The position numbers and the translations under genes were made by a program. A stretch of 64,000 nucleotides of DNA from NCBI GenBank assembly GCA_017302335.1, contig JAFLCT010000001.1:343-64342 (forward strand), read 5' to 3'. Of the stretch, positions 1 through 64,000 are shown piece by piece. Numbering within the stretch: position 1 is the first letter of the stretch; each line of letters starts with the position of its first letter. The DNA is from Caulobacterales bacterium. Its GTDB lineage: Bacteria > Pseudomonadota > Alphaproteobacteria > Caulobacterales > Caulobacteraceae. Under the pieces are notes generated by a model that was not told the origin of the DNA, made no database searches, and worked only from the letters and a program-made list of their open reading frames with translations.

Positions 1-37
1 AGGTCGTCGCTCTGGTCAAGGCGACGGCGACGGCGCG

Positions 38-1228
38 CTACGCCTGAACACGCGGACGCGGCAAGGCCAGCATCGGGCCATAGACCACGGCGAAGGTCAG
101 GAACGCCGAACACCACAGCCCCGCCGAAATGATCAGCAGCGGCTGATACAGCGTCGGGGTCAGCCCGCCAGCGACCCGCGTCAACGCCGCCGCGTTGATC
201 AGGATGTAGATCAGCGATCCGGTCCAGCCCGCCGTCAGCGGCCGGCCCGTGTGGCCCCTCCCCGCCCGCGTCATGACCGCCAGGGTCATCACCCCGATGG
301 CGCCCGCCGTCAGGGCGTGGATACCCGCCGAGGGCGAGACGGCGCTCGGCCAGAGCACCGAGGCGCCGATCAGACCCAGCCCGACCGCCAGCCATAGGTA
401 GCCGAGGTGCAGGATCAGCACGAGCGGTTCGGCGCCCGTGGCCTCGCCCCGCCAGCGCGCCAGCCGGACCAGATTTAAGGTCCCCGCCGCCGCCATGGCC
501 CAACCGACCAGGGCCTGGTTCGGCGCCGCCGCCCAACCGGCTAGGGCCAGGCCGGTCACCGCCAGGGTCAGGGCGTCGAACCGCCCCGTCGTTGCGGGCA
601 GCGGTCCCTGGCGCTTCAATTGCCAGTTGCGGGTGAAGCTGGGCGTGATCCGCCCGCCGATCAGGGCGATCAGCATCGCGATCAGGGCCAGGGCCGCGCG
701 CGTGGCGACCGGCGCAAGACCGCCCGACAGATGCGCCTCGACGTGGAAGCCGACGTTGGACAGGGCCAACAGGCTGACCATCACGGCGACCGGCAGGTTG
801 CGCCAGTTCCTGCCCGCCAGAATTTCACGCCAGATCAGTCCGGCCATGGCCAGCAGGAACAGGCTGTCGATCACCGATGGCCAGATCGCCGTCGCCAGCT
901 CCGGGCTGAACGCCGTCGCCAGCATCGCCGCCCGACCGGCCAGCCACAGCCCGACCATCGCCATAAGGGGTCCCCCGACCACCGGCATCCGACCGGTCCA
1001 GTTCGGCACGGCGGTCATCAGGAAACCGACGATGACACCGCCCGCATAGCCGAACAGCATTTCATGGACGTGCCAGGTCAGACCCACCGGGCCGCCCGCC
1101 GCGAAGGCGTGGACCCACAGGGGAACCGCCACGGCGGCCCAGATCGCCGAAAACAGGAAGAAGGGTCTCAGGCCGATGCTGAACAAGGCGGGTCCCTGAT
1201 AGGCCCGCATCGCGGCGGCGGTGTTCAT
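38..1228 (-). CDS. nnrS: NnrS family haem/copper membrane protein (NO-stress associated)
   Basis: ORF 38..1549 trimmed to the ATG at 1228 (MNTAAAMRAYQGPALFSIGLRPFFLF...). The product is polytopic and hydrophobic throughout. The 107 codons upstream are Arg/Pro-rich and overlap the nrdJ 3' end. Confidence 0.8.
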   Translation of the reverse strand: MNTAAAMRAYQGPALFSIGLRPFFLFSAIWAAVAVPLWVHAFAAGGPVGLTWHVHEMLFGYAGGVIVGFLMTAVPNWTGRMPVVGGPLMAMVGLWLAGRAAMLATAFSPELATAIWPSVIDSLFLLAMAGLIWREILAGRNWRNLPVAVMVSLLALSNVGFHVEAHLSGGLAPVATRAALALIAMLIALIGGRITPSFTRNWQLKRQGPLPATTGRFDALTLAVTGLALAGWAAAPNQALVGWAMAAAGTLNLVRLARWRGEATGAEPLVLILHLGYLWLAVGLGLIGASVLWPSAVSPSAGIHALTAGAIGVMTLAVMTRAGRGHTGRPLTAGWTGSLIYILINAAALTRVAGGLTPTLYQPLLIISAGLWCSAFLTFAVVYGPMLALPRPRVQA

Positions 1229-1306
1229 GAGCGGCGTCCCTTCATGGCGGCTCCTCAGCCTAGAGGATGGGGTCGCAATCGTACTTGACCCGCGCGAACC
1301 GGTTCC

Positions 1307-1320
1307 TTGTCGTCGATCAA
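1307..1320. promoter_or_regulatory. FNR/Dnr/NnrR-type box TTGTCGTCGATCAA (TTG-N8-CAA)
   Basis: Near-palindrome 79-92 nt upstream of the nnrS ATG. It matches TTGAT-N4-ATCAA at 8 of 10 half-site positions. Confidence 0.4.
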
Positions 1321-1343
1321 GACTGGTCGTTTCCCGCCGCCGA

Positions 1344-3563
1344 CTATCCGCAGCGGGAATAGCCGCACGACAGGCAGGTATCGCACCCCTCCTTGCGCAA
1401 CAGGCCGGGCGCGCCGCAGTGCGGACAGGCGAGGCGCGATGTCGTCGACGGCGTCTCGGCGGCGGCGGGCGGCGCCTCGGCGGTCTGATCGTCGATACCC
1501 ATGTGACGCGCGATGACGTCGCCGATGGCCGCCGGGATCGACGGAACATAGGCGCCCTCCATCCAGGCCCCGCCGGCGGGGTCGAACACGGCCTTCAACT
1601 CCTCGGCCACGAAGCCGACATCGCCGCCGCGCCGGAACACCGCCGAGATCATCCGCGTCAGGGCCACGGTCCAGGCGTAGTGGGCCATGTTCTTGGAGTT
1701 GACGAAGATTTCAAACGGGCGCGGCCCGTTCCGGTCGTCCTGAATGTCGTTGATGGTGACATAGACGGCGTGCGCATCCAGCGGCCAACGCACCTTGTAG
1801 GTCGATCCGGTCAGGCGTCGCGGACGCGGCTCCAACGGCGGGGGTTCCACGGCGGCGGCGGCGGCCGGTTCGGCGACGCTGAGCACCGAGCCGGTGATGG
1901 CGTTGGGCCGATAGGTCGTCAGGCCCTTGCAGCCCATGGTGAAGCCCTGGACATAGACATCGCCGAAGGCTTCGAAACTGATGTCCTCGGGGCAGTTGAT
2001 GGTCTTGGAGATCGAACTGTCGACCAGGCCCTGGGCGGCGGCCTGCATCCGCAGATGGTCCATGGGCGTCAGGGTCTGGGCGCTGACAAAGGCGGGATCC
2101 AGCGGCGCCGCATCGCCCTTCAGCCGTTTCCAGACCGACAGCGCGTAGTCCTGAACCGCCTCTTCGCGCCGCGAACCGTCGGGTTGCAGCACCTTGCGCA
2201 CATAGTCGAAGGCGAACACCGGCTCGATGCCGGACGAGACGTTGCCGGCCAGCAGTGACGTGGTTCCCGTCGGGGCGATCGAGGTCAGGCAGCCGTTCCT
2301 GAGACCGTTGCGACGGATCAGTTCGCGGGTCTCCTCGTCCAGCCGGGCCAGGTTGGGCTGGTCCAGCATCACCGGATCATAATCGGGAAAGACCCCCTTC
2401 TCGCCCGCCAGTTCGGCCGAGGCGCGATAGGCTTCGCGCTGGATCACGCCCAGCCAGCGTTCGGTCAGGGCGACCGCCGCATCCGACCCGTAGCGCGCGC
2501 CGCAGAAGATCAGCGCATCCGCCAGGCCGGTGACGCCCAGTCCGATCCGCCGCTTGGCCTTGGCTTCCGCCTCCTGGGCCGGCAGCGGAAAACGGGAGAC
2601 GTCGATGACGTCGTCCAGCATCCGCACCGCCGTGCAGGTCAGATCGGCCAATGCGGTCTCGTCCAGCGCGGCCCCTTCCTCGAACGGCGACGGGACCAGA
2701 CGCGCCAGATTGATCGAACCCAACAGACAGGCGCCGTAGGGCGGCAGCATCTGTTCGCCGCAGGGGTTGGAGGCCGCGATCGTTTCGCAGTGCGCCAGGT
2801 TGTTGGCGGCGTTGACCCGGTCGATGAAGATCACCCCCGGTTCGGCCGCATCATAGGTGGCGCGCATCAACCGCGCCCACAGATCGGCGGCGCGCACGGT
2901 GCGGAAGACCTGCCCCTTGAAGGTCAACGGCCAATCGGCGTCCGCCGCCAAAGCCGCCATGAAGGCGTCCGTGACCAGAACCGAGACGTTGAAATTGCGC
3001 AGCCGCGCCGGATCGCGCTTGGCGTCGATGAAGGCTTCGATGTCGGGGTGGTCGATGCGCAGACAACCCATCATGGCCCCGCGCCGCTGGCCCGCAGACA
3101 TGATGGTGCGGCACATCGAATCCCACACGTCCATGAAGCTGAGCGGACCGGACGCCTCGGCCCCGACGCCCTTCACCGCCGCGCCCGCAGGCCGCACGGT
3201 CGAGAAGTCCATGCCGACCCCGCCGCCCTGCTGCATGGTGACGGCGGCTTCGCGCAGATGTTCGAAGATGCCGTTCAGGTCGTCGGGCACGGTCCCCATG
3301 ACGAAACAGTTGAACAGGGTGACGGACCGCCCCGTTCCCGCCCCGGCGATGATCCGCCCGGCCGGCAGGAAGCGATAGCCTTCCAGCGCCTCGCGGAACC
3401 GCGCCCGCCAACGCGCCCGCGTCTTGGTCGGCTCGGCCTCGGCCAGGGCTGCGGCGATACGGTCCCAGGTCGCCGAGACTGTGTCGTCCCCACCGCCTTC
3501 ACGCGGATTGAAACGGTATTTCCCGTTCCAGATTTCACCGGCCAAGGGGTTGTCGAACGCCAT
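1344..3563 (-). CDS. nrdJ: Adenosylcobalamin-dependent (class II) ribonucleotide reductase
   Basis: NPCGEQMLPPYGACLLGSINL active-site loop and a C-terminal Cys-rich zinc ribbon (CPHCG...CDTCLSCG). Start trimmed to the ATG at 3563 (MAFDNPLAGEIWNGKYRF). Confidence 0.9.
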   Translation of the reverse strand: MAFDNPLAGEIWNGKYRFNPREGGGDDTVSATWDRIAAALAEAEPTKTRARWRARFREALEGYRFLPAGRIIAGAGTGRSVTLFNCFVMGTVPDDLNGIFEHLREAAVTMQQGGGVGMDFSTVRPAGAAVKGVGAEASGPLSFMDVWDSMCRTIMSAGQRRGAMMGCLRIDHPDIEAFIDAKRDPARLRNFNVSVLVTDAFMAALAADADWPLTFKGQVFRTVRAADLWARLMRATYDAAEPGVIFIDRVNAANNLAHCETIAASNPCGEQMLPPYGACLLGSINLARLVPSPFEEGAALDETALADLTCTAVRMLDDVIDVSRFPLPAQEAEAKAKRRIGLGVTGLADALIFCGARYGSDAAVALTERWLGVIQREAYRASAELAGEKGVFPDYDPVMLDQPNLARLDEETRELIRRNGLRNGCLTSIAPTGTTSLLAGNVSSGIEPVFAFDYVRKVLQPDGSRREEAVQDYALSVWKRLKGDAAPLDPAFVSAQTLTPMDHLRMQAAAQGLVDSSISKTINCPEDISFEAFGDVYVQGFTMGCKGLTTYRPNAITGSVLSVAEPAAAAAVEPPPLEPRPRRLTGSTYKVRWPLDAHAVYVTINDIQDDRNGPRPFEIFVNSKNMAHYAWTVALTRMISAVFRRGGDVGFVAEELKAVFDPAGGAWMEGAYVPSIPAAIGDVIARHMGIDDQTAEAPPAAAETPSTTSRLACPHCGAPGLLRKEGCDTCLSCGYSRCG

Positions 3564-3663
3564 GTCTCGCTCCCGTCGAAAGAGATCGAAGGCTTTCTGA
3601 TTCTCTGCGGCGCCGTGAAGATGCGCACCACGGGTGAGACCCCGACGTCGGTCAAGACGAGGC

Positions 3664-3677
3664 TTGATCCACCTCAA
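3664..3677. promoter_or_regulatory. FNR/Dnr/NnrR-type box TTGATCCACCTCAA
   Basis: Lies in the divergent nrdJ/hemerythrin intergenic region, 49 nt upstream of the hemerythrin ATG. One mismatch to TTGAT-N4-ATCAA. Confidence 0.45.
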
Positions 3678-3725
3678 TCCAGATCGCGCGTTTCGGGCCT
3701 ATCTGGGTGCGAAAGGAGCCGCTCG

Positions 3726-4223
3726 ATGGCCTTCCTGGTCCCGATCCAGACTGAAATTCCGCCGCCGACCGAGGACCTGATCGCGGACATCCTGGTGCGG
3801 CGTCACGCCGCCAATCGGCGGCTTCTGGCCAAGGCGATCCGACTGGCGACGCGGGTGGAGCGCGCCCATGGCGTCCACGACGCCTGCCCGCATGGTCTGG
3901 TCGACCTGTTGCTGCTGATTAGCGACGATCTGGAGGATCATCAGCAGAAAGAAGAAGCCGTGCTGTTCCCGCTGATGCTGTCGAACACGGCGCGATCGCT
4001 GGCCGGGCCGCTGTCGCGGATGCGCCGGGATCACGATGGTCTGGTCAGCCTGGTAGAGGGGTTGAGCGCCCTGACCGACGGCTTCAGCCCGCCCCCCGAC
4101 GCCTGCGCGACCTGGCGCGCCCTCTACGCCGCCTGCGCCCAGCTCGATATCGGTCTGAACGCCGACATCGCCCTGGAGAACGACGTGCTGTTTCCACGTT
4201 TCAGCCGACGGCCGTCGGTCTAG
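3726..4223 (+). CDS. Hemerythrin-domain protein (ScdA/YtfE/DnrN-like di-iron protein)
   Basis: This is the C-terminal 165 codons of ORF 2790..4223, starting at the ATG at 3726. It has the H...HxxxE pattern (LEDHQQKEEAVLFPLM, RRDHDGL, ENDVLFPRF). Its context with nnrS supports the call. Confidence 0.7.
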   Translation: MAFLVPIQTEIPPPTEDLIADILVRRHAANRRLLAKAIRLATRVERAHGVHDACPHGLVDLLLLISDDLEDHQQKEEAVLFPLMLSNTARSLAGPLSRMRRDHDGLVSLVEGLSALTDGFSPPPDACATWRALYAACAQLDIGLNADIALENDVLFPRFSRRPSV

Positions 4224-5407
4224 AAATCCAGCACCGAGACGATCTCGCCGACCTCGGCGGCCGGCGAGGACGGATAGCGGCGGATCAGCACGTCGGCTGC
4301 CGCCAGGGCGCGTTGGGCGCCGGAATCCTGATCGCTCAGCGCCTGGACACGCCCGTTCAGAATGCGGCCGCGCTCCAGGGTCTCGCGATCCCCGGCGGGC
4401 TTCAGCGGCGCGCCCAGGACCGCTTCGCGCCAGGCCAGGGCCTCGACAGGATCGCGCCCCGAAAGACCGGCCAGCAGCGGCGCCAGGAACAGGCGCCCCG
4501 TGACCATGGCCGAGGTCGGATTGCCCGGCAGGCCCAGCACCAGCCGGGCGCCCGCGCGGGCGAACCAGACCGGCTTGCCCGGCTTGATCGCCACCTTGGC
4601 GAAGATCAGGTCCAACGCGCCGTCTGGGAACATGGATTTGGCGAAGTCGCGCTCGCCGACCGAAGCCCCGCCGGTGACCACCACCACATCGGCGTCGTCC
4701 AGAGCCTGGCGCGCCGCGACCTCTAGGGCCGCGGGTTCATCGGGTAGTCGACGACGGCCGATCACCTGGCCGCCCCAGGCCCAAGCCAGGCCCATGACGC
4801 CGAACGAGACGCTCTCGGGAATGGCGCCGGGCGTCTCCAAGGCCCGCCCCGGCTCGGCCAGTTCGTCGCCGGTGCCCAGGATGACGACCCGCGGCCGACG
4901 ATACACCGACAGGTGATCCCGATCGGCGGCGGCGGCGGCGACCAGCGCCCGTGCGTCCAGCCGCCGTCCCGGCTCCAAGAGAACATCGCCGACCTTGAAG
5001 TCCGATCCGGCCGCACGGATGTGCCGCGCCGCGCCGGGCGCCGCCTCGAACACGGCCGCGTCGCCGTCCGGCCGGACCTGTTCCTGGATCACCACCCGAT
5101 CCGCACCCGGCGGGACCGGGGCGCCGGTGAAGATGCGCGCGCAGGTTCCAGGCTCCAGCGGAGCCGGATCGGCCGCCCCGGCGAAAATCCGCGCGGCGAT
5201 CGGCAGGCGCGCGGGCGTCGTCGCCAGGTCCGCGTCGAACACGGCATAGCCGTCCATCGCCGACACCGCCGCCTGCGGCGCATCGCCGCGCGCCGAAAGC
5301 GGCGCGGCCAGCACGCGACCGTAGGCGGCTTCCAGCCCAACAGGCTCATCGCCCAGCGGACGAGCCTGCGCCAGCAGCCGCGACAACCCTTCGTCCAGAG
5401 AGATCAT
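4220..5407 (-). CDS. moeA: Molybdopterin molybdotransferase
   Basis: MISLDEGLSRLL...SAMDGYAV...GGASVGERDF...PGNPTSA, the typical MoeA architecture. Start trimmed to the ATG at 5407. Confidence 0.9.
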   Translation of the reverse strand: MISLDEGLSRLLAQARPLGDEPVGLEAAYGRVLAAPLSARGDAPQAAVSAMDGYAVFDADLATTPARLPIAARIFAGAADPAPLEPGTCARIFTGAPVPPGADRVVIQEQVRPDGDAAVFEAAPGAARHIRAAGSDFKVGDVLLEPGRRLDARALVAAAAADRDHLSVYRRPRVVILGTGDELAEPGRALETPGAIPESVSFGVMGLAWAWGGQVIGRRRLPDEPAALEVAARQALDDADVVVVTGGASVGERDFAKSMFPDGALDLIFAKVAIKPGKPVWFARAGARLVLGLPGNPTSAMVTGRLFLAPLLAGLSGRDPVEALAWREAVLGAPLKPAGDRETLERGRILNGRVQALSDQDSGAQRALAAADVLIRRYPSSPAAEVGEIVSVLDF

Positions 5408-5720
5408 ATGTCGTCCTTCGGAAATGTGCGCCGCAGAGGTCCCCGGGACGCCTCGGCGCTTGTCTTCAGTCAAGCGGGGATCACACCTTCATCACGGCGC
5501 TGTCCGGCCGCGACGGCTAATGTTTGTCCATCGTCGAGCGCTCGATTCCATCCCCGGTCCGAGCCTGGACGACCGGTTGGGTCGGGTCCTGCTCCCGCGC
5601 CAGCCACGGTGGGGCGGTGATGACGGTAGTTTGAGTTCCTTGTCGCCGCCTCATTCCCATTCTCCTGATCCCCTCGCCCAGGTCGCGTCGTCAGCCACGC
5701 CGCCCTGACGCGCCGAAGGT

Positions 5721-6197
5721 CTAGATCAGCGCGGTCCAGTCGCCAGACTTGCCGCCGGTTTTGGAGATCAGGCGAATGTCGCGGATGACCATGCCCTTAT
5801 CCGCCGCCTTGAGCATATCGTAGAGCGTCAGACAGGCGACCGAAACGGCGGTCAGGGCCTCCATCTCCACGCCGGTGACGCCGGTCAAGCGCACCTCGGC
5901 GCGGACCCGAAAGCCGGGCGGCTCGGCCACTGGCGTGACCGCGACCGTCGCCTTCTCAAGCATCAGGGGATGACACAGCGGAATCAGGTCCGACGTCCGT
6001 TTAGCGGCCATGACGCCTGCGATCTCGGCGGCGGCGATCACCGCGCCCTTGGGCGCCGCGTCGTCGATGACCAGGGTCAGGGTTTCGGGCGCGCATTCGA
6101 CCCGCCCTTCGGCCACGGCGATGCGGCGGGTGGCGGCCTTGGCGCCGACATCGACCATGCGCACGCGACCGTCCTTATCCAGATGGGTCAGACTCAT
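5721..6197 (-). CDS. moaC: Cyclic pyranopterin monophosphate synthase
   Basis: 158 aa with MVDVGAK...IPLCHPL...[10 protein letters not shown]...LYDM motifs. ATGA overlap with the moaB stop. Confidence 0.92.
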
Positions 6198-6730
6198 GGG
6201 CAGATGCCTCGATAGCGCGGGATCTGGCCGACCAAGGAACAGGGCCTGAAGCGGCTGTCCAGCTCCTCAACCAACACCATGTCCCAGGCGTCGCGACAGG
6301 CCCCCGTCGATCCCGGCACGCAAAACACGAAGGTGTCCTCGGCCTGGCCGGCGAAGGCGCGCGACTGCAAGGTCGCGACCCCGACCGTCTTCAGGCTGGC
6401 CATGTGGAAGACCACCGCGAACCCGTCCAGCTCGCGCCGGAACAGGGGTTTGAGCGCCTCGGGCGTGACATCGCGCGGCGAAAAGCCGGTGCCGCCGGTG
6501 GTGATCACCACATCCACCCGCTCATCCTCGACCCACAGCCTGACCTGATCGCGGATCGCCTCGACCTCGTCCTTGACGATGACCTTGCCCGCCAGGACAT
6601 GACCAGCGCTCTGAAGCCGTTCGGCCAGCAGGGCGCCGGAGGTGTCGGTGATTTCGTCGCGCGTGTCCGACACCGTCAGCACCGCGATGTTCAGGGGGTA
6701 GAAGGGCAGGTCCGCCTGTATTCCAGCCAT
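6194..6730 (-). CDS. moaB: Molybdenum cofactor biosynthesis protein B (MoaB/Mog family)
   Basis: VLTVSDTR...[19 protein letters not shown] motif. The ATG at 6730 overlaps the moaE stop (ATGA). Confidence 0.85.
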
Positions 6731-7191
6731 CAGTCGCTCCAACGCGCCCGGTCGGCGCGATCCCGTTCGGTGGGTTCGATCCAGCGGCCGCCGTCGGGAC
6801 CGCTCTCATGTTTCCAGAACATGGCCTCGGTCTTCAACCGATCCATCAGATAATCCGCCGCGAAAAAGGCCTGGCGCCGATGCGGCGAGGCGACGGCCAC
6901 GAAGACGATGGTCTCGCCCGGCGCGATCTCGCCGCCGCGATGCACGACCAGGACGTCGCTGACGTCGAAACGCGCCGCCGTCGCCTCGGCCAGGACCGAC
7001 AACGACCGCGCGGTCATCACCGGATGCCAGTCCAGCCGCAACCGCTCCACCGCCGCGCCGTCCGCGCCCCGGCCCCGCGCCAGGCCGGTGAAGGACACCA
7101 CCGCGCCGTCGGCGTCTCGCCCCGACAGGAACGCCGCCAGTTCCGCGCCCGCGTCCAGTCCGCCCGTCTCCAGACGCGCTTCGACCGCCAC
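6730..7191 (-). CDS. moaE: Molybdopterin synthase catalytic subunit
   Basis: 153 aa with VSFTGLAR...VHRGGEIAPGETIVFVAVASPHRRQAF...LKTEAMFWKHE. GTG start. Confidence 0.88.
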   Translation of the reverse strand: MAVEARLETGGLDAGAELAAFLSGRDADGAVVSFTGLARGRGADGAAVERLRLDWHPVMTARSLSVLAEATAARFDVSDVLVVHRGGEIAPGETIVFVAVASPHRRQAFFAADYLMDRLKTEAMFWKHESGPDGGRWIEPTERDRADRARWSD

Positions 7192-7194
7192 CGA

Positions 7195-7446
7195 TCAGCC
7201 CCCCGACACGATCGAGAAGAAGACGACGTCCTGGCCCGATCTGACGCCCGCGTCGTCGTCGACGACGACAGCATCCACCGCCGCCCGGATCTGGGGGTTG
7301 AGCAGGATCGTCGCGGCCTCGTCCTGACGGGCCAGTTCGGCGCGGATCTCGCCCACGGTGACGTCATCAACAGCGAAGACCATGGCCCGTTCGCGTCCCA
7401 GTCGGTCGGCGATCTCGCCATAGAAGGAAACCGAGAGCCGGATCAT
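7195..7446 (-). CDS. moaD: Molybdopterin synthase sulfur-carrier subunit
   Basis: 83 aa, ubiquitin-like size, C-terminal GG. Sits immediately upstream of moaE. Confidence 0.85.
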   Translation of the reverse strand: MIRLSVSFYGEIADRLGRERAMVFAVDDVTVGEIRAELARQDEAATILLNPQIRAAVDAVVVDDDAGVRSGQDVVFFSIVSGG

Positions 7447-7451
7447 CTTGA

Positions 7452-9239
7452 TCAGTCCTTCACCGATGCGGTCTCGACCGCTTGCAGGGCCGAAGCCATT
7501 TCCGCGACGAACAGCGTCGCCATTTCATCGCGCATCACAGGATCGCACCAGTAGGGACTCATCACCACCAGGCGGATGACCGACAACTCCTCGCTGTCGT
7601 CGACGCCGTCGTAACCAGCCAGATGGGCGGTCTTCAATGCGGCGCAGTCGCGGCCCAGGGTGGTGCGCGACACGGCGAAGGCCGGAGATTCCTGGAAATA
7701 GGCGAAGACCGCCCCGGTTCGGGCGTTCGAAACGCTGAGCCGCTCGCCGTCTTCGGCCAGGGTGAAACAGGCGATGTTGGCGTCGGCGGGCAGGAATCGC
7801 GCCTGGGGCACGGCCCGCATCACCGCTTCCTCCAGCGCGCGGCGCGCCTCGATCGTGCCGGCCAGGACCGCGCCCAGGCCATCGGGTCCCAGCCCCAGGG
7901 TCTCAGCCGTCAGCCAGGTCGCCGCCGCGCCCGCCGCCGAACGCGACCCCTCCAGCGTCGAGGCCCACTTTCCCGCGCCCAATTCGGGTCGATGCAGATA
8001 GGGCGCATCGAAGGCCGAGACGGCGTAGCTCTGGGCGTCTGACGTCAGGAACGCGCCGCAGGCATAGGGGATGTAGCCCAGCTTGTGCGGGTCGATAGTG
8101 ATGGAATCGGCGCGCGGCAGCGCCCGCAGGGCGGTGCTTACATCAGGTCTCAACGCCGTCTCGGAGGCGCCGTCCAGCAGGGCGCGGAAAAACCCGCCAT
8201 AGGCGGCGTCCGCGTGCCGCCAGATGCGCCAGCCGTGCTGCCGCTCCCATTCGTCCAGGCGATCGAACAGGCCGTCGATCGGATCGACCGCCGACATCTC
8301 GGTCGTGCCCGCGACGCCGACCGTCATCAGCACCGGACGGCCCTGGTCGCGCGCCTGAAACACCAGACGCTCGAAATCCTCCAGATCCATTCGGCCGCGC
8401 GCATCCAGCCGCACGCTCCAAAGGGCCTCGGCGCCCAGGCCGAACAGATTGACCCCCTTGTTCCAGGAATAGTGGCGGTTGCCCGGCGCGATCACCACCG
8501 GTCCCAGATAGTCGATCCCCGAAGCCCGACTGATGCGGCGGCCGACATCCAGCGGATTGCTCGCCATGGCGCTGGCCTGTTTCAGCGCGGTCTCGGTGAC
8601 GCCGTGCGCTCGCCAGAGGTCGCGGAACCGGTCCCAGCCCATGTGCGCGGCCGCGAACGGATCGAGCCGTTCGCCGCGCGTCTCGCTGAGGTGCAGCGCC
8701 ATCGCCAGCCAGTGGTCCAGTCGATAGCGTGCGCGCCACATGGCCTCGAAATTGGCCACCGTACCGCCCGAGGTGAAATGCCCCTGGGCCTGGCCGGGGT
8801 CATAGCCCAGCATCGTCGCCAGATGGGCGACGGCCTCGGTCTCGATCACGCTGCCGACCCGGCTGGCCTCGCGCGAGGTGTTGTTGGGATTGTGCAGCAT
8901 GGCCGCGAACCAGCCCAGGATGGCCGGCAGCGACAGGTCCGACTTCATGTGGGCGATGTAGCGCGGCGTGAAGGTCGGGGTCTCTTCGGTCAAGGCCTCG
9001 CGCAGGACCGCCAGACGTTCAGAGAGACGCTCATGCCCGTCCCCCGTCGCAACCGAACCGACGGCGTCGCCCGGCGACTGGAACCGACATCTTCGCCAGT
9101 CGAACCAGTGATCCAACATCGCCAGCATCTCGTCGCGCAGCCACGGCGCGTGCTCGGAGCGCGCACCGGGAAAATGCTGCTGGGCGAAGGCCGTCGCGAT
9201 CTCAGGGGCGGCCGTCGGGTTCATCGTCGAAGACATCAT
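7452..9239 (-). CDS. PLP-dependent group II decarboxylase family protein (substrate unknown)
   Basis: HFTSGGTVANFEA and the PLP-lysine motif SITIDPHKLGYIPYACG. The start is uncertain: ATG-ATG at 9239 or TTG at 9287. The stop lies 5 nt from the moaD start. Confidence 0.75.
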   Translation of the reverse strand: MMSSTMNPTAAPEIATAFAQQHFPGARSEHAPWLRDEMLAMLDHWFDWRRCRFQSPGDAVGSVATGDGHERLSERLAVLREALTEETPTFTPRYIAHMKSDLSLPAILGWFAAMLHNPNNTSREASRVGSVIETEAVAHLATMLGYDPGQAQGHFTSGGTVANFEAMWRARYRLDHWLAMALHLSETRGERLDPFAAAHMGWDRFRDLWRAHGVTETALKQASAMASNPLDVGRRISRASGIDYLGPVVIAPGNRHYSWNKGVNLFGLGAEALWSVRLDARGRMDLEDFERLVFQARDQGRPVLMTVGVAGTTEMSAVDPIDGLFDRLDEWERQHGWRIWRHADAAYGGFFRALLDGASETALRPDVSTALRALPRADSITIDPHKLGYIPYACGAFLTSDAQSYAVSAFDAPYLHRPELGAGKWASTLEGSRSAAGAAATWLTAETLGLGPDGLGAVLAGTIEARRALEEAVMRAVPQARFLPADANIACFTLAEDGERLSVSNARTGAVFAYFQESPAFAVSRTTLGRDCAALKTAHLAGYDGVDDSEELSVIRLVVMSPYWCDPVMRDEMATLFVAEMASALQAVETASVKD

Positions 9240-9373
9240 GGCCCGCCCATAGCGGGTCGGGACGGGATCACCCTTGTCATGTGTCAAACCCGGCCTTCAC
9301 CGCCGTCAATGCGACCACGCCTGAGGTCGGCGAGGCGTCAAGACCGGTTTCCGCCTTCGGCGCGAGGCTGCGC

Positions 9374-10549
9374 CTAGTCCCGCAGACCGCCGATGACGCC
9401 CTTTTCCAAGATCACCAGCAGGCCGTCGCTTAAGCGGCCCAGGCCCGCGCGTTCCAGCTTGGGATTGCGGCTGCCGTCGGCCTGGAAGTGGAAGGCGCGC
9501 CGCGCATCCTCGGGCATGGAGCGTTCGGCGTCGTACATACTGGAAAAATTCGAGGCCAGTTCCGGTCCCGGAACGATGGCGAAGTCGTCGCCGCCCAGCG
9601 GCAGAGCGATCAGCATGGCGCTGGAGGCGTCCTCGACCAGGCGATTGTCCGCGACATAGCGCGCCTCACGCTCCTCGGCGAAACGGACCAGGCTCTTACG
9701 CGACCGCACCGCGGCGGCGTAATGCGGCATCAGCGCCTGCAACGCCCCGGCGTGTTGTGACGGCGCGCTGGAGGCGAAGATGTCGGGCGCATCGTCATGG
9801 ACACGGATGCGGCGCGGTTGAATGACGGGTTCGCTCGGCGCGTCCCGTTCCGCTCGCGACAGGGCGCCGCCGAATGTGCGATCCCCGCGCGCCTCATCGT
9901 AGAAGGCGTCGGACCTCTGGGCGGGGGCCGCGCCGCCGTCGGGCGCGCCGCCCTTCAACTGGCGGACTTCCGACTTCAGCTCTTCCACCTGGCGATAGAG
10001 CGCGACCAGGACATCGACCAGGGTCGTGGCCGATCCCCGCGAAAGAGCCTGGGTCTGGTTGATGAAGCCCGCGCGCTGCTGCGCCAGCATTTCGGTATGT
10101 CGACCGTCGGCGAACGCTTCGATCAGGGTCTGCGGGGATCCGACCATGGCCAGCCTTCGTCTCTGCGAGAACATCAGGAAGATCACAACGGCCTGGAGCA
10201 GCAGGATGAGGGCGCCCAGAAGATAGAAAGCCCAGTCAGCGCCTAGCCAAGCCACGATCGGAGACTGGACCTCGACCGTTTCGGATGGGTTAATCTCTTG
10301 ATTGCTTTGCCTAACAATCAAAACCTCAGGTGGAATTCGTCGGTCGACCGAACCCGCCCTCGGCGCCTCTGGTACGGCCGCAGCGCTCAGTTCCGAAGAC
10401 GGGGCCTTGTCCGGCGTGGACGCGACGGCGGGCGGACGCGGCGCGGTGCGGGTCGCCGCCGCGGTCTCCGCTTCCATGAACGAGGCCGCCTGGGCGTGGG
10501 TGGCGACGATGCTCAGCACCACCCAGGCGGCAAGGCCCGCGCCCTTCAT
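9374..10549 (-). CDS. Bitopic membrane protein, function unknown (last gene of the candidate system)
   Basis: Signal peptide (MKGAGLAAWVVLSIVATHAQA/AS), one TM helix (WAFYLLGALILLLQAVVIFLMF), then a coiled-coil-like segment and a roughly 200-aa C-terminal domain. Its ATG overlaps the stop of the 1219-aa gene (ATGA at 10546-10549). Confidence 0.7.
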   Translation of the reverse strand: MKGAGLAAWVVLSIVATHAQAASFMEAETAAATRTAPRPPAVASTPDKAPSSELSAAAVPEAPRAGSVDRRIPPEVLIVRQSNQEINPSETVEVQSPIVAWLGADWAFYLLGALILLLQAVVIFLMFSQRRRLAMVGSPQTLIEAFADGRHTEMLAQQRAGFINQTQALSRGSATTLVDVLVALYRQVEELKSEVRQLKGGAPDGGAAPAQRSDAFYDEARGDRTFGGALSRAERDAPSEPVIQPRRIRVHDDAPDIFASSAPSQHAGALQALMPHYAAAVRSRKSLVRFAEEREARYVADNRLVEDASSAMLIALPLGGDDFAIVPGPELASNFSSMYDAERSMPEDARRAFHFQADGSRNPKLERAGLGRLSDGLLVILEKGVIGGLRD

Positions 10550-13500
10550 TGGGTGGCGCCTTGCGTTCGACGCTCTCGCCGACTGAGACCCGAACTGGGC
10601 GCGCCGACGGACAGGCGGTTGTTGTAGCCCGGCGTCGTCAGGTCGCCGAGCAGATGCCGCAGGGCGCTGACGAACAGGGGTTCCAACGGGACCTCGCCAC
10701 GGGCCTGCGCCTTCTGCACCGAGGCCAAAAGCTTGTTGCGGATATTGGCCGCCGCGCTCTGATCGCCCCGGCCCTGGATATCCAGAGCAAAGGTGCTGTG
10801 TTCGGCCAGGGCCTTCAGGAAGGTGTCGAACTCCGCCAGATCCGGGCGGGACACCGAACCCTGATGCGGGAAATCGATGATGTCCGTCTCGGTCCCCATG
10901 ACGACCGAGCCGATCTGCACCGCCAGGCCCGAGGGTTCGAAATCCTGAGCCGCGCGTTCATTGTCCTCCAGCACGATGGCGGCGTCCCGGATCACCATGC
11001 CGTTCGCCACCTCCAGCTTCGGGATCGGCGACATGAAGACGGACGGACGCCGGGATTGGCCGTCCGCCGCCAGGCTGAACAGCGTCAGAAGGCGGCTGAC
11101 CGGCGTGTCCGCGCGCGCATCGGTGTGATCGCCGTGCATCCGTTTGAACAGGCCCGCGCCGCGACCGCACAGGGCGAAGCCGCACGAGGTCAGCAATTCC
11201 GGCCGCAGATCGCCCTGGGCGATCAGGCCGCGCGCGACCAGGCCCAGATACCAGGCGACCCCGCCCAGGAAGGTGAAGGCCGACCGGGTCAGCGCCTGGC
11301 ATTCCTCGGTGCCCGAATTGTGCAGCCAATGATCGTCCAGCGCCCTTTCCAGCACCGGGCCGCTGAACAGCAGTTCGCCGACATGGGGCAGGCGATCTCG
11401 GCCGATGCCCTCGGACTCGTCGCCCGCCAGGATCTTGGCCCAGGCCCCCAGGTTGAGGCGGTCGCGCAGCAGGGCCGGGTTCTTGATGACGTGGGCGGTG
11501 AAGAAGTCCTGGCCCGCGAGACGCAGCGAACCGCGCCACAGCGGCCGATTGTCGGCCCAGATCGCCACGTCCGTCGTGCCGCCGCCAATGTCCAGGACGA
11601 TGTTCAGATCGCTGGCGACGAAGCTGTGATCGCCCAGACCTCCGCTAAGCACATAGTTGGCCGCCGCCCGGCCTTCGGAGTACAGGCCGCGGATCGGCTG
11701 GGTTTTGAGTTCGGCCATGCGAGCCTCGGCGGCGGGTCGAATAACCCGCAACTCGCGCCTCAACAGCTCCAGGAACTCGCCGCCGTCGGTCCTTTGCGCA
11801 TCGGGCCGCGAGAAGCGCCACTCCAGCAGATCGGGGTCCTTGTTGCGGGCCAGGGCCTCCACCCCGATCATCATCATCATCTGGCGAAGGAAACGACCCG
11901 CCAGGATGCGAGACCGCGGCGACGGGTCCGCCTTCAGACCAAAGTCCGCAGTCGATCCGGTCTCGGAACCATGGTGCCATTTCAGATTGAAGCTGGCGCG
12001 GGTCAGGACGCCCCGGAACTTCTTCTCGTCGTCGTTGTCTTCCTTCAGTTCGAGATCGGGTTGGAAATAGATCAGCGACGAGAACAGGGTGCGGTGGTCA
12101 TCCTCGCTGACGCCCGCGCGCTGGACCACGACGGTCGGCGTCGGCGTGCGTTTTTCCACCAGCGGAAAGAAGATCTCGGCGAACGGCCATCGCAAGCCCC
12201 GCTCCGCCGCCGCATTCCGTGCCGGTTCGCTGGACGTGATTGCTTCCAGCGTGCGCTTTCCGAACACCACTGGCAGCCCGTCCTCGAAACAGGCGACGGT
12301 GTTGGTCGTGCCGAAGTCGACGGCCGCAATGCCCACTTCGTTCGCCGTCTCGATGACCGTGGGCCGCAACAGGGTCATGCCCGCCGGTTCCGCCGACGCG
12401 CCCTGACTTTCCGCATAGGCGAAGAAGATGGCTTCAAAGGCGAAGGGCGAGGATTGAAGCTCCTCGACCACCGCATCGTTGTCGGGACGCACCCGGTTGT
12501 TCCAGGCGGAGGCGAAGCCCTTGCCCGCATAGGGTTCGGCCTCGCTGACGATGTCGTCGTCGGCGCATAGGGGGCGGAAGGCCGCCTCTTTCTGGAGCGG
12601 CGCCAGCGGTTTCAGCATTTCCGCGAACGCCCGCCCCGAGACGGCGAAACGCGCGCGAATGTTGTTCTCCATCTTGGTGGAGTAGTTGAGGCGCGCGAAA
12701 TACCAGTTCCATTTGGAGCTGGCGATGTCGGGCCACACCGCGGCCCCGCCATAGTTCCATTCCGCCTCGTCGACGCGCTCGCCCTGGCCCGGCTCGGGTT
12801 GGTCGGCGTAGACGCGCCGCATGGTGAACTCGGCGGGCTTGACCACCCATCCGTCCGCATGGCCCGGCGCCTGGGAGCGGTGGCCTTCCAGCTTCAGCTT
12901 CAACGAGACCGACTCGCCGGACCCGCCCTCGGATCGGACCTCTATCGCCTCGGCCAGTTCGGTCGGTTTCATCAAGAGCAGGGCGAGCGGGGTGAGCGGC
13001 AACAGGGCGTCGCGCAAACCGGCGGGGTGCCCCGGAACGACGGCCTTCAAGGCCAGCCGAAGGAATTTGCGGGTGAACAGGGCCGACGGACGCGCGACCA
13101 GATAGTTGGCCTCGGCCGCCGCCGTCTGGACCTTCAGCAGCGCGGCCTCGCTGTCCAGCACCTCGGCTAAGGTGGTGGCGCCCCAGACCACGACATCGCG
13201 CGCGGGCTTGCCGCGCGCCTCGGCGATGGCGGGATCGACCAGGATGACGCCCTTGAACGGCGCCGTCTCCGCGTCGAAATCGGCGCGCAGGGCCACACGG
13301 CATTCGGACAGTTCGGCCGGGGCGCCCAGGTCGTCCTGCTCACCCAGTTCGACGCTGGTGCGAACCAGTTCATAAAGGGTCGGCGCCCCGTCGCGCGGCC
13401 CCGCACGCACTTTCAGCCTGTAAGGCGTGTCCGCCTCGCCGCAGGCGTCGGCGAAATCGGTGACCCGATCCCGCAGACTGACATAGACGGGATCGTTGTA

Positions 13501-14205
13501 ATCCGTGGTCAGGGTCTCCAGACCGGCCGCCAGATTGTCGAGATAGGTCTGCAAGGCGCGCCTCTGCACTGCCGACAAGGCGCGATCGCCTTTCAGCTTC
13601 AGCGGGTCGATCCAGTGCGAACCCGCCATCCAGGGCACGACGGGGATCGGCGTCCGATCGCAAGCCCGCCCCGGCGACACCAGGCTGGCGGGACTGAGCG
13701 CGCCGATCAGCCGGGGCCGGTCATAGTTGCGACGATCCTGGCTGTTGCGACCCTTCACTGTCTCGATGTGGATCAGCCAGGGGGTCCGCCAGTCGGCCTG
13801 GGCGGCCGCCGCCTCCTGGGGCAGCGTCTGGGTGGGCAGAAGCGCCAGCAGAATCCGATCCAGACGCGGCCCGTCCGCCTTCAGCCGAACCGGCCGCGCC
13901 GACAGCTTGTAGAAGTCGGCCATCAGGTGTTCGAGCGCGAACAACGCCAACAGGGCGCGCCACTTCTCGACCGTGTCCGTCTCCAGCGGATGGTCGGCGG
14001 TGATCAGGGCGTCGGCGAAGGTTCGCGGCTGCGCCCAGGCGTCCGGCACGGACTTGACGTCCTGAACGCCGCCGCCCGTCTTGACGTCCAGTCGCGCCCC
14101 CATCTCGGCCAGGGTGCCCGGAGACGGCATCCATTCGCCAGCGCGGTCGGGATCGGGAAACGATCCTCGGGCCTTCAACGGAGGGAGGTTGTAGGTCCGG
14201 CTCAT
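10546..14205 (-). CDS. 1219-aa protein with actin/Hsp70-fold ATPase core and a ~620-aa N-terminal region of unknown function
   Basis: Hsp70-type phosphate-1 motif IAAVDFGTTNT (nt 12298-12327) and phosphate-2 motif LDIGGGTTDV (nt 11566-11595). A possible adenosine motif follows (FALCGRGAG). Overlaps both neighbours by ATGA. Confidence 0.75.
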   Translation of the reverse strand: MSRTYNLPPLKARGSFPDPDRAGEWMPSPGTLAEMGARLDVKTGGGVQDVKSVPDAWAQPRTFADALITADHPLETDTVEKWRALLALFALEHLMADFYKLSARPVRLKADGPRLDRILLALLPTQTLPQEAAAAQADWRTPWLIHIETVKGRNSQDRRNYDRPRLIGALSPASLVSPGRACDRTPIPVVPWMAGSHWIDPLKLKGDRALSAVQRRALQTYLDNLAAGLETLTTDYNDPVYVSLRDRVTDFADACGEADTPYRLKVRAGPRDGAPTLYELVRTSVELGEQDDLGAPAELSECRVALRADFDAETAPFKGVILVDPAIAEARGKPARDVVVWGATTLAEVLDSEAALLKVQTAAAEANYLVARPSALFTRKFLRLALKAVVPGHPAGLRDALLPLTPLALLLMKPTELAEAIEVRSEGGSGESVSLKLKLEGHRSQAPGHADGWVVKPAEFTMRRVYADQPEPGQGERVDEAEWNYGGAAVWPDIASSKWNWYFARLNYSTKMENNIRARFAVSGRAFAEMLKPLAPLQKEAAFRPLCADDDIVSEAEPYAGKGFASAWNNRVRPDNDAVVEELQSSPFAFEAIFFAYAESQGASAEPAGMTLLRPTVIETANEVGIAAVDFGTTNTVACFEDGLPVVFGKRTLEAITSSEPARNAAAERGLRWPFAEIFFPLVEKRTPTPTVVVQRAGVSEDDHRTLFSSLIYFQPDLELKEDNDDEKKFRGVLTRASFNLKWHHGSETGSTADFGLKADPSPRSRILAGRFLRQMMMMIGVEALARNKDPDLLEWRFSRPDAQRTDGGEFLELLRRELRVIRPAAEARMAELKTQPIRGLYSEGRAAANYVLSGGLGDHSFVASDLNIVLDIGGGTTDVAIWADNRPLWRGSLRLAGQDFFTAHVIKNPALLRDRLNLGAWAKILAGDESEGIGRDRLPHVGELLFSGPVLERALDDHWLHNSGTEECQALTRSAFTFLGGVAWYLGLVARGLIAQGDLRPELLTSCGFALCGRGAGLFKRMHGDHTDARADTPVSRLLTLFSLAADGQSRRPSVFMSPIPKLEVANGMVIRDAAIVLEDNERAAQDFEPSGLAVQIGSVVMGTETDIIDFPHQGSVSRPDLAEFDTFLKALAEHSTFALDIQGRGDQSAAANIRNKLLASVQKAQARGEVPLEPLFVSALRHLLGDLTTPGYNNRLSVGAPSSGLSRRERRTQGATQ

Positions 14206-15785
14206 TCGGCCCTCTCCTTGGTCGGCACGCGCGCGGCGTGATGCACCATGGCGGCGAGCCGACCAAAGCCCCTGTGCCCGGCGGCGGCATGGGTGTCGCG
14301 CAGGGCGCGGCTGGTCAGCTCGTCATGCAGGGCGGCGGCGCTGCGCGGGGGTTCATTGTGGTCCAGGGGCGACAGCGCGGCGTTGTAGGCCTCGTTCGCA
14401 CGTTGATCCGTCAGGCCGTCGGCGATCTTGATGGGGCGCCTGGGTTGGCGGACATCGGCCTGTTCCTGAACGGCCTCGGTGTTCCAGAGCTGGAATTTCA
14501 GACCTGAATCCTCGGCGTACAGGCGCATCGCGCCGCACCACATCAACAGGCTGTCGAACAGCAGGATCAGGCGTTTCCTCGCGTCATCGGTTTCCGTGAC
14601 CTGGAAGTCGACGTCGCGGGTCAGATCCTGAAGCCAGCCCGCCTTCAGCCGGCCCAGGAGATTGCGGCGACCCAGTTCCGGCTCGACCTGGAACCGCCAC
14701 CACACCGCCGTGCGCAACAACTGGCCCAACCGATCATAGGTGTCCTGATGCCGTGCATGAGCCGCGCCCGGCAGGTCGCCCCAGCCCACGACCCCCGGCT
14801 TGGCGCGGGCGCAGACCTTCACGGCGGTTCCGACCTCTTCGGCGGCTTCAATCGCGGGGGCGTTGAAGAAGTCGATGGCCGCCTGGGCGCCCAGAAGCTC
14901 TGACGGCAGGGGCGGATTGATCTGGTCGTTGTCGCCGGGCGAGTGGTGCGGAAGCTTGAATATCTTGTCGCTGCCCGCGAGGTAGATGTGGTCGAAGACC
15001 GGCTCGCTCTTGAACAACTGGTTGTAGTACTGGAGCGCGGCCTGCGCCTGGGGCATCAGATTGGCGGCCAGCACGACGTTGTCGGTTTCGTCTTCGGGGT
15101 CCGCGAAGCTGAAATAGGGCAGCATCAGCGCCCCGCCCAGCTTCACCTTGTCGCTGTTGCGGGCCTCCTTGCGCAGTGCGTTGATCCGCCGCGCCAGGAT
15201 CGGGAAACCGGCGGCGCCGGTGCCCCCGAAGGCCGAGCCGACCAGGAAGATGCGCACATCGCCGTCGATGGTGGCGTTCTTCATCAGCTCGATCATGCGC
15301 TTCTTGAACTGGCCGTCGCCCAGTTCGAGGCTGGCCAGCATGGCTGCGGCGCCGACGTGGGCGCGGCCGCGGTAGCCCTGGCCCAGCCCCATGTCCTGCT
15401 CCTCCTGGCCCTCCAGGAACAGCAGATCCATCAAGGCTTGCCGGTCGGCGTCCAGACCGCCGCGGTCCAGAATCTGCGCCAGACTGCCCTGCCCGTCGGC
15501 CGAGGGCCGCCAATAGGGATCGTCGCCGAACAACGGCTCGATCTGCACGCGGCCGAGCGTGGTGCGGGTCCAGTCCAACCGGTTATCGGCGCTGAAATCC
15601 CTCCTGAATTTCACCAGATCGTAGAGCAGTTCGCGCGTGCGCGTCAGATTGCCGTTCGCCTTGTCCTGGTCGACCAGGCCGACGACGACCTTGCTGGGTC
15701 CCAGTCCCGCGAAAAAGAGATAGAGCGCGGCCTCGACGACCTTGGCGCCGGTTCCTCCGACGCCGATGAGGACGTTGGTGGTCAT
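14202..15785 (-). CDS. Divergent FtsZ/tubulin-like GTPase (527 aa)
   Basis: ORF 14202..16313 trimmed to the ATG at 15785, which overlaps the stop of the upstream 4-TM gene. The N-terminal IGVGGTGAK (15741-15767) resembles the FtsZ T1 loop. GSAFGGTGAAG (15207-15239) resembles the tubulin/FtsZ GGGTGSG signature. Confidence 0.7.
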   Translation of the reverse strand: MTTNVLIGVGGTGAKVVEAALYLFFAGLGPSKVVVGLVDQDKANGNLTRTRELLYDLVKFRRDFSADNRLDWTRTTLGRVQIEPLFGDDPYWRPSADGQGSLAQILDRGGLDADRQALMDLLFLEGQEEQDMGLGQGYRGRAHVGAAAMLASLELGDGQFKKRMIELMKNATIDGDVRIFLVGSAFGGTGAAGFPILARRINALRKEARNSDKVKLGGALMLPYFSFADPEDETDNVVLAANLMPQAQAALQYYNQLFKSEPVFDHIYLAGSDKIFKLPHHSPGDNDQINPPLPSELLGAQAAIDFFNAPAIEAAEEVGTAVKVCARAKPGVVGWGDLPGAAHARHQDTYDRLGQLLRTAVWWRFQVEPELGRRNLLGRLKAGWLQDLTRDVDFQVTETDDARKRLILLFDSLLMWCGAMRLYAEDSGLKFQLWNTEAVQEQADVRQPRRPIKIADGLTDQRANEAYNAALSPLDHNEPPRSAAALHDELTSRALRDTHAAAGHRGFGRLAAMVHHAARVPTKERAE

Positions 15786-16306
15786 CAGCGCCTCCCCAGG
15801 CGATGCAGCACGGCCGCGCCGGGCACGGCCGCCGCCATGGCCGGGCGGGTCGAAAAGACCGTGCCCAGATAATAGGCCAGGACGACCCCGGCCATCGTCA
15901 GGCCGACCGACAGGGCCAGGGTCGCAGGGTTCTGAAGCGCGGCCTGAAGCGGGCGGCTCCAGAGCATGAACCAGGCCTCGCCGCCCACGGCTGCAAGCAC
16001 CGTGACGAACAGACCGGCCCAGGCGCCGCGATAGGCCTCGGCCTGGCGATCGTTGATCGGATCGGCCCGTACGGTGATCCACACCCAGACCAGGGACATC
16101 AACGCACTGAGCGCGAAGGCGATTGACGCCAGGGGCAGCAGCAGTTGTCGCAGATCCCCGAGCGCCAGTTCGATCTGCAATCGACTGGACGCTGTCTCCA
16201 TGAAGCCCGAGTTCAGCGACTCTTCCCGGCCGCCGATCAGCCACAGACCGATCGCCACGACGCCCCAGAACAGAAGATGCACCAGCACTGTTCGCAAGAA
16301 ACGCAT
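15785..16306 (-). CDS. Four-TM membrane protein, function unknown
   Basis: 173 aa with four hydrophobic helices. Its frame differs from the spurious N-terminal extension of the 703-aa track ORF. Stop/start overlap with the tubulin-like gene. Confidence 0.65.
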   Translation of the reverse strand: MRFLRTVLVHLLFWGVVAIGLWLIGGREESLNSGFMETASSRLQIELALGDLRQLLLPLASIAFALSALMSLVWVWITVRADPINDRQAEAYRGAWAGLFVTVLAAVGGEAWFMLWSRPLQAALQNPATLALSVGLTMAGVVLAYYLGTVFSTRPAMAAAVPGAAVLHRLGRR

Positions 16307-16348
16307 ACGCCATCCCCTCTCAAAATGATCAAACCCCGGCCGCCGCCC

Positions 16349-17809
16349 CTAGCCTTGCGTGCGTACGATGAAGGCGAAGCCCGCCCCCGCGCCTGGCTCA
16401 CCGCGCGCGGACAAGGCCCGGGCGTGGGCGCTTTCCAGGGCCTCGGCGAAGCGGGCCAACCCCAGGGTCGGCGCCAGGCCGTCGTCGCGATCCAGGGCGG
16501 CGCGTTCGGACTCGACCGACCAGTCGAAGGTCCAGTCGGCGCTCCGCATCCAGGCCGCGGCAGAACCCGCGCCTCGGCCCGGCGCCAGCGGAACCTCGCC
16601 CACGATCAGCAGCGGCTCACTCGGCAGCCCGCGGGACTCCGCCCTTGGATCGAAGCGGAAGACCACGTCGCCCGCCTCATCCTGGCTCCAGTCGCCGTTC
16701 AGCCGACCGAGCAGGCGCCAGGCGCCCGGCGCACAGGCCCGCCCCCCGGTCTTGACCCAGACCGAAGCCGTCGCAGCGCCCACATCCAGCGGCCGCGCGA
16801 TCTCGACGTCTCTGCCCTTCTCGCGCCAAATCAGGCGAAGGGCGGGGGCGCTGGCGCCCGAGCCGCCATCACGTTTCAACGTGTATTGCGCGATCGGCCC
16901 GACATCGACGCGCGGCAGGATCGCGGCCTCTTCCATGCCGACGCGGAACAGCGGGCCTTCCAGCTTCGCCGGTCGAGGCGTGACCGCCTGCTTCGGATCG
17001 AGGTTGAACAGGGTGCGGCGTACGCGGCCCTCGTTGAAGGCGGTTTTCAGATAGTTGGCCGCCCTCAGTTCGCGATCCAGCGCGGCGAGGCGATCGGGCG
17101 GCCCGGCGGCGACGAGATAGAGCGGTCGACGCCGCGCCTCCACATTCCTGCGACCGCTGGGAAGGCTGTCCAGGATTCGCCCCTGATAGGGCAGGTTGAA
17201 ACCATAGACGGCGACGCCACGGCCAGAGGCCATGATCCGGCGCAACGGCTCGCCCAGGGCGGCGGCGTCGCTGACGGCCTTCTGCCGATTGTCCATCCAC
17301 AGGTCGCTGATCAGGATGGTCAGCCGGTTCGGCGCCTCGTCCGCCATGCCTTCCAGCGCCGCGTCGATGTGGCTGGCCTTGGCGTCATAGGCCTGCGCCC
17401 TCATGAGGCGATCCAGATCGGCGGCGGGCGCCTCGGTCATCGCCTCGCCCTCGCCGAACAGCTTGTATCCGGTCTGGTCCGCGCCCCACGGCGGGTATCT
17501 CAGCAGGTCGGGTATGAAGCTTTCCCGCGCCCCGCCCGCACGCAGATAGCCCTGCATACTGGCCGACCGATCGAGATAGACGACCGCCCCGCTCCCGCCC
17601 GCCGCGACGACGTCGGCGTGCACGTCGACTGGTATCCAGGGTCTGGCCGCAGCGGGAAAACACCCCCGGGCGCCCTGAACGCCGTCCGCGACCGACGGCG
17701 GGCCGCCATCAGTCTTCGCCGGGGTCCAGCGGTCGCATCCGACGACCCCTTGAGCGGCGCCGAGACAGACGGCTCCCACGACCAGTTTCTTCAATAGGCC
17801 TGCCCCCAT
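16349..17809 (-). CDS. vWA-domain lipoprotein
   Basis: Lipobox LGAAQGVVGC and MIDAS-type DxSxS (VVYLDRSASM, nt 17558-17572), followed by TILISDLW. An alternative TTG start at 17794 (MKKLVVGAV...) is preceded by GGGGCAGG. Confidence 0.7.
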   Translation of the reverse strand: MGAGLLKKLVVGAVCLGAAQGVVGCDRWTPAKTDGGPPSVADGVQGARGCFPAAARPWIPVDVHADVVAAGGSGAVVYLDRSASMQGYLRAGGARESFIPDLLRYPPWGADQTGYKLFGEGEAMTEAPAADLDRLMRAQAYDAKASHIDAALEGMADEAPNRLTILISDLWMDNRQKAVSDAAALGEPLRRIMASGRGVAVYGFNLPYQGRILDSLPSGRRNVEARRRPLYLVAAGPPDRLAALDRELRAANYLKTAFNEGRVRRTLFNLDPKQAVTPRPAKLEGPLFRVGMEEAAILPRVDVGPIAQYTLKRDGGSGASAPALRLIWREKGRDVEIARPLDVGAATASVWVKTGGRACAPGAWRLLGRLNGDWSQDEAGDVVFRFDPRAESRGLPSEPLLIVGEVPLAPGRGAGSAAAWMRSADWTFDWSVESERAALDRDDGLAPTLGLARFAEALESAHARALSARGEPGAGAGFAFIVRTQG

Positions 17810-17839
17810 AGGTTGAACTATGGAACATCGTTCAACCTA
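17809..17839. promoter_or_regulatory. Perfect 10-bp inverted repeat TAGGTTGAAC-N11-GTTCAACCTA
   Basis: Read directly from the sequence. It lies in the AT-richer 64-bp divergent intergenic region and abuts the annotated ATG of the vWA gene. Confidence 0.5.
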
Positions 17840-17873
17840 ATGTAAAGGTGAAGACCGAGTTAATTCAGTCGGC

Positions 17874-18458
17874 TTGGGGGACTGGGGTTTGGCGGCGTTC
17901 GAGACCATCATGTTTGATGACGGCGGGACCGTGGTCGAACTCCAGACCGCTCGCTCGGTGCGGCGCGCGGTGGAGAACGGCGTCCTCAAGATCGACACCC
18001 TGGTCACGCTGATCGCCCTAGACGGATCGACCCGCCGACTACGCGCCGCCGAGATCGAGGCGCTTCGTCCATTGTTCGGCCAGGCCGAAGTCGTGGACGA
18101 AAAGGTCTCGCCCGTCGTCGATCCGCCGATCATCGAGGCCGCCAGTGATGAAATCTCGGCCGAGACCGACCCTGTCGTCGCGCCCCGGGCGACGCAGATC
18201 ACGGCCGTGCAGGCCGCCTTCTCATCGGCGACGACCGGGACGAGCGCCCCCCCGTCCATCCCCCCAGCGTATCGAACCGCGGCCTCGGCGAAACCGGGAG
18301 GCTGTGGGCTGGTCGCCTGGGGTTGGACCCTTCTGATCGGCGGGCTTCTTCTCAGCGGCGCCTACCCGCCCGCGAGTCTGGCCTTCGTCATCGGCCTGGC
18401 GCTTCTGCTGTTCACCGTCGTGCGGGGCATGGCCCGCCGCATAGGCGGAGGCGCGTGA
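17874..18458 (+). CDS. Membrane protein with N-terminal GYF_2-like domain (paralogue 1)
   Basis: The N-terminal ~60 aa align with the next gene (ARSVRRAVENGVLKIDTLVTLI... versus ARSLRRAIENGLLTRETLVTLI...). Two C-terminal TM helices. TTG start, so the start is uncertain. Confidence 0.55.
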   Translation: MGDWGLAAFETIMFDDGGTVVELQTARSVRRAVENGVLKIDTLVTLIALDGSTRRLRAAEIEALRPLFGQAEVVDEKVSPVVDPPIIEAASDEISAETDPVVAPRATQITAVQAAFSSATTGTSAPPSIPPAYRTAASAKPGGCGLVAWGWTLLIGGLLLSGAYPPASLAFVIGLALLLFTVVRGMARRIGGGA

Positions 18459-18463
18459 CGGCG

Positions 18464-19897
18464 ATGAGCGGTCTCGATTTCAGCCTGCTGTTCTCCGAGG
18501 GCGGCGGCGCCCATCAGTTGAGTTCCGCCCGGTCGCTTCGCCGCGCCATCGAGAACGGACTGTTGACCCGCGAAACACTGGTCACCCTGATCCGGGACGA
18601 AGAAAGCCGAACCCTGCGCGCGGGCGCCGCGCCCGAACTCGCCCCCCTGTTCGATGAGATCATCGGCGCCCTGTCGGTCCGAGAGTCTGAGACGGAGACG
18701 CAGACACAGGCCGCGGACGCCGAAATCTCCGAGGCGTCGCACGCTGAAACCGCCGCCGCCGAAAGCCCCTCCGACACCGCGAGTGCGCTTGAACCTGAGG
18801 CGGTCTCGGCGACGCCCCCGCCCACCTCCAAGAGCGTGGAGGGCGACGGCCGTCTCGAACCGGAAACGGTCGATCGCGCCGCATCGAACAGGGACCCCGA
18901 GTTCTTCGACCTGGATCAACCGCCCGCCCCGGTCGTCTGGGGCGGCGTCGCGGCCATCCTGCTGGCGATCCTCGTCCTGCTTGTGAAATGCGCAGGCGTC
19001 GGACCCGCGCCCTCCCCTGTGAAACCGCCACCCCCCGTGGTCGTGACCCTCTATGTCACGCGCCAGACCAATGTCCGCCCCGATGTCCGGGCGCGCGAGA
19101 TCGGGACCGTGGAGCGTGGCGAGGTCCTGCGTGGCGTAATCCAGGGCGGCGGAGACGGCGACCGATGGCTGCGGGTGTCCGAAGGGCCGCATCAGGGCCG
19201 ATGGGTCTGGGCGGGCAATCTGTCGCCTAGTCCGCGCCCCGCATTGATCGAACGTCTCGACGGCGCCCATCAGGTCCTGAGACCTGGCGTGCTGCGGCGG
19301 GAAGGTCAGGACGGGCGGTTCGTCGAGCACGGCGTTCAGATCGGCGACCGGCTGACCCTGCTGGCCTATGTCGCCGACGATCAGGTCGAGGTTCAGATGG
19401 AAGGCGGCGGCGTCGGCTATCTTCCGGCCCAGGTCTTCCGCCCCGACGAACAGGCCGAGGCCCAGCGCCAGGCCGAACGGGAGGCGGCCCGCCAGGCCCG
19501 AGACGCCGCCAGGGTTGCGGCGGAGGAAAACCGCCGCCGCGCCAACGAAGCCGCCAATGCGGCGGCGGATGCGGCGGCGATGGATGTTCCGCGCACGATC
19601 TCCCAGGCCGACGCCAACTGGCGGCTGCGGATCACCCCGCGGTTGCCCAGCCGTTTGAACCTGTCCGACGGCTCCACGCTGCGCGCGAGCGTCGCCTGCA
19701 TCGTCAGAGACGACGGCGCCATGAGCGATTGCCGCCTGGTGTCGGAACAGCCGCGCAACTCGGGCTACGGCGCCGCCGCTCTGGAGGCGGCCCGTTCCAG
19801 CCGCCACTACCCCGAGGATCGAAGCCGCCGTCCCGTCGGAGGCCGCCAAGTCACCCTGAATTACGAAGCCGACGTCGGCGGGCTGATCAGCCCCTGA
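18464..19897 (+). CDS. Membrane protein: GYF_2-like N-domain, TM helix, SH3-like domain, coiled coil, TonB-C-like domain (paralogue 2)
   Basis: Start trimmed to the ATG at 18464 (MSGLDFSLLF). TM helix VVWGGVAAILLAILVLLV. The C-terminus (ASVACIVRDDGAMSDCRLVSEQPRNSGYGAAALEAA) resembles a TonB C-terminal domain. Confidence 0.6.
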   Translation: MSGLDFSLLFSEGGGAHQLSSARSLRRAIENGLLTRETLVTLIRDEESRTLRAGAAPELAPLFDEIIGALSVRESETETQTQAADAEISEASHAETAAAESPSDTASALEPEAVSATPPPTSKSVEGDGRLEPETVDRAASNRDPEFFDLDQPPAPVVWGGVAAILLAILVLLVKCAGVGPAPSPVKPPPPVVVTLYVTRQTNVRPDVRAREIGTVERGEVLRGVIQGGGDGDRWLRVSEGPHQGRWVWAGNLSPSPRPALIERLDGAHQVLRPGVLRREGQDGRFVEHGVQIGDRLTLLAYVADDQVEVQMEGGGVGYLPAQVFRPDEQAEAQRQAEREAARQARDAARVAAEENRRRANEAANAAADAAAMDVPRTISQADANWRLRITPRLPSRLNLSDGSTLRASVACIVRDDGAMSDCRLVSEQPRNSGYGAAALEAARSSRHYPEDRSRRPVGGRQVTLNYEADVGGLISP

Positions 19898-19900
19898 ATG

Positions 19901-19916
19901 CTGTCGGCCCCGACAG
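19901..19916 (+). terminator. Short GC hairpin after the stop codon (CTGTCG-GCCC-CGACAG)
   Basis: Lies 4 nt after the TGA at 19895-19897. There is no clear U-run. Confidence 0.3.
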
Positions 19917-19970
19917 TCACCCACTCAGTATACATTTGTTTTGCAATGGTTATCTGAAAGGAAAAAGGAA

Positions 19971-20480
19971 ATGACGAAGACGGTGGGCCTAGTCCTGGCG
20001 ATGACCGGGGCATTGGCGATGTCGGCGTGCGCGACCACGGGTCAGGGCGGCGGCGGCGGCAGTTCGCTGGATCGCGCCGTGGCCCGATGCGCCGGCACGG
20101 TGCTGTTGACCGCCGCCCTCGGCGCCGTCATCGGCAACAATACGGGCAGCGGCGGCGCTGGCAGGGGCGCGGCCATCGGCGCCGCGGGCGGCGTCGCCCT
20201 GTGCGCCATCCTGCAACAGGCCCAGCGCGACCAGGCCGTCATCCTGGAAAGCGAACAGATCGCCGCGACGCGGGGCGAGAACCTGGAAAGCAAGGTGCGG
20301 GGCGAAAGCGGCAAGGAGGCCACGCTCAGACACGTCGTCGAAACCGCCCCGGAACAGACCGCGCAGCGACGCTGTCGCTATGTCTCCACCGTGGTGTCGT
20401 ACGGCCAGGGCGAAGCCCCCACCGGCAAACAGCTCTATTGCGAAAGCCTTACAGGCGCCTGGGAACGCATCGACGCCTAG
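19971..20480 (+). CDS. Glycine-zipper lipoprotein
   Basis: The ATG at 19971 is preceded by AAAGGAAAAAGGAA. Lipobox LAMSAC. Gly-rich zipper segment (GAVIGNNTGSGGAGRGAAIGAAGG). Confidence 0.7.
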   Translation: MTKTVGLVLAMTGALAMSACATTGQGGGGGSSLDRAVARCAGTVLLTAALGAVIGNNTGSGGAGRGAAIGAAGGVALCAILQQAQRDQAVILESEQIAATRGENLESKVRGESGKEATLRHVVETAPEQTAQRRCRYVSTVVSYGQGEAPTGKQLYCESLTGAWERIDA

Positions 20481-20485
20481 CGGCT

Positions 20486-20509
20486 CAAAGGGCGCCACGA
20501 CCCTTTGAC
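20486..20509 (+). terminator. Hairpin TCAAAGGG-N8-CCCTTTGA
   Basis: Lies 6 nt after the stop of the glycine-zipper gene. No U-run. Confidence 0.3.
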
Positions 20510-20633
20510 GAGGGGGCGGGCCAAGCTCACCAACACCTGCCGTCGCGATCGAGGGTTGCGACAGGAAAAGTGACGCCCCAATGGAACATAATTCCGTTCT
20601 ACGAAATACGCTGTCATCACGACGGGGGCATTC

Positions 20634-22097
20634 ATGACAACGCATCTGACTAGGGCCGCTGCGGCATGGGTCGTCGCGCTTTTCGGCTTCATCGGTCTTC
20701 AGGGCTGCGCCACGGTTCGGTCGGCGCCCGATCATCGGTTCGACACCCAACCGACGGGGATCGCCTATTTCCTGCCGATGCGGCTGGCGCGGCTGACGAT
20801 CACCCAGACCCCCGTCAGCCTGGCGGACTTGATCACCGATCGGGACGACAAGATCGTGGCCCGCGCTGCGGCGCGGGCGGCCGCTGCGGCCGCGACAGCC
20901 AAGCGCGAACAGGCGCAGACCGCGCTCAACGCCGCCACGGCCGCCAACCGCGCGGACCTGACCAGGGCGCTCGAAACGGCGACGGCGGATGAGAACAAGG
21001 CCAAGACCGCCGCGACGGCCGCCAATGCGGCGGTCGAAGCCGTCACGCGCGACATCTACGCGGCCAGCGTGAACGGACAATCCTGCACCTTTGTCCCGAC
21101 CATCGACCTGCTGCCGGTGCAGGCGGATCGACGCCGCCGCTTCGCGCTTCAGCCCGTTCACAACGAACTGCGTGACGACACGCTGAAGATTGGCCTGACG
21201 CCGACCAGCCTGCTGACGACCGGCGATGTCACCGCCGTAGACCAGACAGGCCAGATCCTCGTCGACCTCGCCGGCGTGGCCGGCGCCGCGGCGGGCGTCG
21301 GCCGGGATGGTGGCGGCGCCGATGACGACGGTTGTCCGGGTCCGGCGGTCTGGGCCACGATCTTCGACCCCGCCGAGGCCGCCGCCATCGACCAGGTCAA
21401 TCTCCAGCTCACCAGCAATGACCTGCCCTTCTTTCTGACAGCCCAGATCGATGGACCGGCGATCTCACGAGATCGGACGACCGACGCGGCCCTGCCCGCG
21501 GCCCAGGTGGCGGAAGGCGTATTCTACCGGTCGGCCGCGCCGCTCCTGCTGATCCTGAACCGCACCTTCAGAACAGGCGCAGGTGCGGAAAATGCAGGTG
21601 GAGACGCCGGCGGCGCCCAGATCGTCTCTGGACCGGTTCAGATCCCGCGGGTCGCCGCGCCGCCGGTTCGGGTTGATCCCGCACCTCAGGTGGAGGGGGT
21701 TCCGGCCCTGGCCGCCGTGCTCATCCTGCCCCAGGCGGGACCGGTGTCGCGCCTGTCGCTCCCGGCTTCACCGTTCGTGCGCACCCATCACGCCTATGAA
21801 TTCGCGGACGGGGCCTTGATCTCGGTCTCCAGCGAGCGCCCCGGCGCCGTTCCTTCCGCCGTCAAGGTGCCTCTGCTCGCGCTCAACGCCTTCGCCGACG
21901 CCTTCGCCAAGGCCGTGGCGGTTCGCGTCGATATCCGCTCCACGCGCATCAATGACGACACGGCGGCCATCGACGCCGTCATCCAGGATCGGCTCAACGT
22001 CGCCCTGATGTCCTGTCTGGACGCCGCAGGCGCCGACACGACGGCGATCCGCGCCTGCGCGAGCGCGTACCGAGGCGCCGGGGCGCCCGCGCCGTGA
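20634..22097 (+). CDS. Lipoprotein with Ala-rich coiled coil, function unknown
   Basis: Lipobox FIGLQGC and an Ala/Thr-rich helical stretch. Its stop overlaps the caspase-like gene start (GTGA). Confidence 0.6.
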   Translation: MTTHLTRAAAAWVVALFGFIGLQGCATVRSAPDHRFDTQPTGIAYFLPMRLARLTITQTPVSLADLITDRDDKIVARAAARAAAAAATAKREQAQTALNAATAANRADLTRALETATADENKAKTAATAANAAVEAVTRDIYAASVNGQSCTFVPTIDLLPVQADRRRRFALQPVHNELRDDTLKIGLTPTSLLTTGDVTAVDQTGQILVDLAGVAGAAAGVGRDGGGADDDGCPGPAVWATIFDPAEAAAIDQVNLQLTSNDLPFFLTAQIDGPAISRDRTTDAALPAAQVAEGVFYRSAAPLLLILNRTFRTGAGAENAGGDAGGAQIVSGPVQIPRVAAPPVRVDPAPQVEGVPALAAVLILPQAGPVSRLSLPASPFVRTHHAYEFADGALISVSSERPGAVPSAVKVPLLALNAFADAFAKAVAVRVDIRSTRINDDTAAIDAVIQDRLNVALMSCLDAAGADTTAIRACASAYRGAGAPAP

Positions 22098-23830
22098 CGC
22101 GGCGGCGTGTCCGATCCTGGACCTGCCGGATCATCGGCACCGCCTTTTGCGGTTTTCTGGGAGCCACGGCGGCGTCCGCCCAGACCCTCGCCGACCTGCC
22201 GACGTGGGCGCAGGAACGTCAGGCGCCGTCCAGACGCGCCCTGGTCATCGGCGTGCAGGACTACGCCAGGGTCGCGTCGCTCATCACGCCCAGGGCCGAT
22301 CGCGATCTCATGGCCCGCCGTCTGCGCGACCTGAACTTCATGGTCACCGCGCCCGAGCCGCTGAACCTCGACCGACGCCAGATGCTCGACCAGATCGACG
22401 CCTTCCTGACCTCCCTGAGACCCGGCGATGTCGCTGTGCTCTATTTCAGCGGCCATGGGATCGAGCGTGGCGGCGCCCTCTATCTCGCCCCCAGCGACGC
22501 CGGGCCGCCCGCGCCCGAACGAGAAGGGCTGGAGCTGATCAGTCTGGACTTCCTCCTCGACGAGATGCGGAACGCAGGCGTGGGCCTGGCCGTGGTCTTG
22601 CTGGACGCTTGCCGAACCGACCCGTTCTCCGGCGCGCCCGTCGCCGACGTCGTGCTCGCCGCCCCTGCCAGCGAGGTCTCGGCAGACCTGGCGGCGACGC
22701 CGCCTCTGGACCCTTCGCCCAGCCTACGGTCAGAGCCGGTCGATCTGGCCAAGGTCGATACGCCATACAGCGTTCTCGTCGGCTACGCCGCCCGCTCCGG
22801 CCAGCCCGCCTACAGCCTTCAGGGCGCGCATGACACGGCCGAGCGCGGCAGCCTCTACACCCGGGTCATGGCCGCCACCCTGGGTCGGCCCGGCGCCGAT
22901 CTGTACGAAGACCTGCGCGACGCCAACCAGACCGTCGCCATCCGCACGGGCAACCGTCAGACGCCATGGATCGGCGCGGGCGCCCCGCCCGACTTTGAAC
23001 TCCGTCCGTCCGAAGCGTTCCGCCGGCGCGAGGAAGAGGTCTGGGTCATGGCCGCCTCCCTGCTCACGCCGCTTCGAGAGGCCGGAGAACTGGCCGACTA
23101 TCTGGCCTATTTCCCCGCCTCCGAATTCTCCTTTGCCGCGCGGCGACGGTTGTTCGTCCTCCAACAAAGGGATGCGAGATTGGGGAGGACATGGCAGGCC
23201 CTGCCATCGGACGCCTCGCCCGACAGCCTCCAAAGGCTGGCCGGGGCCTTGATCAGCCGCAGCCTAAATCGCCCCGACCAGGGTCTGATCGGCGTCGCGG
23301 CCAACGATCTGACCGTCTATGACGCTCCCGCCGGTTTCCTGCGCCGTCGCGAGGCTCTGGCGCGGCTCGCCGAAGGCGCCCAGGTGGAGATCCTGGACGC
23401 GAACCTGTCGAACAGGGCTTCCAGCGTGCGGGTCGCCCTGGACGACGGGAGGGTCGGTTACATCGACCGCGTCCGCAGCGAGACCGTGGCGGTTCAAGCC
23501 ACCGCCACCGCCGTCTTCGCGGCGGCTTCGCCCAGCGAGGAGGCAAACTACGCGCCGACCGTCGACTTCACGGCCGCGACGCTAGCCCTGTTGCGTTCAA
23601 GCCGCGCGCGAATCGAGGTCGATATCGCCCCGCCCGTCCCGACCGACGGCGCTGATCCCATGGCTACGGTGGAGGCCCGACGACTGGCCTATGTCCGAGG
23701 ATTGGCCCTGCGACGGCGACTCATCGACCTGGGCGCATCCAGCACGGACGTTATCGTCAACATCTCCGAGCCGGGTCGAAACATCGACGCCGCGACCATT
23801 CGGATCGGCGAACTGGGAGGACCCCGATGA
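22094..23830 (+). CDS. Exported caspase-family (peptidase C14) protein with C-terminal extension
   Basis: Signal peptide ending AASAQ. RALVIGVQDY, the YFSGHG catalytic His (22454-22456) and the VLLDACR catalytic Cys (22610-22612). An SH3-like segment lies downstream. Confidence 0.8.
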   Translation: MTRRRVRSWTCRIIGTAFCGFLGATAASAQTLADLPTWAQERQAPSRRALVIGVQDYARVASLITPRADRDLMARRLRDLNFMVTAPEPLNLDRRQMLDQIDAFLTSLRPGDVAVLYFSGHGIERGGALYLAPSDAGPPAPEREGLELISLDFLLDEMRNAGVGLAVVLLDACRTDPFSGAPVADVVLAAPASEVSADLAATPPLDPSPSLRSEPVDLAKVDTPYSVLVGYAARSGQPAYSLQGAHDTAERGSLYTRVMAATLGRPGADLYEDLRDANQTVAIRTGNRQTPWIGAGAPPDFELRPSEAFRRREEEVWVMAASLLTPLREAGELADYLAYFPASEFSFAARRRLFVLQQRDARLGRTWQALPSDASPDSLQRLAGALISRSLNRPDQGLIGVAANDLTVYDAPAGFLRRREALARLAEGAQVEILDANLSNRASSVRVALDDGRVGYIDRVRSETVAVQATATAVFAAASPSEEANYAPTVDFTAATLALLRSSRARIEVDIAPPVPTDGADPMATVEARRLAYVRGLALRRRLIDLGASSTDVIVNISEPGRNIDAATIRIGELGGPR

Positions 23831-24792
23831 GGCGCATCCCCCATCGCCTGCGGCCCACGCTGCTGGGTCTCGCCTTCATCCTGATCGGGTCGCCGTCGGG
23901 CGCCCAGGTCGCACCGCCGCCTTTGCGTGCGTCCGATTACGGCGCGGCCGTTTCCGATCGTATCCGCGAGACCCTGCTCGCGGCCGAGACCGGGGATGTG
24001 ATGCTCGGCGCCAAGATTATGGGCGGGTCCGAGGCCGTCCCAGGCGACGATCCTTGGCAAGCAGGTCTGATCATCGGTCGCACGCCGGACGAGGTCCGGG
24101 CGCCGTTCTGCGGCGGCGCCGTCATCGCCCCGCAGTGGGTGGTGACCGCGGCCCACTGCGTCGACAACGGCACCAGCCCGCAGGTCGTCGACGTGGTGAC
24201 CGGTTCGGTCGATCTCGCGACCGGACGGCGCAGTCACGTTGATCTCATCGTCATCCATCACGGTTGGACGCCTGGGCCGCGCGGCGCGCCCACGTTCCGC
24301 AACGACGTGGCGCTGCTACATCTGTCCGAGTCCGTCGCAGCGACGCCGATCGCGCTCGCCACCACCGCCGACGCCCCCGACCTGGAGCGGGCCGGAGCCT
24401 TGGGCCGCGTCACGGGGTGGGGCAAGACCTCGGAACTCGGCGCCTTGCAGAACCGTCTTCGCACCCTGACGATCCCCGTGGTCGCCGCCGCCGATTGCAA
24501 TGACCGGGTGGCCTACGGCGACCGCGATCCGACCACGCCGCCGCTGATGCCGGAGATCATGCTGTGCGCAGGTCGGGCCGACGGCGGGCAAGACGCCTGT
24601 CAGGGCGACAGCGGCGGCCCCTTGACCGGGTCCACGGCCGACGGACGTATTCTGGTCGGCGTCGTCAGTTGGGGCAAAGGGTGCGGGCGGCGCAACAAAT
24701 ACGGCGTCTACACTCGCCTGTCGGCCTTTTCGGACTGGATCACGGCCTGCATCAACGGCGGTGACTGCCCCCGCCGACAGCCCGGCTCCTAA
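23827..24792 (+). CDS. Exported trypsin-like serine protease (S1 family), zymogen-type
   Basis: Signal peptide; K/IMGGSEA activation-type N-terminus (I64 at 24016-24018); VTAAHC, NDVALLHL and CQGDSGGPL triad motifs. ATGA overlap with the caspase-like gene. Confidence 0.88.
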   Translation: MRRIPHRLRPTLLGLAFILIGSPSGAQVAPPPLRASDYGAAVSDRIRETLLAAETGDVMLGAKIMGGSEAVPGDDPWQAGLIIGRTPDEVRAPFCGGAVIAPQWVVTAAHCVDNGTSPQVVDVVTGSVDLATGRRSHVDLIVIHHGWTPGPRGAPTFRNDVALLHLSESVAATPIALATTADAPDLERAGALGRVTGWGKTSELGALQNRLRTLTIPVVAAADCNDRVAYGDRDPTTPPLMPEIMLCAGRADGGQDACQGDSGGPLTGSTADGRILVGVVSWGKGCGRRNKYGVYTRLSAFSDWITACINGGDCPRRQPGS

Positions 24793-24878
24793 GGGTGTGC
24801 GCTGCCTGCCCTCAAAACAGCAGGTGAGAGCGCCGCCCGGCGTGTGATCGCGCAAGGTCGCCGATGTGCGCTCAGAAC

Positions 24879-25604
24879 CTAGGTCGTCTCGCGTCGGCTC
24901 AGGCTGATCAGCATCAGCATCAACACCAGCAGCCCCCCGCCACACCCCAGGGCCAGGGCCGTCTGCCAACGCCAAGCTTCGGTCGCCAGCATATTCACCG
25001 GCATCTGCCAGGGCAGGAAGACGCCCTTTTTGGCCGAGGTCGCCACAACGGCGAAGAAGGTCCCGCCGATCCCCGTCGCCAAGGCGGGAACGAAGCTGGA
25101 GAACCGCAAGGCGACCCACAACTGGATCGCGATCAGCAGCAGGGCCGCCAGATACATCCGACCCAGCAGCGCGGCTACCTCGGCCCAGTCGATCATCCCG
25201 GTCGGCCCTGCCGCGGGCTTGATCACCGTCGCCGCCTCCAGAACCGCCCAGATCAGGGTCGGCACCGCCGCCGACATGATGGCGACCAACCCCAGCACAC
25301 AGAACGCCTTGGCCGCATATATCCGCCAACGCGGCACCGGCAGGGCGCGCAGATGGTCCCAGCTCTTCGGCCCGTGCTCCATATGCGCGATCAGGGCCGT
25401 CAAGGCCGTCACGCTCATCGGCAGCATGAAGAAGGCCCATACGCCCGCGCCCTGCATCATCCACATCTCCCACGGCAGCGCCTGGCGCATCCGCAGGGCG
25501 TTGAAGAAGACGAAGACCGCGATCAGGCCCGGCGCCAGCCCGGCCAGGGCCAGGGCCAGGGATCGGTTCAACTTGGCGATCTCGACATAGAGCGGGGCGA
25601 ACAT
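24879..25604 (-). CDS. ABC-2 type transporter permease
   Basis: 241 aa, six hydrophobic helices. ATGA overlap with the upstream ATPase gene. Confidence 0.7.
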   Translation of the reverse strand: MFAPLYVEIAKLNRSLALALAGLAPGLIAVFVFFNALRMRQALPWEMWMMQGAGVWAFFMLPMSVTALTALIAHMEHGPKSWDHLRALPVPRWRIYAAKAFCVLGLVAIMSAAVPTLIWAVLEAATVIKPAAGPTGMIDWAEVAALLGRMYLAALLLIAIQLWVALRFSSFVPALATGIGGTFFAVVATSAKKGVFLPWQMPVNMLATEAWRWQTALALGCGGGLLVLMLMLISLSRRETT

Positions 25605-26536
25605 CAGGCGGCCTCCTTCTGGGCTTCCACGGCCGTGACCTGGCGGTACAGACCCTCTAGGCTGCGGGCGCGCGGGCCGATGGCGATCACGTCCACCCCC
25701 GCCTGGATCAGAGCACGGTTCAAATCGACCGATGCGCGCTCCACCGCCTCGCCCGGCGCCAACGCGACCACCACCTCGCCGTGCTCGACCGCGGCCTGCA
25801 ACCCCTTCGAGCGCGCCAAGGCCAGGGCCGCCTTCGCGTCCGTCGCGCGCACCGCGATCCGCGCCGCCACCCCCGCGCGCAGGGCCGTCAATTCGCCCTC
25901 CAGCACCAACCGCCCGGCGTGTATCACGCCGACATGGCTGGCCGTCTGTTCTATCTCGCCCAACAGGTGGCTGGACAACAGCACGGTCGCGCCGGTTCGT
26001 CCGGGAAGATCGCGCAGGAAATGGCGCATATCGGCGATGCCGTCCGGGTCCAGACCGTTGGTCGGTTCGTCCAGGATCAACACCGGCGGCGCCCCCAGCA
26101 TGGCCCGCGCCAGGCCCAATCGCTGACGCATACCCAGCGAATAGCCGCCGACCCTGCGACCCGCGTCGCCCGTCATCTCGACCACCGCCAGCACCCGGTC
26201 GATCTCGCTCGCCGGCAGGCCCAGCAACCGTCGCGTCAGGTCCAGGTTCTCGCGCCCCGAAAGATTGGCGTAGAAGCCGTGCGCTTCCAGTAGGGCGCCC
26301 ACCTTCCGCGCCGCCGCGATCCGGTCGGCCGCCACGTCGATCCCGCCGACCACCGCCCGCCCCGCGCTGGGCTTCAGCAGGCCTAGCAGCATCTTCAGCG
26401 TCGTCGTCTTGCCCGCGCCGTTACGGCCCAGAAAGCCGTACACCGCCTGTTCCGGCACGGTCATGGACACGCCGTCGACAGCCAGCATTCGTCCGAAACG
26501 GCGCGTCAGAACATGAGTCTCGATTGCAGGGGACAT
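25604..26536 (-). CDS. ABC transporter ATP-binding protein
   Basis: Walker A GRNGAGKTTT, signature YSLGMRQRL, Walker B LILDEPTNGLD. Confidence 0.9.
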   Translation of the reverse strand: MSPAIETHVLTRRFGRMLAVDGVSMTVPEQAVYGFLGRNGAGKTTTLKMLLGLLKPSAGRAVVGGIDVAADRIAAARKVGALLEAHGFYANLSGRENLDLTRRLLGLPASEIDRVLAVVEMTGDAGRRVGGYSLGMRQRLGLARAMLGAPPVLILDEPTNGLDPDGIADMRHFLRDLPGRTGATVLLSSHLLGEIEQTASHVGVIHAGRLVLEGELTALRAGVAARIAVRATDAKAALALARSKGLQAAVEHGEVVVALAPGEAVERASVDLNRALIQAGVDVIAIGPRARSLEGLYRQVTAVEAQKEAA

Positions 26537-26557
26537 GGGGCGACGGCGCTCCAGATA

Positions 26558-26609
26558 TTTAAGTCAGAGATAAAGTTGCGCATATCGTTTTTTTAAGTCA
26601 AAATTAAAG
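26558..26609. promoter_or_regulatory. Two copies of an 18-nt direct repeat TTTAAGTCArArwTAAAG. The second contains TTAA-N7-TTAA.
   Basis: Copies at 26558-26575 and 26592-26609 (15 of 18 identical, 34-bp offset) in the AT-rich divergent promoter between the ABC ATPase gene and the DUF2975 gene. Sub-boxes: TTAAGTCAGAGATAA (26559-26573) and TTAAGTCAAAATTAA (26593-26607). Confidence 0.5.
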
Positions 26610-26640
26610 AACCGTCATCCAAGCCAGCCCGCTGAAGCTC

Positions 26641-27135
26641 ATGATCCAGAACGATCTCACCGCCTTTCGCTTGCGCTGCCGTCAGTTTCACTGGTTGGCG
26701 GTCTTCATGGTCGTCAGCGTCGGCGGTCTGCTGGCGTTGATGCATCTGATCGCGCCGCTGACGCAGGCTGCGCGGGGAGACCGGCCGATCGACGACGGCT
26801 TCTGGCGGCAGTTGATCATGGCGTCGCCGACAGTATGTTACCTTTATGGCGTCTGGGCGATCGGCGCGGCGATGAAGCGGATCGGCGCCGGCGCCCTGCT
26901 CCAACCCGCCGTCGCCGACGCCCTGCGCCGCGTCGGCCTGGCTCTGGGGATCGGCGGCGTCATCAGCGTCTTCGTGGCGATCAACCTGCTGCGGCTGATG
27001 GGCATGGCCAACGGATACGCCTATTTCGACGTGCCGGGCATGACGCTGGGCATGATCGGCGGGGCGCTGTTCCTGCTGAGCCGGGTCATGAGCCAGGCTG
27101 CGGCGGCGCAGGCCGAGCTGGACGAGATGATCTGA
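26641..27135 (+). CDS. DUF2975-like membrane protein
   Basis: 164 aa, four TM helices. Sits directly upstream of, and overlaps by 1 nt, a small HTH gene. This is the usual DUF2975 / YozG-type pair. Confidence 0.65.
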   Translation: MIQNDLTAFRLRCRQFHWLAVFMVVSVGGLLALMHLIAPLTQAARGDRPIDDGFWRQLIMASPTVCYLYGVWAIGAAMKRIGAGALLQPAVADALRRVGLALGIGGVISVFVAINLLRLMGMANGYAYFDVPGMTLGMIGGALFLLSRVMSQAAAAQAELDEMI

Positions 27136-27377
27136 TGCCGATCCGCGTCACCCTCGACGAACTGATCGTCAAAAAGGGTATCAAGGCCCGCGATCTGGCG
27201 GCCCAGGTGGGTCTCAGCGAGACCCAGCTCTCCCTGTTCCGTTCCGGCAAGGTGAAGGGCATCCGTTTTCGCACCCTGGCCCGGTTGTGCGCCGCCCTGG
27301 ACTGCCGTCCGCGCGACTTGCTGGACTATGACTTCGATCCCGTCGACCGCGAACCGCCGAGCGAGCCGCAAGACTGA
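27135..27377 (+). CDS. XRE-family HTH transcriptional regulator (YozG-like)
   Basis: 80 aa: MPIRVTLDELIVKKGIKARDLAAQVGLSETQLSLFRSGKVKGIRFRTLARLCAALDCRPRDLLDY. Confidence 0.85.
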   Translation: MPIRVTLDELIVKKGIKARDLAAQVGLSETQLSLFRSGKVKGIRFRTLARLCAALDCRPRDLLDYDFDPVDREPPSEPQD

Positions 27378-27498
27378 TCGTCCAGACGCCGCCCGAGTCG
27401 TCGGCCCGCAAATGACGCTGGACAGGCGCCCGTTCCGGGTGTGTCCTGAACGGTCCGGCGCAAATCACAAGAACAGCCGGGCTTGAGGCAGGAAACGT

Positions 27499-28755
27499 AT
27501 GTCGTCCAACCGTCCCAGCCACATCCGGCTGAACTCTCACCCTGGCGCGGGGGCCGCGTCGCGCTTCCCGATCCGCTGGGGCGCCCCGACCGCACGTGAG
27601 CGGGGACCCATCGTCGGCTCGTCCACCTCGGGCGGCGACCGCAACGCCATCGGCGCCCATGGCGGCGCCTATTCGCTGTATCGCGCGCTGGCCGTGGCCT
27701 CGGGCGCCATGAGCGCGAACAATCGTCCCGACCTGACCAACACCGCCCCCACCAATCCCATGGGACCGTTCCCGCAATGGACCGATCCGGCCAAGATCGT
27801 CTCGCTGGACCCCTGGGGCGCGCGCGTGGCCGAGGACTTCGCGCCGGAACTGGCCGAGGGCGTCGACATCCGCCCGACCATCGCCGTCACCAAGGCCCGC
27901 CTGACCCTGCCCGAGATCGCCGAGGCCATCGCCGCCGGTCGGCTGAAGATCGACGGGACCGTGGTGCATGAGACCGGCGACGTCTCGGTCACCAAGGCGG
28001 CCATCGATCCGGTCTGGCACCTGCCCGGCATCGCCGAACGCTTCGGCGTCACCGAGACGGCGCTGCGTCGCACCCTGTTCGAACAGACCGGCGGCATGTA
28101 CGCCGACCTCGTCACCCGGCCCGACATCAAGGTCTTCCTGCCCCCCATCGGCGGCATCACCCTGTATGCGTTTGGCGATGTGGATGCGATCGCCGATCCG
28201 AAACGCCGCCTGACCTGCCGGGTGCATGACGAGTGCAACGGCTCGGACGTGTTCGGCTCGGACATCTGCACCTGCCGCCCCTATCTGACCCACGGCATCG
28301 AGGAGTGCGTCAAGGAGGCCCAGGACGGCGGCGCCGGGCTGATCGTCTATAACCGCAAGGAAGGTCGGGCGCTGGGCGAGGTGACCAAATTCCTGGTCTA
28401 CAACGCCAGGAAGCGTCAGCCGGGCGGCGACCAGGCGGCCACCTATTTCGAGCGCACCGAATGCGTCGCCGGGGTCCAGGACGCCCGCTTTCAGCAGTTG
28501 ATGCCCGACGTTCTGCACTGGCTGGGCATCACCCGCATCGACCGCTTCGTCTCCATGTCGAACATGAAGCACGACGCCCTGACCGGTTCGGGGATCGAGA
28601 TCGTCGAGCGCGTGCCGATCCCGGACTATCTGATCCCGCCGGACGCCTCCGTCGAGATGGAGGCCAAGAAGGCGGCCGGTTATTTCGCCCCCGAAGGCGC
28701 CGCATCGGCCGAGGAACTGACCCGCGTGGTGGGCCGCGACCTTGGCAAGTTCTGA
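27499..28755 (+). CDS. GTP cyclohydrolase II family protein, URC1-like
   Basis: The Cys cluster CRVHDECNGSDVFGSDICTCRPYL and YNRKEGRALGEV are typical of the RibA fold. The long N-terminal extension matches the URC1-type subgroup. Confidence 0.75.
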   Translation: MSSNRPSHIRLNSHPGAGAASRFPIRWGAPTARERGPIVGSSTSGGDRNAIGAHGGAYSLYRALAVASGAMSANNRPDLTNTAPTNPMGPFPQWTDPAKIVSLDPWGARVAEDFAPELAEGVDIRPTIAVTKARLTLPEIAEAIAAGRLKIDGTVVHETGDVSVTKAAIDPVWHLPGIAERFGVTETALRRTLFEQTGGMYADLVTRPDIKVFLPPIGGITLYAFGDVDAIADPKRRLTCRVHDECNGSDVFGSDICTCRPYLTHGIEECVKEAQDGGAGLIVYNRKEGRALGEVTKFLVYNARKRQPGGDQAATYFERTECVAGVQDARFQQLMPDVLHWLGITRIDRFVSMSNMKHDALTGSGIEIVERVPIPDYLIPPDASVEMEAKKAAGYFAPEGAASAEELTRVVGRDLGKF

Positions 28756-29998
28756 GACCGAGCAGGCCCAAAGCCTGCAAGCCGAGAGCCTGCTGACCCC
28801 CGCCGCCGTCCGAACGCGCGCGCAAGAGATGTTGCGCATCGGCGTCGAGGGCGGGCTGACGCACTGGCGCGTCGACCTGGACCGCCTGCCTGAGGTCGCC
28901 CGCTATGTCGCCGAACTGACACGCGAACGCTATCCAACTCTGGATGTGCCTTTCCACGCCCGCTGGCGGCATTTCGAACTGGATGGCGTCGACCTGTGGG
29001 GTCCCGACGCGGACGCCGAGGACTGGCCGGATGCGGCCACGCGCGCGCGCGCCGAATTCGATCTGGCCGTCGTTTCCGTGCTGCTTGACGCCGGGGCCGG
29101 ACCGGATTGGTCCTATGCCGACGCCGCCACCGGCCGCACCTACACCCGCTCCGAAGGGTTGGCCGTCGCCTCGTTGCGGATGTTCCAGTCCGGCGCCTTC
29201 TCAGCCGATCCCGACGATCCGTGGCGCGCCGACGCCGTCAGCCTGACCCTGCTGTCCGCCGACGACCTGGCCAAGGGGTTTCAGGTCACCGCCGACAATC
29301 CTTTAGTGGGGCTGGAGGGCCGTGCCGCCCTGCTGCGCCGCCTCGGTCGTCAGTGCCTGAGCCGCCCCGATCTGTTCGAGCTGGAGGACGGCCCGCGCCC
29401 CGGCGGCCTGGCCGACGTGCTGTTCGCGCGCGCCGACGCCGAGGACCGCCTGCCCGCCAGCGCCATTCTCGAACTGCTGCTCGAAGCCTTCGGTCCCATC
29501 TGGCAGGACCGGCTGACCCTGGGCGGCGTCGATCTGGGCGACTGCTGGCGCCACCCGGCGATGAGGCGCGACGACGCCACCGACGGCCTGGTCCCGATCC
29601 ACAAACTGTCGCAATGGCTCAGCTATTCCCTGGTCGAGCCGCTGCAACGCGCGTGCGTGACCGTGACCGACCTCGACGGCCTGACGGGCTTGGCGGAATA
29701 CCGCAACGGCGGCCTGTTCATGGACATGGGCGTGCTGACGCTGAAGGACCCGACCGACATCGACAAGGCCTGGCCGGTCTCCGATCCTCTGGTCGTCGGT
29801 TGGCGATCCATGACGGTGGCTCTGCTGGACCGGATCGCGCCATTGGTGCGCGCCGAGCTGTGCGTCGACGCCGACCGCCTGCCGCTGGCCAGCGTGCTGG
29901 AGGCCGGAACCTGGGCCGCCGGACGCCGCATCGCCGCCGAACGCCGGGCCGGAGGCGGCCCGCCCCTCACCATTCTTTCGGACGGAACCGTATTCTGA
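28742..29998 (+). CDS. DUF1688-like protein, URC4-like
   Basis: About 410 aa. Conserved context between the URC1-like gene and upp. The start is uncertain (TTG at 28742 overlaps the previous gene by 14 nt). Confidence 0.6.
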
Positions 29999-30642
29999 TG
30001 GACAGGACGATCCTGGACGGCGTGACCGTCATCGACCACCCGCTGGTTCGCCACAAGCTGACGATCATGCGCAAGAAGGAGACCTCGACGGCCCAGTTCC
30101 GCCGCCTCCTGCGCGAGATCTCGACCCTGCTCTGCTACGAGGTCACGCGCGATCTTCCGCTGGCGTCCGTGCCCATAGAAACCCCGGTCGGGCCGATGCA
30201 GGGCCAGGCCATCGAGGGCAAGAAGCTGGTCTTCGTGCCCATCCTGCGCGCCGGGCTGGGCCTGGTCGAGGGTATGCTGGACCTGGTTCCGTCCGCCCGC
30301 GTCGGCCATGTGGGTCTGTATCGCGACCCCGAAACGCTTCAGGCGTTCGAATACTATTTCCGCGCGCCCGAGGACGTGGCCGATCGTCTGTGCGTGGTCA
30401 TCGACCCCATGCTGGCCACCGCCAACACCGCCGTCGCCGCGCTGGACCGGCTCAAGGAGCGGGGCGTGGACCGCCTGCGGTTCGTCTGTCTGGTCGCCTC
30501 GCCAGAGGGGATCGAACGATTGCGCGCCTTCCACCCGGACGTGCCGATCTGGACGGCGGCGATCGACGACGGCCTGAACGACCACGGCTATATCGTGCCG
30601 GGCCTGGGCGACGCGGGCGATCGACTGTTCGGAACGCGCTAG
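29998..30642 (+). CDS. upp: Uracil phosphoribosyltransferase
   Basis: [25 protein letters not shown]...[12 protein letters not shown]...[16 protein letters not shown]. The ATG overlaps the preceding TGA by 1 nt. Confidence 0.92.
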
Positions 30643-30644
30643 GC

Positions 30645-30675
30645 GGCCCTTCTCCCGTGAAGGGGGGGAAGGGCC
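30645..30675. terminator. GC-rich hairpin between convergent genes (GGCCCTTC...GAAGGGCC); member of a CTTCTCCCG repeat family
   Basis: 8-bp outer stem read directly. It lies between the upp stop (30642) and the stop of the permease-M1 gene (30683). Confidence 0.45.
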
Positions 30676-30682
30676 TTCGACC

Positions 30683-33600
30683 TCACTGCACCGCCGCGAT
30701 GTTGTCGTCCGAGTCCCGATCAATCCAGCGATTGTACGGATCGGCCCCGGCGAAGGTCGGCTTGCGCGCCGTGATGAAGCGGAAGGTCTGGACCCCGCTG
30801 CGCAGCGGCCGCCGCTCCATCAACACCACATTCTTCTGGTCGAAGCCCTTGTCGCCCGGCTTGGCGGTGAACAGGCCAATGTCGAAGGTCTCCTCCAGCG
30901 GAGCCTCGGTCTCGACGCCCTGGCCGTTCGCATACAGTTTGCGGGCGCTGACGGTGACCGTCACGTCCCAACGGCCGTCGCTGCGGCGGCGCGCGATCGC
31001 GCCCGTCGTCTCGACGTCGTACAGGGTGATCTTCCCGAACAGATCGGTGATCAGGTCCTGCTTGTCCGCCGGGGCCTCGGCCCGGATGGCCTGAACCAGG
31101 TCGATCGAGCGCGCATAGGGCGCCGACTTGAAGGCGTATTGCGCCAGGACCCGGCGCAAGGCGCGGTTCACGGCCTGCTCGCCGATCTGATCGCGCAGCA
31201 GATACAGCACCAGGCCGCCCTTTTGGTAATGGATGTACTGCTGGTTCTCGACCCGCATCAGGGGCAGTTCCTCCAGTCGTTCCGAGCCGCGCGCGCGCAG
31301 ATAGCCGTCCAGTTCCTGCTTCAGGAAGCGGCGGATCTGGTCACGGCCGTATTTGCGCTCCATCACCATCAGGGCCGTGTACTGGGCCAGGGATTCCGAC
31401 AGCAGGGTCGACCCCTGCTGGTCGGAGCCGACCACCTGATGCGCCCACCACTGGTGCGCGAACTCATGGGCGGCGATGTAGGTGACGAAGTCGATCTTGT
31501 CCGGCTTGGACAGGTCGGTGATGAAGCCCAGCCCCTCGGACCAGGCGAAGGTGTTCGGCATCGACTGGGCGTAACCGGCATAGGCCGGGAACTCCACGAT
31601 CCGGGCCTGACGGAACTGATAGGGGCTGAACTCGGTCCCGGCGTAGTCCAGGGTCGCCGCCAGGGCGTCCAGCATGGTCGGCACGTTCCGCTCGTGGCCG
31701 GGGTGATGATAGACCACCATCTCGACCCCGTCGTGCATACGCCGCGCCTCGACATAACGGCCCGACTGCATCGACAGGAAGTTCAGCACGGGGCTTTCGG
31801 TCACGAACCGCACCGTGCGGCGGCCGTTCCGCGTGACATCCGAGACCTTGTAGCCCGGTGCGACCGGCGTCTGATCGGCGTCAGTGGTCACGGTGATGTC
31901 GGCCGTCACCCAGTCGGCGCCGACATAGTTCTTGCCGCGCGCGCTCTCGTCTTCCAGCTTGGCCATGCGCAACTCGGCAGGCAGACCCGCCTTGCGGCGC
32001 TTGGTGCGGTCGCCCAGCAGGCCGTCGCGGTTCATGCCGATCATCGGCGCGAACTCGGCGTTGCTGACGAAGGTTCCGTTATCGACCAGCCGCGTGGTGT
32101 TGCCGCTGTTCCTGAAGCCGCGTTGTTCGCGGTACGAGGCGAAGCGCACCGTGCGCCGCTCGCCCGGCTGCATCGGCGTGTCGAAGCGGTAGATGCGATA
32201 TTCGAATTCGGGCCATTCCCTCACGATGCGTGCGTCCTGAACTGACAGTTCGCGCATCTGGAGATCGTGATCCCAGCGCAGGTGGATTTCGTTCAAGGGC
32301 GCGGCCGTCTTGTTCTCGACGACGATCTCGCCCTCGGTCTTCAGGCTGGGCGTATGCGGATGCAGGTCCAGGTTCACCTTGACGCTGACCGCCGACGGCT
32401 GCGGCGTGTTCTCATAGCGCAGCAACGTCTTCTCATAACGGGCCTGCAAGGCCTCGCGGTCGTTGCGGCTGACGTATTCGTTCCAGATGTTGGTGTTCAC
32501 ATAGACAAAGACGCCCAGACCCACGAAGGCCGCCAAGGCTCCAAAGCCGATGACCCCCGCCAGGCCCCGCATCCGCCGCGGAAACCGGCGCAACCGCGGC
32601 ATGAGGCGCGTCTCGGTCCCACGCCGCCACAGGCCGTAGGCGATGACCAGCAACATCAAGGCGAAGGCGCTCCAATAGGCGTTCAGCCACGCCTGGAAGG
32701 TGGCGAAGTCGCCACGCGCGTTCATGTCCGACAACGGTACGTCGGGGGTCGCGGCATAGTGGTACAGTAGGTGGTCGAAGCCCAGATTGCTCAGCACCAG
32801 GGTCGAGATCAGGTACAGCACCATGATCGCCCAGCCGACGAATTTGTTCGGCGACAGCGCCTGGACGAAGATCGCCAGCACGGCCATCAGGATGAAGGTG
32901 ATCGACTGCGGCGCCAGGTACCAGGCCAGGTATTTCCCGAATTCGAAGTCGGTCACGCCCTTGAGCGCCTGCACCAGAATCCCGGCGCCGATCGACACGA
33001 ACAGAGTCGAGATCAGCACCAGCGACAAGGCCAGGGTCTTGGGAACCAGGAAGGTCCAGTCCGGCGTGGCGGTGGCGTCGACGATCTCGTGCATCCGCCG
33101 CTCGCGGTCGCGCCAGACCAGTTCGCCCGAATAATAGATGGCGATGATCATCGAGATCAGGCCGAAACCGCCGATCAGACCCTCGATGATCACCCGCGTG
33201 ACCATGATGATCGGCGTCTGATAGATTTCGCCCGAGAACCAGAGCGTCATCACCGCGAAACCGAAGCCCAGCAGCAGCAGCACCGCATAGGCCGGACTGC
33301 GGAAGATCATTCCCATCTCGAACCGGGTGCGCGACAACAGTTGCGTCACGCCCGACGCCCAACCGTAGCGCGGCGCGGGCAATACGCCGACCGGCCGCGT
33401 TGGTGCGGCTTCTTGTTCGCTCAGGGCGCGCAGCTTCTCCTGCTTCTTCAACTTGGCCCCGCGCGCGGCCGGGCGGTGCAACACATAGGCCAGCGCCAGG
33501 AAACCTAGGCTGACGCCGATCCACAGCAGCCGGTTGTACAACAACACCCCCGCTAGGTCGGGCAGGCGCGTGTTGCGCTCCGAGGGGGTCCAGTATTCCG

Positions 33601-34261
33601 TGATCAACGAAAAGGCGGCCATGCCGAACGGATCGGCCCAGGCCATCGGGGTCTCGAACTCCGGCTTGTCGCCCAGCGCCGAGGTGGCCGTCAGATAGAT
33701 CATGAACATGGCGACGACGCCGACATAGGTCGCCATCATCGACCGCGTCACGGTCGCCAGGGTGAAGAAGATCGCCGAACTGACCAGAAGGCCCGTCAAG
33801 CCGAAGACGGCGTAGGCGTACAGATAGTCCAGCGGCCGGAACGCCCCCAGGGTCTCGGAATCGACCCACGGCATCAGCGTGCCGACGATCATGCCGATGG
33901 CGATGCTCAGAAAACTGATGGCGACCGCGCCGAACGCCCCCAGGAAGCGGCCGTAGAGATAGTCGAATTTGCCGATCCGTGTGGCCTGGATCATCGGCCC
34001 GAAGCCCGACTGGACGTCGCGCACGACGACATTGGCGACGATGGCCGTCGTCGCCAGCATATAGAAGACGGCGAACAGGGCGTGCGCCACCACCACGTTG
34101 AACGGCGAGTTGACGTGAACCGCCGCGCCGCCCGAGATGCTGATGTTCTCGCTGGCCGCCACCAGGGCGAAACTCAGCAAAGCGAACAGAATGGAGATGA
34201 CCCAAAAGGCCGGCTGCTTGATTTGATAGCGGAACTCAAAGCCCGCGACATTCCAGAACAT
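30683..34261 (-). CDS. ABC-2 type permease fused to an M1-family zinc aminopeptidase domain
   Basis: The N-terminal ~560 aa are polytopic. The C-terminal half carries the gluzincin motif HEFAHQWWAH...E (HEFAH at nt 31454-31468). Its start lies 7 nt downstream of the ATPase gene's stop. Confidence 0.8.
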   Translation of the reverse strand: MFWNVAGFEFRYQIKQPAFWVISILFALLSFALVAASENISISGGAAVHVNSPFNVVVAHALFAVFYMLATTAIVANVVVRDVQSGFGPMIQATRIGKFDYLYGRFLGAFGAVAISFLSIAIGMIVGTLMPWVDSETLGAFRPLDYLYAYAVFGLTGLLVSSAIFFTLATVTRSMMATYVGVVAMFMIYLTATSALGDKPEFETPMAWADPFGMAAFSLITEYWTPSERNTRLPDLAGVLLYNRLLWIGVSLGFLALAYVLHRPAARGAKLKKQEKLRALSEQEAAPTRPVGVLPAPRYGWASGVTQLLSRTRFEMGMIFRSPAYAVLLLLGFGFAVMTLWFSGEIYQTPIIMVTRVIIEGLIGGFGLISMIIAIYYSGELVWRDRERRMHEIVDATATPDWTFLVPKTLALSLVLISTLFVSIGAGILVQALKGVTDFEFGKYLAWYLAPQSITFILMAVLAIFVQALSPNKFVGWAIMVLYLISTLVLSNLGFDHLLYHYAATPDVPLSDMNARGDFATFQAWLNAYWSAFALMLLVIAYGLWRRGTETRLMPRLRRFPRRMRGLAGVIGFGALAAFVGLGVFVYVNTNIWNEYVSRNDREALQARYEKTLLRYENTPQPSAVSVKVNLDLHPHTPSLKTEGEIVVENKTAAPLNEIHLRWDHDLQMRELSVQDARIVREWPEFEYRIYRFDTPMQPGERRTVRFASYREQRGFRNSGNTTRLVDNGTFVSNAEFAPMIGMNRDGLLGDRTKRRKAGLPAELRMAKLEDESARGKNYVGADWVTADITVTTDADQTPVAPGYKVSDVTRNGRRTVRFVTESPVLNFLSMQSGRYVEARRMHDGVEMVVYHHPGHERNVPTMLDALAATLDYAGTEFSPYQFRQARIVEFPAYAGYAQSMPNTFAWSEGLGFITDLSKPDKIDFVTYIAAHEFAHQWWAHQVVGSDQQGSTLLSESLAQYTALMVMERKYGRDQIRRFLKQELDGYLRARGSERLEELPLMRVENQQYIHYQKGGLVLYLLRDQIGEQAVNRALRRVLAQYAFKSAPYARSIDLVQAIRAEAPADKQDLITDLFGKITLYDVETTGAIARRRSDGRWDVTVTVSARKLYANGQGVETEAPLEETFDIGLFTAKPGDKGFDQKNVVLMERRPLRSGVQTFRFITARKPTFAGADPYNRWIDRDSDDNIAAVQ

Positions 34262-34268
34262 GGCGGCC

Positions 34269-35144
34269 TCAGGCGGCTTTCTTCGACGCGGCCAGCGTCG
34301 AGAAATAGACGTCTTCCAGTCCGCCCGGCGCCGGATCGAAACCCTCCGGGTGCTGATCCGCCAGCACGTGGATCACGGTGCGGCCGGCGAACAGGCGCGT
34401 CGAAATGACCTGATGTTTGGCCTCGTACTCGGGCAGTTCCTCCTTGCCGATGGTCTTTTGCCAGACCCGGCCCTTCATCTGGTCCATCAGGTCGCCCGGC
34501 GCGCCTTCCAGGCGGATCTTGCCGTCGGCCAGCACCGCCATGCGGGGGCACAGATCGGCCACGTCCTCGACGATGTGGGTCGACAGGATGACCACCACGT
34601 TCTCGCCGATCTCGGCCAGCAGATTCAGGAACCGATTGCGCTCCTGCGGGTCCAGACCCGCGGTCGGTTCATCGACGATGATCAGTCGGGGATTGCCGAT
34701 CAGGGCCTGGGCGATGCCGAACCGTTGCCGCATACCACCCGAAAATCCCGCCAGGGCCTTCTTGCGCACGCTCCACAGATTGACCTGGTGCAGCAGGTTC
34801 TCGACCGTCTCCTTGCGTTCCTTGCCGCCGGCGATCCCTTTCAGCACCGCCATATGGTCCAGCATATCGTAGGCCGAGACGCGCGGATAAACCCCGAAGT
34901 CTTGGGGCAGGTAGCCTAGGGTGCGGCGCAGGGCTTCCGGGTCCTTGATCACGTCGATCTCGCCGAACTGGATCGAACCCGAGGTCGGGGTCTGAAGCGT
35001 GGCGATCGAACGCATCAGCGTGGACTTGCCCGCCCCGTTGGGTCCCAACAGGCCGAACATCCCGGTCGGCGCCTCCAGGTTCACATCGTCCAGGGCGCGC
35101 GTGCCGTTCGGATAGACGTGGATGAGGTTCTTGATCGAAAGCAT
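34269..35144 (-). CDS. ABC transporter ATP-binding protein
   Basis: Walker A GPNGAGKST, signature FSGGMRQRF, Walker B IIVDEPTAGLD. Confidence 0.9.
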   Translation of the reverse strand: MLSIKNLIHVYPNGTRALDDVNLEAPTGMFGLLGPNGAGKSTLMRSIATLQTPTSGSIQFGEIDVIKDPEALRRTLGYLPQDFGVYPRVSAYDMLDHMAVLKGIAGGKERKETVENLLHQVNLWSVRKKALAGFSGGMRQRFGIAQALIGNPRLIIVDEPTAGLDPQERNRFLNLLAEIGENVVVILSTHIVEDVADLCPRMAVLADGKIRLEGAPGDLMDQMKGRVWQKTIGKEELPEYEAKHQVISTRLFAGRTVIHVLADQHPEGFDPAPGGLEDVYFSTLAASKKAA

Positions 35145-35248
35145 ACGGAATCCCCCTAGGCGCAGTCACGCCAGACTGGCCGTCCGCTCGATCCGTATCA
35201 AGTTACCCTTCGGTCAGAATAACGCTCAGCTTGCCAGAGGGGGCGGCG

Positions 35249-35641
35249 TCACGCCTCCGGCGCGCGCGTCAGCCTGACGCCCTCGCCTGTCAGGACGTCG
35301 GGTCCTTGATGTCGGACCCGCGCCAGAACTCGGCCGCGCTCATCGACGATCTCGATCACGCCTGAGACCACGCGCCAACGCCGGGCGCTCTCCAGCCGCT
35401 GCCCGTGGCAACCTTCCGACAGCGCCATCCGGGCGCCCGGTCCCGCCGACGTCTTGGACAGCGAGATCAGGCACCGGCCCGGCGCGCCCTCGACCCGCCA
35501 CAGGCCGAACCCGATCTCTCCAATGTCCTCTTGCGCGGCGTCGCCGGTTGAATTCTGGGTCATGACGGCGTCTCCGGCGCGGCAAGCGCCGCTCAGACTC
35601 AAGGACAGAAGGGCGGCGGCGATCAGGGCGGCTTTGGTCAT
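35249..35641 (-). CDS. Inh/AprI-like metalloprotease inhibitor lipoprotein
   Basis: 130 aa. Lipobox LSLSGAC. The W...C...C...W spacing and size resemble AprI/Inh. Divergent from a PrtD/AprD-type type I secretion ABC gene. Confidence 0.55.
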   Translation of the reverse strand: MTKAALIAAALLSLSLSGACRAGDAVMTQNSTGDAAQEDIGEIGFGLWRVEGAPGRCLISLSKTSAGPGARMALSEGCHGQRLESARRWRVVSGVIEIVDERGRVLARVRHQGPDVLTGEGVRLTRAPEA

Positions 35642-35729
35642 GCGGACGTCCTCAGGCTTGCCTTGGTCCCTTATCAGGCCGGGTCGACCCTGAACGCAAC
35701 CTGTACGGCCCCCAGGCTTTGGGTGCGCC

Positions 35730-37544
35730 GTGCGAACCGACGACTATCTCAAGCGCGACCGCCGCTGTAGTCTGTCCGGCCGCAATCCTGCGGCGCCGAC
35801 CGGTTCGCCTTTGTTTAAGTCGTTGATCCCGACCCAGCCCGGAACCGAGCCTCTGGCCGAGGCCTTCCGCGCCTGCCGGACGCATTTCGTCTGGGCCATG
35901 GTGTTCAGCGCCCTGGTCAATCTGCTGTATCTGACGCCGACCCTCTACATGATGCAGGTCTATGACCGCGTCGTGCCGACCGGCGGGATCACCACCCTGA
36001 TCGCCGTCAGCGCCGTCGCCGTCTTCGCCCTGGCCAGCCTGGCCTTGCTGGACTGGGTGCGTGCGCGCCTGTTGCTGCGCGCCGGCCTGCGCCTGGACCG
36101 TCTGCTGGCGGGCCGTGTGCTGGGCCGGGTCATGGACATCCAGGCCAAGGCCCCCAACACCCAGGCGCTGCGCGAGTTCGACAACGTCCGCACCGCTGTC
36201 TCCGGCTCGGGCGCCCTGGCCCTGTTCGACGCGCCGTGGACGCCGATCTATCTGGCCTTCTGCTTCCTGCTGCACCCGTTGATCGGGGTGTTGACCATCG
36301 TCGGCGGCTTGATCCTGTTCACCCTGGCCTTGCTGAACGAACGTGACAGTCGCCAACGGCTGAAACGCTCCATCGACGCCTCCAACGCCGCCTATGCCGC
36401 CCAGGAGCAGGTCGCCGGCCAGGCCGAAGTCATCCGCGCCCTGGGTATGCGCCGGGCCAGCGTCGCCAAGCAACTGACCCAACGCCGCGCCGCCACCGCG
36501 CAACAGGCCGACGCCCAACTGACCGGCGGCAAATACACCGGCGCGATCAAATTCGTACGCATGACCCTGCAATCGGCGGCCTTGGGTCTGGCCGCCTGGC
36601 TGGCGGTCAAGGGCCAGATCTCGCCGGGCGCCATCATCGCCTCCTCGGTGCTGCTCAGCCGCGCCGTCGCCCCGATCGAGCTGCTGGTCGGGGCCTGGCC
36701 CAGCCTGGTCCAGGGCCGCACCAGTTGGCGCGCCCTGATCGACCTGTTCGCCTCCACCGCCGGGAACGAGCGCCCCCGCACCCAACTGCCCGACCCCGCC
36801 GGGCGGCTGAAGGTCGAAACCGTCACCGTCCGCTATCCCGACACCGAGACGGCCCAGTTGCGCGGCGTCGCCTTCGCGTTGGAGCCGGGCCAGACCCTGG
36901 GCGTCATCGGAACCTCGGGTTCGGGCAAGACCACCCTGGCCAAGGTGCTGGCCGGCGCCCTGAAGCCGACCCTGGGCGTGGCCCGCCTGGACGGAGCCGA
37001 TTACGACGCGCGCGAGGGCGACGATCTGGCCCGGCACATCGGTTACCTGCCCCAGAACCCCAGCCTGTTCGCCGGTTCGATCAAGGACAACATCGCCCGT
37101 TTCGCCTCGGCCCTGGGCGTCGAGGCCGCCGAGATCGACCGCGGCGCGGTCAAGGCCGCCCAGGCGGCCGGGGCGCATGAGATGATCCTGCGACTGCCGC
37201 ACGGCTACGACACCGTTCTGGGACCCTATGGCTCGGGCGTCTCGGCCGGTCAGGCCCAGCGCATCGCCCTGGCCCGCGCCCTGTATGGCGATCCGGCCCT
37301 GCTGGTGCTGGATGAACCCAACTCCAACCTCGACCAGGAGGGCGAAAGCGCCCTGATGGCCGCCGTCATCGCCGCCACCCAGCGGGGCGCCGCCGTGGTC
37401 ATCGTCGCCCACCGCGCCGGGGTTCTGGCCCGCGTCGACCGTCTGCTGATGCTCAGAGACGGCGTGGTCCAGATCGAAGGGCCGCGAGAGGACGTGCTGG
37501 CGAAACTGCGCGAGGCGCAGCCGGAAGGCGCGAGCGTCCGATGA
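35730..37544 (+). CDS. Type I secretion system ABC ATPase/permease (PrtD/AprD family)
   Basis: N-terminal six-TM domain without a C39 peptidase. Walker A GTSGSGKTT, signature VSAGQAQRI, Walker B LVLDEPNSNLD. GTG start. Confidence 0.85.
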   Translation: MRTDDYLKRDRRCSLSGRNPAAPTGSPLFKSLIPTQPGTEPLAEAFRACRTHFVWAMVFSALVNLLYLTPTLYMMQVYDRVVPTGGITTLIAVSAVAVFALASLALLDWVRARLLLRAGLRLDRLLAGRVLGRVMDIQAKAPNTQALREFDNVRTAVSGSGALALFDAPWTPIYLAFCFLLHPLIGVLTIVGGLILFTLALLNERDSRQRLKRSIDASNAAYAAQEQVAGQAEVIRALGMRRASVAKQLTQRRAATAQQADAQLTGGKYTGAIKFVRMTLQSAALGLAAWLAVKGQISPGAIIASSVLLSRAVAPIELLVGAWPSLVQGRTSWRALIDLFASTAGNERPRTQLPDPAGRLKVETVTVRYPDTETAQLRGVAFALEPGQTLGVIGTSGSGKTTLAKVLAGALKPTLGVARLDGADYDAREGDDLARHIGYLPQNPSLFAGSIKDNIARFASALGVEAAEIDRGAVKAAQAAGAHEMILRLPHGYDTVLGPYGSGVSAGQAQRIALARALYGDPALLVLDEPNSNLDQEGESALMAAVIAATQRGAAVVIVAHRAGVLARVDRLLMLRDGVVQIEGPREDVLAKLREAQPEGASVR

Positions 37545-38872
37545 CGGCCGTCCCTTCTCCCGCCCCGGCCGAGACCACCGATTCCCCGCGTCGCGAACTG
37601 GCCGTCGGCGCCGTGGTCGCGGGCCTGTTCTTCATCCTGTTCCTGGGTTTCGCCGCCTTCTACCGAATGGACGCCGCCGCCTTCGCCCCGGGCCAGGTGA
37701 TGGTCTCGGGCAACCGTCAGGCGGTCCAGCACCGCGAGGGCGGCACGGTCAGCGCCATGCACGTGGCCGAGGGCGACCGCGTCACGCGCGGCCAGATCCT
37801 GATCGAACTGGCCTCGGGCGAGCTGCAAGCCGAAGAGCGCGGCCTTACCGGCCAGGTGTACGCCCTGCTGGCCCAACGCAGCCGCATGATCGCCGAACGC
37901 GACCGTCTGGGCGCCGTGCCGACCCCGCCCGAGTTCGCCTCCCTGACCGGTCCCGACCTGGCCCTGGCGAACGAGGCCCTGCGTCTGCAACGGCTGCAAT
38001 ACGCCGCTCGCCGCACCGGCCGCTCGACCGAACAGGGCGTGCTGGGCCAGCGTGTCCAGCAGCTTCAGCAGCAGAAAGAGGGTCTGGCTCGCCAGATCGA
38101 GGCCAATCTCGAACAGCGTCGCCTGATCATCGAGGAGTTGGACGGCATTCGCTCCCTGGCCGAAAAGGGCTACGCCCCCCTGACCCGCGTCCGCGCCCTG
38201 GAGCGCGAGGCCGCGCGCATCGACGGCGAACTGGGGTCTCTGCGCGCCCAGTCGGCCCGCACCGACGAACAGATCGGCGAGACCCGGCTGCAATCCTCGG
38301 GCGTCGTCACCAAGCTCAACGAGGACGTGGCCGAGCAACTGCGTCTGGTCGAGGTGCAGTTGAACGAACTGCGGCCCCGCCTGGCCGAGGCGCGCGCCCA
38401 GTTGGCCCGCACGCGCATCGCCGCCCCAGCCACCGGCCAGGTCGTCGGCTTGACCGTCTTCAGCCCCGGCGCCGTGGTTCAGCCCGGCCAACTGTTGATG
38501 GAGGTCGTGCCGACCGACGCCAGCCAGGTCATCGTCGCCCGCATCAATCCCGCCGACGTCGACAACGTGCGCGTCGGCATGGCGTCAGAGGTCAAATTCC
38601 CCGGTCTGCGCGAACGCGCGCCGCCGATCCTGCACGGCCGCGTCACCCGCGTCTCGGCCGACGCCTTCACCGACGAACGCACCGGCGCCAGCCACTATCG
38701 CGCCGAGGTGGTGGTGCCGGAAGCCGAGCTGGCCCGCCTGGGCGCCGCCTCACGCGACATCCGCCCCGGAATGCCGGTCGAGGTCCAGGTGCAACTGCGC
38801 AAACGCACCGCCCTGTCCTATCTGTTCGAACCGCTGGGCCAGAGCCTGTGGCGGTCGGGCGGAGAGCAGTAA
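37541..38872 (+). CDS. HlyD-family type I secretion periplasmic adaptor
   Basis: Single N-terminal TM helix, a long coiled coil, and the C-terminal motif RAEVVVPE...IRPGMPVEVQV. ATGA overlap with the ABC gene. Confidence 0.85.
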   Translation: MTAVPSPAPAETTDSPRRELAVGAVVAGLFFILFLGFAAFYRMDAAAFAPGQVMVSGNRQAVQHREGGTVSAMHVAEGDRVTRGQILIELASGELQAEERGLTGQVYALLAQRSRMIAERDRLGAVPTPPEFASLTGPDLALANEALRLQRLQYAARRTGRSTEQGVLGQRVQQLQQQKEGLARQIEANLEQRRLIIEELDGIRSLAEKGYAPLTRVRALEREAARIDGELGSLRAQSARTDEQIGETRLQSSGVVTKLNEDVAEQLRLVEVQLNELRPRLAEARAQLARTRIAAPATGQVVGLTVFSPGAVVQPGQLLMEVVPTDASQVIVARINPADVDNVRVGMASEVKFPGLRERAPPILHGRVTRVSADAFTDERTGASHYRAEVVVPEAELARLGAASRDIRPGMPVEVQVQLRKRTALSYLFEPLGQSLWRSGGEQ

Positions 38873-38889
38873 GAATACCGCTTATCCCG

Positions 38890-40992
38890 TTATTGGGACT
38901 TCGCCCTTCGCCTGAACGTATGCAGCAGCGGCTCGGTATAGCCGTTCTGCTGGTCCGCGCCGTCGAACACCAACGCCCGCGCCGCCTGAAAGGCCAGGCC
39001 GTCGAAGCCGGGCGCCATCGGGCGATAGGCCGGGTCATCCGCGTTCTGGGCGTCGACCTTGATCGCCATCCGCCGCAGCGCCGCCTCGACCTGATCGGGC
39101 GTGCACACCCCGTGCATCAGCCAGTTGGCCATGTGTTGCGAGCTGATCCTCAGCGTCGCCCGATCCTCCATCAGCCCGATGTCGTGAATGTCAGGCACCT
39201 TGGAGCACCCGACCCCCTGGTCGATCCAGCGCACGACATAGCCCAGCAAGCCTTGGGCGTTATTGTCCAGTTCGGTCTCGATCTCGGCCGCGCTCCAGGT
39301 CCGCCCGGTCGCCAGCGGCGGCGTCAGCAACGGCTCCAACCCCGGCGTCTCGATCTTCACGATTTCGGCTTGACGCGCGAAGACGTCGACTGCGTGATAA
39401 TGCAGCGCGTGCAGGGTCGCCGCCGTCGGGCTGGGCACCCAGGCGGTGTTCGCCCCGGTCATCGGATGGGCGATCTTCTGCCCCAGCATCTCGGCCATGC
39501 GGTCGGGCGCCGCCCACATCCCCTTGCCGATCTGCGCCCGCCCCGACAGGCCGCAGTTCAGACCGATGGCGACGTTGCGCGCCTCATAGGCGGCGATCCA
39601 GTCAGTGGACTTGATCTCGGCCTTCCGCACCACCGGCCCGGCCTTCATGGCCGTGTGAATCTCGTCGCCGGTGCGGTCCAGAAAGCCGGTGTTGATGAAG
39701 ACGATCCGGTCCTTTACCGACCGGATGCAGGCCTCCAGATTGGCGCTGGTGCGCCGTTCCTCGTCCATCACCCCGACCTTGATCGTGTGACGCGGCAGGT
39801 CCAGCAGGTCCTCGACGACGTCGAACAGCCGGTCGGTGAAGGCGCACTCCTCCGGCCCGTGCATCTTGGGTTTGACGATATAGATCGAACCCGCCGCGCT
39901 GTTCCCGAACCGACCCAGGCCGCGCAGATCGTATAGGCCGATCAGACTGGTGACGATCGCGTCCAGCACCCCTTCGGGCGCCTCGGACCCGTCCGCCAGC
40001 AGAACCGCGGGCGTGGTCATCAGATGGCCGACGTTCCTGACGAACAGCAGGCTGCGCCCCTTCAGAACCCTTTCGGTCCCGTCCGGGACCATGACCCGCC
40101 GGTCGTCGGCCAGGGTCCGCGTCATCGCCCGGCCGCCCTTGACGAAGGTCTCGCTGAGGTCGCCGCGCATCAGGCCCAGCCAGTTGCGCCATCCCGCCGC
40201 CTTGTCTTCAGCGTCCACGGCCGCGACCGAGTCTTCCAGATCGACGATGGTCGACAGGGCCGCTTCCAGCACCACATCGGAAATCCCCGCCGGATCGGTC
40301 GTTCCGATCGGATGGTCCGGGTCGAACACCACCTCGATGTGCAGGCCGTGATGGCGGAACACCCGCCCCTTGTCGGTCGCGCCGACATACTGGGCCGGTT
40401 CCTTCAGGGCGATGCCGTTCAGATGCGGGTCCCTCAGGTCCGCCCACGATCCGTCCGCCAACGGCGCGGCCTGGTCCAGAAACGCCTTGGCCCGCGCCAC
40501 CACCCGCGCCCCGCGCGCGGCGTCATAGGGTCCTGGCGGCGGCGGCTCACCCAAGGCGTCGGTCCCGTACAGGGCGTCGTACAGGCTGCCCCAGCGCGCA
40601 TTGGCGGCGTTCAGCACGAACCGGGCGTTCAGCGCCGGAACCACCAGTTGCGGTCCCGCCATGCGCGCCACCTCGTCATCGACATTTTCCGTGGCGATGG
40701 TGAAGGGTTGGGGCGTCTCGATCAGATAGCCGATCTCTCTCAGGAAACGCTCGGTCGCCGCCGCATCGTGCGGCAGACCCTGGCGCGCTTCATGCCAGGC
40801 GTCGATCCGCGCCTGCATCTGATCGCGCACGGCCAGTAGCCGCCGGTTCTCGGGCGCGAACCGCGCCAGGATCTCGGCCACGCCGCGCCAGAAAGGCGCG
40901 GCCTCCAGGTTCAGACCCGGCAACACTTCGCCTTCGATCAGGTCGATCACCGGCCGGGCTACGCTCAATCCGGCGCGGGCTTGATAGGTCAT
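38890..40992 (-). CDS. glcB: Malate synthase G
   Basis: 700 aa. The N-terminus (MTYQARAGLSVARPVIDLIEGEVLPG) and overall length are typical of GlcB. Confidence 0.9.
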   Translation of the reverse strand: MTYQARAGLSVARPVIDLIEGEVLPGLNLEAAPFWRGVAEILARFAPENRRLLAVRDQMQARIDAWHEARQGLPHDAAATERFLREIGYLIETPQPFTIATENVDDEVARMAGPQLVVPALNARFVLNAANARWGSLYDALYGTDALGEPPPPGPYDAARGARVVARAKAFLDQAAPLADGSWADLRDPHLNGIALKEPAQYVGATDKGRVFRHHGLHIEVVFDPDHPIGTTDPAGISDVVLEAALSTIVDLEDSVAAVDAEDKAAGWRNWLGLMRGDLSETFVKGGRAMTRTLADDRRVMVPDGTERVLKGRSLLFVRNVGHLMTTPAVLLADGSEAPEGVLDAIVTSLIGLYDLRGLGRFGNSAAGSIYIVKPKMHGPEECAFTDRLFDVVEDLLDLPRHTIKVGVMDEERRTSANLEACIRSVKDRIVFINTGFLDRTGDEIHTAMKAGPVVRKAEIKSTDWIAAYEARNVAIGLNCGLSGRAQIGKGMWAAPDRMAEMLGQKIAHPMTGANTAWVPSPTAATLHALHYHAVDVFARQAEIVKIETPGLEPLLTPPLATGRTWSAAEIETELDNNAQGLLGYVVRWIDQGVGCSKVPDIHDIGLMEDRATLRISSQHMANWLMHGVCTPDQVEAALRRMAIKVDAQNADDPAYRPMAPGFDGLAFQAARALVFDGADQQNGYTEPLLHTFRRRAKSQ

Positions 40993-41089
40993 GGCGACTC
41001 CCCGGCGCGCGGCTGGGGAGGGCGCGCCTGTAACATTGCGTGATCACAACACCACCGCAAGGCAAGGGCTGCAAGGGCGCTTACGCAAT

Positions 41090-41113
41090 CCTTCTCCCGC
41101 TTGCGGGGGGGAG
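41090..41113. repeat. REP-like hairpin CCTTCTCCCGCTTGCGGGGGGGAG
   Basis: Shares CCTTCTCCCG with the element at 30648-30657. Related hairpins lie at 41221-41236 and 42844-42865. Confidence 0.4.
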
Positions 41114-41220
41114 TGTCGTGTCGCCGAGCACAGCGAGACGCATGACGATGGAGGAATTCTTCTGACGACAGAAGACTCCCCCCGCCGATCCCAGGTCGCT
41201 GCGCGACTGACGGGCCGCCT

Positions 41221-41236
41221 CTCCCGCAAACGGGAG
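41221..41236. repeat. REP-like hairpin CTCCCG-CAAA-CGGGAG
   Basis: Perfect 6-bp stem of the same sequence family. Confidence 0.4.
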
Positions 41237-41255
41237 CGGGCTTTGCCTCCGCCCA

Positions 41256-41269
41256 TGACACCGGTGACA
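41256..41269. promoter_or_regulatory. LacI-type operator TGACACCGGTGACA (13 of 14 match to the locus palindrome)
   Basis: Lies 21 nt upstream of the esterase ATG. Confidence 0.6.
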
Positions 41270-41289
41270 GGGCCGGATAGGTTGGCGTC

Positions 41290-42840
41290 ATGGACCGCCG
41301 CTCGCTGCTGATCGCCGCCCCCGCCCTGGCCCTGACGCCGCGTTCGGCGGCGGCCGGCGACCATCCCGTCGCGTCCACCGTCAACGGACCCGTGCGCGGC
41401 GTGCGGGACGGCGGCGTGATCACCTTCAAGGGCATTCGCTACGGCGCCGACACCGGGCCGCGTCGATTCCAGCCGCCGAGCCGCCCCGCGCCGTGGACCC
41501 GGCCGGTCGACGCCTTCGCCCACGGTTGCGCCAGCCCCCAACGGGGCGACGAGCCGAACCAGGGCGAGGACTGTCTGTTCCTGAACGTCTGGACGCCCGG
41601 CTTGGACGCCGCCCGACGGCCGGTCATGGTCTATATCCACGGCGGCGCCTATTCGACCGGCTCCGGCTCCAGCCCGCTCACCGACGGCGCGCGCCTGGCC
41701 CGTCGTCGCGACGTGGTGATGGTGACCCTGAACCACCGGCTGAACCTGTTCGGCTACGCCTCGCTCGGCCGGTTCGGCGTCTTTCCCGACAGCGGCAACG
41801 CCGGACAGTTGGACCTGATCCTGGCGCTGGAATGGGTCCGCGACAGCATCGCGGCCTTCGGCGGCGATCCCGACCGCGTCATGGTCTTCGGCCAATCGGG
41901 CGGCGGCGCCAAGATCGCCACCCTGATGGCCGTCCCCGCCGCCCAAGGTCTGTTCCATCGCGCCGCGACCATGAGCGGCCAGCAGGTCACCGCCTCCGGC
42001 CCGATGAACGCCGCGATCCGCGCCCGCGCCTGGCTAGACGCCCTGAACCTGCCGCCTGAGCGTGCGCACGAAGCCGCCAGCCTGCCCGTCGAGACCCTGC
42101 TGAAAGCCGCCGAGATCCGCGATCCGGTCCTGCCCTACGGCGGTCTCTATTTCGGGCCGGTGCTGGACGACCGGACCCTAGTCCGCCACCCCTTCTATCC
42201 CGACGCCCCGGCGCAGTCGGCGGCCGTGCCGATGATGATCGGCAACACCCGCGACGAGACCCTGGCCTTTCTGGGCAACGACCCGGCCAATTTCGCCCTG
42301 AACTGGGACGACCTTCCAGCCCGGCTGACCCCGGTCAATCTGCGCGTCGACATCGCGCCCGAGACCGTCGTCGCCGAGTATCGCCGTCTCCATTCCGACT
42401 GGTCGCCCAGCCGGGTCTTCTTCGCGGCCACCACCGCCGCCCGATCCTGGCGCGCCGCAGTCATCGAGGCGGAGCTGCGCGCCCAGCAGGGGTCGCCCGC
42501 CTTCGTCTATCAGTTGGACTGGCCCTCGACCCTGGCGAACGGCTATCGCGGCGCCCCGCATATGTCGGACATCCCCCTGGCCTTCGACACGGTTCAGGCG
42601 CCCGGCTCCCTCGCCATCGGCCCGACGGCGCAAACCATGGCCGATCGGGTCAGCACAGCCTTCGCCGCCTTCGCCGCCACCGGCGACCCGAACCACTCCG
42701 GCCTGCCCGCGTGGGAGCCTTACGCCCTGCCCCGCCGTCAGACGATGATCCTGGACGACGTCTGTCGGATGGAAGACGATCCGCGCGGCGGAGAACGGCG
42801 GCTCTTCGCCAGGGTCCCCTATGTGCAGCCAGGCACGTGA
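41290..42840 (+). CDS. Type-B carboxylesterase (exported, Tat-like signal)
   Basis: MDRRSLLIAAPALALTPRSAAA; the oxyanion region VYIHGGAYSTGSG; the nucleophile elbow FGQSGGG. Confidence 0.85.
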   Translation: MDRRSLLIAAPALALTPRSAAAGDHPVASTVNGPVRGVRDGGVITFKGIRYGADTGPRRFQPPSRPAPWTRPVDAFAHGCASPQRGDEPNQGEDCLFLNVWTPGLDAARRPVMVYIHGGAYSTGSGSSPLTDGARLARRRDVVMVTLNHRLNLFGYASLGRFGVFPDSGNAGQLDLILALEWVRDSIAAFGGDPDRVMVFGQSGGGAKIATLMAVPAAQGLFHRAATMSGQQVTASGPMNAAIRARAWLDALNLPPERAHEAASLPVETLLKAAEIRDPVLPYGGLYFGPVLDDRTLVRHPFYPDAPAQSAAVPMMIGNTRDETLAFLGNDPANFALNWDDLPARLTPVNLRVDIAPETVVAEYRRLHSDWSPSRVFFAATTAARSWRAAVIEAELRAQQGSPAFVYQLDWPSTLANGYRGAPHMSDIPLAFDTVQAPGSLAIGPTAQTMADRVSTAFAAFAATGDPNHSGLPAWEPYALPRRQTMILDDVCRMEDDPRGGERRLFARVPYVQPGT

Positions 42841-42843
42841 TTT

Positions 42844-42865
42844 CCTTCCCCCTTGCGGGAGAAGG
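42844..42865. terminator. Hairpin CCTTCCCCC-TTGC-GGGAGAAGG between convergent genes
   Basis: 9-bp stem with one mismatch. It lies between the esterase stop (42840) and the kdgK stop (42868). Confidence 0.45.
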
Positions 42866-42867
42866 TC

Positions 42868-43968
42868 TCATCGCACCGTCCGCGCCCCGGCCCCGGCCAA
42901 CAGCGCCTCGACCTCGGTCTTCGAGACCATGGAGCCGTCCCCCGGCGTGGTCATCGCCAGGGCGCCGTGCGCGGCGCCCCAGTCGACCGCCGACTGAAGA
43001 TCGCGCCCGTCCATCAGCGCCCAGGCCAGACCCGAGACGAAACCGTCCCCGCCGCCGACCCGGTCGAGGATTTCGAGATCGCGCCGCACCTCGGCCTGAA
43101 CCACCTGACCGTCGGCCCAGGCCGCGGCGCCCCAGTCGTTGCGTCCCGCCGTCGTCGGCTCGCGCAGGGTGGCGGCGATGATCCTCACGTTCGGGAACGC
43201 CTTGGCGAAGGCCGGGGCCGCCGCCCGGAACGGCCCGGCGTCCAGGCCCGATGTTCGCGACCCGACGTCGAGGTCCAGCCCCAGACAGGTCTGGAACCCG
43301 TGCTCGTCGCCGATCATCACATCGACGCTCTCCGCGATGGTGCGGTTCACCCGCCGGGCCGCATCGGGGTCGGGGTGGGCGTTCCACAGGCTGGCGCGAT
43401 AGTTCAGGTCATAGGACACGATCACGCCGTGACGTCGGGCCGCCTGGACGGCCTCGATCGCCGTCTCGGCCGTCGAGGTCGACAGGGCCGCGAAGATGCC
43501 GCCTGTGTGCAGCCAGCGCACCCCCTCCTGGCCGAACAACCGGTCCCAGTCGATCTCGCCCGGCCGCATCTGGCTGGCCGCCGAATTGGCGCGATCCGAC
43601 ACCCCCAGGGCGGGTCTCAAACCGAAGCCCCGCTCGGTGAAGTTCAGGCCCAGGCGGGTGTTGCGCCCGATCCCGTCATAGTCCCGCCAGATGACGTGTT
43701 CCCGGCTCACGCCCCCCTGGGCGATCAGGTCGTCGCACAGCAGGCCCAGGTCGTTCTTCGGCAGGGCCGTCGCCGCCGCCGCGCGCATTCCGAACCCCTT
43801 GGCCAGGGCGCGGGCCACATTGTATTCGCCGCCGCCCTCCCAGACATCGAACGACCGCGCATTGCGCACCCGCCGCTCGCCCGGATCGAAACGCAGCATC
43901 ACCTCGCCCAGGGCGACGATGTCCCAACGGCGGCCTTCGGCGGACGGAATGGTCAGCGGTCGGGTCAT
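42868..43968 (-). CDS. kdgK: PfkB-family sugar kinase, 2-dehydro-3-deoxygluconokinase-like
   Basis: DIVALGEVMLRFDP...GGGEYNVA at the N-terminus and the C-terminal GGGDGF...AHGALAMTTPGD motif. The uronate context supports the call. Confidence 0.75.
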   Translation of the reverse strand: MTRPLTIPSAEGRRWDIVALGEVMLRFDPGERRVRNARSFDVWEGGGEYNVARALAKGFGMRAAAATALPKNDLGLLCDDLIAQGGVSREHVIWRDYDGIGRNTRLGLNFTERGFGLRPALGVSDRANSAASQMRPGEIDWDRLFGQEGVRWLHTGGIFAALSTSTAETAIEAVQAARRHGVIVSYDLNYRASLWNAHPDPDAARRVNRTIAESVDVMIGDEHGFQTCLGLDLDVGSRTSGLDAGPFRAAAPAFAKAFPNVRIIAATLREPTTAGRNDWGAAAWADGQVVQAEVRRDLEILDRVGGGDGFVSGLAWALMDGRDLQSAVDWGAAHGALAMTTPGDGSMVSKTEVEALLAGAGARTVR

Positions 43969-43992
43969 GCGGAAGTCTTGCGGCCTCGCGTC

Positions 43993-44031
43993 ATCAAAGA
44001 AAAGAGGCCGGAGCGGCTTGCCGCTCCGGCC
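43993..44031 (-). terminator. Intrinsic-terminator-like hairpin (12-bp stem GGCCGGAGCGGC) followed by CUCUUUUCUUUG
   Basis: Read on the minus strand. It lies only ~40 nt upstream of the kdgK start. Confidence 0.5.
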
Positions 44032-44095
44032 GCGAGCCTGATCGGGTGAGCAGGAAACGCTTCGCGTTTCCGCCGAGGTCGTGAATCAGGCTCTC

Positions 44096-44158
44096 GAATA
44101 AAAGTGGGGCGAAATCTGAGTCCTCACGGGTTGCGTCCGTTCGAACCGATTTCGCCCC
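44096..44158 (-). terminator. Long-stem hairpin GGGGCGAAATC-N31-GATTTCGCCCC followed by ACUUUUAUUC
   Basis: 11-bp perfect arms at 44106-44116 and 44148-44158, just downstream of the receptor gene stop (44186). Confidence 0.45.
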
Positions 44159-44185
44159 AGTCGGCGTTCAGGAGAGAACGTTCCG

Positions 44186-47164
44186 TCAGAACTTGTAGCG
44201 GGCGCCGAAATAGAACTGGCGACCGGTGTGGTGATAGACTGAGGTCGACTGACGGGTGTCGTCGCCGACCCACTGATGGTTCTCCTCGTCGGTCAGGTTC
44301 AGGCCCTCGAACGTCAGGGTGACCTCGTCGGTCAGCTTGAAGGTCGCCGAGGCGTCGATGTTCATCGTGTCCATCTTGCCCTCGACCAGGTTGTTGTTCC
44401 GGCCGGGGACGTTTTGCAGATACTCCTCGCGGAAGGCGGCCGAGACGCGGGCCGAGAACCGGTCATCCTCATAGTACAGGGTGCCGTTGTACGAGGTCGG
44501 CGACAAGTTGATCAGGTCGTTGGTCACATAGGTCGCGCACAGGGCGTCGTTGCAGTAGTCGATCTCGGACTCGACCTTCGTATAGTTGGCCTGGATGCCG
44601 AAATTGCTCAGGAAGCCCGGCAGGAAGGTGAAGGGCTGCTGATAGCCGATCTCGAACCCTTTCAGAGGCCCGCCCTCGGTGTTCACCGCGCTGGTCAACT
44701 GGAAGATGGTGGTCGAGGAGCAGACCCCGGTGCAATAGCTGGCCGCGAAGGCCGAGGGGTTCAGCGCCGTCAGTTGCTGATACTCCAGATCCTGGCGGAT
44801 GATCTGAATGTAGGTGTCGATGTCCTTGTAGAAATAGGCGAAGGACAACAGGCCGCCGTCACCGAAATACCATTCCACGCCCAGGTCGTAGGTAGTGGCG
44901 CGGAACGGCTCCAGATTCACATTGCCGATGCTGGCGGTGAAGTTCGGTCCCGTCGTCGACAGCGAGGTCGTCGGCACCAGATAGTTGGTGCCCGCCAGGG
45001 TGTTGCCGATCTGCGGACGCGCCATCACCTTGGCCACGCCGAAGCGCACGATGACATCCTCCATCGGCTCGATGGCGACGTTCAACGACGGCAGGGTGTC
45101 GTCATATTCATTTTCGCCGAACACCAGGGTGCCGCCGCCGGTCGAGCTGTAGCCCTCGGCGTACAGGCGGGTGTTCACCTGGCGCACGCCCAGATTGCCG
45201 CGCACCGGCATTCCGCCCAACACCAGATCGAAATCGGCCTGGAGGTAATAGGCCAGGTCAGTCTCTTCGATGGTGCGGTTGCCGCCGCGGGCGTTGCCGT
45301 TGGTGATGCTGGTCAGGGAGAAGTCCCCGCCCGCCACGCCGGTGTTGCAGTTGCAGTAGATGTTGAACAGGTTGGCGATGGCGCCCAGGTTGGGCCGCAC
45401 CCAACCCGTGTCGCCGCCATAGCTCAGACCCGAGCCGAAACCGGTCAGAAGGTTCGAGATGTCCGCCACCGTCATGCCGCCCGGCAGGGTCGGAACCACC
45501 GTCTCGTCGGTGCGGCGGAACTCGTAGGATTCGGACAGATAGGTCTTGTAGTTGATCCCGCCCTTCAGGGTCCAACCCTCGGCCAGGTCGAACTCCAGAT
45601 CACCTTGCAGGCCGGTGAATTTGGTGTCCACGCCATTGGGGCGGATGCGGATCTCCGAACGCGGCACCGAGGTGATGCCGGTGCCCAGGCTGGCGTCGCG
45701 CCAGGCCCAGTTGGCCGGATTGGCCACATCGAAGCCATAGTTGATGACCGGGGTGTTGCCATTGCCCCGGAAGTCGAACGAGTACCCCTGCACGTTCTGA
45801 CGATCCAGGGTGACCGTCGTCTGGACCGGGTTGCTGTAGTCCGACGTAGCCTGGCCCGCATAGAAGCGGCCGCGCAGGCGATCCGTGAACTGATGATCGG
45901 CGCTCAGGCTGACCTGGGTGAATTTGGTGCTCAACTGGTCGAAGCGGCTCTCGGAACGCACATCGACGTTGTTGAACAGGCCGTACACCAACATATTGTT
46001 GTCGACGGCGGCGTCCAGCACATGAATCTGGGTCTGCCCGCCGGCGGCCGCGTTGCGGCTGAACGACAGGGCTTCCAGGAAGTCTTCCTGACGGGTCGAG
46101 TTCAGCTTGGAGTACAGCACGTCCAGGCTGATGGTCGTGGCGTCCGACGGGCGGAACTGGAAGGCGCCGGTGACGCCCGTGCGCTCCTGATGATGGGTCA
46201 AACGGCCGTAGCGCGGCAAACGCGGGATATAGACGTTGGCCTGGTTGGCGATGTTGTAGGCGTTGACGTTTGAGGCCGTATTGGCCGGGCGCGCCACGCC
46301 AGTGGCGCAGTTGGTCGCCGACGAACCGGTCGAGGAGCTGTTCGACGGGTTCTGGGGCGCCACGCCCAAGGGGCTGCAAAAGCCGCCCGAGCCGCCCGTC
46401 CCCATGGCGTTTACCCAACGCACCGACGAGAAGCCCTCTTCGATCAGATCGCGCTCGCTATAGGCGATCGACATCAAGGCGCCGAACATACCGTCATTGA
46501 AGGTGTTGGAGATCAGCAAGGCGCCGCGCGGGTTCCACTGCTCGGACAGGTCGTTGTAGCCGCCCTGGATCGAGGCGGCGGCGGCGAAGCCGCGATAGTC
46601 GAACGGGCGCGCCGCTTGCAGATCGACGGTGGCGCCCAGCGACCCCTCTTCCGTCTCGGCCGCGGCCGTCTTGCGCACCTTGATCGAGTTGAACAGCTCC
46701 GAAGCGAAGACGTTGAAGTCAAAGCCCCGGCCGCGGTTGGCGCCGCCCGAGCTGTCGGTCGCGCCCGTGGTGGCCTGGGCCTCCATGCCGTTGATGCGGG
46801 TGCGGGTGAAATCCGACGACAGGCCGCGCACCGTAATCGAACGACCTTCGCCGGCGTCGCGGTCGATGGCCACGCCCGGCACGCGCTGGATGGCCTCGGC
46901 CAGGTTCAGATCGGGGAAGTCGGCGATGTCCTCGGCCACGATGGCGTCGACGAAGCCGGTCTCATTGCGCTTGATGTCCAGCGCGGCGTTCAGGCTGGCC
47001 CGGAAGCCGGTGACCACGACCTCGTCGACCGTGGTCGAGGGTTCCTGCGGCGCCGTCTGCGCGGACGCGGCGGCGGCCCCGACCGACAGGGCGATGGCGA
47101 GACCCGAGGTCCCGACAATCAGCGAGCGGCGCAACGCGCGGCTCCGCGAGCGAGTGACGTTCAT
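44186..47164 (-). CDS. TonB-dependent outer-membrane receptor
   Basis: Start trimmed to the ATG at 47164 (MNVTRSRSRALRRSLIVGTSGLAIALSVGAAAASA). Plug motifs (VDEVVVTGFR, RVPGV) and the C-terminal FYFGARYKF. Confidence 0.9.
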   Translation of the reverse strand: MNVTRSRSRALRRSLIVGTSGLAIALSVGAAAASAQTAPQEPSTTVDEVVVTGFRASLNAALDIKRNETGFVDAIVAEDIADFPDLNLAEAIQRVPGVAIDRDAGEGRSITVRGLSSDFTRTRINGMEAQATTGATDSSGGANRGRGFDFNVFASELFNSIKVRKTAAAETEEGSLGATVDLQAARPFDYRGFAAAASIQGGYNDLSEQWNPRGALLISNTFNDGMFGALMSIAYSERDLIEEGFSSVRWVNAMGTGGSGGFCSPLGVAPQNPSNSSSTGSSATNCATGVARPANTASNVNAYNIANQANVYIPRLPRYGRLTHHQERTGVTGAFQFRPSDATTISLDVLYSKLNSTRQEDFLEALSFSRNAAAGGQTQIHVLDAAVDNNMLVYGLFNNVDVRSESRFDQLSTKFTQVSLSADHQFTDRLRGRFYAGQATSDYSNPVQTTVTLDRQNVQGYSFDFRGNGNTPVINYGFDVANPANWAWRDASLGTGITSVPRSEIRIRPNGVDTKFTGLQGDLEFDLAEGWTLKGGINYKTYLSESYEFRRTDETVVPTLPGGMTVADISNLLTGFGSGLSYGGDTGWVRPNLGAIANLFNIYCNCNTGVAGGDFSLTSITNGNARGGNRTIEETDLAYYLQADFDLVLGGMPVRGNLGVRQVNTRLYAEGYSSTGGGTLVFGENEYDDTLPSLNVAIEPMEDVIVRFGVAKVMARPQIGNTLAGTNYLVPTTSLSTTGPNFTASIGNVNLEPFRATTYDLGVEWYFGDGGLLSFAYFYKDIDTYIQIIRQDLEYQQLTALNPSAFAASYCTGVCSSTTIFQLTSAVNTEGGPLKGFEIGYQQPFTFLPGFLSNFGIQANYTKVESEIDYCNDALCATYVTNDLINLSPTSYNGTLYYEDDRFSARVSAAFREEYLQNVPGRNNNLVEGKMDTMNIDASATFKLTDEVTLTFEGLNLTDEENHQWVGDDTRQSTSVYHHTGRQFYFGARYKF

Positions 47165-47254
47165 CAATGCCTCCTCCCATAGGGCACAGGACGCCGGGAT
47201 TCGCCCCGGTCTGTCATTTTTTGGAAGCGCCCCCCCTTGGCGGCCGCCCCGACT

Positions 47255-47268
47255 TGACACCGGTGTCA
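47255..47268. promoter_or_regulatory. LacI-type operator, perfect palindrome TGACACCGGTGTCA
   Basis: Lies in the divergent promoter between the TonB-dependent receptor gene and the pectate lyase gene. Confidence 0.7.
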
Positions 47269-47288
47269 TCATCGAGCGGAATGCTTTC

Positions 47289-47302
47289 TGACACCGGTAT
47301 CA
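47289..47302. promoter_or_regulatory. LacI-type operator TGACACCGGTATCA (13 of 14)
   Basis: Second copy, 34 bp from the first, in the same intergenic region. Confidence 0.65.
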
Positions 47303-47319
47303 ATCGAGAGCCTAACCCG

Positions 47320-48675
47320 ATGACAGCCGATCTGGCAACCCTCGCTATCCGAGGCCTCGCCGCGAGCCTCGCGACCTTGTCGCTCGCGGCCGCAGCTCCA
47401 TCGGCCCAGGCCGCGCAGTCGCTGGCCTTTCCGGGCGCCGAGGGTGCGGGGCGGTTCGCGCTCGGCGGGCGCGGCGGCGCCGTGTTGCGGGTGACCAACC
47501 TCAATGATTCCGGTCCCGGCAGTCTGCGGGCCGCCGTCGAATCGCGCGGTCCCCGGACGATCGTCTTCGATATCGGCGGAACCCTGACGCTCCAGTCGCC
47601 CCTGACCATTCGCCAGGGGCGCGTCACCCTGGCGGGCCAGACGGCGCCGGGCGGCGGGATCACCCTGCGCGGCCAGCCGTTGGTCGTGGCCGCCGACGAT
47701 GTGATCGTGCGTCATCTGCGCGTCCGCCTGGGCGACGAGACGGGGGTTCAGGAAGACGCCGTCTCCATCACGCGCGGGAACCGCATCATCCTGGACCACA
47801 TCTCGGCCTCATGGTCGGTGGACGAGACCCTGTCGGCCGGAAGCCGCTACGACCCGCCCGAGCGCGGCATCTACGACGTCACCGTTCAGTGGAGCCTGAT
47901 CGCCGAGTCCCTGAACGCCTCCAACCACGCCAAGGGCGAACACGGCTATGGCTCTCTGGTGCGTGGCGGCCACGGCGCGCGCATGACCTTCCACCACAAC
48001 CTCTGGGCCAGCCACCACGCGCGGATGCCGCGCCCCGGCAACTACAATCCGCCCGCCATCGATCCCCAGGGACCGCGCTTCGAGTTCCGCAACAACCTGT
48101 TCTACGACTGGGGCGGCTCCCACTCCGGCTACAACGCCGACACCGACAGCCTGTCGACCTATGCCTTCATCGCCAATGCCTACGTCCCCGGCCCGGATTC
48201 GACCGGCCGCTGGGCCTTCGAGGAATCGGACCCCCTGGCCCGCGCCTGGTTCGAGGTCAACAGCATGGACGGCGTCGTGCCCGCCGATCCGTGGAGCCTG
48301 GTCAAGGACGGTGATCGGCCCGGCTATCGCCTGCCCGCGCGCCCCGACTGGGCCGACCCCGCTACCGAGACGGCTGCCGAAGCCGAAGCCTCGGTCCTGT
48401 CCGGCGTCGGCGCCCGGAACCGCGACAGCGTCGATCAACGCATTCTGGACGGCGTCCGCGCCCGCTCGGGCCGCATCATCGACAGTCAGACCGACGTCGG
48501 CGGCTGGCCCGACCTGGCCCCCGGCCGGCCCTGGGTCGACGCCGACCGCGACGGAATGCCCGACGCCTGGGAGAGCGCCCATGGCCTGAACCCCGCCGAC
48601 CCTGTCGACGGCCCTGCGGACCCCGACGGCGACGGTTTCACCAACCTCGAAGACTGGTTGAACAGTCTCGCATAG
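47320..48675 (+). CDS. Pectate lyase (PL1-like), exported
   Basis: Signal peptide; FPGAEGAGRFALGGRGG...VTNLNDSGPGSLR...RIILDHISASWSVDE. The C-terminus carries calcium-binding-type repeats (DADRDGMPD, DPDGDGFTN). Confidence 0.8.
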   Translation: MTADLATLAIRGLAASLATLSLAAAAPSAQAAQSLAFPGAEGAGRFALGGRGGAVLRVTNLNDSGPGSLRAAVESRGPRTIVFDIGGTLTLQSPLTIRQGRVTLAGQTAPGGGITLRGQPLVVAADDVIVRHLRVRLGDETGVQEDAVSITRGNRIILDHISASWSVDETLSAGSRYDPPERGIYDVTVQWSLIAESLNASNHAKGEHGYGSLVRGGHGARMTFHHNLWASHHARMPRPGNYNPPAIDPQGPRFEFRNNLFYDWGGSHSGYNADTDSLSTYAFIANAYVPGPDSTGRWAFEESDPLARAWFEVNSMDGVVPADPWSLVKDGDRPGYRLPARPDWADPATETAAEAEASVLSGVGARNRDSVDQRILDGVRARSGRIIDSQTDVGGWPDLAPGRPWVDADRDGMPDAWESAHGLNPADPVDGPADPDGDGFTNLEDWLNSLA

Positions 48676-48702
48676 CCGCCCCTGGGGTGAGGGATCGTGA
48701 AC

Positions 48703-49449
48703 TCACCGCGCCAGCCAGCCCCCATCCACCGGCAGGATGGTCCCGTGCACATAGGCCGCCGCATCACTGGCCAGGAACACCGCCGCCCCCGCCAGATCCG
48801 ACGGATCGCCCCATCGTCCGGCCGGGATTCGGGCCAGGATGTCGCGGTTGCGGGTCTCGTCGGCGCGCAGGGCCTCGGTGTTGTTGGTGGCGAAATAGCC
48901 GGGCGCAATGCCGTTGACGTTGATCCCCCTGGCCGCCCACTCGCAGGCCAGAAGGCGCGTGATCCCCGCCAGGCCGCTTTTCGACGCCGTATAGGACGGC
49001 ACCCGTATGCCGCCCTGGAAGGACAGCATCGAGCAGATATTGATGATCTTGCCGCCACGCCCGGCCGCGACCCAGGTCCGCGCCACGGCTTGCGACAGGA
49101 AGAAGGCCGACTTCAGATTGGTGTCGATCACCGCGTCCCAGTCGGCCTCGGAAAAATCCAGGCTGTCGGCGCGGCGGATGATGCCGGCGTTGTTGATCAG
49201 CACATCGACCAGCCCGGCCTGGGCCACGATCTCGGCGATCGGCGCGATCGACGACAGGTCGGCGCTGATGGCCTTAAAGCCCCGACCCAGCGCTTTCACT
49301 GCGGTCTCGGTCTCGGTCGGGACCGAGCGGCCCACGGCCACGATGTCGGCCCCGGCCCCGGCCAACCCCACGGCGATCGCCTGGCCCAGCCCGGTGTTGG
49401 CGCCGGTCACAAGGGCCGTCCGGCCCGTCAGGTCGAAAGAGATGCTCAT
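48703..49449 (-). CDS. kduD: 2-dehydro-3-deoxy-D-gluconate 5-dehydrogenase (SDR)
   Basis: Start trimmed to the ATG at 49449 (MSISFDLTGRTALVTGANTGLGQAI). YTASK catalytic motif. C-terminal GTILPVDGGWLAR. Confidence 0.85.
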   Translation of the reverse strand: MSISFDLTGRTALVTGANTGLGQAIAVGLAGAGADIVAVGRSVPTETETAVKALGRGFKAISADLSSIAPIAEIVAQAGLVDVLINNAGIIRRADSLDFSEADWDAVIDTNLKSAFFLSQAVARTWVAAGRGGKIINICSMLSFQGGIRVPSYTASKSGLAGITRLLACEWAARGINVNGIAPGYFATNNTEALRADETRNRDILARIPAGRWGDPSDLAGAAVFLASDAAAYVHGTILPVDGGWLAR

Positions 49450-49487
49450 ATCGGGGCCGTCCGGGTCCGCTGCGAATTGCGCCCATA

Positions 49488-49501
49488 GGTAACCGGTGTC
49501 A
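49488..49501. promoter_or_regulatory. LacI-type operator, degenerate copy GGTAACCGGTGTCA (11 of 14)
   Basis: Lies in the divergent promoter between kduD and the RpiB-family gene. Confidence 0.45.
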
Positions 49502-49557
49502 TATACCCATGCAAACGAGGAGCGGCCCGCCCCCTCGATCCGCTCCGAGACATCGCC

Positions 49558-50202
49558 ATGAAAATCGCCCTCATCACCGAAAACAGCCAGGCCGCCAAGA
49601 ACGGGATCATCCACGACGCCCTGACGGCGGTCGCCGAGCCGCTCGGCCATCAGGTCTTCAACTACGGTATGTACACGCCCGAGGACAAAGCCTCGCTGAC
49701 CTATGTCATGAACGGCCTGCTGGCGGGCATCCTGATCAATTCCAGGGCGGCCGATTTCGTGGTCACCGGCTGCGGCACCGGCATGGGGTCCATGCTGGCC
49801 TGCAACGCCATGCCGGGCGTCTTCTGCGGCCTGATCATCGACCCCACCGACGCCTTCCTGTTCGGCCAGATCAATGACGGCAACGCCATCTCCATGCCCT
49901 ACGCCAAGGGGTTCGGCTGGGCCGCCGAACTGAACCTTCAGGACGTCTATCGGAAGCTGTTCGAGGGCGAGCGCGGCCTGGGCTATCCCAAGGAGCGGGC
50001 CGAGATCATGGCGCGCAACCGGGGCATCCTGAAATCGCTGAAGGCCGTGACCTGCTACGATATGCTGACGGTGCTGAAGTCGGTCGATCAGGACCTGCTG
50101 AAGGCCGCCGTGGCTGGCGAACGCTTTGCCGAATACTTCTTCGCCAACGCTCAGGACGAGGCCATCCGCGCCTATATCGAGGGCGTGGTCGCCGCCGCCT
50201 AG
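49558..50202 (+). CDS. RpiB/LacA/LacB-family sugar isomerase (possible KduI substitute)
   Basis: MKIALITENSQ...VVTGCGTGMGSMLACN, the typical RpiB-fold core. Divergent from kduD. Confidence 0.7.
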   Translation: MKIALITENSQAAKNGIIHDALTAVAEPLGHQVFNYGMYTPEDKASLTYVMNGLLAGILINSRAADFVVTGCGTGMGSMLACNAMPGVFCGLIIDPTDAFLFGQINDGNAISMPYAKGFGWAAELNLQDVYRKLFEGERGLGYPKERAEIMARNRGILKSLKAVTCYDMLTVLKSVDQDLLKAAVAGERFAEYFFANAQDEAIRAYIEGVVAAA

Positions 50203-50229
50203 ATCGCCGGAAACCGGCGGCGGCGCCTG

Positions 50230-51270
50230 TCACGCCCGTGGCGGCGCCGCCGAATCCCGCACCACCAGCGACGGCATGATCTCCGGCTGATCCAGGGTCG
50301 CCGGGTCCAGGCCCCGACTGCGGGCTGTCAGCTTCTCGGCCGCCATCCGTCCCATGTCGCGCACCGGCAGGCGCACCGTGGTCAGATTGGGCCACACCCG
50401 CGACGCCATCGGCAGGTCGTCGAAGCCGACGATCGACAGGTCGAACGGCACGTCCAGGCCCCGGTCGCGCGCCGCCTTCATCACCCCGATGGCCATCTCG
50501 TCATTGCCGGCGAAGATAGCGGTCGGCGGGTTCGGCGCCGACAACAGGTCCGCCGCCGCCTCGACCCCGGATTTGAAGGTATAGGCCCCGCGCCGCACAC
50601 AGGCCGGGTCCAGCGTAAGCCCATGCTCGGCCAGCCCGGCCTCGAAGCCCCTGCCCCGCTCGTGCGACGAACGGAAGCTGTCGGGACCCGAGATGAAGGC
50701 CACCCGCGTGTGGCCCAGTTCGGCCAGATGCCGCGCGGCCTCGGCGGCGCCGCGACTGTCGTTGGTGACCACCATGCGCGCCGGTTCGTCCAGCGACACC
50801 GAGGCGATCCGCACATAGGGACAGTCGGCCGCGCGCAGCAGGGCCACCACCCGCTCGTCCTCGGACACCGAGGGCGGCATGACCACGCCGAACAGCTTCT
50901 GGCGCACCACGAAACCCTCGACATCGGCCAGGAAATTCTCCGAGGCCCGGTTGCACGGGTGCACCACCAGCTCCAGTCCCGAGCCTCGCACCGCGTCCAG
51001 CACCCCCTGCTGCATATTCACGACATAGTTCGGGCTGGGGTTGTCGTAGATCATCCCGACCAGGAACGACCGACGGAAGGCCAGGCCCCGCGCCTGGGGA
51101 TCGGGGGTGAAGCCCGCCTCGGCGATCACCGCCTCGACCTTGGCGCGGGTCTCCTCGCGCACGAAGGGCGAGTTGTTGATGACCCGGCTGACCGTCTTCT
51201 TGGACACGCCCGCCAGGCGCGCCACGTCGTTGATGGTCGCGGGCTTGCCGCTGCGTTTCGGGTCGCTCAA
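50230..51270 (-). CDS. LacI-family transcriptional regulator
   Basis: N-terminal HTH ATINDVARLAGVSKKTVSRVINN plus a periplasmic-binding-protein-like core. TTG start. Confidence 0.9.
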   Translation of the reverse strand: MSDPKRSGKPATINDVARLAGVSKKTVSRVINNSPFVREETRAKVEAVIAEAGFTPDPQARGLAFRRSFLVGMIYDNPSPNYVVNMQQGVLDAVRGSGLELVVHPCNRASENFLADVEGFVVRQKLFGVVMPPSVSEDERVVALLRAADCPYVRIASVSLDEPARMVVTNDSRGAAEAARHLAELGHTRVAFISGPDSFRSSHERGRGFEAGLAEHGLTLDPACVRRGAYTFKSGVEAAADLLSAPNPPTAIFAGNDEMAIGVMKAARDRGLDVPFDLSIVGFDDLPMASRVWPNLTTVRLPVRDMGRMAAEKLTARSRGLDPATLDQPEIMPSLVVRDSAAPPRA

Positions 51271-51321
51271 GCCGTCCGCCCTCTCGTCGAACGTCCTGTC
51301 TAGCCTCGCCGTTGAGTCGTG

Positions 51322-52698
51322 TCAGGTCCCCCGCCGCTGGGCTGGACGATCCAGCACCGCGTCGCGCAGCGGCGTCATGAAACGCAGGTCCCAGTCCTCG
51401 GGATTGAAGGGTTTGCGCGTCGGCTCCGCGACTGCCGGATAGCCGCCGACCTCGCGCTCATTGTCGATGATCTCGCCGCGCCCCTCGGCCACCTCGGCGA
51501 TCAGCAGCACGTCGCGCATATCGCGATCCCAGGGCCGCGCGCCGGCCTGGCTCAGCACAGAGACCTGCACCTGTTGCGCGGGCATGGGGTTCAGTCCGTC
51601 CCACCACACCGGCGGCCGCCGCGTCTCGATGATCCGCGCGCCCGTGGTCGTATAGCTGCCCAGCATCCGCAGCGGCTCGCCCACGGCGTCCACGGCGATG
51701 TTGTCGCGGCCATAGTATTCCAGATCCCCGGCCCCGCCGATCATCAGGAAGGCGACGCGGTCCAACGGCGTCGACGGCCCGGCGCGCAGCACATTGCCGA
51801 CCGCCGTCATCTTGCCGACCTCATAGGGGTGGGCCAGCCACTCCTCGGGCGCCAGGTTGTAGTGAATGGCGCGCGGGCCGGGATCATAGATCAGGTTGTT
51901 GACGATCACCCCATGCACCCCGCCCTTGAACAGCGGGTTCCGCTCGTAGTTGTGGGCGTACAAATTGCCCACGATTAGCAGGCCGCTGACGTTGTCGTGG
52001 ATCAGCGATCCCTTGGAATGCTCGCCCTTGGAATGGGTCGCATAGGCCAGGCTCTCGCCGATCAGATTGTTCGAGAAGGTGATGTTGTGGCTGGTGCCCT
52101 GACGCCATTCCTCGGGCGTCGCGCCAGTGAAGCGCGGGCCGGACGCCGACAGGTTCTCGTCGGTCGCCCAGGTCAGGCTGCAATGATCGATGATGACGTC
52201 GTGGGCCGCCACGGTCGAGATGCCGTCCTCGTCCCAGCCGCTCATCCATTCGCCGCCCGCCGAACCGGGGCGGATGCGGATGTGCTGCACGATCACGTCG
52301 TGGCCGGCGATGTCCATGCCGCCCCGGATCAGGGTGATCCCCGGCGAAGGCGCCGTCTGTCCGGCGATGGTGATGTAGGGGTTTTGCAGTTTCAGCGTCT
52401 TCTTGCCCAGGTCGATGACCCCGCCGACTTCGAACACGACAATGCGCGGCCCCTCGGCCTCGATGGCGGCGCGCAGACTGCCTTCGCCCTCGCTGTTCAG
52501 ATTGGTGACGCGAATGATGCGCCCGCCGCGCCCGCCCGGCGTCCGCGCCGCCCAGCCCAGGGCGCCGGGAAAGGCCGGCAGGGCCGCCTCGGCCGCAGGC
52601 GTCGCATCCTGAGCCTCGGCGCGGTCCATGGAGACCAGGCTCAGCCCGAAGACGGCGGCGGCGGTCGCCACGGCGGCGAGAAGACGGGATCGAGTCAT
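51322..52698 (-). CDS. Pectate lyase (PL1-like), exported, paralogue of 47320-48675
   Basis: Start trimmed to the ATG at 52698 (MTRSRLLAAVATAAAVFG). RVTNLNSEGEGSLR...DVIIDHCSLTWATDENLS. Confidence 0.8.
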   Translation of the reverse strand: MTRSRLLAAVATAAAVFGLSLVSMDRAEAQDATPAAEAALPAFPGALGWAARTPGGRGGRIIRVTNLNSEGEGSLRAAIEAEGPRIVVFEVGGVIDLGKKTLKLQNPYITIAGQTAPSPGITLIRGGMDIAGHDVIVQHIRIRPGSAGGEWMSGWDEDGISTVAAHDVIIDHCSLTWATDENLSASGPRFTGATPEEWRQGTSHNITFSNNLIGESLAYATHSKGEHSKGSLIHDNVSGLLIVGNLYAHNYERNPLFKGGVHGVIVNNLIYDPGPRAIHYNLAPEEWLAHPYEVGKMTAVGNVLRAGPSTPLDRVAFLMIGGAGDLEYYGRDNIAVDAVGEPLRMLGSYTTTGARIIETRRPPVWWDGLNPMPAQQVQVSVLSQAGARPWDRDMRDVLLIAEVAEGRGEIIDNEREVGGYPAVAEPTRKPFNPEDWDLRFMTPLRDAVLDRPAQRRGT

Positions 52699-52780
52699 GG
52701 CGTCCTTCCTATCGCACCGTCGCCGTTCACCGCGACGTCTGCCTGTTTGTCGATGGATCATGCCTCGACGGAAATGAAAT

Positions 52781-52794
52781 TGACACCGGTTTCC
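52781..52794. promoter_or_regulatory. LacI-type operator TGACACCGGTTTCC (12 of 14)
   Basis: Lies in the divergent promoter between pectate lyase 2 and the hydratase-TRAP operon. Confidence 0.55.
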
Positions 52795-52887
52795 TTCCTG
52801 CGCAATCTCCCCGCCAACGGGAGGAAGCGTGAAACACGCCATCGTCAGAATTCAGGCGTCGGCTTCGGCCGGGCAAGACGTGTCGGC

Positions 52888-53703
52888 ATGAGCCTGACCG
52901 TCGCCGATCCCCGCGCGTCCGCCGCCCAGATCGCCGCCGCCCTGGTGGCCGCACGACGCGGCGCCTGGGCCATCGAACCCTATCCCGGCGTCATGCCCGC
53001 CGACCTGGTCTCGGCCTATGCCGTGCAGGACGAGGCCATCGCCGCCTGGCCGGATCGCGTCTCCGGCTGGAAGCTGGGCCGCATCCCGCCGCCGCACGAC
53101 GCCGCCTTCGGAGCGGGGCGTCTGGCCGGGCCGATCTTCGCCCGCAACATCTGGCGCGCGGGTCCCCTCCCGACATCCTTCGGCGTGATCGAAAACGGCT
53201 TCGCGGCGGTCGAGGCGGAATATGTCTTCGAGATCGGCGAGACCGCGCCCGACCGTGACGGCTGGACGGTCGACGCGGCCCGGTCCCTGGTCGCCCGTGT
53301 CCTGACGGGGGTCGAGATCGCCGGCAGCCCCTTCGCCGGCATCAACGACAACGGCCCGGCGGTCACCGCCTCGGACTTCGGCAACAACGCCGGTCTGATC
53401 CTGGGCGAAACGATCCCGGACGGGCTGGATCGATTGATGGATCTGCGTTGCCGGATGCGTGTCGACGGCCGCGTCGTCGGCGTGGGCGGGGCCGAGGTCA
53501 TCCCCGGCGGCCCGCTCGATTCCCTGGCTTTCCTGCTGAACCTGTTGCACACGCGCGGACGGCGGCTGGAGGCGGGCCAACTGGTGTCCACCGGCGCGGC
53601 CACCGGCGTGCATCGCATCCACGCCGGCCAGTCGGCCGAGGCGGACTTCGGACCTGATGGAACCATCACCTGCCTGGCCGTCAGGGCGGAGCCTGTGACA
53701 TGA
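52888..53703 (+). CDS. 2-keto-4-pentenoate hydratase / FAH-family protein (MhpD-like)
   Basis: This is the C-terminal 271 codons of ORF 51997..53703, starting at the ATG at 52888. Motifs SAYAVQDEA...GWKLG...VEAEYVFEIG. Confidence 0.7.
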   Translation: MSLTVADPRASAAQIAAALVAARRGAWAIEPYPGVMPADLVSAYAVQDEAIAAWPDRVSGWKLGRIPPPHDAAFGAGRLAGPIFARNIWRAGPLPTSFGVIENGFAAVEAEYVFEIGETAPDRDGWTVDAARSLVARVLTGVEIAGSPFAGINDNGPAVTASDFGNNAGLILGETIPDGLDRLMDLRCRMRVDGRVVGVGGAEVIPGGPLDSLAFLLNLLHTRGRRLEAGQLVSTGAATGVHRIHAGQSAEADFGPDGTITCLAVRAEPVT

Positions 53704-54698
53704 CGCTGAACCGTCGTCTTCTCACCCTGGGCGGCCTGGGCGGCCTGTCGCTGTTAAGCGGCTGCGCCCCGCGCCCCGCGTCCAGCGACGGAAAGACCGT
53801 CTTCAACGCCGTCGACGTCCACCCCGCCGACTATCCGACCGTCAAGGCGGTCAAATGGATGGGCGAGGAGCTGGGCCGCCTGACCGATGGCCGCCTGGGT
53901 ATGCGCCAGTTCCCGGCCGGGCAGTTGGGCAACGAGGACGACTCGATCGGCTTGACCCGGTTTCGCGCCGTGGACATCTGCCGCGTCGCCGTCGCCGCTC
54001 TGAACAACGCCTTTCCCGAGACGCAGCTTCTGGCCCTGCCTTACGTCTTCCGCTCGGTCGACCATGTGCGCGCGGTCGTGGACGGCGCGATCGGGACCGA
54101 ACTGCTGAACATCTTCGAACACCGCGGCTTGGTCGGCCTGGCCTATTACGACGCCGCGCCGCGCTGCATCTACAACGTCCGCCATCCGGTGACCGAGCCG
54201 GGTCAGTTGCGCGGGCTGAAGCTGCGGGCGCCGATGTCCGATATCTTCATCGACACATTGACGGCCATGGGGGCCAACGCCACGCCTCTGACCTTCGGCG
54301 CGGTCTTTTCGTCCTTGCAGACCCATCTGATCGACGGGGCCGAGAACAACTGGCCCAGCTATCAGTCCAGCCGCCAGTTCGAGGTCGCCCGCTACTGGAG
54401 CCAGACCGAACACTCCTTCGCGCCGGACGCGCTTTTGATGTCCAAGGCCAGTTTCGACGCCTTGACCCCCGCCGACCGCGACATGGTGCGCGACGTCGCC
54501 CGTCGCTCGGTCCAGGTGATGCGCGCCGACTGGGACCGGCGCGAAGCCGACGCCCGCGCGACTGTGCTGGCCGCCGGAACCCAGGTGGCCCAGGTCGACA
54601 AGGCCGCCTTCGCCGCAACGGTGAAGCCGGTGCTGGACAAATATCTGAAACCGCCCCGCCTGAGGGCCTTGTACGAACGCATCGTGGCGGTGGCGTGA
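53700..54698 (+). CDS. dctP: TRAP transporter substrate-binding protein
   Basis: Lipoprotein-like signal (LLSGC) and a DctP-family fold (QTHLIDGAENNWPSY). ATGA overlap with the upstream gene. Confidence 0.85.
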   Translation: MTLNRRLLTLGGLGGLSLLSGCAPRPASSDGKTVFNAVDVHPADYPTVKAVKWMGEELGRLTDGRLGMRQFPAGQLGNEDDSIGLTRFRAVDICRVAVAALNNAFPETQLLALPYVFRSVDHVRAVVDGAIGTELLNIFEHRGLVGLAYYDAAPRCIYNVRHPVTEPGQLRGLKLRAPMSDIFIDTLTAMGANATPLTFGAVFSSLQTHLIDGAENNWPSYQSSRQFEVARYWSQTEHSFAPDALLMSKASFDALTPADRDMVRDVARRSVQVMRADWDRREADARATVLAAGTQVAQVDKAAFAATVKPVLDKYLKPPRLRALYERIVAVA

Positions 54699-54732
54699 TG
54701 CCCCGCGCGGTCCCTGTAGGGAGGGCGAAGAC

Positions 54733-55245
54733 ATGACCGACGCACTCGCCGCTCCGACGGCGCGCACCCGGCGTCCGCTCGACGGCCTGGCGACGCTGGT
54801 CCTGGGCCTGGCGGGCCTGGCCCTGGTGGCGATGGCCCTGATCCAGGCCTGGCAGGTCTTCGCCCGCTATGTGCTGAACGCCAGCCCCGGCTGGACCGAA
54901 CCGGTGGCCCTGGTGCTGATGAGTTTCGCCGTCATGTTCGGCGCCGCGATCGGCGTGCGGCGCGAAACCCATTTCGCCTTCCTGAACCTGCGCGAGGCCC
55001 TGCCCGGCCCGATGCAGACGCTATTGAAGACGATCAGCCGCCTGATCGCCGCCGCCGCCGGCCTGGGCCTGATGATGATGGGCGGCCTGTTGATGATCGA
55101 CGACTGGCCCGTGCCCATGGCGGGGGCGCCCGCGCCGTCGGGTCTGCGCTTCGCGGCCCTGGCGGTGGGCGGCCTGCTGATCCTGATCTTCGCGCTGGAG
55201 CGGCTGTTCACTGGCGATACGCCGCCCGAGCCGAAAGAGGGCTGA
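54733..55245 (+). CDS. dctQ: TRAP transporter small permease
   Basis: 170 aa, four TM helices, located between dctP and dctM. Confidence 0.8.
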   Translation: MTDALAAPTARTRRPLDGLATLVLGLAGLALVAMALIQAWQVFARYVLNASPGWTEPVALVLMSFAVMFGAAIGVRRETHFAFLNLREALPGPMQTLLKTISRLIAAAAGLGLMMMGGLLMIDDWPVPMAGAPAPSGLRFAALAVGGLLILIFALERLFTGDTPPEPKEG

Positions 55246-55247
55246 AG

Positions 55248-56528
55248 ATGGAATATGTCGTTCTCTTCGGGCTTCTGGCCGCGCTTCTGGCCATCGGCGT
55301 GCCGGTGGCCTTCTCGCTGCTGGCCGCGACCATGGCCACGGTGCTGTACCTGTCCATTCCGCCGATCGTGGTGTTCCAGCAGATGGGTTCGGACATCACC
55401 TCGGTCGCCCTGTTGGCCATCCCCCTGTTCATCTTCACCGGCGAGCTGATGATGAAGGGCGGGCTGTCGGATCGCATGATCGCCCTGGCCTCATCTATGG
55501 TCGGCCATGTGCGAGGCGGCCTGGGCCAGGTGACGGTGGTCGGCTCGACCCTGTTCGGCGGCGTGTCCGGCTCGGCCATCGCCGACGTCTCGGCCATCGG
55601 CGGCACCATGATCCCGCAGATGCAGAAGCGCGGCTATGACAGCGACTATGCGGTCAACGTCACCATTTCTGCGGCGCTGGTGGCGCTGCTGGTGCCGCCG
55701 TCGCACAACATGATCCTGTACTCGGCCTCGGCCGGGGGCGGGGTGTCGATCTCGGACCTGTTCGCCGCCGGGGTGGTTCCAGCGGGCATCCTGGCCCTGG
55801 CCCTGATGGTCACGGCCTATGTGGTGGCGCGCAAGCGCGGCTACGCCTCGGACCCCTTCCCCGGTTTCGGCGCGGTGGCGACGCGGCTGGTCGCGGCCAT
55901 CCCCGGCCTGCTGCTGGTCGGAATCATCTTCGGCGGCATCCGCGCCGGCGTCTTCACCGCCGTCGAAAGCGCCTCGATCGCCGTGGTCTATGCGACCGTC
56001 ATCACCGGCCTGGTCTATCGCCACCTGAGCTGGAGCGCCTTCAAGGCCGCCTGCACTGGTGCGGCGCGCACGGCCGGGGCCGTATTGTTCATCATCGGCT
56101 GCGCCGGGGCCTTCGGCTGGCTGATGGCCTATCTGCAAATCCCGTCAGCCATGGTCGGCCTGTTGCAGACCCTGACGGACAATCCGATCCTGGTGCTGCT
56201 GCTGATCAACCTGATCCTGCTGGTCCTGGGCACCTTCATGGACATGGCGCCGCTGATCATCATCTGCACGCCGATCTTCCTGCCGGTGGCCAAGGCCTTC
56301 GGCGTGGACCCGGTGCAGTTCGGGGTCATCCTGCTGCTGAACTGCGGCATCGGCCTGATCACGCCGCCGGTCGGCTCGGTCTTGTTCATCGGCTCGGGCA
56401 TCGCCCGCATTCCGATGACCGCCGCGCTGAAGAGCATCTGGCCCTTCTACATCGCCTGCGTGGCGGTGCTGATGCTGGTGACCTTCGTGCCCCAGTTGTC
56501 GCTGTGGCTGCCCAACCTGCTCAAATAG
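55248..56528 (+). CDS. dctM: TRAP transporter large permease
   Basis: 426 aa, polytopic, with typical DctM motifs (FTGELMMKGGLSDR, GGVSGSAIAD). Confidence 0.9.
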   Translation: MEYVVLFGLLAALLAIGVPVAFSLLAATMATVLYLSIPPIVVFQQMGSDITSVALLAIPLFIFTGELMMKGGLSDRMIALASSMVGHVRGGLGQVTVVGSTLFGGVSGSAIADVSAIGGTMIPQMQKRGYDSDYAVNVTISAALVALLVPPSHNMILYSASAGGGVSISDLFAAGVVPAGILALALMVTAYVVARKRGYASDPFPGFGAVATRLVAAIPGLLLVGIIFGGIRAGVFTAVESASIAVVYATVITGLVYRHLSWSAFKAACTGAARTAGAVLFIIGCAGAFGWLMAYLQIPSAMVGLLQTLTDNPILVLLLINLILLVLGTFMDMAPLIIICTPIFLPVAKAFGVDPVQFGVILLLNCGIGLITPPVGSVLFIGSGIARIPMTAALKSIWPFYIACVAVLMLVTFVPQLSLWLPNLLK

Positions 56529-58116
56529 GCCGGGCCGCGACGGCGGCGTAGGCCCCCAGGCCGGTGTCGCCGCCATTGACCGCCTCGACGGCGCGCCAGT
56601 CGCCCGGCAGGCACCAGTCCGCCGCCGCGCCCGTCGGGTTGAACACGCACAGCAACACGTCGTTCCCCTCGCCCCGTTCGAAGGCGATCAGCGGTTCCGG
56701 CGCCTCGACCGGCCGATAGGCGCCGGTCTTCAACGCCTCATGCGCCTTGCGCAAGGCGATCAGTCGCCGGGTCAGGTTCAGCAGCGACGCTGGGTCCCCG
56801 CCCTGCGCCTCCACGCTCAACGGCGGATGGCGCGGGTCGACCGGCAACCACGGCTCCACGGTCGAGAACCCCGCCCACGGACGCTGCGGGGTCCAGGGCA
56901 TCGGCGTGCGCGCGCCGTCCCGGCCCAGGGTTCGGGGCCAGTTGGCCAGGGCTTCGGGATCGACCAGGCGATCGAACGGCACTTCGCCCTGGGGCAGGCC
57001 CAGCTCCTCGCCCTGATACAGAAAGACCACGCCGCGCAGACACATCAGCAGCAGCGTCAACATCCGTTGCGCGGCCTCGCGGTCCGCCTCGGGCGCCCAG
57101 CGCGACACCGCGCGCGGCGCATCATGGTTGGAAAAGGCCCAGGCCGGCCAGCCCTCGCCCTTCGCGCCTGGCCATTCCGCCATCGCCGCATGAACCCGCG
57201 CCGCTGTCAGCTCCGGCGCATACAGGAAGTCGAAACCGTAGGCCGTGCTCAGCCGTCCAGGCGCCGTATAGGCCCGTCGCTCGGCGCCGGAATCCTCGCC
57301 CGGCACCTCGGACACGGTGAACCGCCCGCCATAGTCGTCGGTCAGGGCGCGCAACCGCTCCAGAAAGGCCAGGATGCCAGGCTGGGACTGATTGTGGAGG
57401 TGTCGCTGGAAATCGAACGGCCGCGTCCTGGGCCAAACCCCCCGTCCCTCCGGCTCGGGCGGATTGTCGGTCAGGGCCGGGTCGTGCATGGCGAAATTCA
57501 GCGCATCCAGCCGAAAACCGTCGACGCCCCGTTCCAGCCAGAACCGCGCCGCATCGAGCAGCGCCTCCTGAACCGGCGGATGGTGCAGGTTCAACTGCGG
57601 CTGTTCTTTCAGGAAATTGTGCATGAAATACTGGCCGCGCCGCGCATCCCAGGTCCAGGCCGGGCCGCCGAACACAGACTGCCAGTTGGACGGCGGCGAT
57701 CCGTCCGGTTTCGCATCGGCCCAGACGTACCAGTCGGCGTGTTCGCCGGTCCGGCTCTCGCGGGCGGCCTGGAACCACGGATGCCGGTCCGAGGTGTGGC
57801 AATAGACCTGATCGATGACGACCTTCAGCCCCAGGCCGTGCGCCCGTTCGACCAGTCGGTCGAAATCCTCCAGCGTCCCGAACAGGGGATCGACGCCGCG
57901 ATAATCGGCCACGTCATAGCCGAAGTCGGCCATCGGCGACGGAAAGAAGGGCGACAGCCAGATCCCGTCCACGCCCAAGGAGGCGACATGATCCAGCCGC
58001 CGCGTGATCCCCTCCAGATCGCCGACGCCGTCGGCGCCGAGGCCGCTTCCTGTATCCTGATAGCTGCGCGGATAGATCTGATACAGAACCCAGCCGCGCC
58101 AGTCGTCGCTCGCCAT
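56521..58116 (-). CDS. GH13 alpha-glucosidase / oligo-1,6-glucosidase-like
   Basis: Start trimmed to the ATG at 58116 (MASDDWRGWVLYQIYPRSYQD). GVDGFRLDA catalytic region; FSNHD. Confidence 0.85.
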   Translation of the reverse strand: MASDDWRGWVLYQIYPRSYQDTGSGLGADGVGDLEGITRRLDHVASLGVDGIWLSPFFPSPMADFGYDVADYRGVDPLFGTLEDFDRLVERAHGLGLKVVIDQVYCHTSDRHPWFQAARESRTGEHADWYVWADAKPDGSPPSNWQSVFGGPAWTWDARRGQYFMHNFLKEQPQLNLHHPPVQEALLDAARFWLERGVDGFRLDALNFAMHDPALTDNPPEPEGRGVWPRTRPFDFQRHLHNQSQPGILAFLERLRALTDDYGGRFTVSEVPGEDSGAERRAYTAPGRLSTAYGFDFLYAPELTAARVHAAMAEWPGAKGEGWPAWAFSNHDAPRAVSRWAPEADREAAQRMLTLLLMCLRGVVFLYQGEELGLPQGEVPFDRLVDPEALANWPRTLGRDGARTPMPWTPQRPWAGFSTVEPWLPVDPRHPPLSVEAQGGDPASLLNLTRRLIALRKAHEALKTGAYRPVEAPEPLIAFERGEGNDVLLCVFNPTGAAADWCLPGDWRAVEAVNGGDTGLGAYAAVAARPI

Positions 58117-58305
58117 CCGTCGTCTCCCCCATGCGGACACTGGACCGCGTCGCGGGCTTTCGCCAGTCACATCCCTTCGGCTTGATGAACGGCCCGGCGA
58201 CACGGTGAAAAAGGCTTAACCGCGTTCGTGAACGGGACTGCAAGCGCGGCGGGTCTAGGGTCTGATCACGGACGAAGAAACGTCCGCGCAAGTCGGGTCC
58301 GCTTC

Positions 58306-58686
58306 ATGCTGTTTCTTCTCAATGACGTCGTGTTCGATCTGGACGAGGCCTGCCCGGTCACGCCCGCCGACGCGCGCCGGTTCGAGAAGCTGGGCTTTGA
58401 CTATGTGCTGGAACTAGGCTGCGAACTGTTCGCCGAAGATCCCATGCTGCACGTCAACGATCCCGGCCGCGCCCGCCGCCTGGCCTGGCTGATCGCCGAC
58501 CGGGCGCCCGAGATCAACGCCGCCCTGTTCGCCGCCGATGCGCCGGGCTGCGCCCCCGAACTGGTCGAGCCGCGCTTCTGCGCCCTGCCCGAGGGCGTCA
58601 TCCGCCAACTGTCGACCAAGGCCCGTCGCGGCAAGCTCGACGCCGTCGCCGCCGACAAGGCCGTCTGGAACCGCCTGGCCGCCTGA
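58306..58686 (+). CDS. Hypothetical protein
   Basis: 126 aa from the ATG at 58306 (MLFLLNDVVFDL...). The composition looks coding, but I recognise no domain. Confidence 0.4.
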   Translation: MLFLLNDVVFDLDEACPVTPADARRFEKLGFDYVLELGCELFAEDPMLHVNDPGRARRLAWLIADRAPEINAALFAADAPGCAPELVEPRFCALPEGVIRQLSTKARRGKLDAVAADKAVWNRLAA

Positions 58687-58764
58687 TCGGCTCAAGCCGA
58701 GCTTGTCTTGGGCCGCCGCCTCCCGTTAACCTGGCGCGAGACCAGCGAGGGATCGGGGTTCATC

Positions 58765-60345
58765 GTGTTCAAGCGTTCACAAGGCGTCGCCGCCGTCGCG
58801 GCTGCGGCCGCAATCAGTCTGGCGGCCTGGGCTGCGCCCGCCCATGCCGAATGGAAGCGTGCGGAAAGCCCGAATTTCGTCGTCTATTATCAAGGGTCCG
58901 AAAGCGCCCTGCGGCGCTATGTGCGTAACCTGGAAGTCTATGATTTCGTGTTGCGGCGGCGGATGGGATTGCCGGTGGGCCGTCCCGCCGCGCGCAAGCT
59001 GCCGATCTATCTGGTGAGCAATGGCCGCGGCCTGGCCGAAATCAGTCCCGGCGTGGGCCAGGCGGTCGCCGGAGTCTATTTCCCACGCCAGGAAGGCATT
59101 TTCGCCACCGCCATCCATGACCGCGAGCAGGACTACCTGCTGCATGAATATTTCCATCACTTCAGTATGCAGATGGACGTGGTCTCGAACTATCCCGGCT
59201 GGCTCATCGAGGGGCTGGCGGAGTATTTCATGACCGCCGAGATCGGCGAGGACACGGTCGTCATCGGCCATGTCAACGAGAACCGCGCCTCTTGGATCAT
59301 GGGGTCTTCCTGGATCGACCTGCGCGACCTGCTGACCAAGAGACCTGGGGAACTGCGCGACGAGACGGATCAGGCGACCTACTATCCGATCGCCTGGCTT
59401 CTGACCCACTGGTTCATGAGCGACGAGACGCGCCGAGGCCAGTTGCTGGCCTATACCCAGGCCGTCAGTCGGGGCGAGGAGTCGGTCGCCGCCATGGAGA
59501 CCGCCACCGGCATGAGCCTGGCCGACATCCGCAAGGCCCTGCGTCGCTATACGCGCCAGAGATTGGTCGGCGCCGGCGTCCGTGGCGATCTGCCGAACCC
59601 AGAGATCACGGTCACCACCCTGCCCGCTTCAGCCGACGACCTGTTGCTGATCGGCCAGCGCCTGAAGGTCGGGGTGGCGCAGAATCGGCGGGAAGCGACG
59701 GCCGCCCGGGTCCGTCGTCTGGCCGCTCGCCACCCGAACGACCCCTTCGCCCAGCTCCAACTGGGACACGCCGAACTGCATTTCGGGGACCGCGCCGCCG
59801 GGGTCGCGATCTTGACCCGCTTGCTGGAAACGGAGCCGAACAACGTCGAGGCCCTGCAACTGCTGGCCTCCCACCACATATATATGGCTGGCGAGACCCC
59901 CGACGACGCCCCCGGTCACATCGGCGAGGCGCGACGGCTGTTGGCGCACGCCTATCAGATCGACCCCGGCCAGTATTACACCTTGCAGATGCTGGCCGAG
60001 ACCCGCGTCGGCTTCGACGGCTATCCCAACGAAAACGACCTGACGACCTGGGACCTGGCGTTCAGGGGCGCGCCGCAACTACCGGGCATCCGTCTGGGTT
60101 ACGCACGGGCCTTGATGCTGGCGGGCGAACATCAGGAAGCGGCCCTGTTGCTCGAACCCCTGGCCAATGCGCCGCACGGCGGCCAGGCCGCCCGCACCGC
60201 AGGCGTCCTGCTTGAGCGCGCCCGCACGGGCCAGCCGCCCCTAAGCGACGCCGAGATCCGCGCGGCGGCCGAAGCCGAAGAGGCCCAGCCCGATCAGCCT
60301 CCAGGCGAGGGCGAAGACGGGGACGAGGGTGAAGACGACGCCTAG
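58765..60345 (+). CDS. Exported HExxH metallopeptidase-like protein with C-terminal TPR repeats and an acidic tail
   Basis: The GTG at 58765 is preceded by GAGGGA. Signal peptide ...AWAAPAHA. LLHEYFHHF zinc-type motif. A TPR-like helical region follows, then the tail EGEDGDEGEDDA. Confidence 0.6.
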   Translation: MFKRSQGVAAVAAAAAISLAAWAAPAHAEWKRAESPNFVVYYQGSESALRRYVRNLEVYDFVLRRRMGLPVGRPAARKLPIYLVSNGRGLAEISPGVGQAVAGVYFPRQEGIFATAIHDREQDYLLHEYFHHFSMQMDVVSNYPGWLIEGLAEYFMTAEIGEDTVVIGHVNENRASWIMGSSWIDLRDLLTKRPGELRDETDQATYYPIAWLLTHWFMSDETRRGQLLAYTQAVSRGEESVAAMETATGMSLADIRKALRRYTRQRLVGAGVRGDLPNPEITVTTLPASADDLLLIGQRLKVGVAQNRREATAARVRRLAARHPNDPFAQLQLGHAELHFGDRAAGVAILTRLLETEPNNVEALQLLASHHIYMAGETPDDAPGHIGEARRLLAHAYQIDPGQYYTLQMLAETRVGFDGYPNENDLTTWDLAFRGAPQLPGIRLGYARALMLAGEHQEAALLLEPLANAPHGGQAARTAGVLLERARTGQPPLSDAEIRAAAEAEEAQPDQPPGEGEDGDEGEDDA

Positions 60346-60501
60346 GTCCCGTCCATGGCGGAAGCGCCTCAACTGACGCCACGCCGCCCCATGAGCGGAA
60401 TAATACACCCCGGCGCGGCGCGGCCGCGCGCAGGTTTCATCGTCGCCGTCCGTGACTTTCGCGCCGTCCCGCGCTAGGTCCGCGCGCCTCAAGGACGCCG
60501 C

Positions 60502-62130
60502 ATGAAACAGACCCTCGCCGAAGAAGCGCTCCGCCGCAGGACCTTCGCCATCATCGCCCACCCCGACGCGGGCAAGACCACCCTGACCGAGCACATCCTC
60601 TTGGCCGGCGGGGCCATCCGCGCCGCCGGCGCCGTGCGGGCGCGCGGCGAGAACCGGCGCACCCGGTCGGACTGGATGAAGATCGAGAAGGAGCGCGGCA
60701 TCTCGGTCAGCGCCTCGGTCATGACGTTCGAGCACGACGGCAAGATGTTCAACCTCCTGGACACGCCGGGCCACGAGGACTTTTCGGAAGACACCTATCG
60801 CACCCTGACCGCCGCCGACTGCGCCATCATGGTGCTGGACGCCGCCAAGGGCATCGAGCCGCAGACGCTGAAGCTGTTCGAGGTCTGCCGCCTGCGCGAC
60901 ATCCCGATCATCACCTTCATCAACAAGCTGGACCGCGAAGCCCAGGACCCCATGGCCCTGCTGGACGAGATCGCCAGCCGCCTGCAACTGGACCCGGCCC
61001 CGATCTGGTGGCCGGCCGAAAGCGGCAACCGTCTGCGCGGCATGGTCGAGGTCGGTACGGGAACCTTCCAGCCCTATACCCGCAAGGCCGCCGGTTCGGA
61101 TGAGGACCCAGACCACCCCGCCCCCCTGCCCCTGGCCGACGCCGGGCAATATTTCGAGGCGGGCGAACAGGCGAACCTGGCCGAGGCCCTGGAGCTGGTC
61201 GAGGCGGGCTATCCGGCCTTCAACCTGCAAGCCTTCCGCGAAGGGCATCTGACCCCTGTGCTGTGGGGTTCGGCGTTGCGCCATTTCGGCATCGAGGCCC
61301 TGCTCAAGGCCATCGGCGACTGGGCGCCGCCGCCCAAGGCCATGCCCGCCCGAAAGGAGGCCCCGCCCGAGACCCGCAACGCCCCGACGCCCGAGGCGAT
61401 CATCATCGAACCGGGCCAGGCCGAGGTCACCGGCTTCGTCTTCAAGGTCCAGGCCAATATGGACCCCAACCACCGCGACCGCATCGCCATGTTCCGCATG
61501 GCTTCGGGTCGGTTCCAGCGCGGCATGAAGCTGAAGGTTCAGAACACCGGCAAATCCCTGTCGGTGAACGCCCCCATCATGTTCTTCGCCTCGGACCGCG
61601 AACTGGCCGAGGACGCCTATGCCGGCGATGTCATCGGCATTCCCAACCACGGGGTGCTGCGCGTCGGCGACAGCCTGTCGGAGACCGGTCTGGTTCGCTT
61701 CGCCGGCCTGCCCAATTTCGCGCCGGAAATCCTGCAACGCGTGCGGGTCAAGGACCCGCTCAAGGCCAAGCACCTGAAGAAGGCGCTGGAGGGGCTGGCC
61801 GAGGAGGGCGTGACCCAGTTGTTCCGTCCCGAGCTGGGCAGTGACTTCATCGTCGGCGCCGTGGGCCAGCTTCAGTTCGAGGTCATGGCCGACCGCCTGG
61901 GCGAGGAATACGGCCTGGACGTCATCTTCGAGCACAGCCCCTACGCCGAGGCCCGCTGGATCGGCGGAGACAAGGCCGACCTCGACGACTTCGCTGGCAA
62001 ATATCGCCCTCAGATGGCCGTCGACATCGACCAGGCCCCAGTCTTCCTGGCCAAGTCGAGTTGGGAGACCGGCTACGTCATGGAACGCTTCCCGAAGATC
62101 GCCTTCACCAAGACGAAGGAACGGGGCTAG
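60502..62130 (+). CDS. prfC: Peptide chain release factor 3
   Basis: RTFAIIAHPDAGKTTLTE, DWMKIEKERGISV and LLDTPGHEDF GTPase motifs. 542 aa. Confidence 0.93.
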   Translation: MKQTLAEEALRRRTFAIIAHPDAGKTTLTEHILLAGGAIRAAGAVRARGENRRTRSDWMKIEKERGISVSASVMTFEHDGKMFNLLDTPGHEDFSEDTYRTLTAADCAIMVLDAAKGIEPQTLKLFEVCRLRDIPIITFINKLDREAQDPMALLDEIASRLQLDPAPIWWPAESGNRLRGMVEVGTGTFQPYTRKAAGSDEDPDHPAPLPLADAGQYFEAGEQANLAEALELVEAGYPAFNLQAFREGHLTPVLWGSALRHFGIEALLKAIGDWAPPPKAMPARKEAPPETRNAPTPEAIIIEPGQAEVTGFVFKVQANMDPNHRDRIAMFRMASGRFQRGMKLKVQNTGKSLSVNAPIMFFASDRELAEDAYAGDVIGIPNHGVLRVGDSLSETGLVRFAGLPNFAPEILQRVRVKDPLKAKHLKKALEGLAEEGVTQLFRPELGSDFIVGAVGQLQFEVMADRLGEEYGLDVIFEHSPYAEARWIGGDKADLDDFAGKYRPQMAVDIDQAPVFLAKSSWETGYVMERFPKIAFTKTKERG

Positions 62131-63326
62131 GCCTCCTCGCGCCGTTCCAGGCCGAGGGTGGCGGCGAACATGATCAGACAGACGACGCTGGACGCCATCA
62201 GCGCCGTTGTCGCCGACCGCTCGAGCGCCAGTCCATAGAGCGCCGGTCCGGCGGCCTGCAGGAAGCGCGCGGGCGTCAGCAGCAGGGCATGGCGCTCGGC
62301 ATAGCCGTGCCGCCCGAACAGACGCAGCGGCAGAACCCCCGAGGCCACCGACAATAGGCCGTTGCCCATGCCCTGACACAGGGTCAGAGCCGCCGCGAAC
62401 CGGGCGCCTCCGACGCCGACGATCAGGGCGCCCAGCGGATGCATCAGGGCGGCGATGCGCGCGGTCGTGATGGGCGAGGCGCCGTGCAGCAGGGTCAGGT
62501 CCAGCAACCGGACGCCGATGGCCGCCGCCGCCGTCAGCCCCGCTATGCCCGCCGCCTCCGCAGGCGATAGGCCGAGGCGCATCAGCAGCCGCGGCAAGTG
62601 GGCGCTCATCGCCGTCGACACCGCCCAGGCCCCAGCGAACAGGATCGCCAGTTGCAGCATCCGCCGGTCCCACCGCACCTCGGCTGCTGTCTGCAGCGGT
62701 TCGTCCAGATGTGGAATCCGCCGTCGCGGCGTGAGCAGCCCGGTCAGGGGCAGGCACACCAGCAGATGCGCCAGCGCCCAGCCGACACAGGCGCCGCGCC
62801 AGCCGAAGGTCTGGATCAGAACGAGGGTGATCGGCCAGCCCAATCCGCCGCCCAAGGCGCCCAGCAGCGACACCGCCGTGATCGGCCGCCGCGCGGCGTC
62901 GCCGTAGAGATCGACCAGCACCGCGAAGGCCGTTCCGTAAAGCCCGCCGCCCATGCCGAGTCCGAGGGTGAGCACGCCGACCGCCATGCCCACAGGACCC
63001 TGCGCCAGGGCCAGCAGGATCAGCCCCGTGGCGAAGACGACATTCGAGACCATCAACACTTCGCGCCCGCCGCGCCGGTCTGTCCAGCAGCCGACCGACG
63101 GTCCGACCACCGCCGAGACCAGGAAGGCGCCTGACAGAGCTGCGAAAACCCAGCCCACCGGCACGCCCAGACCCGCCGCCATCGGATCGGCCAGCACGCC
63201 CAGCAGATAGAAGCTCGACGCGAAGGCCGTAATCTGGCCCAGCCCCAGCACGGCGACGATCAGGATCAGGGGGCGGCTCGGCATTCCGCTGGATCGCCCG
63301 TCTTGCCGCCCTGGCGAAAGCGACAT
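62127..63326 (-). CDS. MFS transporter
   Basis: 399 aa, about 12 TM helices. Divergent from a LysR gene. The start is uncertain (ATG at 63326 or at 63284). Confidence 0.75.
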   Translation of the reverse strand: MSLSPGRQDGRSSGMPSRPLILIVAVLGLGQITAFASSFYLLGVLADPMAAGLGVPVGWVFAALSGAFLVSAVVGPSVGCWTDRRGGREVLMVSNVVFATGLILLALAQGPVGMAVGVLTLGLGMGGGLYGTAFAVLVDLYGDAARRPITAVSLLGALGGGLGWPITLVLIQTFGWRGACVGWALAHLLVCLPLTGLLTPRRRIPHLDEPLQTAAEVRWDRRMLQLAILFAGAWAVSTAMSAHLPRLLMRLGLSPAEAAGIAGLTAAAAIGVRLLDLTLLHGASPITTARIAALMHPLGALIVGVGGARFAAALTLCQGMGNGLLSVASGVLPLRLFGRHGYAERHALLLTPARFLQAAGPALYGLALERSATTALMASSVVCLIMFAATLGLERREEA

Positions 63327-63337
63327 ATCGGATCGGG

Positions 63338-64000
63338 GTGTTCGATAATCTCACACGTCCGGGGATCCTGCCCTCCCTCAACGCCCTGCGCGCCTTCGAG
63401 GCCATGGCCAGGACCGGCGGCGCCACCGCCGCCGCCGCGGAACTCTGTGTGACACACAGCGCAGTCAGCCGTCAGGTCAAGGCGCTGGAGGCCGCGCTGG
63501 GCGTTCGCCTCTTCGAGGGGCCGAAGCACCGGCTGGTCCTGACGAGCGCGGGCCGGACCCTGCTGCCGACCCTGACGATCGCCTTCGACGGCATCGCCGG
63601 AGGCGTCGCCGCGGCCCGGGGCGAGGGACGCGACCTGCATCTGGCCGTCCACGCCAGCCTGTCGGTCAAATGGCTGATCCCGCGCCTGCCCGCCTTCTCC
63701 GCCCAGCGGCCGGACGTGCGGCTGCATCTCGCGGAACTGCCTCCGCACGCCATGAGTCATCGCGGCGCCGACGCCCTGCTGCGGATTGTCGGCCCCGAGG
63801 CGCTCGACGACTCCCAGATGCGCCCCTTCATGCCCAACACCATCGGCCCAGTCATCGCTCCCTCCCTGCTAGCCGCATCCGAAAAGTCACCGCTGGAAAC
63901 CGTCATGACCGCGCCTCGGCTGATCACCCGGCCGCACCCTCAGGGCTGGCGCGACTGGGCGGACCTGGCGGGAGTGGACCTGCCGCGCGTCGAGGAGCGT
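63338..64000 (+). CDS. LysR-family transcriptional regulator (3' end truncated by the window edge)
   Basis: Not in the ORF track because no stop is reached. I translated it from the GTG at 63338: VFDNLTRPGILPSLNALRAFEAMARTGGATAAAAELCVTHSAVSRQVKALEAALGVRLFEG... It stays open to nt 64000. Confidence 0.8.
   Translation, partial: MFDNLTRPGILPSLNALRAFEAMARTGGATAAAAELCVTHSAVSRQVKALEAALGVRLFEGPKHRLVLTSAGRTLLPTLTIAFDGIAGGVAAARGEGRDLHLAVHASLSVKWLIPRLPAFSAQRPDVRLHLAELPPHAMSHRGADALLRIVGPEALDDSQMRPFMPNTIGPVIAPSLLAASEKSPLETVMTAPRLITRPHPQGWRDWADLAGVDLPRVEER

Follow-up and report, generated by a model that had tools for sequence, protein, structure and literature searches.

A translationally coupled lipoprotein, caspase-like protease and trypsin-like zymogen in a Caulobacterales genome: candidate protease-controlled module of the cell envelope

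Results

In the window, that is, the whole 64,000-nt stretch of Caulobacterales DNA analyzed here, three consecutive genes encode a predicted lipoprotein (gene 1), a C14 caspase-like protease (gene 2) and a trypsin-like S1A protease precursor (gene 3). Their features are as follows, with the basis of each assignment in brackets.

20634..22097, + strand: gene 1, lipoprotein, 487 aa (ORF list)
20634..20708, + strand: gene 1 predicted lipoprotein signal peptide and lipobox LQG-C25 (read from sequence)
22094..23830, + strand: gene 2, C14 caspase-like protease, 578 aa (ORF, Pfam)
22232..22975, + strand: C14 catalytic domain, residues 47-294 (Pfam; MALT1 alignment)
22454-22456, + strand: C14 His121 (MALT1 alignment)
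22610-22612, + strand: C14 Cys173 (MALT1 alignment)
22991..23827, + strand: C14 C-terminal extension, residues 300-578 (conserved with the protease)
23827..24792, + strand: gene 3, trypsin-like S1A protease precursor, 321 aa (ORF, Pfam, alignment)
23905..24015, + strand: S1 propeptide, residues 27-63, ending at Lys63 (alignment to mature chains)
24013-24018, + strand: predicted S1 activation cleavage, K63-I64 (alignment to mature chains)
24016..24741, + strand: S1 catalytic domain (Pfam Trypsin; plasma kallikrein alignment)
24154-24156, + strand: S1 His110 (plasma kallikrein alignment)
24304-24306, + strand: S1 Asp160 (plasma kallikrein alignment)
24610-24612, + strand: S1 Ser262 (plasma kallikrein alignment)

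An earlier note on this DNA had described stop/start overlaps linking the three genes, and both were found, as a 4-nt GTGA at 22094-22097 (gene 1 stop, gene 2 GTG start) and a 4-nt ATGA at 23827-23830 (gene 2 stop, gene 3 ATG start), with GGAGGA preceding the start of gene 3 and a GC3 of 0.82-0.84 for all three ORFs. Export signals were read from the sequence alone, and they agree with the earlier prediction that all three products are exported, gene 1 carrying a lipobox, and C14 (MTRRRVRSW-IIGTAFCGFLGATAASA, then Q) and S1 (MRRIPHRLRP-TLLGLAFILIG-SPSGA, then Q) carrying putative Sec signals. When the trio was searched against PADLOC-DB 2.0, neither gene 1 nor S1 was matched, C14 matched the "caspase" HMM weakly (E 1.4e-8), and the trio was rejected as a known anti-phage system of that database, whose set of component HMMs was not matched.

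The N-terminus of gene 1 consists of a hydrophobic stretch followed by LQG and C25; G24 and C25 are invariant in nine homologues (A1 alignment), the lipobox Cys is at least 90% conserved among 64 family sequences, and of 143 family representatives, 128 have a lipobox. On the basis of this signal peptide and lipobox, gene 1 is a predicted lipoprotein. Four conserved Cys are kept beside the lipobox. No model in Pfam, NCBIfam or PADLOC matches gene 1, the only name carried by its homologues is "hypothetical protein", and we found no literature on the family; a profile search retrieved 1906 clusters at E<=1e-3, 843 at 1e-10 and 230 at 1e-30. By these sequence criteria, gene 1 is a member of a large unannotated lipoprotein family, with proteins of 450-800 aa. 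The AF2 model (pLDDT 81, pTM 0.64) predicts N-terminal beta strands, then an alpha-hairpin of about 85 residues (63-147), followed by beta-rich domains and long C-terminal helices. Hairpin length is conserved in the family (88-102 residues), and the strongly conserved core blocks are 41-60, 161-220 and 361-420, while segment 303-366 varies from 21 to 119 residues and pLDDT is low at 207-232 and in parts of 325-344.

In gene 2, Pfam Peptidase_C14 (PF00656) matches residues 47-294 with 92.7 bits (cutoff 21.4), and a homologue 85% identical to it is named "caspase family protein [Brevundimonas sp.]" at NCBI. The His/Cys dyad is intact, as proposed earlier, with YFSGH121G and LLDAC173R aligned residue for residue with YYAGHG and LLDMCR of MALT1. 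Moreover, D171-x-C173 corresponds to D462-x-C464 of MALT1, and Asp171 is likely the S1-pocket acid. Orthocaspases and bacterial caspase-like proteases cleave after basic residues (PMC6426788; bioRxiv 10.1101/2024.10.24.620036), and from this analogy together with the MALT1-like motif, C14 is predicted to cut most likely after Arg/Lys, a specificity under which it could cut S1 at K63-I64. The NCBIfam model "caspase_w_EACC1" matched the C14 domain below threshold (60.8 bits vs. a cutoff of 140). The homology search recommended earlier for the C-terminal extension gave no Pfam match at E<=5 and no PDB profile match; this extension is 34% identical to the same region of the C14 in locus L017.

Gene 3 is matched by Pfam Trypsin (PF00089) over residues 64-305 (184 bits), and its His/Asp/Ser triad proved complete (H110, D160, S262). 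The pocket is of trypsin type, with D256 equivalent to Asp189 and the equivalents of Gly216 and Gly226 present. The resemblance of the K-IMGG junction to a zymogen activation site, noted before, was strengthened, since I64MGG aligns with residue 1 (IVGG) of the mature kallikrein, factor IX, prostasin and trypsin chains, D261, directly before S262, is the Asp194 equivalent, and the 37-residue propeptide is conserved, including in the 49-51%-identical L017 homologue, with the propeptide motif and the K-I(M/V)GG junction kept in L001 and L017. The S1 protein thus has the sequence hallmarks of a chymotrypsin-fold zymogen. Since S1 itself has a trypsin-type pocket, predicted autoactivation at Lys63 is equally possible as cleavage by C14, and the cascade of the earlier note, with one protease activating the other, is no more than a possible reading.

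Synteny elsewhere, on which the earlier note had made its reading depend, was found, and the conserved, coupled three-gene unit it had described stands: L001, L008, L016, L041 and L042 contain the three genes with identical overlaps, and Brevundimonas-like relatives keep the trio at 72-89% identity. Furthermore, a distant lineage (L017) carries gene 1 plus a convergent C14-S1 pair, a rearranged trio with 40% (lipoprotein), 35% (C14) and 51% (S1) identity to the window, and the retention of long C14, S1 and gene 1 at 35-51% identity despite another gene order favors a module. Co-occurrence with the operon at 9.4-17.8 kb, also suggested earlier, held in close relatives and in those only.

Across the wider family, a protease adjoins the gene 1 homologue in 23 of 30 independent loci, usually at 0-70 nt or overlapping (up to about 125 nt in 21 loci; the widest gaps, about 250-370 nt, are in L024 and L035), against a background of some 3-4 peptidase-like genes among roughly 86 other genes of the same loci (manual count from locus tables). 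The records name at least four taxa in which the adjacency was seen, including Alpha- and Betaproteobacteria and a weak Planctomycetota match, and it was also seen on low-GC marine contigs. Partner proteases span at least eight Pfam families and comprise short C14, long C14 with S1, S1, Trypsin_2 with S8, S8, M10/astacin, reprolysin, M48 and C70-like enzymes. In L004 and L007, the upstream gene is 81% identical and gene 1 60% identical, and the partner is C14 in the former vs. M10 in the latter, an in-place swap of protease class; gene 1 and short C14 co-diverge (pairwise-identity r = 0.83). A conserved partner thus stands beside proteases of interchangeable class, which is the general signature of protease-effector systems. 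A single protease is present in 21 of the 23 protease-bearing loci and S1 is absent from most loci, so that the core unit is a lipoprotein plus a protease, and not a pair of proteases; judged from these sequences, the lipoprotein is the constant and the protease the interchangeable element, with S1 optional in the wider family. Two-protease architecture was also detected in L039. About half of the partner proteases, namely every short C14 and several of the M10-like enzymes, have no signal peptide, and no sensor domains were recognized in the partner proteases, unlike most known defense protease-effector modules. The surroundings of the cassettes are mixed, with TIR, HEPN or ICE genes at some loci and housekeeping genes at others.

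Discussion

We favor, with a probability of about 0.4, the reading that gene 1 encodes an envelope protein processed by proteolysis, to which the window may add activation of S1 by C14. A constant lipid-anchored protein would form a translationally coupled envelope module with one or two variable, dedicated proteases. In the Brevundimonas-type version, with all three products exported and a C14 of predicted Arg/Lys specificity, the S1A zymogen would be cut at K63-I64, by C14 or by itself, and the active protease(s) would then cleave the lipoprotein, most plausibly in the poorly conserved, length-variable, low-confidence segments (~207-232 or 312-352), converting it from a latent to an active or released form. 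We infer the part of the lipoprotein as substrate, the assignment of each cut to a protease and the role of the cleaved lipoprotein. The conserved core with variable loops fits known cleavage-licensed effectors, and effectors with interchangeable C14, S1 or S8 protease partners follow an established logic (PMC12642450; bioRxiv 10.1101/2021.06.07.447441). Further support comes from the protease neighbors of gene 1 homologues and their varied catalytic classes, the C14/M10 swap, the co-divergence of gene 1 with short C14, the two proteases of L039, the trio kept in L017, the conserved S1 junction and propeptide, and the MALT1-like pocket of C14. Against cleavage, signal-less proteases beside a lipobox-bearing partner would place enzyme and presumed substrate in different compartments; possible self-activation of S1 would make the C14 step unnecessary, and the best structural matches of gene 1, AcrA and MacA, fit an adaptor better than a substrate. 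The mixed surroundings of the cassettes and the failure to recognize sensor domains in the partner proteases also weigh against this reading.

A role of the trio as a conflict effector or self-destruct module, as envisaged in the earlier note, is possible. We regard as doubtful a more far-reaching reading, in which the gene 1 family would be a new class of lipid-anchored extracytoplasmic latent effectors switched on by the co-encoded protease(s), on mobile cassettes across hundreds of lineages, with the Brevundimonas version adding a periplasmic two-step C14-to-S1 zymogen cascade. As candidate activities, such a protein could act on membranes or form a conduit, with a hairpin resembling that of adaptors as its scaffold, and at the envelope the family would correspond to the gasdermin, Pepco and EACC1 modules.

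It is unlikely, in our view, that gene 1 encodes an adaptor, tether or export helper that, like AcrA/MacA, positions, activates or helps to release the protease at the outer membrane. In the structural homology search advised in the earlier note, AcrA and MacA chains lead the Foldseek PDB matches (E between 5e-3 and 1e-2 over ~220 columns, probability 0.98-0.99), but TM-scores are low (0.15-0.33). AcrA is lipid-anchored through its N-terminal Cys, as predicted for gene 1, hairpin length is conserved, and lipoprotein adaptors of envelope proteases exist (NlpI-Prc, LbcA-CtpA). However, hhalign against one membrane-fusion protein of the AcrA/MacA kind (MFP) gave a probability of 9.7%, the PDB sequence-profile search yielded coiled-coil noise only, and none of the 64 family members matches a Pfam MFP model; nor was a conserved inner-membrane transporter or TolC-like gene found nearby, or a docking domain common to the partner proteases. 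Gene 1 shares with AcrA/MacA the predicted lipid anchor and, in the model, may share a beta domain with an inserted long alpha-hairpin, but it differs in extra beta domains and long C-terminal helices and in having no sequence or profile similarity.

We consider it equally improbable that gene 1 is a safety-catch or immunity lipoprotein shielding the envelope of the producer from its own or a sibling-delivered protease, either by inhibiting or trapping the protease or by covering its target, with the proteases as the real effectors (secreted toxins or nutrient scavengers). Protease genes are commonly co-transcribed with a cognate inhibitor (aprA/aprI, staphopain/staphostatin, PopC/PopD), a signal-less enzyme with a periplasmic lipoprotein looks like an effector-immunity pair, and the tight translational coupling and the behavior of the cassettes as mobile units are in line with this. 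Known inhibitors, however, target one protease family, whereas gene 1 homologues pair with cysteine, serine and metallo-proteases, including a recent class swap, and their invariant motifs stay the same whatever the protease class; moreover, 450-800 aa is large for an immunity protein, and no T6SS or toxin-delivery markers were found near the loci examined.

Ordinary secreted degradative proteases merely co-transcribed beside an unrelated lipoprotein are very improbable. Bacteria often export S1A proteases with pre-pro regions, and housekeeping genes surround several loci, but the adjacency recurs in 23 of 30 independent loci over all the taxa and marine contigs above, the start/stop overlaps are kept, C14 and gene 1 co-diverge, and L017 retains the trio after rearrangement.

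Among known systems, bacterial gasdermin operons likewise place a constant non-protease partner beside one or two proteases of varying class (caspase-like, trypsin-like or subtilisin-like) in compact, mobile cassettes with cleavage control as the expected logic (Johnson et al., bioRxiv 10.1101/2021.06.07.447441). They differ in that gasdermin is cytoplasmic whereas gene 1 is a predicted Sec/Lsp lipoprotein with conserved cysteines, and the proteases of the window are predicted to be exported and have no sensor domains. Gene 1 itself was rejected as a gasdermin, with no Pfam or PADLOC match and no gasdermin in the list of 50 Foldseek PDB matches. Pepco/Trypco, EACC1, MBL-fold, alpha/beta-hydrolase and CATASP modules also combine one effector family with several protease classes, with co-evolution of partner and protease, but these effectors are cytoplasmic and usually wired to STAND, CRISPR or TIR sensors (PMC12642450; PMC7159879). 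Gene 1 is matched by none of them, the sole link is the sub-threshold "caspase_w_EACC1" match of the C14 domain, and a lipoprotein partner is not mentioned in PMC7159879. With MALT1, orthocaspases, the type IV Thoeris caspase and PCaspase, gene 2 has in common the fold, the His/Cys dyad and an Asp at the second position before the catalytic Cys. It differs from them in its predicted export and in a C-terminal extension of 280 residues for which no homologue could be detected, and the window encodes no TIR or CRISPR partner for C14. That a bacterial protease can activate a second one has a precedent in the cascade from SAVED-CHAT to PCaspase in type III-B CRISPR, but that cascade is cytoplasmic, nucleotide-triggered and built from other protease pairs (10.1101/2024.10.24.620036). 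Trypsinogen, prekallikrein and factor IX resemble S1 in fold, triad, Asp189-type pocket, Asp194 and the junction of a basic residue with I-x-G-G, whereas gene 3 is bacterial, carries a putative Sec signal and has a distinctive propeptide of 37 residues.

In bacterial immunity and cell death, the control of effectors by proteases is increasingly recognized as a dominant principle, and to our knowledge all such effectors characterized so far act in the cytoplasm. The gene 1 family (843 clusters, E<=1e-10) bears the signature of a constant partner with swappable proteases at the predicted outer side of the inner membrane, and its sequences point to an undescribed protease-controlled module of the cell envelope. 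If the lipoprotein were an effector activated by cleavage, or served proteases in general as an adaptor, this would be a new envelope-level system, and hundreds of "hypothetical proteins" would gain a function. In this context, the trio of the window is a tractable test case for an extracellular or periplasmic cascade from a caspase-like enzyme to a trypsin-type zymogen, an arrangement that, if true, would be formally akin to animal zymogen cascades.

Organization of the three-gene unit

The unit under study comprises three genes:

20634-22097, + strand, gene 1, lipoprotein, 487 aa
22094-23830, + strand, gene 2 (C14), caspase-like protease, 578 aa
23827-24792, + strand, gene 3 (S1), trypsin-like zymogen, 321 aa

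In the window, whose GC content is ~68%, the three ORFs have coding-type GC3 values (0.82-0.84) and are joined by GTGA and ATGA start/stop overlaps, with GGAGGA 5' of the third start. In Pfam, protein 2 matches Peptidase_C14 at 92.7 bits (residues 47-294), protein 3 matches Trypsin at 184 bits (residues 64-305), and protein 1 matches nothing; NCBIfam and PADLOC returned weak caspase matches on the trio and nothing more. Both residues of the C14 dyad line up with those of MALT1 (YFSGH121G with YYAGHG, and LLDAC173R with LLDMCR). S1 has His110, Asp160, and Ser262, together with an Asp189-type pocket residue (D256) and an Asp194 equivalent (D261), and its I64 falls on residue 1 of the mature chains in alignments with kallikrein, factor IX, prostasin, and trypsin. 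By every sequence test, the two proteases are ordinary C14 and S1A members. A putative basic n-region and hydrophobic core were read at all three N-termini, with predicted small-x-small cleavage sites in the proteases (ASA↓Q, SGA↓Q) and a lipobox (LQG↓C) in gene 1. The ORFs, overlaps, Pfam matches, alignments, and N-termini read from sequence bear out the earlier note, which had described three coupled genes with intact catalytic residues and export signals. The C-terminal extension of C14 matched neither a Pfam family at E<=5 nor a PDB profile; a by-eye likeness to TPR, SH3b, and OmpA was unsubstantiated and is not claimed.

Conservation of the trio

The same overlapping trio was found in five related loci (L001, L008, L016, L041, and L042) at 72-89% protein identity, and Brevundimonas contigs match the window at 85-88% nucleotide identity. 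L001, L008, and L016 lose nucleotide homology to the window exactly where the S1 gene ends (24791). Beyond this point, the five loci carry TetR/AMP-binding genes and the window an ABC-2 transporter. The window's side of this synteny breakpoint (24791-27135) holds a pair of ABC-2 transporter genes at 24879-26536, a gene for a DUF2975 protein at 26641-27135, and a small HTH gene.

In another locus, L017, a gene 1 homologue with 40% identity is followed by an overlapping C14-S1 pair on the opposite strand. Identity there is 35% for C14, over a span (residues 143-573) that takes in the entire C-terminal extension, and 51% for S1, which retains both its propeptide motif and its K↓I(M/V)GG junction. 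Together with the close relatives, L017 indicates that the trio stays together through divergence and rearrangement. The long C14 of the window is distantly related to the short C14 proteins found beside other gene 1 homologues (26% identity, E 1e-4).

Lipoprotein family and predicted structure

Word-indexed searches returned only 10-11 homologues, and the view of gene 1 as an orphan protein was overturned by an exhaustive profile search, built from 10 homologues, against 1.84 billion cluster representatives. This recovered 1906 clusters at E<=1e-3, a bound at which coiled-coil noise may be included, 843 at E<=1e-10, and 230 at E<=1e-30. Named members are all titled 'hypothetical protein', and none of 64 diverse members matches a relevant Pfam family. 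A lipobox is present in 128 of 143 full-length representatives, typically as L-[AS]-G-C-A-T-V, and four further conserved cysteines (C151, C234, C461, and C475) could form disulfides, as would suit an exported protein. No informative domain fusion turned up among the long members (600-817 aa). In a plasmid collection, the window protein had no match; a second family query (P0027) had one, on an unannotated Paraburkholderia megaplasmid, where the neighbor gene has no Pfam match.

An AF2 model from 9 sequences (pLDDT 55) was set aside, and a 64-sequence alignment was used (pLDDT 81, pTM 0.64). In the resulting model, short beta strands follow the lipid anchor, and beta-rich domains and long C-terminal helices are predicted besides; the alpha-hairpin at 63-147 keeps a length of 88-102 residues across the family. 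Conservation is high in blocks 41-60, 161-220, and 361-420. The length of segment 303-366 varies between 21 and 119 residues, and confidence is low at 207-232. The best Foldseek matches in the PDB were the periplasmic adaptors AcrA and MacA (E 5e-3, probability 0.99, ~220 columns), with low TM-scores. A relationship to such membrane-fusion proteins (MFP) was not recovered by sequence or profile, with no Pfam match in the 64 members and a non-significant hhalign comparison against one MFP. A PDB sequence-profile search with the family gave coiled-coil noise only, and Foldseek against viral structures helical-hairpin noise only. The predicted adaptor resemblance is taken as a lead only. The idea of gene 1 as a gasdermin was rejected by fold and sequence, as Pfam and PADLOC gave no match and the 50 Foldseek PDB matches listed included no gasdermin; the lipoprotein belongs to no family tested (gasdermin, PADLOC components, MFP, Pfam, and NCBIfam).

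Protease genes adjacent to the lipoprotein gene

We examined every retrievable family locus, which gave 30 independent loci; a contig search with a narrower gene 1 alignment had yielded only 4. A protease gene lies next to the gene 1 homologue in 23 of them, overlapping it or within ~125 nt in 21 loci (usually 0-70 nt) and at ~250-370 nt in L024 and L035. As an internal control counted from the gene tables, only ~3-4 of ~86 non-adjacent genes of the same loci belong to a peptidase family.

Table. Proteases adjacent to gene 1 homologues
Short C14, 265-276 aa: L002, L003, L004/5/6, L009, L012/13, L034
Long C14 + S1: window clade, L017
S1: L015, L022, L031
Trypsin_2 + S8: L039
S8: L023
Trypsin_2-endonuclease fusion: L035
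M10/astacin-like: L007, L010, L014, L020, L025, L037
Reprolysin-like: L038
M48: L033
C70/C39-like: L024
No recognized protease: L011, L018, L019, L027, L029, L032, L040

Between L004 and L007, the upstream 324-aa gene is 81% identical and gene 1 60%, with a C14 protease in the former and an M10 protease in the latter; the protease class has been swapped in place. The short C14 diverges in step with gene 1 (r = 0.83 across 15 non-independent pairs).

L039 (5480-8549) carries a gene 1 homologue followed by two exported proteases, Trypsin_2 (311 aa) and S8 (700 aa). It is a second, independent two-protease architecture, and a doubled protease is not unique to the window clade. The MMP-like M10 protease of L025 (6438-7226) has no signal peptide, carries a PG_binding_1 prodomain and, by eye, a cysteine-switch motif (PRCGFPD), and is another predicted zymogen-type partner of a gene 1 homologue.

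Functional interpretation

A constant partner with interchangeable protease classes is the signature of gasdermin, Pepco, EACC1, MBL-fold, and alpha/beta-hydrolase modules (PMC12642450; bioRxiv 10.1101/2021.06.07.447441). The gene 1 cassettes resemble such protease-effector modules in having a conserved partner flanked by class-swapping proteases; unlike in typical defence modules, these proteases are without sensor domains. On the basis of this signature, and of a conserved core with hypervariable, disordered loops, we tentatively favor the lipoprotein as a dedicated substrate, matured or activated by cleavage (probability about 0.4). The proteases would cut it in its variable loops and, in the window version, C14 might remove the S1 propeptide at Lys63 as a second layer.

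Residue D171 of C14 corresponds to MALT1 D462, which we take to be a pocket residue. This correspondence, together with the published preference of orthocaspases and bacterial caspase-like proteases for basic residues or arginine (PMC6426788; 10.1101/2024.10.24.620036), suggests that C14 most likely cuts after Arg/Lys, and so could remove the S1 propeptide at Lys63. Since the S1 enzyme is trypsin-like itself, it could autoactivate instead.

Gene 1 might alternatively act as an adaptor or tether that positions its partner protease, as the adaptor-like fold of the model would suggest, although we consider this unlikely. A safety-catch, with gene 1 inhibiting or protecting against the partner protease, has a similarly low but real probability; a lock-and-key inhibitor would not be expected to suit cysteine, serine, and metallo-proteases alike, nor its conserved surface to be indifferent to protease class. 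For the substrate reading as for these alternatives, localization is a difficulty: some half of the partner proteases have no signal peptide, among them all the short C14s and four of the M10-like group (L007, L010, L025, and L037), whereas the lipoprotein looks exported throughout, and none of the hypotheses accounts for how they meet.

The earlier idea of a proteolytic cascade or effector module formed by two exported proteases and a lipoprotein is partly supported, by the conserved coupled trio and the zymogen junction retained in L017, but its core shifts from the two proteases to a lipoprotein family recruiting proteases. The logic of a partner with swappable proteases is already known. 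Literature searches found no account of a protease-associated lipoprotein family, which is weak evidence of absence given their incomplete coverage; as far as the literature searched shows, neither the partner, with its lipid anchor and its extracytoplasmic location, nor the exported pairing of C14 with an S1 zymogen appears to have been described.

Genomic context

A five-gene operon at 9374-17809 (- strand), for which the earlier note suggested a co-occurrence test, accompanies the trio in close relatives only, and its membership in the same system is unsupported past them. It encodes 486-aa lipoprotein-like, 173-aa, 527-aa, 1219-aa, and 391-aa proteins, the 527-aa product matching Tubulin_2 above threshold (30.4 bits vs. 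27, Pfam), the only annotation in the operon. In Brevundimonas relatives, identity is 93-95% for the tubulin-like and 1219-aa products, vs. ~85% for their neighbors.

Directly 5' of the trio, and kept with it in L001, L008, and L041, are three genes (17874-20480, + strand), separated from gene 1 by 153 nt, which may belong to the same transcription unit. Two encode paralogous membrane proteins (194 aa and 478 aa) with an N-terminal domain in common, and the third a 179-aa Gly-zipper lipoprotein (PF13441, sub-threshold).

Across the family, TIR/pNTSase/TPR-S, HEPN, ApeA, ICE, or plasmid genes occur in the contexts of L002, L003, L004, L014, L029, and L035, and glycoside hydrolases or other housekeeping genes in those of L012 and L037. 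TIR-domain genes lie a few kb from the lipoprotein and short-C14 cassettes of L004 (1797-5636), where pNTSase1 and TPR-S accompany the TIR gene, and L003 (547-1263), reflecting either a functional link as in type IV Thoeris or merely an island in common. The 324-338-aa protein directly 5' of the gene 1 homologue in L004 (5730-6704) and L007 (3-1019), with a beta-rich C-terminal half, no Pfam match, and no signal peptide, is possibly a third component of this cassette subtype. Upstream of the L039 cassette lies an E1-like ThiF/Y4jH cluster, and in L035, a low-GC marine contig, a 618-aa Trypsin_2 + Endonuclease_NS fusion (6597-8453, - strand) converges on the gene 1 homologue.
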